From NCBI RefSeq assembly GCF_051660365.1, contig NZ_JBOZXB010000001.1, positions 1,191,371-1,223,370 of the forward strand: a stretch of 32,000 bases of DNA. The letters run 5' to 3'. The notes beneath the pieces were generated by a model, which ran no database searches, was not told the DNA's origin, and saw only the letters and a list, made by a program, of their open reading frames with translations. How positions within the stretch are numbered: position 1 is the stretch's first letter; every line of letters begins with the position of its first letter. The stretch is from Oleiharenicola lentus (GTDB taxonomy: Bacteria; Verrucomicrobiota; Verrucomicrobiia; Opitutales; Opitutaceae). Below are positions 1 through 32,000 of the stretch, one piece after another. Position numbers and translations under genes: made by a program.

Positions 1-348
1 AAAAATCTCAGCGACGTAAAAGTCACCGATCTCACCGCGCAAACGTTCGCGGTTTTTATCGTGAGCACATGGGGCGACGGCGAGCCGCCGGGCGACGCGC
101 AGGATTTCCAGGATCAATTGCTCGCCGCGAACGCGCCGCGTTTGCCGGAGTTGCGCTACGCCGTCTTCGGCCTCGGTGACCACTCCTACTCGGAATACAA
201 CGCTTTCGCCCGCCGCCTCGACGAACGCCTCGCCGCACTCGGTGCGCAACGCCAGCACGAGCGCGCCGAAGCCGATGTGCAATTCGAAGCGCCCTACGAA
301 GCGTGGGAGCCAGCCGTGCTCACCGCCGCCAAATCCGCCGCGGCCTGA
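1..348 (+). CDS. Flavodoxin-like FMN-binding domain protein, C-terminal part (5' end lies outside the window)
   Basis: Frame 1 is open from base 1 (KNLSDVKVTDLTAQTFAVFIVSTWGDGEPP...). The STWGDGEPP and FGLGDHSY motifs are typical of CysJ/MioC-type flavodoxin domains. Stop codon at 346-348. Confidence 0.7.
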   Translation, partial: KNLSDVKVTDLTAQTFAVFIVSTWGDGEPPGDAQDFQDQLLAANAPRLPELRYAVFGLGDHSYSEYNAFARRLDERLAALGAQRQHERAEADVQFEAPYEAWEPAVLTAAKSAAA

Positions 349-380
349 ACGCGCGCAATTTTTCATCAGGAAGAATTTTA

Positions 381-599
381 ATGTTCCACCGCCCGCTCAC
401 GCTCTCACTGCAACTGCCGCCCGCAACGCTTCGCGAGCAGCGCTTGAGCGTGCGCGTGGTGATCGCCGGGATTTTTTGCGGATTCGCTTTCATGCTCCTG
501 CTCGCGGCGCTCGCCGGTGCGCAGCCCGCGCGCAGCACCGTGAGTTCGCCGGCGTCACCGAGGCACGCCGCCCACTCCTCTTCATTTTCCAAACCGTGA
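381..599 (+). CDS. Hypothetical small membrane/exported protein (72 aa)
   Basis: ATG at 381 is preceded by AGGAAG 7 nt upstream. Third codon positions are strongly G/C-biased like real genes here. One hydrophobic segment (VVIAGIFCGFAFMLLLAALAGA). No family recognised. Confidence 0.3.
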   Translation: MFHRPLTLSLQLPPATLREQRLSVRVVIAGIFCGFAFMLLLAALAGAQPARSTVSSPASPRHAAHSSSFSKP

Positions 600-763
600 C
601 TCGTCCCCGACATTTTTTGTCGGGCCGCTTCCGGTTCGACTCTCTCACCCGCGTCGCTGACGCCGTATGCGCATGTCGTGGCTCGGAATCCACGTCATCG
701 ACGGCCCTGCGATGCGGGTGGGACTCTCTCTTTTAACGCGTTCGCCCTCTTTGTATCCTCCGC

Positions 764-1954
764 ATGAAACTGTTTAAGAGAATCCTGTTTTGGGTTCACC
801 TCGTCCTTGGCGTCGCCGGCGGCCTCGTCATCGCCATGCTCGCGCTCACCGGCGCGGCGATGGCCTTCGAGCCGCAAATTCTCGACTTGATCGAACCCCA
901 CGCGAACGCCGTGACGCTGATCGAGGGCGCGCCGCGCCTCACCGCGCAGCAGTTGCTCGACGGCGTAAAAGCAAAGTTCCCTGACAAAAGTCCTGGCGGC
1001 CTCGTGCTCTCCTCGGAACCGACGAAGCCGGTGCTGGTGCAAGTCGCCGGCGCGCACGCGGTGTCGGTTCACCCGCAGACCGGCGAAATCGTGAGCGAGC
1101 GCACGCCGTCGAATTTTTTCACAGTGATGCTCTTGCTCCACATTCGCCTGTCGTCGGGCGCCGTCGGCAACTGGATCGTCACGGTCAGCAATGTGTTTTT
1201 CATCCTGCTGTGCATCACCGGACTTTATCTCTGGTGGCCAAAGACGCTGCGCGCGATGAAGAGCGTCACGCGCTTCAACTTCAAATTGAAGGGCAAGGCG
1301 TTCCACTGGAACTTGCACAACGTCTCCGGTTTCTGGGCGCTCGCGGTGTTGTTCATTATTTCCGTCACGGGCCTCATGATGAGCTACCGTTGGGCGAGCG
1401 ATATTTTCTACACGGCTTCCGGCGCGCCGAAGCCCGAACCTGCGCCGGTCGTGAAACTCGCGGACGGCACGCCGCGTTATCCGCTCAACGACGCCGTCGC
1501 CCAAGCCGACGCCATCGCGCCCGGCTGGGAAACCACCGCGGTGCTTCCGCCCGGTCGCCGCAGCGGCGCTTACACGCTCATCATCCGCGAAGCCGGCCAC
1601 AGCGAGAACCAGCGCTCGCGCCTCTACCTGCACGGTGGCACCGGCGAAGTGCTGCGCTGGGATCAGTATAAAAACTACAGCCACGCCCGCAAACTCCGCA
1701 ACTACGTGCTGCCGTTGCATCAAGGCTCCATCGGTGGCGTGCCCGGACGCTTCATCGCGTTCGCCGCGTGCATCACCGCACTCACGCTCGTCATCACCGG
1801 CTACGTGCTCACGTGGAAACGTTTCGCCGCGTGGCGGACCAAACGCGCAATCGCTCGCGTAAAACCAAAAGCCCGCGCGCCGGAAATTTCCACCCCCGAC
1901 GAATTGCCCGCGCCTTCCGCGGCCTTCACCGCGTCAGCACCTACGACTCAATAA
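764..1954 (+). CDS. PepSY domain-containing transmembrane protein (PiuB/FoxB-like putative ferric-siderophore reductase)
   Basis: N-terminus (ILFWVHLVLGVAGGLVIAMLALTGAAMAF) and C-terminal helix (LPLHQGSIGGVPGRFIAFAACITALTLVITGYVL) match the PepSY-associated TM helix pattern. Sits 4 nt upstream of a TonB-dependent receptor. Confidence 0.85.
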   Translation: MKLFKRILFWVHLVLGVAGGLVIAMLALTGAAMAFEPQILDLIEPHANAVTLIEGAPRLTAQQLLDGVKAKFPDKSPGGLVLSSEPTKPVLVQVAGAHAVSVHPQTGEIVSERTPSNFFTVMLLLHIRLSSGAVGNWIVTVSNVFFILLCITGLYLWWPKTLRAMKSVTRFNFKLKGKAFHWNLHNVSGFWALAVLFIISVTGLMMSYRWASDIFYTASGAPKPEPAPVVKLADGTPRYPLNDAVAQADAIAPGWETTAVLPPGRRSGAYTLIIREAGHSENQRSRLYLHGGTGEVLRWDQYKNYSHARKLRNYVLPLHQGSIGGVPGRFIAFAACITALTLVITGYVLTWKRFAAWRTKRAIARVKPKARAPEISTPDELPAPSAAFTASAPTTQ

Positions 1955-1958
1955 TTTC

Positions 1959-4385
1959 ATGTTAACGTCACCTGCACTCACTGCCCGCACGCTTCTTGGT
2001 GTGCTGGCGCTCATCAACGCCCCGATCCTCTTCGCGCAAACCACGCCCGCCAAAGAAGAGGCTGAAGTCTTCACGCTCGATAAAATGATCGTCGAAGGGG
2101 AATCGAAAAAAATTTCCCAAGCTTACACGCCGATGAAATCCGGCGCCGCGCTGCTCGACACGCCGGCGTCCGTCAGCATCGCGACGAAGGAACTGCTCGA
2201 AGCGCAAGGCGCGACTTCGCTGCAAGACTCGATCCGCAACATCAGCGGCTTGATGCACGAGGGAAATAATTACGGCATCGGCGACCAACTCGCCATTCGC
2301 GGCCAGTCCGTTTCCTACACCTACGACGGCCTCGACGCCGGCTCGGGCGGTTCGGGCGGCGGCTCGGGCGCGACCGTGCGCTCGCTCACAAACGTCGAAC
2401 GCCTCGAAGTGCTCAAAGGCCCCGCGGGCACGCTCTACGGCATCGGCGCCGCGGGCGGCATTGTGAATCTCGTGGAGAAACGCCCGCAAGCGACCGCCGC
2501 GCGCAAATTCGAAACCTATCTCGGCCGCTGGAATACCTACGGCGCGCAACTCGATCTCACCGGCCCGCTCAGCGAAAAATTGAGCTACCGCGTGATCGCT
2601 TCGACGCGCGAAAGCGACGGCTACCGCAATTTCACGGAAGACCGCACGGAGCTTTATCCGTCGTTGATGTTTAAACCGAATCGCGACCACACGTTGCTGT
2701 TCACCGCCGCTTACATCGCGGACAAAGTGCAGGTCGATTCCAACGGCCACCCGGTGCGCATCTACGATATTCGCAGCACCGTGCCCGCGAACGTTCCCGC
2801 CGAGGACGCTACCCTGCCCAACATCCCGAACGGCCCCGGCGGCCTCCAACTCACCGACGCGCAACGCCAGCAACTCCTCGACAGTCTCGCCGCCGGCGAC
2901 GGCGGCCAGCCCTATGACCTCGGCGAAGCGAGTCTCATTTCTCCGCTCACGCGTCCGACCGAAGGCGAAGAGTTTCGCGTGAAATTCCGCCACGACTGGA
3001 CGCTCAGCGAAAACACCGCGTTCGCGCATTACGCTCAGTTCCGCTCCTACGAATCCGACTACGTCCGCACGACCGGCGCGTTCAATTATGTTTACTGGAA
3101 TCGCACCAATGTGATCAACGCCGTGCCGCGCGCGCCGCTCGTGATCAATGGCGTGCTGTATCCGTTCGCGCTACGCCGCACCGAGTATCGCAAATTGGAT
3201 TTCGCCGAGGACTCCGTGCAATATTTTGCCGAGGCGAAAAATCGTTTCGAATTTGCGAAGACGAAACACGAAGTGCTCGCGACGACCTACGGCGAATGGC
3301 GCGACTACAAAACGAAAGGCTGGAGCCTCTACGACGGCGACGACGCGCGCTCGGCCGCGAATCCCGTTCCCTACATTCTCGACATGCGAAACCCGAACTG
3401 GCCGACCGGTCGTTTCGAAGACTACGCGTTCGTGACGACCTCCGATTACACCAAAGACGTCACGGCTTACGGCGTCGGCCTGCAGGATGTCATCACGTTG
3501 CCGCACGACATCACCGTGCGCCTCGCGGGAGGTTGGAATCAGATCGATCAAGACTACGACAACAATTTCTTCACGGTCGGCGCCGACCCGATTCCCGTTT
3601 CGTCGAAAGACCAAGGTCTCCTCTACAACGCCGGCGTGAGCTGGCGCATGTTGCCGAACACCGCGCTCTTCGTTGCCGCTGCCCAAGGCCGCACCGCGCT
3701 CAGCGTGACGGGCTCTGTTGTCCTCACCAATCAACCGCCGGACAGCGAATCCGAAAATTATGAAGTCGGCGTAAAACAGGAATACCTCGGCGGCAAACTC
3801 GCGCTCTCGGCGGCGTATTTTGAAACCTCGCGCACCAACCTGCGTTACGCGAATCCGCTCTACGACAGCAACCCGTCGTCGCCGACTTATAACATTACCG
3901 TCGATCCTTTCCGCTACGACGGCAACGAGGAGACAAAAGGCGGCGAACTCGATCTCAACGTGAACATCACGCAGCGCTGGATGATCAATCTTAACGGCAC
4001 TTACCAGGACGCGCACACGCAGCAAAATCCCGGCCTGGGCACCGTCACCGGTTTGAAGAAAGGCGTGCCGCGCGTCTTCGCTTCGATCTGGGTGCAGCAC
4101 ACGCTCGCGCCCAAAGTTTTCGGCGGAAAACTGACGCTCGGCGGCGGCGTGCGCCACAACGGTCGCCGCACGATCAACGACACGTCCTTCGGCATCGCGC
4201 AGGCTTACGTGCCGCGTTACACGACGGTCGACGGCATCCTGCGCTTCGACAGCGCGAGCTTCTGGTCGGTGCAAGTGAACGCCAACAACCTCACCGACGA
4301 GCGCTACTATGAACTCGCGCAATTCCTCGGCGGCCGCCCCGGCGAACCGCTCAACGCCACGGTCACATTCACCGCGAAATTCTAA
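1959..4385 (+). CDS. TonB-dependent outer-membrane receptor (siderophore/metal type)
   Basis: Signal peptide, TonB-box-like EVFTLDKMIVEG, plug motif ERLEVLKGPAGTLYG, long beta-barrel region and a C-terminal aromatic residue (TFTAKF). Confidence 0.9.
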   Translation: MLTSPALTARTLLGVLALINAPILFAQTTPAKEEAEVFTLDKMIVEGESKKISQAYTPMKSGAALLDTPASVSIATKELLEAQGATSLQDSIRNISGLMHEGNNYGIGDQLAIRGQSVSYTYDGLDAGSGGSGGGSGATVRSLTNVERLEVLKGPAGTLYGIGAAGGIVNLVEKRPQATAARKFETYLGRWNTYGAQLDLTGPLSEKLSYRVIASTRESDGYRNFTEDRTELYPSLMFKPNRDHTLLFTAAYIADKVQVDSNGHPVRIYDIRSTVPANVPAEDATLPNIPNGPGGLQLTDAQRQQLLDSLAAGDGGQPYDLGEASLISPLTRPTEGEEFRVKFRHDWTLSENTAFAHYAQFRSYESDYVRTTGAFNYVYWNRTNVINAVPRAPLVINGVLYPFALRRTEYRKLDFAEDSVQYFAEAKNRFEFAKTKHEVLATTYGEWRDYKTKGWSLYDGDDARSAANPVPYILDMRNPNWPTGRFEDYAFVTTSDYTKDVTAYGVGLQDVITLPHDITVRLAGGWNQIDQDYDNNFFTVGADPIPVSSKDQGLLYNAGVSWRMLPNTALFVAAAQGRTALSVTGSVVLTNQPPDSESENYEVGVKQEYLGGKLALSAAYFETSRTNLRYANPLYDSNPSSPTYNITVDPFRYDGNEETKGGELDLNVNITQRWMINLNGTYQDAHTQQNPGLGTVTGLKKGVPRVFASIWVQHTLAPKVFGGKLTLGGGVRHNGRRTINDTSFGIAQAYVPRYTTVDGILRFDSASFWSVQVNANNLTDERYYELAQFLGGRPGEPLNATVTFTAKF

Positions 4386-4408
4386 TCACGCAATCCCTGC
4401 GACTCATC

Positions 4409-5095
4409 ATGAAAAAAAATTCGTTTTTCCGCCTCGCCGGCCTTGCGCTCGGCAGCTTGCTCGCGCTCGCGCCGTTCGCGCGGGCGCACTCTGTCTGGAT
4501 CGAAGACACGCCGGATCAAAAACTCGTCCTCCGGTTCGGCGAAGTCGGCGAGAAGTATGAGAAATCTCCCGGCTATCTCGATGAACTCATCCCGACCGCC
4601 GCGTGGACCGCTGACCAGGACGGCAAACTCAACGCGCTCGTGGTCGAAAAAAAATCCGATCACTACCTGCTCGGCAAAGCCACACCCGCGAAACCCACGC
4701 TCGCCGAAACGAATTTCTTCGTGATGCAGCGAGTAAAAAATCCGGGCATCTGGCCCAATATGAACGTGCGCTGGCATCCCGCTGGCGCCACGCCGCCGGT
4801 TGAACCCGCGCTCACGCTCGATCTGTTGCCCACCGGCAAGGCCGGGGAAATCCGCGTTTATTTCCGCGGCCAGCCGCTTGCGGGCGCGACCGTGAAAGTG
4901 CTCGGTCAAGGCGAGGAAGAAGGCAAAGAAGAGAAGCTCACCTCCGACGCTGAAGGCCGCATTCAGTTCACTCCGAAAAAATCCGGCCTCGTCGTCTTGA
5001 GCTGCAACCACCGCGAAAAAGCCCCCGGTTACGCGCGCGGCAAAGCCTACGAACTCGCCAGCTACACCGTCGCGCTCAGCTGGCGGCAGCCCTGA
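4409..5095 (+). CDS. DUF4198-family periplasmic protein (copy 1)
   Basis: Signal peptide ends ARA|HSVWIE, giving an HxxW start as in DUF4198. C-terminal Ig-like segment (GQPLAGATVKVLG...TSDAEGRIQF). Confidence 0.7.
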   Translation: MKKNSFFRLAGLALGSLLALAPFARAHSVWIEDTPDQKLVLRFGEVGEKYEKSPGYLDELIPTAAWTADQDGKLNALVVEKKSDHYLLGKATPAKPTLAETNFFVMQRVKNPGIWPNMNVRWHPAGATPPVEPALTLDLLPTGKAGEIRVYFRGQPLAGATVKVLGQGEEEGKEEKLTSDAEGRIQFTPKKSGLVVLSCNHREKAPGYARGKAYELASYTVALSWRQP

Positions 5096-5115
5096 CGTGA
5101 TCTCCGGCGATTGAA

Positions 5116-5805
5116 ATGACTCCCGCTCATTCTTCCTCCGCGACCGCCAAAAGTTCGCCTTTCGCTCCGCTCGCGCGCACCCCGAGTGCACGTCGGGCGT
5201 TTTGGACGAAACAGTTTTATCTCTGGCATTGGGTCAGCAGCGCCTTCGCGCTCGCCGCGATGCTGTTCTTCGCGGTCACGGGCATCACGCTCAACCACGC
5301 GGGCAGCTTCAGCGCCAAGCCGAGGGTGAAACAAACCCGTGAAACGCTGCCCGACGATCTGCGCAAAACCATCGCCGTCGCCGACCACGAAGCCGCCGAA
5401 ACCAAGCGCCCGCTGCCGGTCGAATTACGCCGCTGGCTCGACCGCAATCTCTCCGCCGATCCTGGCGCGCGCGTGGTCGAATGGAACGCCGATGAGATCT
5501 ACATCGATCTCCCGCGCCCCGGCGGCGACGGCTGGCTGACCATCGACCGCGCTTCCGGAGGGGTGCTCAAAGAAACCACCACGCGCGGCGCGATTTCCTG
5601 GCTGAACGATCTGCACAAAGGCCGGCACACCGGCACCGTGTGGATTTTGTTCATGGATTTCTTCTCCGTCGTGTCGGTGATTTTCTGCCTCACCGGCCTC
5701 GCGTTGCTGTTCGTCCACGCGCGCCGCCGCCCGATGACGTGGCCCGTCGTCGCCGCCGGACTGCTGCTGCCCGTGCTGCTCATCCTGTTTCTCATTCACC
5801 ATTAA
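5116..5805 (+). CDS. Short PepSY-like transmembrane protein (putative transmembrane electron-transfer component)
   Basis: 229 aa. Has the PepSY_TM-like helix FYLWHWVSSAFALAAMLFFAVTGITLNHAG and C-terminal LNDLHKGRHTG followed by two hydrophobic helices. Conserved His residues lie in or near the helices. Confidence 0.75.
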   Translation: MTPAHSSSATAKSSPFAPLARTPSARRAFWTKQFYLWHWVSSAFALAAMLFFAVTGITLNHAGSFSAKPRVKQTRETLPDDLRKTIAVADHEAAETKRPLPVELRRWLDRNLSADPGARVVEWNADEIYIDLPRPGGDGWLTIDRASGGVLKETTTRGAISWLNDLHKGRHTGTVWILFMDFFSVVSVIFCLTGLALLFVHARRRPMTWPVVAAGLLLPVLLILFLIHH

Positions 5806-5814
5806 TTTCAAAAT

Positions 5815-6327
5815 ATGAACGCAAAATCTCTCACGAACATCGCCGCCGGACTTGCCGGCACGGCCGCCGCCGCCTCGGCTGCGCAACTCACCGCGACCAT
5901 CGAGATTCCCCAGCTCAACGTCGCGGAATATCACCGCCCCTACGTCGCGCTCTGGCTCGAAGGCCCGGACAAAACCCACACCGACGTCGGCGTCTGGTAT
6001 GACGTCAAAATGAAGAACGACGAAGGCGAGACGTGGCTCAAGGACCTCCGCCAATGGTGGCGCAAATCCGGCCGCGAACTCGATCTCCCGATCGACGGCC
6101 TCAGCGGCCCGACGCGGCCGGTCGGCACGCATGAAGTCAAAATTCCCGCGACGCTTCTCAACACACTCGTCGATGGCGAATACGTCCTCGTCGTCGAAGC
6201 CGCGCGCGAAGTCGGCGACCGCGAACTCGTGCGCGTGCCTTTCAAATGGTCGAAGTCCGGCCAGGTCGACACCGCCGTCCGCGGCCAAAAAGAACTCGGT
6301 AACATCACCCTCCGCTCCTCCCACTGA
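5815..6327 (+). CDS. DUF2271-family exported protein, predicted ApbE flavinylation substrate
   Basis: Signal peptide (AAASA|AQ). EYHRPYVALWLEG is the hallmark DUF2271 start. Contains DGLSGPT, which resembles the Dxx[ST]GA[ST] flavinylation motif. Confidence 0.75.
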   Translation: MNAKSLTNIAAGLAGTAAAASAAQLTATIEIPQLNVAEYHRPYVALWLEGPDKTHTDVGVWYDVKMKNDEGETWLKDLRQWWRKSGRELDLPIDGLSGPTRPVGTHEVKIPATLLNTLVDGEYVLVVEAAREVGDRELVRVPFKWSKSGQVDTAVRGQKELGNITLRSSH

Positions 6328-6339
6328 TTTTCCCAACCT

Positions 6340-7260
6340 ATGAACACCCTTCATCTCCTCACCCTCGGCGCCGCCCTTCTCGTCGGCGTTTCTTCCGCCC
6401 ATGCGCATCGCGTGTGGATTCTCCCCGCCGTCACCGTCCACTCGGGCGCCGACCAGTGGGTTTCGTTCGAAGCCGCGGTTTCGAATAATTTGTTTTTCCC
6501 GAATCATCGGCCCGTGCAACTCGCGTCGATCGAAGTGAAAGGCCCGGACGGCGCGCCCGTTGAAATCGCCAATGCCACGGCGGGCGAAATCCGGAGTTCG
6601 TTCGAACTGCATCTCCAAAAACAAGGCACCTACGTCGTGTCGCTGAAACCAAGCCAGGGACGTCGCCCGATGGGCGGCGGCACACCCGCCGGTCCCGGCG
6701 CTCCCGCCAACGGCAATGTGCCCGCGCAAAAATCCGGCGGCCCGGGAGCCGGCGGCCAAGGCGGCCTCACCGGCACTTACGAAGAAAACGGCAAAACCGA
6801 ACGCTGGCGCGGCACGCCGGAAACGCTGGTCTCCGAAGGCGTCACGAAAAAACCGAATTTTAAACTTCGCGAAAGCGGCGGTCGCAAAGTCGTGACTTTC
6901 GTCACGCTCGGCAAACCGACAACCGACGTGCTCAAGCCCGAAGGCAAAGGGCTCGAAATCGACTACGTCACGCACCCGAACGATCTTTTCGCCGGCGAGC
7001 CCGCGACGTTCCGCTTCCTCATCGATGGCAAGCCCGCCGCCAACGCCGAAGTCACCGTCGTGCGCGGCGACGATCGTTATCGCAACGAAGCCGGCGACGT
7101 CACCTTGCGCGCCGACGCCGAGGGAATCGTAAAAATCGAGTGGCCCGTGCCGGGACGCTACTGGCTCGAAGCCACCGCGACCGCCGCCGGCACGTTGCAC
7201 GGCGCACCCTCCGAAAAATCGTTCACCTACATCGCAACCTACGAAGTGCTGCCGCAGTAA
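6340..7260 (+). CDS. DUF4198-family periplasmic protein (copy 2, with Gly/Pro-rich insertion)
   Basis: Signal peptide ends AHA|HRVWILP. C-terminal Ig-like segment (GKPAANAEVTVVRGD...ADAEGIVKIEW). Paralogous in layout to 4409-5095. Confidence 0.75.
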   Translation: MNTLHLLTLGAALLVGVSSAHAHRVWILPAVTVHSGADQWVSFEAAVSNNLFFPNHRPVQLASIEVKGPDGAPVEIANATAGEIRSSFELHLQKQGTYVVSLKPSQGRRPMGGGTPAGPGAPANGNVPAQKSGGPGAGGQGGLTGTYEENGKTERWRGTPETLVSEGVTKKPNFKLRESGGRKVVTFVTLGKPTTDVLKPEGKGLEIDYVTHPNDLFAGEPATFRFLIDGKPAANAEVTVVRGDDRYRNEAGDVTLRADAEGIVKIEWPVPGRYWLEATATAAGTLHGAPSEKSFTYIATYEVLPQ

Positions 7261-7295
7261 ACGCCAGTCACTCAACCGCAGCCACCACCCAGGAA

Positions 7296-7322
7296 ATGAC
7301 ACGTAATACGTGTCATGTTTTT
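7296..7322 (+). terminator. Hairpin plus T-run after DUF4198 copy 2
   Basis: ATGACACGTA-A-TACGTGTCAT is a near-perfect palindrome at 7296-7316, followed by G and TTTTT at 7318-7322. Confidence 0.5.
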
Positions 7323-7341
7323 CGGCTCACTTTTTTAAAGC

Positions 7342-8337
7342 ATGTCTCGCCGCGTTTTGATTCCTCCCTCGCTTCCCCGTTCGCTGCCCATCGGCGGCGG
7401 AAATTTGGCGCGCGCGATTTGGGATTTTAGCGGCGCGACGATGGGCACGTATTGGAAAGCGCGCGTGGTGGAGTGCACCACACTCGCGCGCCCGGACGCT
7501 AAAAAAATCATCACGCATGCACTCGGCCTCGTCGTGGCGCGCATGAGTCCGTGGGAAACAGACTCCGACCTCGGACGTTACCGCGCGGCGCCACGGGACT
7601 CGTGGGTGTCAATCAGCACAGAGACATTCGTCGTGCTTTCACGCGCGCTCGAAGTCGCCGCGCTCACCGAAGGACGCTACGATCCGACTATCGGCCGGCT
7701 CACGGATGCGCTCGGCTTTGGCCCGAGCGGCAAGGAGCACGTGGTCGCGCTGGATTCATCCGTCGCGCAAATCGCACGCACTCACTCCGGCTACGCGCGC
7801 GTCACACTCGATACGACGCGATGCGCGGTGTTTCAACCCGGCGGCATGGAACTGGATTTGTGTTCGATTGCGAAAGGTTACGCCGTGGATCTCGCGATCG
7901 AAAAGCTGCGCACCGCCGGCGTGGAAAGTTGTTTCGTCGAAATCGGCGGCGAAGCGCGCGGCGTCGGTTGCAAACCCGACGGCCAGCCGTGGTGGTGTTT
8001 AATCGAACCGCCGCCGATCGCGGGCCACGCGTTGACGTCGATCGTTGCCGCCGCGTGCGATCTAGCACTCGCGACGTCGGGCAACTCGTTGCGCCCGCAC
8101 ATCGTTAATCCGCGCGCCGACGAATCGATCGAGCCGACGCTCGAAAGCGTCACGGTGCTCGCGCCGACTTGCATGGAAGCCGACGTGTGGGCCACCGCGC
8201 TATTCGTGCTCGGCGCGGAAGCCGGCGCGACGTTCGCGCAGACGCACGGACTCGCGGCGATGTTCGTGGAAAATCTTCCGGCACACGGGCACCGCGAACG
8301 CTGGTCGCCCCAGTTCGCAGCCTTTCTCGCTGAATAA
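7342..8337 (+). CDS. apbE: FAD:protein FMN transferase (ApbE family)
   Basis: GATMGTYWKARVV start motif, DPTIG, CSIAKGYAVD and ATSGN segments are typical of ApbE. An in-frame TAA two codons upstream of the ATG fixes the earliest possible start. Confidence 0.85.
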   Translation: MSRRVLIPPSLPRSLPIGGGNLARAIWDFSGATMGTYWKARVVECTTLARPDAKKIITHALGLVVARMSPWETDSDLGRYRAAPRDSWVSISTETFVVLSRALEVAALTEGRYDPTIGRLTDALGFGPSGKEHVVALDSSVAQIARTHSGYARVTLDTTRCAVFQPGGMELDLCSIAKGYAVDLAIEKLRTAGVESCFVEIGGEARGVGCKPDGQPWWCLIEPPPIAGHALTSIVAAACDLALATSGNSLRPHIVNPRADESIEPTLESVTVLAPTCMEADVWATALFVLGAEAGATFAQTHGLAAMFVENLPAHGHRERWSPQFAAFLAE

Positions 8338-8361
8338 CCCTTTTCCATTTTTCTTTAACTC

Positions 8362-9570
8362 ATGAAAATCGCCTCCGTTCTCACGCTCTGCGCGGCCGCC
8401 GCATTTGCGGCAGGTTGCCAACACACGTCCACGCCGCCGACTCCGCCCGCGACTCCCGCCCCGGTTGCGGCGGTCGAAACACCGGCCGCGCCAGCAGCAA
8501 CTCCCGCGAAACCCGCCGTCGCTCCCGCGCCCGAAAACGCCACGTCGTATCTGTTCGGTTGGGGCGATGTCCCGACGAAAATCGCAAATCCGCGCGGCGG
8601 TTCTTCGCGCGGCGCGCCCGTGACGCTCGCGCCGGATCGCGCGTTACCGCTCGCGGAAGTCGCGAACGCGCGCGATGCGTTTGCCAAGGATCGCGCGGCG
8701 ATCCTCGCGCTCGCGGGCGACTACAAAGTGACCTTCCACTTTATGGAAACCGTCGGGCTCACGGAAAAATATTCACCGAAAGCGCCGTATCATTCGTGGG
8801 CGACCGAGCAGGTGCGCGTGCTCGCCGACACCGGGAAGTTGATCAGCCTGCAACACACGCTCGTGATGTTCATGAAGAAAGACGATGGCACGATTTCCGA
8901 GCCGATGGTGATGAAGCATTGGCGTCAGGATTGGATTTACGAAGACACCGACCTGCACACGTTCCGCGGACAAAACACGTGGGCGCGCAAAACGCTCACC
9001 GCCGACGAAGCGCGCGGCACGTGGTCGCAAGCGGTGTTCCAAGTCGACGACTCGCCGCGTTACGAAGCGTTCGGCCCATGGACGCACAACGGCAATGTTT
9101 CGCAATGGACCGGCTCGCGCGAATTCCGGCCGTTGCCGCGGCGCGAACACACGACGCGCAAAGATTACGACGTGATGGAGGGCGTGCACCGCATCGTGCT
9201 CACGCCGACCGGCTGGCTGCACGAGCAACAAAATTGGAAACGCGTTTCCGGCGACACGAGCGTGGCCCCGACTTACGTGGCGCAAGAACTCGGCCTTGAT
9301 CGCTACGATCGCATCACTGCGCCGAGCCTCGCGGCGGCGGACAAGTATTTCGAAAAGAGCGGCGCTTACTGGACACTCGTGCGCAAAGTCTGGGCGGAGG
9401 AATTCACCCGGCGCGACCGCTTCGTTTTCCTCGCCCGCAAAAATGGCCAGAGCAGCTTCGAAGCGCCCTTTGCTTACGCCGAAAAACTCGAAAAGGGAGA
9501 ACCCTTCAATGCCGTTGAAGCGGAACAACATGCCCGCGCCAGCATCGAAGCTTTTATCGAGCAAAAGTAA
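8362..9570 (+). CDS. Uncharacterised lipoprotein with Pro/Ala-rich linker
   Basis: Lipobox LCAAAAFAAGC, then a TPPTPPATPAPVAAVETPAAPAATPAKPAVAPAP linker and a Trp-rich globular domain of about 320 aa. It may correspond to a DUF family (DUF6607-like, from memory), which I could not verify. Confidence 0.7.
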   Translation: MKIASVLTLCAAAAFAAGCQHTSTPPTPPATPAPVAAVETPAAPAATPAKPAVAPAPENATSYLFGWGDVPTKIANPRGGSSRGAPVTLAPDRALPLAEVANARDAFAKDRAAILALAGDYKVTFHFMETVGLTEKYSPKAPYHSWATEQVRVLADTGKLISLQHTLVMFMKKDDGTISEPMVMKHWRQDWIYEDTDLHTFRGQNTWARKTLTADEARGTWSQAVFQVDDSPRYEAFGPWTHNGNVSQWTGSREFRPLPRREHTTRKDYDVMEGVHRIVLTPTGWLHEQQNWKRVSGDTSVAPTYVAQELGLDRYDRITAPSLAAADKYFEKSGAYWTLVRKVWAEEFTRRDRFVFLARKNGQSSFEAPFAYAEKLEKGEPFNAVEAEQHARASIEAFIEQK

Positions 9571-9631
9571 TCTTAATTTCGCCCAACCAACAGTTGCCAA
9601 ACCCACCTCAACCACTACGTTCCCTCCAGCC

Positions 9632-10111
9632 ATGAAAACCCTCTCTTCCGCCAAAGTTAAAACGAGCCCGGTCGTCGCCGGTCTGAACCTTTTGCTGGCC
9701 GACTCTTACGCGCTCATGGCGCTCTCGCACCACGCCCACTGGAATGTCGAAGGCCAGGACTTCTTCGCGCTCCATACCGCTTTCCAGACGCACTACGAAA
9801 ACCTGTTCGAAGCCATCGATGAAATCGCCGAACGCACCCGCGCACTCGACGCGTATTCGAACGGCGGCCTCAAGGCCCTCGCCAAGGAATCCGGCATCGA
9901 AGAATTCCCGACCGGCTCCGTCGCCGCGAAGGATTACGTCGCCGGCTTGGTTGTCGCTCACGAAAAGACCCTCGCCGATGCCGTCGCCGTCCGTGACACC
10001 GCCGGCGCCGCGAACGATCTTGAGACGCAAGACCTCGTCATCGGTCGCATTCAATGGCACGAAAAGACGCTGTGGATGCTCCGCAGCTACTTGAAGCCCT
10101 CGCACGCCTAA
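9632..10111 (+). CDS. dps: Dps family DNA-protecting/iron-storage protein
   Basis: LNLLLADSYALMALSHHAHWNVEGQDFFALHTAFQTHYE...DEIAERTRAL is a classic Dps ferroxidase-site region. Start chosen at the in-frame ATG 9632, because the longer ORF from 9296 overlaps the lipoprotein gene. Confidence 0.9.
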   Translation: MKTLSSAKVKTSPVVAGLNLLLADSYALMALSHHAHWNVEGQDFFALHTAFQTHYENLFEAIDEIAERTRALDAYSNGGLKALAKESGIEEFPTGSVAAKDYVAGLVVAHEKTLADAVAVRDTAGAANDLETQDLVIGRIQWHEKTLWMLRSYLKPSHA

Positions 10112-10121
10112 CCTTTCCAAC

Positions 10122-10153
10122 GATGCGCCAGTCTTACCGCTGGCGCATTTCTT
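10122..10153 (+). terminator. Intrinsic terminator after dps
   Basis: Stem ATGCGCCAG (10123-10131) pairs with CTGGCGCAT (10140-10148) around an 8-nt loop, followed by TTCTT. Confidence 0.6.
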
Positions 10154-10190
10154 GAGATCCTTATTGAGACTGAGTTTTAATCCCATTCGC

Positions 10191-10655
10191 ATGAGCCACC
10201 TTACGTTAGCCCCTGTTGAGACGACGATCACCCCGGTTCGCACCGTCGTTTCCTGCCCGCTTAATCACGGTGTCGCCACGCTGGACCACTTGCTCGCGGA
10301 GCTGATGGGGGACGCCGATTCGGCGGCGTTTGATGCCGCGCTGGATTTGCGCTGGCTGCTCGCCCACTCCGACGATGCGAATGCGATGGTCAGTGAGTTT
10401 TTCCGCCTGCGCGCGTTGATTGAAGAGCGTCACTACCTCGCCTGTTTCCGCCTGCGTCGCTGGCTTGAAAGCCAGCTCGTCGCGTGGGTTTCCGAGACGC
10501 GTCACTCTCCCGCCGTCTGCACGGAATTGAAGCTCGCCGGTTGCGTCGAGTCCGTCCGCGCCAGCTGTATCCGCCTTGCCCTCGAAGGTGCGCCCACGAC
10601 GCCGTGGACACGCGTGCGTTTCGCGTTCAGCCGCACGGCGGCGATTGGCGCTTAA
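10191..10655 (+). CDS. Hypothetical protein (orphan, 154 aa); could instead be part of a long leader
   Basis: Open frame with G/C-biased third positions. No signal peptide, no recognisable motif and no obvious RBS. The opposite-strand ORF looks like a shadow. Confidence 0.35.
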   Translation: MSHLTLAPVETTITPVRTVVSCPLNHGVATLDHLLAELMGDADSAAFDAALDLRWLLAHSDDANAMVSEFFRLRALIEERHYLACFRLRRWLESQLVAWVSETRHSPAVCTELKLAGCVESVRASCIRLALEGAPTTPWTRVRFAFSRTAAIGA

Positions 10656-10663
10656 CTTTTTTC

Positions 10664-10679
10664 CGCGAAATTCTTCGCG
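10664..10679. promoter_or_regulatory. 6-4-6 inverted repeat CGCGAA-ATTC-TTCGCG upstream of the second TonB receptor
   Basis: Perfect 6-nt arms read directly from the sequence. Function (operator or small hairpin) unknown. Confidence 0.3.
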
Positions 10680-10681
10680 AA

Positions 10682-10719
10682 CGACCCTGCTCTCCACCTG
10701 AGACAGGGTCGCATTTTTT
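10682..10719 (+). terminator. Terminator-like hairpin plus T6 run ending 5 nt before the receptor ATG
   Basis: CGACCCTG(C)TCT at 10682-10693 pairs with AGACAGGGTCG at 10701-10711 (11 bp, one bulge, 7-nt loop), followed by CATTTTTTA. Confidence 0.5.
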
Positions 10720-10724
10720 ACACC

Positions 10725-12893
10725 ATGCAATCCGTAGTTAAATCGTCACTGCGCCTCGGCGCTCTCTTGTTCGTCACGCCCCTGCTGTGGGCTCAAACCG
10801 CTCAGACCCCGAGCAACTCCTCGTCGACGACCGACGACGGCGTCGTGCGCCTCGACGATTTCAAGGTCACCGATCAACGTGACGCCTACAAAGGCAACAC
10901 CTCCATCACCGGCATGAAAACCGACACGCCGCTCATCGACGTGCCGGCACCAATTCAAGTCATTACGAAAGAGCTGATCGAAGACGTCGGCGCGCTCGAC
11001 ATCACCGATCTCTATCAGTTCATGGGCAGCGTCACCGAATTTTCCTACGGCGGCGTGAGCGCGCGCGGTTTCCGTCAGGAGCAGACGCGTTACAACGGCA
11101 TCGCCGGCAGTCCGTTCAATGACTTCGGCATCCTCACGCTCAATAACGTCGAACAAGTCGAAGTCCTCAAAGGCCCCGTCGGCCTCCTCTATGGCGACAA
11201 CGAACCGGGCGGCCTCATCAACATCGTCACCGCAAAACCCAAAGCCAAATTCGGCGGCTCGGTGAACGCGCGCGTCGGTAGCTACGACCTCCGTGGCGGC
11301 AGCTTCTCCGTCACCGGCCCCATCGATCAGAAGAAACGTTTTCTCTATCTCGTCAGCGCGAGCTACAACGAAAAGGAAAGCTTCCGTAACAACTACGGCC
11401 AGGAAGCGCTCAATCTCGTCGGCTCGCTCACGTGGGTCATTTCCGAAGCCACCCGTCTCAACGTCGAAGTCGAAGACGTAACCAACAAACAACCCGGTGC
11501 CCGCATCCGCGGCGTGCCGTTCCTCGCGTTCAGCGCGCCCGGCGTGCTCGCGCCGACCGGCACCAAAGGCGGTTCGTTTATCGCGCCGATCAGCCACTCG
11601 CCGACCGAGCCGACTGATTTCCAAAATCTTTTCACGACAATCTATAGCGCGCGACTCGATCACGCGTTCTCGAGCAATCTACGCCTGAATGCATTCGTTC
11701 GCTGGTATGAAAGCGAATCCGAGCAAGCTTACCACGAAGGCAACTTGATGGTCGGCCCGGCCTTCGTCGAACAACTGCGCGAATTCCGCCACCAGCTCCG
11801 CCTGAACGACGAACTCGCGTGGGCCGCCAACGTGATCGGCGATTACGAAATCGCAAAAACCACGCACAAAATTCTCGCCGGCGTGGACTACTCGAGTGTG
11901 AACCGCGTATTCTACTCCGTCGCCGTCGCCCAAGCCAGCGTCGCGCGCATCAACGTCCTTAATCCTGTTTACGGCGTCAGCGGCCTCACCGACGACTCGG
12001 TGCCATTCGGCGCCGCCGTGCCCAACGACACCGACAAGATCCGCACCGGCTATTACGTGCAGGATCAAATTTCGTTCGGCGAAAAATGGCGCCTCGTTCT
12101 CGGTGCACGTTATGAAGATTTCGAAGACACCCGTTTCCGCCCGACCACCGATTCGTTTTCCGATAGTGTCTTCACCTACCGCGGCGCCGTCGGCTACAAG
12201 ATTCAACCCAACGCGCTCGCCTACTACAGCTATGCGATGGGGTTGAAGCCGCAAACGCTCGGCAGCGAAGACCAGAACGGCCCCTTCCCTCCACAGGAAA
12301 GCCTGTCGCACGAAGCCGGCGTCAAATGGGACATTTTGCAAAATCGCCTCAGCCTCACCGCATCGATCTACGACATCACCAAGACCAACATCCTTGAACG
12401 CGATCCGACGCCCGGCGCCCCGACCAACTGGCTCGCGCCCATCGGCGAAGTTACCAGCCGTGGCTTCGAATTCGATGCGAGCGGCCAGCTCACGAAATCG
12501 TGGAATCTCTCTGCCAACTACGCCTACAACGACACCAAGGTCACCGACGCCGGCACGTTCGGCACCGCCGTCGGCAGTCGTTTCCCGAATGCTCCGCGCC
12601 ACAAATTCGGCGTGTGGACGCGCCATAATTTCCTGAAGGACGACAAACTCGGCGTCGCCGTCGGCGTGAATTACGTCGGCGCGCGCGAGAACTTCACCGG
12701 CGTGCAGGATTTCCCCGCCGCTTCCTACACGATTTATAATGCCGCGCTTTACTACCGCTGGAACCAGGTTCGCTTCGCCCTCAAGTGCGAGAATATCGCC
12801 GACAAGGTGTATTCACGCAGCGTGCTCGGCGGCGAAGGCCACTTCCCGGGCACGCCGAGAAATTACACTTTCACGACGTCCTACAGCTTCTAA
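10725..12893 (+). CDS. TonB-dependent siderophore receptor
   Basis: Signal peptide, TonB-box-like VVRLDDFKVT, plug motifs (VEQVEVLKGPVGLLYG, GGLINIVTAKP), FhuE/FhuA-like barrel, C-terminal TTSYSF. Confidence 0.9.
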   Translation: MQSVVKSSLRLGALLFVTPLLWAQTAQTPSNSSSTTDDGVVRLDDFKVTDQRDAYKGNTSITGMKTDTPLIDVPAPIQVITKELIEDVGALDITDLYQFMGSVTEFSYGGVSARGFRQEQTRYNGIAGSPFNDFGILTLNNVEQVEVLKGPVGLLYGDNEPGGLINIVTAKPKAKFGGSVNARVGSYDLRGGSFSVTGPIDQKKRFLYLVSASYNEKESFRNNYGQEALNLVGSLTWVISEATRLNVEVEDVTNKQPGARIRGVPFLAFSAPGVLAPTGTKGGSFIAPISHSPTEPTDFQNLFTTIYSARLDHAFSSNLRLNAFVRWYESESEQAYHEGNLMVGPAFVEQLREFRHQLRLNDELAWAANVIGDYEIAKTTHKILAGVDYSSVNRVFYSVAVAQASVARINVLNPVYGVSGLTDDSVPFGAAVPNDTDKIRTGYYVQDQISFGEKWRLVLGARYEDFEDTRFRPTTDSFSDSVFTYRGAVGYKIQPNALAYYSYAMGLKPQTLGSEDQNGPFPPQESLSHEAGVKWDILQNRLSLTASIYDITKTNILERDPTPGAPTNWLAPIGEVTSRGFEFDASGQLTKSWNLSANYAYNDTKVTDAGTFGTAVGSRFPNAPRHKFGVWTRHNFLKDDKLGVAVGVNYVGARENFTGVQDFPAASYTIYNAALYYRWNQVRFALKCENIADKVYSRSVLGGEGHFPGTPRNYTFTTSYSF

Positions 12894-12901
12894 GGTTTTC
12901 C

Positions 12902-12930
12902 TTACGCCGCCTCGCGCGGCGTAATTTTTT
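12902..12930 (+). terminator. Terminator-like hairpin plus T6 run abutting the PepSY gene ATG
   Basis: TTACGCCGC (12902-12910) pairs with GCGGCGTAA (12916-12924) around a 5-nt loop, then TTTTTT at 12925-12930. The ATG is at 12932. Confidence 0.5.
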
Positions 12931-12931
12931 A

Positions 12932-14365
12932 ATGAAAACCAAAACGCTCTTTAACTGGCACCTCTGGCTCGGGTTGGTCACGGGCGTTTTCATGTTCATC
13001 ATCGGCGGCAGCGGCGCCGTCGCGGTTTTCATCGAGGAAATTGACTGGCTCGTGACGCCCGCGCTGCGCGCTTCCGCCAAACCCGGCCAGCCTCGCGCCG
13101 GCATCGACCGCATTGTTTCCACGGTGCGCACGACGTATCCCGGCGACCGGCTGACCACCCTGAATCTTTCTGAACGACCTTCGTTTGCGCACGTCGCGAA
13201 AGTGCAGTCGAAGGAGCGCGGCAACCTCGATGTGTTCATCGATCCCGTGACCGGAAAGATCAACGGCGACCGCGAATACTCGGGTGCCTACACGTCCACG
13301 CTGCGCAATTTCATCCGGCAACTTCACCTGCGTTTATTCATGGGCTTGTGGGGCCGTGTTTTCGTCGGCGTGTTCGGCGTGACGCTGGTGTTGTCATGCA
13401 TCACCGGATTGTGGATTTATCGCGGCTGGATTAAAAACCTCTTCCGCTTCCGCTGGAATTCCGCCGGAGCACGCGTGCGCTGGTCGGATTTACACAAACT
13501 CGTCGGCGTGTGGTCGCTGGCATTTAATATCCTCATCGGCGTCACCGGCGCGGTGTTTGGTTTCGAAAATCTGACCAACCAGATTCGCTCTAAATGGCTG
13601 CGCCCCGCGTCCACGGCGGAAGCCGCCGCGCAAAACCCGCGCGCCCGCGAACCGCGCCCAGCCGCACCCACCACGCCACCGCTTCCACTGGAAACGATCC
13701 TCGCGAAAGCCCACGCCGCATTTCCCGAACTCACCGTGCGCTCGATCTCGTTTCCCAATCAGGCCAACGGACCGATCGCCCTTCAAGGCGATGTGCCGAG
13801 CGCGCTCGTGCAGCAAAGCCATGTGCGTCGCGCAAATTCGATCACGCTCGATCCCTACACCGGTGAAGTGCGCCGACAAGTTGATGGTCGCGACGCCAGG
13901 GGCTGGAGCCGCCTCTACTCGAGTTTCGATCCGCTGCACTTCGGTTACTTTGGCGGCATCCCGACAAAAGTAATCTGGTTCGTGCTCGGACTCAGCCCCA
14001 GCGTGCTCGCCCTGAGCGGCACGTGGCTGTGGTGGCGGCGCACGCGCGCACACCGCACGCCGCCAAAAAAACTCCCCGCATCGACCCCTTCGCCGCACGT
14101 CAAATCCATCACGTGGATCGTCGCCGGCCTCACGCTCATCGGCGCGTATGTCCTCGTCTCACGCGCGCAAGGCAGTTGGGCCTTGTCTGGAAAAACCATC
14201 GAGTTCGGCCTCGCCAAACCCGTCGCGCTCGCGCTCGTCGCCTTTCCAGTTTCCGGATTCCTCCTGTGGCTGGCGCTCCGATCTCAGGCGCATCGTCTCA
14301 AATTTGCGGCTACCGCCACGCTCTGCAGTGCGTGGTATCTTTTGCTGGTCTCGCTCTTTCAGTGA
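12932..14365 (+). CDS. PepSY domain-containing transmembrane protein (FoxB/PiuB-like)
   Basis: LFNWHLWLGLVTGVFMFIIGGSGAVAVF start helix, FIRQLHLRLFMG and DPLHFGYFGGIPTKVIWFVLG motifs. Start set at ATG 12932, because the upstream ORF extension overlaps the receptor gene. Confidence 0.85.
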   Translation: MKTKTLFNWHLWLGLVTGVFMFIIGGSGAVAVFIEEIDWLVTPALRASAKPGQPRAGIDRIVSTVRTTYPGDRLTTLNLSERPSFAHVAKVQSKERGNLDVFIDPVTGKINGDREYSGAYTSTLRNFIRQLHLRLFMGLWGRVFVGVFGVTLVLSCITGLWIYRGWIKNLFRFRWNSAGARVRWSDLHKLVGVWSLAFNILIGVTGAVFGFENLTNQIRSKWLRPASTAEAAAQNPRAREPRPAAPTTPPLPLETILAKAHAAFPELTVRSISFPNQANGPIALQGDVPSALVQQSHVRRANSITLDPYTGEVRRQVDGRDARGWSRLYSSFDPLHFGYFGGIPTKVIWFVLGLSPSVLALSGTWLWWRRTRAHRTPPKKLPASTPSPHVKSITWIVAGLTLIGAYVLVSRAQGSWALSGKTIEFGLAKPVALALVAFPVSGFLLWLALRSQAHRLKFAATATLCSAWYLLLVSLFQ

Positions 14366-14390
14366 CGAGGCGCGCTCCCGCGCGGCCCGT

Positions 14391-14696
14391 TTAGCGCATG
14401 CCGAAGAAAATCGCGGCCAACCACATCAAGCCGTGCACCGAGACCGCATAAAATGGAAGATTCAGCAGCTGCCGCACGATGTTCGGACGGTTTTTGTCGG
14501 CGATTTCGCGGCCGGAAAAAATAAAACCGCACACCCAGGCCACTGGCAGTGAGAATAAACTGACGGACAAAATTTTCGACCAGAGCGCAAACTTCTCCGC
14601 GTTTGGCCCGTGGGCAATCACGCCCAGCATAAACACGGAAATCGCCATCGCGGCCAACATCATCAAACCACCCAGCACAAGCAGGAGAATACGCAT
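14391..14696 (-). CDS. Hypothetical small integral membrane protein (101 aa, about 3 TM)
   Basis: Three hydrophobic segments and plausible codon bias. No family recognised. Confidence 0.5.
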   Translation of the reverse strand: MRILLLVLGGLMMLAAMAISVFMLGVIAHGPNAEKFALWSKILSVSLFSLPVAWVCGFIFSGREIADKNRPNIVRQLLNLPFYAVSVHGLMWLAAIFFGMR

Positions 14697-14763
14697 AAAT
14701 TAGCGGTATAAGTTCAGCACCGTTTGTCGACTCTCACGGGAAATTATCACGCAAAGCGGCATG

Positions 14764-15603
14764 TCATTTCTTGGGCAACGCCCAGCGCAAAAATTCGGGC
14801 AACGCGAGCGCCCACGTGGCTTCGTTGTGTTCGCCGCCTTCCATTTGGAGGTAATTCATGTCTTTGCCGGGCACGAAGCCTTTACGCTCAAGCTCGTCCA
14901 TCAGCTCGGTGGTATCCTGGATCGCATCGATCACGCCATTGTTATCGCGATCGTCGGTTTCGTCGCGCGTGCCGGCTTCGAACCACAGGCGTAACGCCGG
15001 CTTTGCGCCGAGTTCGCGCACATTGCGGTGCGCGATGCGGCTCACTTGCTGGCCAATCAAACTGGCGCTGTCGTCGCGCCACCACAGTGAACCCGAAAAA
15101 ATTCCTGCCACGCCAAAAATACTTGGCCGGCGCAGCACGGTATCGAACGCACACAGCCCACCCATCAACGCGCCAAAAACTCCCGTGCGCGCGGCTTCTT
15201 TTGAAACGTTGAAATTTTCGCGCAGCCACGGCAACGCAACGCCTGCGAGCAACTCTTGGAACGCGCGCGCGTGTTTCCCGCGGCCCGCAAAATCCACGCC
15301 GCTGGCCGTGCCATATTCGTCGATCCGCTCGGCGGAAGCCGGCACCGCGGCCACGACGACCGGCTCGATCTGGTTCAAAGCGACGAGTTCGTTGAGCGTT
15401 TCGGCGAGCCTCCAGTGCGGCATCATTTGTCCATCCAAGGCGAACAAGAGTGGATACGCTTTCGCACGCTTTGCCGAGTAGCCGGGTGGCAGGTAAATTT
15501 GCAGGGTGCGCGGAGCGAGGCCTCGCACCGAAAGTTCGGCGCTTTCTTCGACGCGGACTTCGGCGGAGGGTTTGCGGCGCAGCCAGGCAATACGCGCGCT
15601 CAT
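14764..15603 (-). CDS. Esterase-family alpha/beta hydrolase (enterochelin/siderophore esterase-like) with the nucleophile position occupied by Leu
   Basis: LQIYLPPGY, YPLLFALDG, FGALMGG (canonical GxSMGG), FSGSLWW and GGEHNEATW fit the putative-esterase (Fes/IroE/esterase D) fold. Start at ATG 15603, because the longer ORF runs antisense through the neighbouring transporter gene. Confidence 0.8.
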   Translation of the reverse strand: MSARIAWLRRKPSAEVRVEESAELSVRGLAPRTLQIYLPPGYSAKRAKAYPLLFALDGQMMPHWRLAETLNELVALNQIEPVVVAAVPASAERIDEYGTASGVDFAGRGKHARAFQELLAGVALPWLRENFNVSKEAARTGVFGALMGGLCAFDTVLRRPSIFGVAGIFSGSLWWRDDSASLIGQQVSRIAHRNVRELGAKPALRLWFEAGTRDETDDRDNNGVIDAIQDTTELMDELERKGFVPGKDMNYLQMEGGEHNEATWALALPEFLRWALPKK

Positions 15604-15738
15604 GCTGCGCCGCCCTCGATGAAGTGAATGTGTGCTCCCACCATTGCGCGGCCATAGAGCGATTTTCGTGCCGTTTGTCCACCTCCGCCATGGCTCCGCT
15701 CTTGCCCTTGTCATAATTCCCCGCCGGAATCGCGCGCA

Positions 15739-17250
15739 ATGAATCCAAAATCTGCTCCCGTCGCCGAGATGCCGGTGCCTGTCGAAATGGACACTGGCGG
15801 ACTTGGCGGACACCCCCGCGGCCTCACTACGTTGTTCGTCACCGAAATGTGGGAACGTTTTTCCTACTACGGCATGCGTGCCTTGCTCGTGCTTTTCATG
15901 ACGCTGGGCATCGCGGAAGGCGGACTTGGCTTCAGTGATAAAAACGCGTTCGCGGTCTACAGCACTTATACGATGAGCGTGTATTTGCTGAGCATCCTGG
16001 GCGGATACATTGCCGATAATTTTATTGGCGCGCGCCGGGCCGTGTTGTGGGGCGGAACTATTATTGCGCTCGGGCACTTCTCGATGGCCCTGCACAGCCA
16101 GATCACATTTTTTGCCGGTCTCGCGCTCGTGGCCCTTGGCACCGGTTTGTTGAAGCCAAATATTTCCACCATGGTGGGCAGCCTCTACAGCCCAACGGAC
16201 GAACGCCGTGACGCCGGGTTTTCTATTTTCTACATGGGGATCAACATCGGCGCACTGGCGGCATCGATTGTCTGCGGCTGGCTCGCACAGAGTGAACAGT
16301 TCAAGGGCATCCTTGCCAATTTCGGTCTCGATGCGCGCAACAGCTGGCACTGGGCATTTGGTGCCGCGGGCGTCGGCATGACGCTCGGCTTGATCGCTTA
16401 TATCCGCCGTAGCGCAACCGTCGCTCATGTGGGCCACGCCCCCGCCCTGGAAGGCGCCGGCCGGCCGTGGGGTAAGCTCAGCTTGGTCGTGGCGGGCTCG
16501 CTGGCTTTGATTGGGGTGATGATTGCAGCCGACCATTACCGCTGGATCGTTTACGCGCTGTTCATCTCGCAGATCGCGCTCATTTTGTTTTTCGCGGTGC
16601 GTCCTTCGACGGAAAGCCGCCGGATCGCCGCCATTCTAGTGTTCTTCCTCGCTGCGCAAATTTTCTGGGCGATCTTCGAACAAGCCGGTTCTTCCGTTTC
16701 GCTGTTCGCTGACCGTCTCACGGACAACCGTATTTTCGGTTGGGAATTTCCTTCTGCGTGGTGGCAGTCGGTGAACTCAGCGTGGGTCATCATTCTTGCC
16801 CCGATCTTTGCGTGGCTATGGACGAAACTCGGCAGCAAACAACCGTCGAGCCCGACCAAATTCGCGCTCGGCCTCTTCTTCGTCGCGCTCTCTTTCGTGT
16901 GGATGATCCCCGCGGCCCGCCTCACGGCGGAAGGCCGGATCAGCCCGATCTGGCTGCTGGGTTTGTATTTCTTCCAAACCGTCGGCGAGATGTGTCTCAG
17001 TCCGGTCGGATTGAGCACGATGACCAAACTCGCCCCGGCCCGCTTGTTGGGACTCGTGATGGGGATCTGGTTCCTCGCCGCGGCGCTCGGCAACAAACTC
17101 GCCGGCGTGCTCGCCACTGGGTTCAACAGCGAAGATGCCCCCGCGCTCGCCAAATTTTTCTCCAATCAAGCAATCCTCGTCGGCGTAGCGACGCTGGCCT
17201 TGTTCGCCCTTGTCCCGTGGGTGAAGCGCCTCATGGGCGGCGTGCGCTAA
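15739..17250 (+). CDS. POT/PTR2-family proton-dependent oligopeptide transporter (DtpT-like)
   Basis: GHPRGLTTLFVTEMWERFSYYGMRALLVLFM is the PTR2 signature. Multiple TM segments over the 503-aa length. Confidence 0.9.
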   Translation: MNPKSAPVAEMPVPVEMDTGGLGGHPRGLTTLFVTEMWERFSYYGMRALLVLFMTLGIAEGGLGFSDKNAFAVYSTYTMSVYLLSILGGYIADNFIGARRAVLWGGTIIALGHFSMALHSQITFFAGLALVALGTGLLKPNISTMVGSLYSPTDERRDAGFSIFYMGINIGALAASIVCGWLAQSEQFKGILANFGLDARNSWHWAFGAAGVGMTLGLIAYIRRSATVAHVGHAPALEGAGRPWGKLSLVVAGSLALIGVMIAADHYRWIVYALFISQIALILFFAVRPSTESRRIAAILVFFLAAQIFWAIFEQAGSSVSLFADRLTDNRIFGWEFPSAWWQSVNSAWVIILAPIFAWLWTKLGSKQPSSPTKFALGLFFVALSFVWMIPAARLTAEGRISPIWLLGLYFFQTVGEMCLSPVGLSTMTKLAPARLLGLVMGIWFLAAALGNKLAGVLATGFNSEDAPALAKFFSNQAILVGVATLALFALVPWVKRLMGGVR

Positions 17251-17273
17251 CTTCATCTTTCCCATTTCAGTTC

Positions 17274-17311
17274 AAAAAAAAGGCGCGGACATAACGTCCG
17301 CGCCTTTTTTC
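17274..17311. terminator. Strong bidirectional-looking intrinsic terminator
   Basis: A7 tract, then stem GGCGCGGAC (17282-17290), loop ATAAC, stem GTCCGCGCC (17296-17304), then T6. Confidence 0.75.
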
Positions 17312-17579
17312 TACACCTGCAAACCATTGCAAAAAAATGGGGGGTTCACGCGCATTCAACGGGCCAGTCAGACACGCGCGAACCCCTTTTGGTCACCTTT
17401 CACACCCGTTGCCGGTTGCGAACTGCGAACCAAACAAAGCCACAACTCGTTCCGAATGCGGAGAAACCAAACCGCCTAAAAAAAGGTGTTTTCGCAAAAT
17501 CTTATATTTAATTTCAAAACCGCCCCAGCGCCGCGAAATAAATCGACTTAACTGCCCCCGTGCTTGGCATTGGCTTCGT

Positions 17580-19223
17580 TTGGATCCGCTCAAAGCCAAT
17601 GCTCCCCGCTTCGACCCCAACTCCGCCGAATATCGGCGGAAATTGTGGACGCGCGTCGAAGAGGCTGACGGCTCCACCTCCCGAGTTTTTTTCTGGAAGC
17701 GGATTTTGTCGGTGCTCGCCCTCCTTGCGCTGGCAGGGTGGCTGGCGCTCAGCGGCGCGGTGTTTGCTTTTGTCAAAATCCGCCATGAATTTACCGAGGC
17801 TAGCTACCTGAACATCGTGTGGCCACCCAACTGGCCCAAGCACCGCGAGTCGCTGGGCCGGTTCTACATCGCGCGGGCCAAGGCCGCGCTGGAGAAAAAA
17901 GATTATTCGGAAGCAGTCACGTTTTACGGTGCGGGGATTGCGCGTGCCCCCAAAGATATCACCTCCCGCCGCGAACTCGCCGTTTTGTTCCTGCGCTTCG
18001 GCGATCCCGGGGCGTGCTTGAACCTGTTAAAAGCCGGCTTGGAACACGCGCTCGATGATCTCGAATACCTCAAACTCACCTTCAGCTTGCTCAGTGAAAT
18101 GCGAGCCGACGCCGAGATCATCGCCCTGGTTGAAAAATACCTGCCCGCCACGGTCGACGACCGGATCCAAAACCAGTTTCTCGCCCTGCAAGCGGCCCAA
18201 GCCCACTACTATCGCGGCAACTATGACGCCGCTGAAAAAATCGTCACGGCGTGGCGGCTTGGGCGCAGCCTCGAAGGACAATTGCTGCTCGCGCGCTGCG
18301 ACTGGGAACGCGGCTACCCCGAACTTGGGATCGTCCGCCTCGAGCAGCAACGCGCCCTCTTCCCCAATCGCGACGAGCTTCCGCTGCAGTTAATCCGCTT
18401 CTACCGCGACTTGGGACGGCAAGAAGAAGCGCTCAACGAAGCGCTCTTGCGCCACGTTGCCGATCCGGCAAGTCCGGGTGCGCGCGTGGATTTAATGTAT
18501 TCCTGGCGCTACAAAAACGACCAGGTTCGTTACTCGCGCGAACTGGATTCCTACCTTCACGATTATTCCGGCGATGCCCAAGCCTTGTTACTGCTGGCTT
18601 GGTTTGCGGCCGACACTGGCGAATTGGATCTCGCGAAACGCCTGCATGCGCTCGCGACCGAGCGGGGCTTTAATATTTATCCGTTCGATCTTGTCATGAT
18701 CCAGACACTGATCGCCCGCGGCGAATACAAGCCTGCGCTCGAAAAATCCGAAGCCGCGCTCGCCGGCCCCTCAGGTAAAGACCCGCGTTTCACCGCCGTG
18801 ATTTCCGGCCTGCGCGCGCTCGCCGCATTTGGCGCCGGCGATCCCACGAACGGTGAAGTTTACCTGAAGGCGTTCCTCATCCGCGACTATCTTCGCGCGA
18901 GCGACGCCCTGCTGCTGGCCGAGCGCCTCGATGAAATCGGCGCGCGCAACCAAGCTCGTAACGTGCTCGAAACCGCCGTCAAAAACGACCCAGCCAACCA
19001 GGCCGCCCTGACCGCGCTCGTAAAACTTGAGATCTCCGCCGACGGCCTTGCCGCTTTGGAAAACTACGTGCCGCAGCTCCTCGCCATGCGCAAACCCGCG
19101 CGCACCGTGCTGCAAGAAGCTTATCTAAAACTCGACGACGCCACGCCCGCGCGCGCCGCGTTGCGTCAGTCCATCAAAGCTGCCGTCGAGAAATCCCCGG
19201 AGATGCCCGCGCCCGGCGCGTAA
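17580..19223 (+). CDS. Membrane-anchored TPR-repeat protein (start uncertain)
   Basis: One TM helix (ILSVLALLALAGWLALSGAVFAFV) followed by many TPR-like helical repeats (AKAALEKKDYSEAVTFYGAGIARAP...). The ATG at 17337 lies in a structured, AT-rich, apparently non-coding stretch, so an in-frame TTG near 17580 or later is more plausible. Confidence 0.55.
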   Translation: MDPLKANAPRFDPNSAEYRRKLWTRVEEADGSTSRVFFWKRILSVLALLALAGWLALSGAVFAFVKIRHEFTEASYLNIVWPPNWPKHRESLGRFYIARAKAALEKKDYSEAVTFYGAGIARAPKDITSRRELAVLFLRFGDPGACLNLLKAGLEHALDDLEYLKLTFSLLSEMRADAEIIALVEKYLPATVDDRIQNQFLALQAAQAHYYRGNYDAAEKIVTAWRLGRSLEGQLLLARCDWERGYPELGIVRLEQQRALFPNRDELPLQLIRFYRDLGRQEEALNEALLRHVADPASPGARVDLMYSWRYKNDQVRYSRELDSYLHDYSGDAQALLLLAWFAADTGELDLAKRLHALATERGFNIYPFDLVMIQTLIARGEYKPALEKSEAALAGPSGKDPRFTAVISGLRALAAFGAGDPTNGEVYLKAFLIRDYLRASDALLLAERLDEIGARNQARNVLETAVKNDPANQAALTALVKLEISADGLAALENYVPQLLAMRKPARTVLQEAYLKLDDATPARAALRQSIKAAVEKSPEMPAPGA

Positions 19224-19232
19224 GAATTTCGG

Positions 19233-19670
19233 TTAGATGCTCCCGCGCGCCGGCTTTTGCTCCAGCACCACGCCGGCAATGCGCCAGCCCGCTTCCTCCT
19301 CAACCAGCCAGTAGCGATAATAAGTGTTTCTTTGCAGCGCATCCGTGACCGTCACCGCCACCTGCGCCTCACCTTGGCTGTTATCACGCACGATGCCGAC
19401 ATCGAACGCCTGATGGCGGAGTAGCGAGGGATAACCGCGCCGGATCATCGCCGCAAACACGCGTTCATTGAACTGCCGTTTGATCCCGAGTGCCGCGTAA
19501 TCATAAGCGGTCGCAAAGTCCTCCTCACGCAACGCCGCCAATTGCCCTTCCACCACCACGCGCACCTCGTCGCGAATTTTCTTCGGACTCACCCGCGATT
19601 CCTTTTCAGCAGCGCCCACAGAAGTCGCCCACACCAGCGCGCAAAGCATCCAGTAAAGCCAGCGCTTCAT
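19233..19670 (-). CDS. DUF4864-family (NTF2-like) exported protein
   Basis: Signal peptide, then VVEGQLAALREEDFATAYDYAALGIKRQFNERVFAAMIRRGYPSLLRH...GWRIAGVVL, which fits the DUF4864 pattern. Confidence 0.6.
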   Translation of the reverse strand: MKRWLYWMLCALVWATSVGAAEKESRVSPKKIRDEVRVVVEGQLAALREEDFATAYDYAALGIKRQFNERVFAAMIRRGYPSLLRHQAFDVGIVRDNSQGEAQVAVTVTDALQRNTYYRYWLVEEEAGWRIAGVVLEQKPARGSI

Positions 19671-19673
19671 AAG

Positions 19674-20597
19674 TTACGAAGCTTCGATGCCAAACACGGC
19701 CTTCGAGTAATTCTCGATGGAGAACGGTTGCAAATCATCCGGCTGCTCGCCGAGACCGATGAAATAAATCGGGATCTTCAACTGCCGGTAAATGCCCACG
19801 ATCGCTCCACCGCGACTCGTGCCGTCGAGCTTCGTCACCACCAACCCGGTCAGCCCAAAACTTTGGTGAAACACTTTCGCTTGCTCGATGGAGTTGGAGC
19901 CAAGCGAACCATCCACGACCAGCCAGCGATGATGCGGCGCAGCCGGGTCTGTCTTTTGCAGCACGCGGCGAATCTTCGCGAGTTCCTCCATCAAATTCGC
20001 CTTGGTGTGCAAGCGCCCCGCTGTATCGACAATCAACCAGTCATGCCCGCGCGCCTTCGCTGCCTGCATCGCATCAAACGCGACCGCCGCCGAATCCGCG
20101 CCGGTGTGGCTCGCGACAATTTCGATCTTTAAGCGATCCGCCCAACTCTTGAGCTGCTCGACCGCCGCCGCGCGAAACGTATCGCATGCCGCCATCACGA
20201 CGGTCTGGCCGTCCTCTTTAAATTTGTGAGCAAGCTTCGCCGTGGTCGTCGTTTTGCCGGAACCATTCACGCCGATCATCGCAATCACCGTGGGCTTGTT
20301 CGCCGCCGGCACGAGTTTCCCTTCGGAACCAGCCAGCACGCGTTTTAAAACCGTCACGCCAATCTGCGCCGCTTGCTGACCCTTCAATTCGGGATCCTTG
20401 CGATAGGCCGTTTTAATTTCCTCTAAAATCTCCGTGGTCGTCTCCACGCCGAAATCGGCTGTGTAGAGCGCCTCCTCCAATTCATCGAGCGAAGCCGCGT
20501 CGATCTTCCGCCCGCCAAACAACCCCGACGTCTTCGCCGCAATCGCCGAAAACGTCTTCGTCAGACCGTCCTTAAATTTTTTGAAAATGGAAAACAT
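19674..20597 (-). CDS. ftsY: Signal recognition particle receptor FtsY (short form)
   Basis: NG domain with GVNGSGKTTTTAKLA P-loop, DTAGRL and TKLDGTSRGG motifs. Confidence 0.95.
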   Translation of the reverse strand: MFSIFKKFKDGLTKTFSAIAAKTSGLFGGRKIDAASLDELEEALYTADFGVETTTEILEEIKTAYRKDPELKGQQAAQIGVTVLKRVLAGSEGKLVPAANKPTVIAMIGVNGSGKTTTTAKLAHKFKEDGQTVVMAACDTFRAAAVEQLKSWADRLKIEIVASHTGADSAAVAFDAMQAAKARGHDWLIVDTAGRLHTKANLMEELAKIRRVLQKTDPAAPHHRWLVVDGSLGSNSIEQAKVFHQSFGLTGLVVTKLDGTSRGGAIVGIYRQLKIPIYFIGLGEQPDDLQPFSIENYSKAVFGIEAS

Positions 20598-20620
20598 GAA
20601 ACTCGGAAAAGTTATTTATA

Positions 20621-20633
20621 TGGAAATCAGGAA
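20621..20633. repeat. Left arm of a 13-bp perfect inverted repeat flanking the GxxExxY gene (TGGAAATCAGGAA)
   Basis: Its reverse complement occurs at 21033-21045. This arm ends 1 nt from the stop codon of the GxxExxY gene. Confidence 0.5.
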
Positions 20634-20634
20634 G

Positions 20635-21024
20635 TCAGGAACGACCCGTCAGGCCGGGACCGATCCGTTTAATCGTCAGCGGCATGGCCGCAAAATTAAG
20701 AATTAGACCATCGGCAATCCCAGCTGCCTTCATCTGAGAACGTCCGATGGCATAAAAGATATCCTCAATCTCATGCACCGCCTTCAGCTCCACGAGCAGG
20801 CAGTTTTCCACTACCACATCTAAGCGATGTTCGCCGACTTCAACCCCGCGATGGAAAATCTTGATAGATTTCTGTCGCTCGAAGCTAATACCCCTAGCGG
20901 TTAACTCCACGCACAAGGCACTCTCGTAGACAGACTCAATAAATCCCGGCCCAAGCGCACGATGAACGGCAATCGCCGCTTCGATTACCCGTGAACTCAG
21001 TTCTTTATGCCCAAGCTCTGCCAT
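20635..21024 (-). CDS. GxxExxY protein (PD-(D/E)XK nuclease-like family)
   Basis: AVHRALGPGFIESVYESALCVELTARGISF...VVENCLLVELKAV matches the GxxExxY family signature. Start taken at MAELGHKEL (21024). An alternative ATG at 21048 would place the right repeat arm inside the coding sequence. Confidence 0.8.
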   Translation of the reverse strand: MAELGHKELSSRVIEAAIAVHRALGPGFIESVYESALCVELTARGISFERQKSIKIFHRGVEVGEHRLDVVVENCLLVELKAVHEIEDIFYAIGRSQMKAAGIADGLILNFAAMPLTIKRIGPGLTGRS

Positions 21025-21032
21025 TTCCAGCT

Positions 21033-21045
21033 TTCCTGATTTCCA
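21033..21045. repeat. Right arm of the 13-bp inverted repeat (TTCCTGATTTCCA)
   Basis: Exact reverse complement of 20621-20633. Lies between the nusB stop (21051) and the preferred GxxExxY start (21024). Confidence 0.5.
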
Positions 21046-21050
21046 CATTC

Positions 21051-21497
21051 CTACTCGTTCGAAGGTTTGCGGGAATCGCGGCCGAGTTTGTCCTTCATGC
21101 GGTCGAGGATGCCGTTGATGAAGCGCTTCGAATCAGCGCTCGAATATTGTTTACTGAGATCGATGGCCTCGTTGATCGACACGACCGGCGGGATGTCTTT
21201 GCGGTGCAGCATCTCGAACATGGCGAGACGCAAGATCGCGAGATCGATGCGCGCAATGCGATCGAATTCCCAATTATGCGCCAGACCCTTGATGTGTTCG
21301 TCGAGTTCCTTCGCATGCTCAATCGTGCCGTGGATCAACTCCTCCGCGAACGCGTAGTAATCGCGCGGCTGCTCCAAGTGCTCGAAAAACAGCACGAGGT
21401 CGCCCGCGAGATTCGCCGGCTGGTTAACGCTCCACGCGTAAAGATACTGAAACGCCGCAGAGCGGCATTCGCGACGTTGGTTGAACTGAGTCGTCAT
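21051..21497 (-). CDS. nusB: Transcription antitermination factor NusB
   Basis: RRECRSAAFQYLYAW...IDLAILRLAMFEML...VSINEAIDLSKQY is the NusB pattern. Classic ribH-nusB synteny with a 4-nt overlap. Confidence 0.9.
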   Translation of the reverse strand: MTTQFNQRRECRSAAFQYLYAWSVNQPANLAGDLVLFFEHLEQPRDYYAFAEELIHGTIEHAKELDEHIKGLAHNWEFDRIARIDLAILRLAMFEMLHRKDIPPVVSINEAIDLSKQYSSADSKRFINGILDRMKDKLGRDSRKPSNE

Positions 21498-21961
21498 GAT
21501 TTTTTCTCCAAAGAACGTTTAAGCACCGCCATCTCCAACGCCGCGTGGACAAACTCCGCGCCGCGGTTAATCGACCCGGTGCAACGGGCCTCGGCCTGCG
21601 CGAGGGTGTTGGCCACAATCACGCCGTTGATCACCGGGATTCCCGTGTTGATGGCGACGGTTTGCAACGCGTGTGAAACACTGTCGCCTACCATCTCGTG
21701 ATGATTCGTGTCGCCGCCGATTAAAACGCCGAGCGCGATCACGCAGTCGAATTTTCCGGTCGCCGCAAGTTGCTGCGCGCCCCACGGGATCTCGTGCGCA
21801 CCCGGCACACGGATGATTTCAAGTCGCTTGGAATTTTTCAACAGCTCACCGGCACGCGCGACCAGCGCATCGACCAACGCTTCATTGAAACGCGAAGCCA
21901 CGAGGCCGAAACGCAGTTTCTTCGCGTCGATGTCTTTCGCTTTGGGTGAATTCAAACTCAT
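21494..21961 (-). CDS. ribH: 6,7-dimethyl-8-ribityllumazine synthase
   Basis: FGLVASRFNE...VPGAHEIP...ALGVLIGGDTNHHEMV...GVIVANTLAQA is typical RibH. Confidence 0.95.
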   Translation of the reverse strand: MSLNSPKAKDIDAKKLRFGLVASRFNEALVDALVARAGELLKNSKRLEIIRVPGAHEIPWGAQQLAATGKFDCVIALGVLIGGDTNHHEMVGDSVSHALQTVAINTGIPVINGVIVANTLAQAEARCTGSINRGAEFVHAALEMAVLKRSLEKKS

Positions 21962-21969
21962 GGGAAAAT

Positions 21970-23064
21970 TTAGACGGGAATCTGCTCCACAATTTCGAGG
22001 CCATAACCATCGAGCCCGACCACGCGGCGGGCCGCGTGCGACATCAGGCGGATTTTTTTCAAGCCGAGCGCCGTGAGGATTTGCGCGCCAATCCCATAAT
22101 CACGGAGGTTCGCCGGGCTCACGCCTTCGCCGGTTTTGCTTTGGCTGAGCAGCGCTTCCTGCATCCGCCCGTTCTGCTCCATATAAACGATGACGCCATG
22201 GCCGGCGTTCGCCACATGCGCCAGCGACGCCATCAACGAACGATGACTGCCCATGCCCGACGCATGGAATACATCGCTCAACAAATTCTCAGTATGCACG
22301 CGCACGAGTGTTGGCGACGCATCGAGTTTTCCCTTCGTGAACGCGAGGTGGTGACGGTTGTCCACCTTGCTGCGAAACACATGAAGATCGAACTCGCCGT
22401 ATTCCGAGGCAAACGGTCGCTGCGCGACGCACTCGATCAACTGTTCGCGCTGATGCCGGTATTCGATCAACGCCGAAATCGAAATCATCGGCACGTTGTG
22501 CTGACGCTTGAACTCCGCGAGCTCCGGCACGCGCGCCATCGAACCGTCATCGTTCAACACTTCGCAAATCACCGCGACCGGTTTCAACCCCGCGAGCGCC
22601 ACGATATCAATCGCTGCTTCAGTGTGACCCGCGCGTTCCAGCACGCCACCGGGCCGCGCACAAAGCGGGAAAATGTGCCCGGGCTGCACGAGTTCATCGG
22701 GGCGGGTCGCCGGATCCGCCAACAACTGCACCGTGCGCGCGCGATCAAAGGCGCTGATGCCCGTCGTGATCCCTTCCGATGCGTCCACCGAAACAGTAAA
22801 CGCTGTCCGGTGTGCTTCACGATTCTGCTGCACCATTGGATTGATGCCGAGGCGCTTCAGTTGCGGTTCCGTCATCGGCACGCAGATGAGTCCGCGGGCG
22901 TGCCGGATCATCATATTGATGAGTTCGGGCGTGGATTTTTCCGCCGCCATCACGAGGTCGCCCTCGTTCTCCCGTCCTTCATCGTCCGTGACAATAATGA
23001 TGCCGCCGGCCGCGATCGTCTGGATCGCGGTCTCGATGGAGTCAAAAGGTGCGTGTGCGGTCAT
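21970..23064 (-). CDS. ribBA: 3,4-dihydroxy-2-butanone-4-phosphate synthase fused to a degenerate GTP cyclohydrolase II-like domain (RibBX-type)
   Basis: N-terminal DHBPS motifs (VTDDEGRENEGDLVMAAE, GHIFPL, RAGHTEAAIDI). The C-terminal RibA-like domain retains RDYGIGAQIL but lacks the three Zn-binding Cys. Start at the in-frame ATG 23064. Confidence 0.9.
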   Translation of the reverse strand: MTAHAPFDSIETAIQTIAAGGIIIVTDDEGRENEGDLVMAAEKSTPELINMMIRHARGLICVPMTEPQLKRLGINPMVQQNREAHRTAFTVSVDASEGITTGISAFDRARTVQLLADPATRPDELVQPGHIFPLCARPGGVLERAGHTEAAIDIVALAGLKPVAVICEVLNDDGSMARVPELAEFKRQHNVPMISISALIEYRHQREQLIECVAQRPFASEYGEFDLHVFRSKVDNRHHLAFTKGKLDASPTLVRVHTENLLSDVFHASGMGSHRSLMASLAHVANAGHGVIVYMEQNGRMQEALLSQSKTGEGVSPANLRDYGIGAQILTALGLKKIRLMSHAARRVVGLDGYGLEIVEQIPV

Positions 23065-23119
23065 GGCGTGGGTCGGACAGCATTCGCGAGCCAATCGGCC
23101 CTGTCAAATCCACCGTGGG

Positions 23120-23548
23120 TCAGCCTTGAAACCGGACCGAATACGTCTCGCCTTCCTCGCCGTCCCCTTTGATGAGCACGAGGATCAGGGTAAACGCATA
23201 CGGCCCACGCACAAACTGCGCGCTTAAGAGCGATTTTCCGTCGTCAGCAGGGTTTAACACCGACCGATTCTGACCGGGTCCGTGGACATTAGGCCAACGG
23301 GCGACCGCGCGGGCGACATCCGGAGCCATCGCTTTCTTTTTAGCATCGTAGAAGCCGAGCTTAAATTTTCCCTCTTCGAGCGTGAGACTCAAAAACGTCC
23401 CGTTCGAGCGCGTGAGCACTTGCCCGGGGATTTTAGGTTCTTCGACTTTTTTCTCCACTGGCTTGGCGGTATTTTTCTTGGCTGGCACCTGCGCCTGAAG
23501 CGCCGCCGCAGAGCAAATCAGAGCCAGCAAAACCGTCAGGAGTTTCAT
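23120..23548 (-). CDS. Hypothetical exported protein (142 aa)
   Basis: Clear signal peptide (LLTVLLALICSAAALQAQ) and a Lys-rich linker. No family recognised. Sits directly upstream of ribBA on the same strand. Confidence 0.5.
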   Translation of the reverse strand: MKLLTVLLALICSAAALQAQVPAKKNTAKPVEKKVEEPKIPGQVLTRSNGTFLSLTLEEGKFKLGFYDAKKKAMAPDVARAVARWPNVHGPGQNRSVLNPADDGKSLLSAQFVRGPYAFTLILVLIKGDGEEGETYSVRFQG

Positions 23549-23593
23549 GGTGGCACCCTAGTCACGCCGGCGGACGGCGCAAGCCCCTGCTCG

Positions 23594-24946
23594 TTACGAG
23601 CGAGCTTTCGCACGTAATTCACTCCACCGCGCCAACCGGTCGGCGATTTTCGCTTCCCATCCCGCGGTCTTCGGCGTGTAGAGCTGCAACGGTTTTTCCA
23701 AGTAAGCTTGGCCTGAGATATTTTCCGGGAAGTCGTGAGAATAAAGATAACCTTTCCCGTGGTTGTTTGCTTTACTGGCTTTGCCACTCTTGTCGCGCAA
23801 GGGTAGCGGCACCGGTTGCACCGGCTTCTCAGCCAGCGCGCTCCTCGCTTCAGCCAGCGCGAGTGTGGCGGAATTGCTCTTGGGTGCTGTCGCGATGTAA
23901 AGCGTCGCGTGCGCCAGCGTGAGTTCAGCTTCGGGCAATCCGATAAAATCGCACGCGTGATGCGCCGCCACCGTGAGCGGCAACGCCTGCGGATCCGCAA
24001 GGCCGACATCCTCGCTCGCGAGAATCACGAGGCGGCGCGCGATAAAGCGCGGGTCTTCGCCCCCGACGAGCATTTTCGCGAGCCAATACATCGCCGCATC
24101 CGGGTCGCTGCCACGGCAGCTTTTAATGAAAGCCGAAATCGTATCGTAATGCTCGTCCTCGTCCGCGTCGTAGCGAATGCGGCGTTCGCGCGCGAAGATT
24201 TCCAGCTCGTTTTCTGTGAGCGCTGCTTTCTCGGGCAAGCTAAGCGCAATCACCTCCAGCGCGTTCAGCGCACGCCGCAAATCGCCGTCGCACAGCACCG
24301 CGAGATCAATGAGCACTTTATCTTCCGCGACGTGTTCACGCGCACCCAAACCACGCTCGACGTCGGTCAGCGCATGGCGCAACACGCCGGCCACATCTTC
24401 GGCCGCGAGCGGTTCCAACCGGAAGAGATGACTGCGGCTCAACAACGGCGGATTGATGTAGAAGCCGGGATTATGCGTCGTCGCACCAATCAAGCGCACC
24501 GTGCCAGATTCGACATCGGGCAACAGCAAGTCTTGTTGCGACTTGTTGAAACGATGCAGTTCGTCGATGAAAAGAATCGTGCCGGCAGCCGGTTGCCGGC
24601 GGGCCGCCGAGAGGATATCACGCAATTCCGCGACATTCGACATGACCGCGTTGATTCGCACAAAACGGCTCTTCGTTTCGCGCGCGATCACTTCGGCGAT
24701 ACTCGTCTTGCCGCAGCCGGGCGGGCCGTAAAACAAGAGACTGCCAAAACGATTCGTCGCGATGAGCCGCGGGAGCAGGCTGCCCTCCTTCACGATGTGT
24801 TTCTGCCCGGCAATTTCGGAGAGATTCCGCGGGCGCATCCGCGCCGCCAGCGGTTGATGGGCCGCAGGCACCTCCGGGGTGAGCGCGGCGGACTCCGGCG
24901 CGGGTTCGCCAAAAAGAGATGCGGTGTCGTCTGCGGAACGGGCCAT
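23594..24946 (-). CDS. rarA: Replication-associated recombination protein A (AAA+ ATPase)
   Basis: GPPGCGKTSIA Walker A, ILFIDELHRFNK Walker B, and the MgsA C-terminal region (HYDTISAFIKSCRGSDPDAAMYWLAKML). Confidence 0.95.
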   Translation of the reverse strand: MARSADDTASLFGEPAPESAALTPEVPAAHQPLAARMRPRNLSEIAGQKHIVKEGSLLPRLIATNRFGSLLFYGPPGCGKTSIAEVIARETKSRFVRINAVMSNVAELRDILSAARRQPAAGTILFIDELHRFNKSQQDLLLPDVESGTVRLIGATTHNPGFYINPPLLSRSHLFRLEPLAAEDVAGVLRHALTDVERGLGAREHVAEDKVLIDLAVLCDGDLRRALNALEVIALSLPEKAALTENELEIFARERRIRYDADEDEHYDTISAFIKSCRGSDPDAAMYWLAKMLVGGEDPRFIARRLVILASEDVGLADPQALPLTVAAHHACDFIGLPEAELTLAHATLYIATAPKSNSATLALAEARSALAEKPVQPVPLPLRDKSGKASKANNHGKGYLYSHDFPENISGQAYLEKPLQLYTPKTAGWEAKIADRLARWSELRAKARS

Positions 24947-25051
24947 CGAAACCCACAGTGTTCAGCACGTGCCGAGAAACAAGTTTGAAGGCACCCGCCA
25001 AACCTGTTCGTTTCGCGCTCTGCTGCGCTTGGGCCAGGGCTGCCGCTTTTA

Positions 25052-26710
25052 ATGCCTTCGCCTTCCACGCATCTCCGCGCGCCGCTACTTTGGATTTTAA
25101 TCCCGTTTTCGACCGGCTTGGTCGCGGCCAAACTCTGGCCTGCTCCCGCAAGCGGCGTTAGCTGGCTCATCGCACTCGCCGCCGTGCTTGCGTTAGGTGC
25201 CATTGCGAGTGGCTTTCGTCGTGGCAAGCGGGGCTTCGCATCATGGGCGATCTGCGTCAGCGGCGCGGCCGGCCTGGCCGGTTTTGCCATGCTCCACCTA
25301 CGACACCCGCACTTGCACTCCGTCGATCAACGCCCGCCACGTGAAATCACCCTCACCGTGCAAGTGTTTCACGTTTTCCCGATCGCGCCCAAAGCGCGCA
25401 GCCTCACCGGGCTCGCCGAAGTCGTCGCGACCAGCGAAGGCGAGCATGCGCTGCTTGGCCGGCACGTTTACTTCTCCGCCGTCCGTCGCATCAGCGTGGC
25501 GCCGCAACCTTCCGGGCGCTATGTGATGACGGGCGTGATTGAGCCGCTGGCAAAAAATGCCCGCGGCGACGGTTTCGAGGTTTATCTGGACAATCTCGGC
25601 ATCAGCCACCGCCTGATCCGCGCGCACATTTCGAAACAAACGCAGCCGCCCACCCGCTTTCGCGCGTTCTGCACTCTTGCCCGCGATCGGCTCGAAAAAA
25701 TCCTGAGTCACGGCATCGAAGCACATCCGCAAACCCGATCGCTCTATCTCGCCATCCTGCTCGGCGAAAAAGCCGTGCTCTCGCCGGAGCAGGAAAATGC
25801 CTTCATGCGCAGCGGGACGTTTCACATTTTTTCAATCAGCGGATTGCACGTGGGGGTCATCTCACTGGCGCTGCACGGGCTCCTGCAATTTTTGCGCGTG
25901 CCGCGCCGCATCGCCGTGGCGCTGAATCTCACGCTGCTCTGGTTGTATGTGCAGATCACTGGGGGAAGTTCGCCGGCGGAGCGATCGTTTTTGATGATCG
26001 CGTTTTTGCTCGCGGCGCAAGTGTTTCGCCTGCCGGGCAAAGGACTCGCAGCGTTGGTGGCGGCCGCGCTCACGACACTACTGCTCGATCCGCTGCAGCT
26101 TTTTAACACGGGCTTCCAAATGTCTTACACGGTCGTGATCGCGCTGGTGGTGATGGGCGTGCCGCTGGCGGAAAAATGGCTGGAGCAGTGGCAGCCGTTT
26201 TCTTTCCTGCCGAAACAAAATTGGAACTGGCGGCAACGCGGAGTCGAATGGTTCGGCCGGTATCTATTGCCGACGATCGCCGCATCCTGGGTCGCTTTTC
26301 TCGCGAGCGCTCCAGCGGGGATCGGTTACTTCAAGATGCTTTCGCCGGGATCGCTCGTTGCGAATCTCGTGATCATCCCGCTTTCCTCCCTGGCGATGAT
26401 TGCGGGGTTTATTTCGCTGCTCACGGGGTTGCTCGGATTGGTGTCGCTGAGCGTTTTGTTCAACTCAGCGGCTACCGTGACGTTGATTGTCACGGAATGG
26501 TTGGTGCGCCACGGCACGGCGGTTCGTGGCGTGTATTTTGATGCCGATTTCAAAGCACCTTGGCTGACGCCCGCTTCTCTCGTGGCGATGATTGGCATCA
26601 TGCTCCTGTGCCTCGCGGGGGGCTGGCAACGGCGTTACGGCGGTTACTGGCCACCGGTGGTCATGCTGGTGCTCATCGTGATTTTTAGCGTGAAGTTCGG
26701 CTCCAGCTGA
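25052..26710 (+). CDS. comEC: ComEC/Rec2-family membrane protein without a metallo-beta-lactamase domain
   Basis: FMRSGTFHIFSISGLHVGVI competence-domain signature, many TM helices and an N-terminal OB-like region. At 552 aa it is too short to include the C-terminal nuclease domain. Confidence 0.8.
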   Translation: MPSPSTHLRAPLLWILIPFSTGLVAAKLWPAPASGVSWLIALAAVLALGAIASGFRRGKRGFASWAICVSGAAGLAGFAMLHLRHPHLHSVDQRPPREITLTVQVFHVFPIAPKARSLTGLAEVVATSEGEHALLGRHVYFSAVRRISVAPQPSGRYVMTGVIEPLAKNARGDGFEVYLDNLGISHRLIRAHISKQTQPPTRFRAFCTLARDRLEKILSHGIEAHPQTRSLYLAILLGEKAVLSPEQENAFMRSGTFHIFSISGLHVGVISLALHGLLQFLRVPRRIAVALNLTLLWLYVQITGGSSPAERSFLMIAFLLAAQVFRLPGKGLAALVAAALTTLLLDPLQLFNTGFQMSYTVVIALVVMGVPLAEKWLEQWQPFSFLPKQNWNWRQRGVEWFGRYLLPTIAASWVAFLASAPAGIGYFKMLSPGSLVANLVIIPLSSLAMIAGFISLLTGLLGLVSLSVLFNSAATVTLIVTEWLVRHGTAVRGVYFDADFKAPWLTPASLVAMIGIMLLCLAGGWQRRYGGYWPPVVMLVLIVIFSVKFGSS

Positions 26711-26723
26711 CAATCCTCGTTCC

Positions 26724-27002
<279 letters not shown>

Positions 27003-27011
27003 TCGGACACT

Positions 27012-27791
27012 TTATCGCGTAAACCGAAACTCTGCCGCGAGCGCGTGGTGATCAGACGCCGGCGTGGGCTTCACATACCACTCGATCGGATTTAGCCACT
27101 CGTTGTAGAAGATGTGATCGAGGACGTAGGGACGACGACGCCACGTCGGCTGTGTGGATTGCACGGTCTGGTAACCGGCGCTCGCAAATTGCTGCACCAG
27201 CGACTGGTGCCGGCTGACGTTGAAATCCCCCGTGAGCAACGTCGGCATGTGGCGGCTCTCGCGCAACTCGGCTTCCACCAGATCGCGCTGGCCGCGGTGT
27301 TCTTCGCTCGTCGTGTTGAGCATGAAAAACGCCAGCAAGTGCGTATTGAGAATTCGCACGTCGCGTCCGTAAAGCGTGGTGGTGGCCGCGATCAGCAAAC
27401 GGTCCGTTGGTGTTTTCTTGTCCCCAAAGAAATCGAATTCGACCGGCGGCGAAGGCAAGTTGACGAACTTGTGATCACGCAACGGCGTGCGCGAGAAAAT
27501 CGCCAACCCGATACCAAACGGCAACTCGCGCTCATCCGGTTTCGGGTAGGAAAAGACGCTGTCGTAGTTGCTGAACTCCTGACGAAGCCGCGTGTAATGC
27601 GGCGGAGGTTCGGCCTGTTTGCCGCCCGACTCGGTCTGTTCGACTTCCTGCAGGACGATAATATCGGCGTCATGCGAACGGATTTCTTCCACCGTCATCG
27701 CGAGTCGAATCGGCGCGTGGTCGGGATACGCGTCGTCCCACATCTGGCCATACTGCATGTTGAACTGCAGAATTTTGAAACGCGCGTTCAT
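27012..27791 (-). CDS. Endonuclease/exonuclease/phosphatase (EEP) family protein
   Basis: FKILQFNMQYG, DIIVLQEV, GDFN and SDHHAL motifs match EEP catalytic residues. Confidence 0.8.
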   Translation of the reverse strand: MNARFKILQFNMQYGQMWDDAYPDHAPIRLAMTVEEIRSHDADIIVLQEVEQTESGGKQAEPPPHYTRLRQEFSNYDSVFSYPKPDERELPFGIGLAIFSRTPLRDHKFVNLPSPPVEFDFFGDKKTPTDRLLIAATTTLYGRDVRILNTHLLAFFMLNTTSEEHRGQRDLVEAELRESRHMPTLLTGDFNVSRHQSLVQQFASAGYQTVQSTQPTWRRRPYVLDHIFYNEWLNPIEWYVKPTPASDHHALAAEFRFTR

Positions 27792-27794
27792 GGA

Positions 27795-28130
27795 TCAGCG
27801 GTTGCCTCCCGCGCGACTGACTGGAGCCGCTTTTAACGCGGACGGCGCTTCCTTGGTTTTTTGAAAAGTGATCCCGCTCAGTTCAACATCAGCGGCGACT
27901 CGCGAAATGGGGGCGATCTTTTGAACCTTAACTTCTTTCCACGAGCTGCGCTGGGGCCATTGCGTGGCGGCGGAAGGCTTAATCACTTTGGCTTTTGTGA
28001 GTGCCGACGTCGCGGCCGGTTGAAACAAGGAATTTTTTTGCGCCGGATCCAGCGGTGCCGCGATGGCAGTCACTGCTCCGACCAAAATAACCAGAACGCT
28101 GATTTTTGCTCGGCAAAACATACGGGGCAC
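27795..28130 (-). CDS. Hypothetical exported protein (111 aa)
   Basis: Hydrophobic N-terminal segment (ISVLVILVGAVTAIAAP). Lies 3 nt upstream of the EEP gene. No family recognised. Confidence 0.4.
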   Translation of the reverse strand: MPRMFCRAKISVLVILVGAVTAIAAPLDPAQKNSLFQPAATSALTKAKVIKPSAATQWPQRSSWKEVKVQKIAPISRVAADVELSGITFQKTKEAPSALKAAPVSRAGGNR

Positions 28131-28170
28131 CGTGAGCGGATGTTCGTTTTAGCCGAAAATAGCGGCAAGA

Positions 28171-29517
28171 CTATTCTGGCTCAGCAGTGCCTTCGACGAC
28201 CCATTCCTGCGCCTCGGGCACGCTTTTGAAAAACTCCCGCAATACCGCGCTTAAATGCTCCGCATAGCGATAATGCGCGCCCATGCCCGTGCGCAACTCG
28301 GCTTCGTAAATGAACTTGTCGGCGTGCGTGCTGTGCTCGAAGGGGGTCTGCGCGCCGAGCAACATCGTGTAAACATACGCCGCCGAACCGCGTTTCATCA
28401 ACTCGCGGGTCAACTCCGCTTGTTCGTCGAGCAGCGCCTGATGCTCCGCGTGCTGAATCTCCGGCGGCAGATAAAAGCCCGCTTGAATCATCGGGGTATA
28501 ACGATGGCCCGTGCGGTGACGGTTCAAATCACGCAGCTCGGCCACGGCCATGTTGTTCCACGCAAACGTTACGCGCATACGGCGGGTCGCAGTGCCTTGG
28601 TATCCGTAACGATTCGCGCGGTGCCGCAGCGCTTCAGCGACTGGTTGCGCATCCTGCAGCCAAGGTGGCAGATCGCGGTCAACTTTGACCCACACTTCAT
28701 CAGCCAGCGGCTTGGTCGAAAGACGCTCCAGTCCTAATTGCAGGCTCGTCGCGAGTTCTTGTTGCGCCTGCATTTGGTAAGATTTTTCCGCGAAACTATG
28801 CCGCATCAAACGCGGTGACTGTTTCATCAATTCGTCGCGAATCAACTTCGCCGCTTGCGACGCTTCCGGCATGCCGAGCGAATCGAGCTGTTTCACCGTC
28901 GTCGCCCACATGCGCGAACTTTGGACGAGACCGAGATTCGTGCGCGTCGCGAGCGGAATGAAATAGCGCGCGCGATCGAGCGCGTAGTTTTTGCGCAGAC
29001 GCGTGACGACGGCAGGCTTGGCGTCCTTTGGCAGGCGCACGAGATTGGGATTCGCTACCGCCGCCGTATCGAGGCGCCAGTATTCCGCGTTATACGCGGC
29101 AAACGATTTCGCCATCAGGTCCGTCCAACGCGCGGCGAGATCTTCGGGGATGCCGAGTTCGTCCGCGGTCGGCAGATTCGTCGCCGCCATCGTGATGTAG
29201 CGCGTGCTCGATTCCTGCCCGTCGGCCATCTGCGCGATTTCGAAAATTTTATAGGCCAGCCACATCGACACATCGTCGAGGGCAATCGCGAGTCCGCCCG
29301 TCAGCCCGCCGATCGACGCATGCCCGTAATCGACAAACTTCAGGATTCGGTCAATCGACTCGTCGGGATTGGCGATATCCACCTTCTCAAGAATCTTGCC
29401 GATGCCATCGTTGCTGCGCGAGTAACGCGCCAGCACCGACGCAAGTAACTCGGGCGTTACTTTGGGTAAATCCGCCGCCGAGGGAGGCGGCACAATGGCA
29501 AGTCCGGTAACCTTCAT
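28171..29517 (-). CDS. thyX: ThyX (Thy1)-family FAD-dependent thymidylate synthase-like protein, long two-domain form
   Basis: The N-terminal half has ARYSRS, GHASIGG and QESSTRY (ThyX S-x-R-Y element). The C-terminal half has NRHRTGHRY (RHR element). Start at ATG 29517 is preferred over the upstream TTG 29571. Confidence 0.6.
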   Translation of the reverse strand: MKVTGLAIVPPPSAADLPKVTPELLASVLARYSRSNDGIGKILEKVDIANPDESIDRILKFVDYGHASIGGLTGGLAIALDDVSMWLAYKIFEIAQMADGQESSTRYITMAATNLPTADELGIPEDLAARWTDLMAKSFAAYNAEYWRLDTAAVANPNLVRLPKDAKPAVVTRLRKNYALDRARYFIPLATRTNLGLVQSSRMWATTVKQLDSLGMPEASQAAKLIRDELMKQSPRLMRHSFAEKSYQMQAQQELATSLQLGLERLSTKPLADEVWVKVDRDLPPWLQDAQPVAEALRHRANRYGYQGTATRRMRVTFAWNNMAVAELRDLNRHRTGHRYTPMIQAGFYLPPEIQHAEHQALLDEQAELTRELMKRGSAAYVYTMLLGAQTPFEHSTHADKFIYEAELRTGMGAHYRYAEHLSAVLREFFKSVPEAQEWVVEGTAEPE

Positions 29518-29708
29518 GCGTGGCCACAGACGAAACACTTTACCGAACTGACGCGAAGAAAATAAACCCAACGAACGGATGTTTAATTTTCGCGGCCGAA
29601 AGGCGGGTTCGATTATCTCTAACCAACCTGTCGGACGCGCGACTCCGTTCCCAGTGAATGCAAATCCCAGAGAGCTGTTAAAGACAACGATCCTTACTCG
29701 CTAAATCC

Positions 29709-31232
29709 TTACCGCAACAACCACGCGCTCAGCGGAGCCTGGTAGAAACCGAGCAAGACCGTCGCCAGCGCGAGCACGGTCAGCGTGAAGGCGCCGATCA
29801 ACGAAGGCTTGGTTACGACACGTTCGATGGGCTGGCTTTCGGTCGTCGCATGCGTCGGGCGCCACGTTTCGAAGTAAGCTGCCTTAATCCAACCGAAGTA
29901 GTAGTAGATCGAAACAATTACCCCGCCAATCGCCACGGCGAGCAGGCAGTAGAGATGGGCCTGAAATGCCGCGACGAACAACAGCAGCTTGCCCATAAAA
30001 CCAGCCAGCGGCGGGATGCCCGCGAGCGAACCCACACCCACCGCGAGGACTCCACCGAGGAACGGATGCTTCTTCGCGAGACCTTCGTAATGGTCGAGTT
30101 CCTGGTCGGCGTCGTTGTCGCCCGCGACATAAGCCATCACGCCAAACACCGCCATGGAGGCCAGCATGTAGGTGAAAAGATAAAACCACACCGCGCCCGC
30201 CGCCCAATCGACCGTGAGCGCCGCAATCACGCCGAGCAGCAGGTAGCCCGCGTGGGTCACGCCTGACAGGCCCATGAGGCGCTTGGCGTTGCGCTGGGTG
30301 AGCGCAGACAGGTTACCAAAAATAATCGAGGCTCCCGCGAGCAGCGAAAGCACCGGCACGAGCACCGCTTGCAACGGTGCAAACACCGCAAGCACGAGCA
30401 CCATCAGCATCCCGAAACCCGCCGCTTTCGAAGACACCGCAAGAAACGCCGTCACGGGAGTCGGAGCCCCTTGATAAACGTCGGGAATCCATACGTGAAA
30501 TGGGAACGCGCCGATCTTGAATGCGACGCCACCGATCACCAGCAGCGCACCCGCGAGGCCGAGGAAACTATCAGGGTTGTTCGCGAGGAACTCGGCGACA
30601 ATCGGAAACTCAAAACCGGTGTGCACGACGCCGTTGATGACGACTTTGCCGACCGCGCCGTAAAGCAGCACGATGCCGAACAACATGATCGCCGAGCTGA
30701 GCGCGCCGAGCACGAGGTATTTCAAACCGGCTTCGAGCGTAAGCGCGCTGTCGCGGAAATAACTCACGAGAATATAGAAACCAATCGTCACCGTCTCGAG
30801 CGCCACGAACAGCATGACGAAGTGGTTGCTCTCAAGGAGTAGCATCATCGCCGCCGTCACCACCATGATCAGGTGATAAAACTCCACCCGTGGCATCCGC
30901 GAACGCGGCAGGCAAATCATCGCGAGGAACGTCACAAGAATCGACGACACCAGAAAGAACACGCGACCGACCTGGCTGACATTCGAGAGCACGATCAATC
31001 CACCGAACAACGGCTGATCCTGCCACGCCGTGTCCAAGTTTAGCAAAACCGACGCCAGCACAGCCAGTTGAGCCGAGAGCGCGAAGATCGGAATCAGACG
31101 GTGCTGATTCTTCGGCATGACTACTTCCATCACCAGCAGCATGAGGGCGGCGCAGCCCAGAATCATCTCCGGGCCGATTGCCCACCACTGATTCGATTCA
31201 GCGACAGCTTTGAGGTATTCGGTCGTCATCAT
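29709..31232 (-). CDS. nuoN: NADH-quinone oxidoreductase subunit N
   Basis: Large polytopic membrane protein (507 aa) with the NuoN/ND2 pattern (LKYLVLGALSSAIMLFG..., FKIGAFPFHVWIPDVYQGAPTPVTAF). ATGA overlap with the upstream nuoM. Confidence 0.9.
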   Translation of the reverse strand: MMTTEYLKAVAESNQWWAIGPEMILGCAALMLLVMEVVMPKNQHRLIPIFALSAQLAVLASVLLNLDTAWQDQPLFGGLIVLSNVSQVGRVFFLVSSILVTFLAMICLPRSRMPRVEFYHLIMVVTAAMMLLLESNHFVMLFVALETVTIGFYILVSYFRDSALTLEAGLKYLVLGALSSAIMLFGIVLLYGAVGKVVINGVVHTGFEFPIVAEFLANNPDSFLGLAGALLVIGGVAFKIGAFPFHVWIPDVYQGAPTPVTAFLAVSSKAAGFGMLMVLVLAVFAPLQAVLVPVLSLLAGASIIFGNLSALTQRNAKRLMGLSGVTHAGYLLLGVIAALTVDWAAGAVWFYLFTYMLASMAVFGVMAYVAGDNDADQELDHYEGLAKKHPFLGGVLAVGVGSLAGIPPLAGFMGKLLLFVAAFQAHLYCLLAVAIGGVIVSIYYYFGWIKAAYFETWRPTHATTESQPIERVVTKPSLIGAFTLTVLALATVLLGFYQAPLSAWLLR

Positions 31233-32000
31233 GTCCGGGAAACAGAAGTTTGCGGGGCAGCTACCGCGGCGGCAGCAGGAGTCTTGAGCGCATCATTGAC
31301 CGGCTCCGACAAGAGCTTCGGATAAAAACCAAACACGAGCAGCGCGATAATCAGGATGAGCGCTGGGATTTTTTCACCCCAACTCAAATCGACCGGCGGA
31401 TGTTGCGCCGTCACTTGCTGCAATTTTTCGCTGGCTGGGCCGAAGAACACGCGAGCCGCCGCGCGCAAACCGTAGATCGCAGAAATCACTACACCCGCCA
31501 CCGCCACCGCGGTAATCGCCGGAGAGAAATTCCATAGAGAAACGAAGACCGCGAGTTCGCCCCAGAAGTTGGCAAAGCCTGGAAGTCCGACGCTGGCCAT
31601 CGTCGCCGCCACGAAAAACGCCGCGAGCACGGGAGTCTTTTGCGCCAAGCCGCCCATCTCCGTAAGATCGAACGTGTGCGTGCGATGATGGATGCTCGTG
31701 GCGAGCAGGAAGAGCAGCGCAACCGACAACCCGTGCGCGACCATCAAAAGCACCACGCCACCGACGCCGATGACCGACATCGTCGCGATGCCGAGAAACG
31801 CGTAGCCCATGTGCATCACCGAGCTGTAACCGAGCATCTGTTTCAAGTCGCGTTGGGCGATCGTGACGAAGCCGACCACGAGCACGTTGCCGATGCCGGC
31901 GAGCAGCGCGAGTTTCCACGCCCAGTGTGCCGCACCTTCCGGCAGCAGCGGGAGCGCGATTTGAATGAGACCGTAAAGGCCGAATTTCTTAAGCACGCCC
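31229..32000 (-). CDS. nuoM: NADH-quinone oxidoreductase subunit M, C-terminal part (5' end lies outside the window)
   Basis: LKQMLGYSSVMHMGYAFLGIA... and LGGLAQKTPVLAAFFVAATMASVGLPGFANFWGE are typical NuoM/ND4. The frame stays open to the window edge. Confidence 0.9.
   Translation of the reverse strand, partial: GVLKKFGLYGLIQIALPLLPEGAAHWAWKLALLAGIGNVLVVGFVTIAQRDLKQMLGYSSVMHMGYAFLGIATMSVIGVGGVVLLMVAHGLSVALLFLLATSIHHRTHTFDLTEMGGLAQKTPVLAAFFVAATMASVGLPGFANFWGELAVFVSLWNFSPAITAVAVAGVVISAIYGLRAAARVFFGPASEKLQQVTAQHPPVDLSWGEKIPALILIIALLVFGFYPKLLSEPVNDALKTPAAAAVAAPQTSVSRT

Follow-up and report, generated by a model that had tools for sequence, protein, structure and literature searches.

The genome of Oleiharenicola lentus, a soil Verrucomicrobium of the family Opitutaceae, carries a tightly packed run of forward-strand genes in which PepSY membrane proteins and a TonB-dependent receptor stand beside DUF2271, DUF4198 and ApbE proteins. 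Do these genes form an under-described electron-transfer system, and what might such a system do for the cell? A preliminary description of the window, by which we mean the whole 32,000-nt stretch of DNA analyzed here, favored an operon at 764-8337 for flavinylated extracytoplasmic electron transfer in iron assimilation, and called it the best candidate for such a system in the window.

The gene layout and family assignments behind that proposal are borne out. All seven same-strand genes are present (Table 1), Pfam supports every family call, including a DUF2271 protein with the motif DGLSGPT, and the profile matches sought for DUF2271 and ApbE were obtained. The intergenic gaps are 4, 23, 20, 9, 12 and 81 nt; the last, with a real hairpin and T-run before apbE, is the exception to the short spacing. 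The operon reaches beyond 8337: only 24 nt separate apbE from the next gene at 8362, and the run continues into a gene for a RhuH-type, predicted haem-binding lipoprotein and then into Dps.

Table 1. Features of the locus, with window coordinates and supporting matches
Feature	Position	Strand	Evidence or remark
Flavodoxin, 3' part	1..348	+	Pfam Flavodoxin_1 1.1e-19; gene cut by window start
72-aa ORF, one predicted TM helix	381..599	+	Gene call on contig L082; no Pfam match
FoxB/HiuB-type PepSY_TM inner-membrane protein, 396 aa	764..1954	+	PF03929 9.2e-57, full length
TonB-dependent outer-membrane receptor, 808 aa	1959..4385	+	Plug 6.7e-21, barrel 1.3e-25
DUF4198a, short-form, 228 aa, periplasmic	4409..5095	+	Pfam DUF4198 2.8e-10, partial
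PepSY_TM_like_2, 229 aa, 3 TM	5116..5805	+	PF16357 2.8e-69
DUF2271, exported, 170 aa	5815..6327	+	PF10029 6.5e-41
DUF4198b, periplasmic, full-length	6340..7260	+	PF10670 1.3e-44
Hairpin (21-nt palindrome) and T-run	7296..7322	+	Between DUF4198b and apbE
ApbE FAD:protein FMN transferase, last cassette gene	7342..8337	+	PF02424 3.3e-60
DUF6607 lipoprotein, RhuH homologue	8362..9570	+	PF20311 6.5e-69
Dps/ferritin-like iron-storage protein, last gene of same-strand run	9632..10111	+	Pfam Ferritin 5.6e-19

A four-gene cassette of known type

The four genes at 5116-8337, in order PepSY_TM_like_2, DUF2271, DUF4198 and ApbE, make up a cassette of an established kind, the PepSY-like flavinylation system. 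Meheust et al. (2021, eLife; PMC8238504) defined this class, reported flavinylation of DUF2271 by the cognate ApbE, and catalogued 3220 such clusters, of which 231 include a TonB receptor. Thus the locus is essentially an already-described kind of system that matches a published hypothesis, and its standing as the best candidate for an under-described one falls away.

Our synteny survey covered loci in 80 genomes from Verrucomicrobiota, Proteobacteria and Acidobacteriota. The PepSY-like gene lies upstream of DUF2271 in all 80 and DUF4198 lies downstream in 78, while ApbE or a CysJ-like reductase (flavodoxin plus NAD_binding_1 domains) is found in 56 of the 61 loci with enough downstream sequence. 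In 24 of 69 loci, the gene immediately upstream, in the same orientation, encodes a TonB receptor. Proteobacterial versions usually include the NAD(P)H-dependent diflavin reductase as cytoplasmic donor, whereas Verrucomicrobial ones do without it; CysJ-like genes occur in none of 10 Verrucomicrobial loci, against 38 of 61 overall. The module is smaller than first proposed: 5116-8337 is the conserved unit, and the first DUF4198 gene belongs to a separate Verrucomicrobial island.

The same four families occur in the same order in Caulobacter crescentus (CC3059-CC3063/CCNA_03155-03159), and the two systems have in common the acceptor Thr, a TonB-receptor association and an iron-acquisition context. 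Fur regulates the Caulobacter orthologue (PMC3751524), and transposon insertions in it lower fitness in EDTA, that is, under iron limitation (PMC12004947). The O. lentus cassette differs in lacking the CysJ-like diflavin reductase, in having SGPT rather than SGAT at the acceptor site, and in its position inside a Verrucomicrobial island, with DUF4198a on one side and a RhuH-like gene on the other.

Conserved residues point to likely roles for individual proteins. The PepSY-like protein, proposed to be a transmembrane haem-based electron conduit, has conserved His at both membrane faces (His38 in 77/78 sequences, His61 in 66/78, His167 in 78/78, His201 in 63/78 and His228 in 75/78). In DUF2271, DGLSGPT spans residues 94-100 (nt 6094-6114), and Thr100 of D94-G-L-S-G-P-T100 is the predicted site at which ApbE would attach FMN. 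It is kept in 77 of 78 aligned DUF2271 sequences; among the island proteins, a D-x-x-[ST]-[GSA]-[AP]-[ST] motif in acceptor-site context occurs in DUF2271 only, and the family is flavinylated in A. ursilacus (PMC8238504). In DUF4198b, the mature N-terminal His23 (75/76), His56 (73/76) and His212 (75/76) are likely a metal site, and a Gly/Pro-rich insert is specific to Opitutaceae.

The surrounding iron island

The cassette lies within an island whose order is haem receptor, flavodoxin, FoxB-like reductase, TonB receptor, DUF4198a, cassette, RhuH-like lipoprotein, Dps, siderophore receptor and second FoxB-like reductase. The first receptor, just upstream of the window, scores above NCBIfam cutoffs for the haem/haemoglobin family. 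The flavodoxin that it precedes is complete on contig L082 (3658-4113; stand-alone, 151 aa, 2.4e-33) and is possibly a cytosolic electron carrier or an iron-sparing substitute for ferredoxin. The FoxB-like protein has four TM helices and matches FoxB (7ABW) over its full length (E 8.5e-12), making it a putative di-haem ferri-siderophore reductase. The receptor that follows is siderophore-receptor-like (TIGR01783, 160.8 bits, below the 223.5 subfamily cutoff).

This pairing resembles the TonB receptor and PepSY_TM ferri-siderophore reductase of P. aeruginosa FoxB and Caulobacter HiuABC (PMC13001220), as does a second pair at 10725-14365, and it is a system separate from the flavinylated cassette. 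Unlike in FoxB/HiuABC, the reductase gene comes first. The 72-aa ORF (TM at residues 26-44, KD 2.73) may be a small membrane partner comparable to HiuC, an uncertain assignment; it lies upstream, though, and is not conserved in relatives L083 or L002.

The Pfam match of DUF4198a is weak and covers the C-terminal part only, but we accept it because the structure agrees: the AF2 model (pLDDT 90.6) matches Zcp and Ni-bound IsDUF4198 in Foldseek (probability 1.0, TM 0.61-0.66). Its homologues (n = 194) form a short-form clade, unlike Zcp and IsDUF4198, and all the named ones are from Verrucomicrobiota; His27, the first mature residue, is invariant in 117/117. Since DUF4198a directly adjoins DUF6607 and Dps in L083 and L084, where there is no cassette, we place it in the host Verrucomicrobial island, outside the flavinylation cassette. 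DUF4198a-type genes also adjoin HemS/ChuX and Fur in L085.

Downstream of apbE, the DUF6607 gene is probably co-transcribed with it across the 24-nt gap. Its product aligns with RhuH (8XJC; E 1.3e-55) over residues 88-387, about 300 residues. RhuH is a haemophore of Riemerella anatipestifer (PMC11967795). The haem-ligand motif KHWRQDW is kept (RhuH His96, window His186), so haem binding with His186 as the iron ligand is predicted. Of the propionate-binding residues, Arg143, Tyr144, Arg170 and Gln198 are conserved (4/5), and Arg183 is replaced by Gly. Unlike RhuH, the DUF6607 product is a lipoprotein and has a Pro/Ala/Thr-rich linker of about 60 residues, and O. lentus, a free-living Verrucomicrobium, lies outside the reported range of the family (Weeksellaceae and Flavobacteriaceae). 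The Dps call is below the NCBIfam cutoff (6e-21); the DUF6607-Dps order recurs in L002, L083 and L084. Together with its flank, the window holds FoxB-like genes, three TonB receptors, the RhuH homologue, Dps and an enterochelin-esterase-like gene.

The hairpin before apbE is a perfect 21-nt palindrome (7296-7316; 9-bp stem, 3-nt loop) followed by GTTTTT, with a dG of -11.4 kcal/mol (z -3.7 against shuffles). No other palindrome of this type occurs in the window or in shuffles. The closest relative, L002, lacks it and has 21 nt at this junction. This element, specific to the O. lentus genome, is either a weak intrinsic terminator or attenuator, or a protein-binding site.

An ApbE without a recognizable export signal

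The cassette ApbE has the canonical fold. Its AF2 model (pLDDT 94.8) matches ApbE structures 5MGY and 6NXI (Foldseek TM 0.83-0.90), and it shares a full-length Pfam match, the conserved AKGY and the His253 region with the periplasmic enzymes of E. coli, V. cholerae and P. stutzeri (PMC12052999). Unlike these enzymes, it has no lipoprotein or Sec signal: no hydrophobic export signal was found (maximum 10-residue KD 0.72, versus 2.3-2.6 in exported neighbors), and an in-frame TAA directly precedes the ATG. Its conserved N-terminus, MSRRVLIPP, is modelled by AF2 as an ordered strand at pLDDT 90, whereas the true signal peptide of DUF4198a is modelled at 60-72; the prediction places the R-R-V-L-I-P-P stretch within the fold. 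Signal peptides are missing from 41 of 42 cluster ApbEs, L071 being the exception, and from all 120 closest homologues; these signal-less enzymes share an N-terminal R-x-V-L-[IV]-P with P8 invariant.

DUF2271, the sole candidate substrate, has a Sec-type signal peptide, and this combination is the odd feature of the cassette. It clashes with the periplasmic flavinylation of the preliminary description, whose families, PepSY-like conduit, periplasmic FMN-DUF2271 and iron role otherwise stand as far as sequence can tell. Flavinylation might instead be cytoplasmic, with pre-DUF2271 modified before export; or ApbE might reach the periplasm by a non-classical route; or a housekeeping exported ApbE might do the job while the cassette enzyme has another role. 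The ordered, nearly always signal-less N-terminus favors such readings, and cytosolic ApbEs acting on cytosolic substrates exist (PMC12052999). The distribution of acceptor sites points the same way: a dedicated ApbE accompanies Pro-type sites in 19 of 23 loci, and the canonical Ala type is seen in every one of the 22 CysJ-like loci that lack a cluster ApbE. Yet the Sec route exports unfolded chains, export of a flavinylated preprotein is without precedent, and no twin-arginine motif was found in DUF2271. Furthermore, the L071 enzyme has a classic signal peptide, that of A. ursilacus was described with its signal peptide truncated (PMC8238504), and signal absence was called here from hydrophobicity and the structural model. 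On balance we consider these readings unlikely, if worth keeping in mind.

Proposed iron reduction and its alternatives

The cassette could alternatively serve haem-iron acquisition, with FMN-DUF2271 reducing haem or freeing haem iron handled by the RhuH-like lipoprotein and the haem receptor, and DUF4198 taking the metal. The RhuH homologue with its retained haem ligand, the upstream haem receptor, the HemS/ChuX and Fur genes of L085 and a second case of cassette-DUF6607-Dps adjacency in L002 are consistent with this idea. However, just one of the 80 loci surveyed has DUF6607 next to the cassette, and because the island occurs without the cassette (L083, L084) and the cassette without the island (L003, L004), the association looks like local gene packing; we find this role improbable. 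Less probable still is a module for Ni, Zn, Co or Cu, in which DUF4198 would be a specific periplasmic binder and the flavoprotein would tune the redox state of the metal or chelate. DUF4198 proteins bind divalent metals, and the only ones characterized biochemically bind Zn (Zcp of N. gonorrhoeae, 9MHI-9MHO; PMC12663993) or Ni, the latter through an N-terminal His (IsDUF4198 of Ideonella sakaiensis, 9GCB; PMC12537917). Both window copies are likewise periplasmic with His as first mature residue, and the common fold was shown for DUF4198a. But sequence identity is 16-18%, the three Zn-binding His of Zcp are not conserved (one of three aligns in DUF4198b, a distant relative), and the window copies stand among iron, haem and siderophore genes rather than in a Zn or Ni context. 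The Caulobacter orthologue is under Fur control, and Ni and Zn are not redox-active physiologically, which would leave an electron-transfer chain dedicated to them without purpose.

Several observations also count against iron reduction. The signal-less, ordered N-terminus of ApbE conflicts with Sec export of DUF2271; the acceptor motif has Pro in place of the canonical Ala, and in another ApbE substrate an Ala-to-Val change cuts flavinylation by half (PMC12052999). A sequence scan gave no Fur box above chance level, the window holds no ferrous-iron importer (Feo, VIT1 or FTR1), and the metal bound by the characterized DUF4198 proteins is Zn or Ni rather than iron. To our knowledge, ferric reduction has been demonstrated biochemically for no member of the module.

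Even so, we think it fairly probable that the cassette is a PepSY-like flavinylation system within an iron-acquisition island, with periplasmic iron reduction as its proposed function. Judging by homology of enzyme and site, ApbE would move FMN from FAD onto Thr100 of DUF2271. The three-helix PepSY-like protein, probably an oligomer, would bind b-type haems through its conserved His and pass electrons from a donor in the cytoplasm or the membrane, for which the nearby flavodoxin and the quinol pool are candidates in O. lentus, to periplasmic FMN-DUF2271. DUF4198b, with its metal-binding fold and N-terminal His site, would capture or present the metal ion. In keeping with the genetics of the orthologue, FMN-DUF2271 would reduce the Fe(III), free or chelated, that the TonB receptors deliver.

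The four-gene cassette and its boundary

The seven plus-strand open reading frames proposed in the preliminary description all exist at exactly the coordinates tabulated below, and its family assignments were upheld for every protein by profile searches, including the DUF2271 and ApbE matches. The tight spacing it described is likewise seen along most of the run, with gaps of 4, 23, 20, 9 and 12 nt, the exception being the 81 nt that precede apbE. The observation is real and correctly annotated. The DUF2271, DUF4198a and ApbE products share 100% identity with proteins of Oleiharenicola lentus (Opitutaceae, Verrucomicrobiota).

Genes of the same-strand run, with window coordinates, strand and supporting match
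Product	Position	Strand	Match or remark
PepSY_TM	764-1954	+	PF03929 9.2e-57
TonB receptor	1959-4385	+	Plug + TonB-dependent barrel
DUF4198a	4409-5095	+	DUF4198 2.8e-10, C-terminal part only
PepSY-like protein	5116-5805	+	PepSY_TM_like_2 (PF16357) 2.8e-69
DUF2271	5815-6327	+	DUF2271 6.5e-41
DUF4198b	6340-7260	+	PF10670 1.3e-44, full length
ApbE	7342-8337	+	PF02424 3.3e-60, positions 1-266 of 266
DUF6607 lipoprotein	8362-9570	+	PF20311 6.5e-69; 24 nt after apbE
Dps/ferritin-like	9632-10111	+	ends same-strand run

We collected 80 species-representative DUF2271 loci, using the proteins of the window to annotate them. A PepSY-like gene lies immediately upstream of DUF2271 in 80/80 loci, and a DUF4198 gene follows DUF2271 in 78/80. 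In 61 loci the downstream sequence extends for 4.5 kb or more; of these, 37 carry ApbE and 38 a CysJ-like gene, which encodes a flavodoxin plus NAD_binding_1 reductase, with both genes in 19 and at least one of them in 56. This reductase is a plausible cytoplasmic electron donor, and it occurs in none of the 10 Verrucomicrobial loci. A same-strand TonB receptor is found directly upstream in 24 of 69 loci. Synteny across the 80 loci thus defines the conserved unit as the four genes at 5116-8337 (PepSY-like, DUF2271, DUF4198b and ApbE), an arrangement that, judged by homology and conservation, is tightly kept across phyla.

The first DUF4198 copy (DUF4198a) belongs to a short-form clade with 194 matches, in which every named member is from Verrucomicrobiota. 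One other genome (loci L083 and L084) has, in this order, flavodoxin, TonB receptor, PepSY_TM, DUF4198a, DUF6607, Dps, a 161-aa ORF and PepSY_TM, and no flavinylation genes were found in this island; in a further locus (L085), the neighbours of a DUF4198a homologue are a TonB receptor, a flavodoxin, HemS/ChuX and Fur. The closest relative (L002) has the cassette directly before DUF6607 and Dps with an esterase in place of DUF4198a, and two other loci (L003 and L004) carry the cassette by itself amid unrelated genes. In O. lentus, an iron island that was already in place flanks the cassette, with DUF4198a on one side and DUF6607 on the other. It had been described as welded onto a TonB-receptor operon, which is a fair description, although the weld line was drawn one gene away from where it belongs. 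Recent horizontal acquisition was considered and rejected, as base composition does not shift around 5116-8337.

The hairpin reported in front of apbE is also real, consisting of a perfect 21-nt palindrome at 7296-7316 with a 9-bp stem, followed by GTTTTT (dG -11.4 kcal/mol, z -3.7). Because it is unique in the window and absent from L002, we rejected it as a conserved regulatory element and place it outside the core logic of the system; it might serve as a protein-binding site or dampen read-through towards apbE, the rhuH-like gene and dps. The E. coli 19-mer Fur consensus, which may not be the Verrucomicrobial motif, gave 11 matches at seven or fewer mismatches against about 7 expected, with none above chance or in promoter position. 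No sigma-70-like promoter was found in 1-11000, and searching the window for Rfam families and tRNAs returned nothing.

The surrounding iron island

The first 16.5 kb of the window form a single island for iron, haem and siderophore acquisition, a reading drawn from the haem receptor, RhuH-like gene, Dps, siderophore receptor and PepSY_TM genes that flank the cassette. Upstream of the window, the contig carrying its flank (L082) encodes a TonB receptor scoring above the NCBIfam cutoffs for haem/haemoglobin families, together with a 287-aa gene and then a stand-alone 151-aa flavodoxin, the 3' end of whose gene is window 1-348. The PepSY_TM protein that begins the run matches PF03929 over positions 1-295 of 295, has four transmembrane helices and aligns with the FoxB structure 7ABW over residues 6-355 (E 8.5e-12), with His12, His126, His185 and His319 at or before transmembrane helices in the sequence; ubiquitin matches to this protein were dismissed as spurious repeat matches. 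The pairing of a FoxB-like PepSY_TM protein with a TonB receptor is established as a system for using ferri-siderophores (HiuABC, PMC13001220). A 72-aa ORF (381-599, +) encoding one transmembrane helix stands shortly before the FoxB-like gene. It is reminiscent of HiuC, the small membrane partner of the Caulobacter FoxB-like protein HiuB, but is not conserved in L083 or L002.

On the other side of the cassette, the DUF6607 product aligns over about 300 residues with RhuH of Riemerella anatipestifer (PDB 8XJC, E 1.3e-55), a haemophore (PMC11967795) characterised by secretion in outer-membrane vesicles and by drawing haem from haemoglobin. The haem-iron ligand of RhuH, His96, corresponds to His186 in the window protein, where the surrounding KHWRQDW is identical; Arg143/Tyr144, Arg170 and Gln198 of RhuH are also kept, and Arg183 is replaced by Gly. 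This lipoprotein, which has a lipobox-like FAAGC and a Pro/Ala/Thr linker of about 60 residues, is by sequence a clear RhuH homologue and is predicted to bind haem. RhuH proteins have been published mainly from Weeksellaceae and Flavobacteriaceae, whereas this homologue comes from a free-living member of the Opitutaceae, thereby extending RhuH-type haem-binding proteins to free-living Verrucomicrobiota.

Several further features lie in or beside the island. After the Dps gene, a GC-rich inverted repeat (ATGCGCCAG...CTGGCGCAT) at 10122-10148 may show where the transcription unit ends, and a conserved ORF of 161-167 aa follows Dps in three genomes (window 10152-10655, +, 167 aa; L083 10592-11077). 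A Cys-rich protein of 277-287 aa is encoded between the haem receptor and the flavodoxin (L082 2782-3645); neither this protein nor the 161-167-aa protein has a Pfam or NCBIfam match. A second siderophore system occupies 10725-14365 (+) and 14764-16536 (-). Its TonB receptor is FhuA/FoxA-like and passes the TIGR01783 cutoff, and its PepSY_TM protein has additional transmembrane helices at the C-terminal end. The convergent gene at 14764-16536 encodes its third member, a 590-aa protein whose esterase domain shows weak similarity to enterochelin esterase. The remainder of the window (17337-32000) holds unrelated housekeeping genes, including those for a POT-family peptide transporter, a TPR protein, an FtsY-like SRP GTPase, an MgsA/RarA ATPase, a ComEC-like competence protein, an exonuclease III-family protein, NADH-quinone oxidoreductase / Mrp antiporter subunits and a long ThyX-like ORF.

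System membership and the cassette proteins

Meheust et al. (2021) defined "PepSY-like systems" in a survey of 3220 flavinylation clusters, of which 2833 contain DUF2271, 1500 a secreted DUF4198 and 231 a TonB receptor (PMC8238504). The class is defined by a PepSY-like gene (PF03929/PF16357) within five genes of ApbE, DUF2271, DUF3570 or FMN_bind, and by a signal peptide on at least one ApbE, DUF2271, DUF3570 or FMN_bind target. In O. lentus the PF16357 gene adjoins DUF2271 and is two genes from ApbE, and DUF2271 has an Ala-rich, signal-like N-terminus. The same authors also place both ApbE and its substrate outside the cytosol, and here, by hydrophobicity and by model, the substrate has a signal-like N-terminus and ApbE lacks a signal. 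We consider it very probable that the locus belongs to this published class. It had been put forward as an under-described system, a view we do not share: periplasmic iron reduction was already proposed for PepSY-like systems by Meheust et al. (PMC8238504), and since the mechanism suggested in the preliminary description coincides with that hypothesis, the locus is a further case of a known system. Work by others on orthologues has shown flavinylation of A. ursilacus DUF2271 by its cognate ApbE (PMC8238504), strong induction on iron limitation and direct Fur control of the Caulobacter orthologue CC3059-63 (PMC3751524), and lower fitness of CC3059-63 transposon insertions in EDTA, a role under chelator stress (PMC12004947).

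The DGLSGPT motif noted earlier is located at residues 94-100 of the DUF2271 product (window 6094-6114). Homology and conservation point to DUF2271 as the flavin acceptor, with predicted acceptor Thr100 kept in 77/78 sequences, in a protein that is also highly conserved elsewhere. The canonical flavinylation motif is D-x-x-[S/T]-G-A-[S/T], in which changing Ala to Val halves flavinylation of another substrate (PMC12052999), and the window site, D-G-L-S-G-P-T, has Pro at this Ala. Proline at this position is a common family trait: SGPT occurs in 78 and SSPT in 15 of the 120 closest DUF2271 homologues, and the 80 species representatives include 46 SGAT sites and 23 Pro-type sites, 10 of them SGPT. 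As raw counts that ignore kinship and contig truncation, loci with a CysJ-like gene and no cluster ApbE have the Ala type in 22/22 cases, and 19/23 loci with a Pro-type site also encode a cluster ApbE, which hints that enzyme and acceptor site are co-adapted. DUF2271 has a Sec-type N-terminus with no twin Arg and is the island's only protein with an acceptor-type motif. We accordingly rejected the idea that the island encodes a different, cytoplasmic substrate for ApbE, as no other protein has a plausible motif; D-R-I-T-A-P-S in the DUF6607 product fits a loose regular expression only. No solved relatives of DUF2271 were found by profile search.

The two DUF4198 proteins belong to a periplasmic divalent-metal-binding fold whose only solved members are Zcp, which binds Zn (PMC12663993), and IsDUF4198, which binds Ni through an N-terminal His bared by signal-peptide cleavage (PMC12537917). 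The two-domain beta fold of PF10670 is recognised in DUF4198b by profile and in DUF4198a by partial profile and structure, the AlphaFold2 model of DUF4198a (pLDDT 90.6) matching Zcp and Ni-bound IsDUF4198 (9MHx, 9GCB) with Foldseek probability 1.0 and TM 0.61-0.66. Within the cassette, homology and conservation show a periplasmic metal-binding fold. Predicted cleavage sites, judged by eye, are ARA|H27 in DUF4198a, with His27 invariant (117/117), and AHA|H23 in DUF4198b, with His23 in 75/76; in DUF4198b, His56 (73/76) and His212 (75/76) are also conserved, and the three residues are a candidate metal site. By alignment, this candidate site differs from that of Zcp (H29, H31 and H142): phmmer aligns only the H31 position with a His in DUF4198b, His34, which is conserved in the cassette clade in only 1/76, and both H29 and H142 align with Thr. 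At residues ~105-145 (window 6640-6770), DUF4198b also has some 36 inserted residues rich in Gly and Pro; other Opitutaceae have a shorter form of this insertion, and proteobacterial orthologues lack it.

The 229-aa PepSY-like protein, for which no solved relatives were found, has three predicted transmembrane helices and a positive-inside N-terminus. Homology and conservation place His residues on both of its predicted faces, with His38 (77/78) and His201 (63/78) on the cytoplasmic side and His61 (66/78), His167 (78/78) and His228 (75/78) on the periplasmic side. By analogy, this pattern is consistent with FoxB-style b-haem ligation.

ApbE topology and the proposed mechanism

A TAA stands directly before the apbE ATG, so the ORF cannot extend further 5'. 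The N-terminal region is encoded at 7342-7450, and the N-terminus reads MSRRVLIPPSLPRSLPIGGGNLARAIWDFSGATMGT. Its maximal 10-residue hydropathy (KD) is 0.72, against 2.3-2.6 in DUF4198a, DUF4198b, the DUF6607 product and the TonB receptor. A hydrophobic segment is missing in 41 of the 42 cassette-encoded ApbEs in the surveyed loci, the only classic signal peptide being that of a Lysobacter protein (L071), and the 120 closest ApbE homologues include no genuine signal peptide and a borderline stretch in two. In most cassette ApbEs, R-x-V-L-[IV]-P precedes GxTMGT by about 25 residues, and an alignment of 70 sequences shows no variation at P8. AlphaFold2 modelled the protein with pLDDT 94.8, giving residues 1-10 a mean pLDDT of 90 and placing residues 4-6 in a strand; for DUF4198a, in contrast, the genuine signal peptide comes out as a helix at pLDDT 60-72. 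Homology and conservation otherwise support an ordinary ApbE enzyme, with a canonical fold (Foldseek TM 0.83-0.90 to 5MGY and 6NXI, the P. stutzeri and V. cholerae ApbEs) and, as candidate catalytic and Mg/FAD-binding residues, His253, AKG177-179, Asp183, Ser246 and Asp281 invariant in the same 70-sequence alignment; from its position, His253 would be the V. cholerae catalytic His257. Tat export was judged unlikely and rejected: SRRV is present, but the twin Arg varies among relatives, which have NR, TR, RT or RQ, and the would-be hydrophobic core is charged and Pro-rich.

Judged by hydrophobicity and model, the cassette ApbE thus seems not to be exported, unlike its substrate DUF2271. Cytosolic ApbEs exist and serve cytosolic substrates (PMC12052999). 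We regard the mismatch as an inconsistency in the accepted model, not as a demonstrated exception to it. One reading is that a DUF2271-dedicated ApbE clade is signal-less, with a structured R-R-V-L-I-P-P in place of the signal peptide, and follows an undescribed maturation route. DUF2271 might then be flavinylated before or during export, or ApbE might be exported or docked via R-R-V-L-I-P-P, for example on the PepSY-like membrane protein, and Pro-type sites with dedicated ApbEs would represent a private enzyme-substrate specificity. Taken whole, this reading seems to us unlikely.

In the periplasmic ferric-reduction mechanism, electrons from a cytoplasmic donor in Verrucomicrobia would flow through a haem-binding PepSY-like protein to flavinylated DUF2271 and on to Fe(III) or a ferri-chelate as acceptor, with DUF4198b as an iron handler. 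We judge this mechanism, as stated, moderately probable. It has three rivals, each of which we hold to be unlikely. The cassette may have a haem-directed role; a haem receptor and a RhuH-like lipoprotein are among its neighbours. Its target may be a metal other than iron; the solved DUF4198 proteins bind Zn and Ni, but the Caulobacter orthologue is controlled by Fur. Lastly, flavinylation may have a non-classical topology; the signal-less ApbE speaks for this alternative, and the classic signal peptide of the Lysobacter enzyme speaks against it.

The cassette is among the most widespread bacterial iron-limitation modules still without biochemistry. Its module boundary is now set at four genes, and DUF4198 is tied to newly solved metal-binding structures that provide candidate ligands in His23, His56 and His212. 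The interest of the O. lentus locus lies in this corrected boundary, in the RhuH-like gene missed earlier and in the signal-less, N-terminally conserved ApbE clade. Set within a haem and siderophore island, the Verrucomicrobial example offers a compact, putatively co-transcribed set of partners comprising a receptor, reductases, metal-binding proteins, a haem-binding lipoprotein and Dps. If confirmed, a non-exported ApbE would change our understanding of how periplasmic flavoproteins mature.
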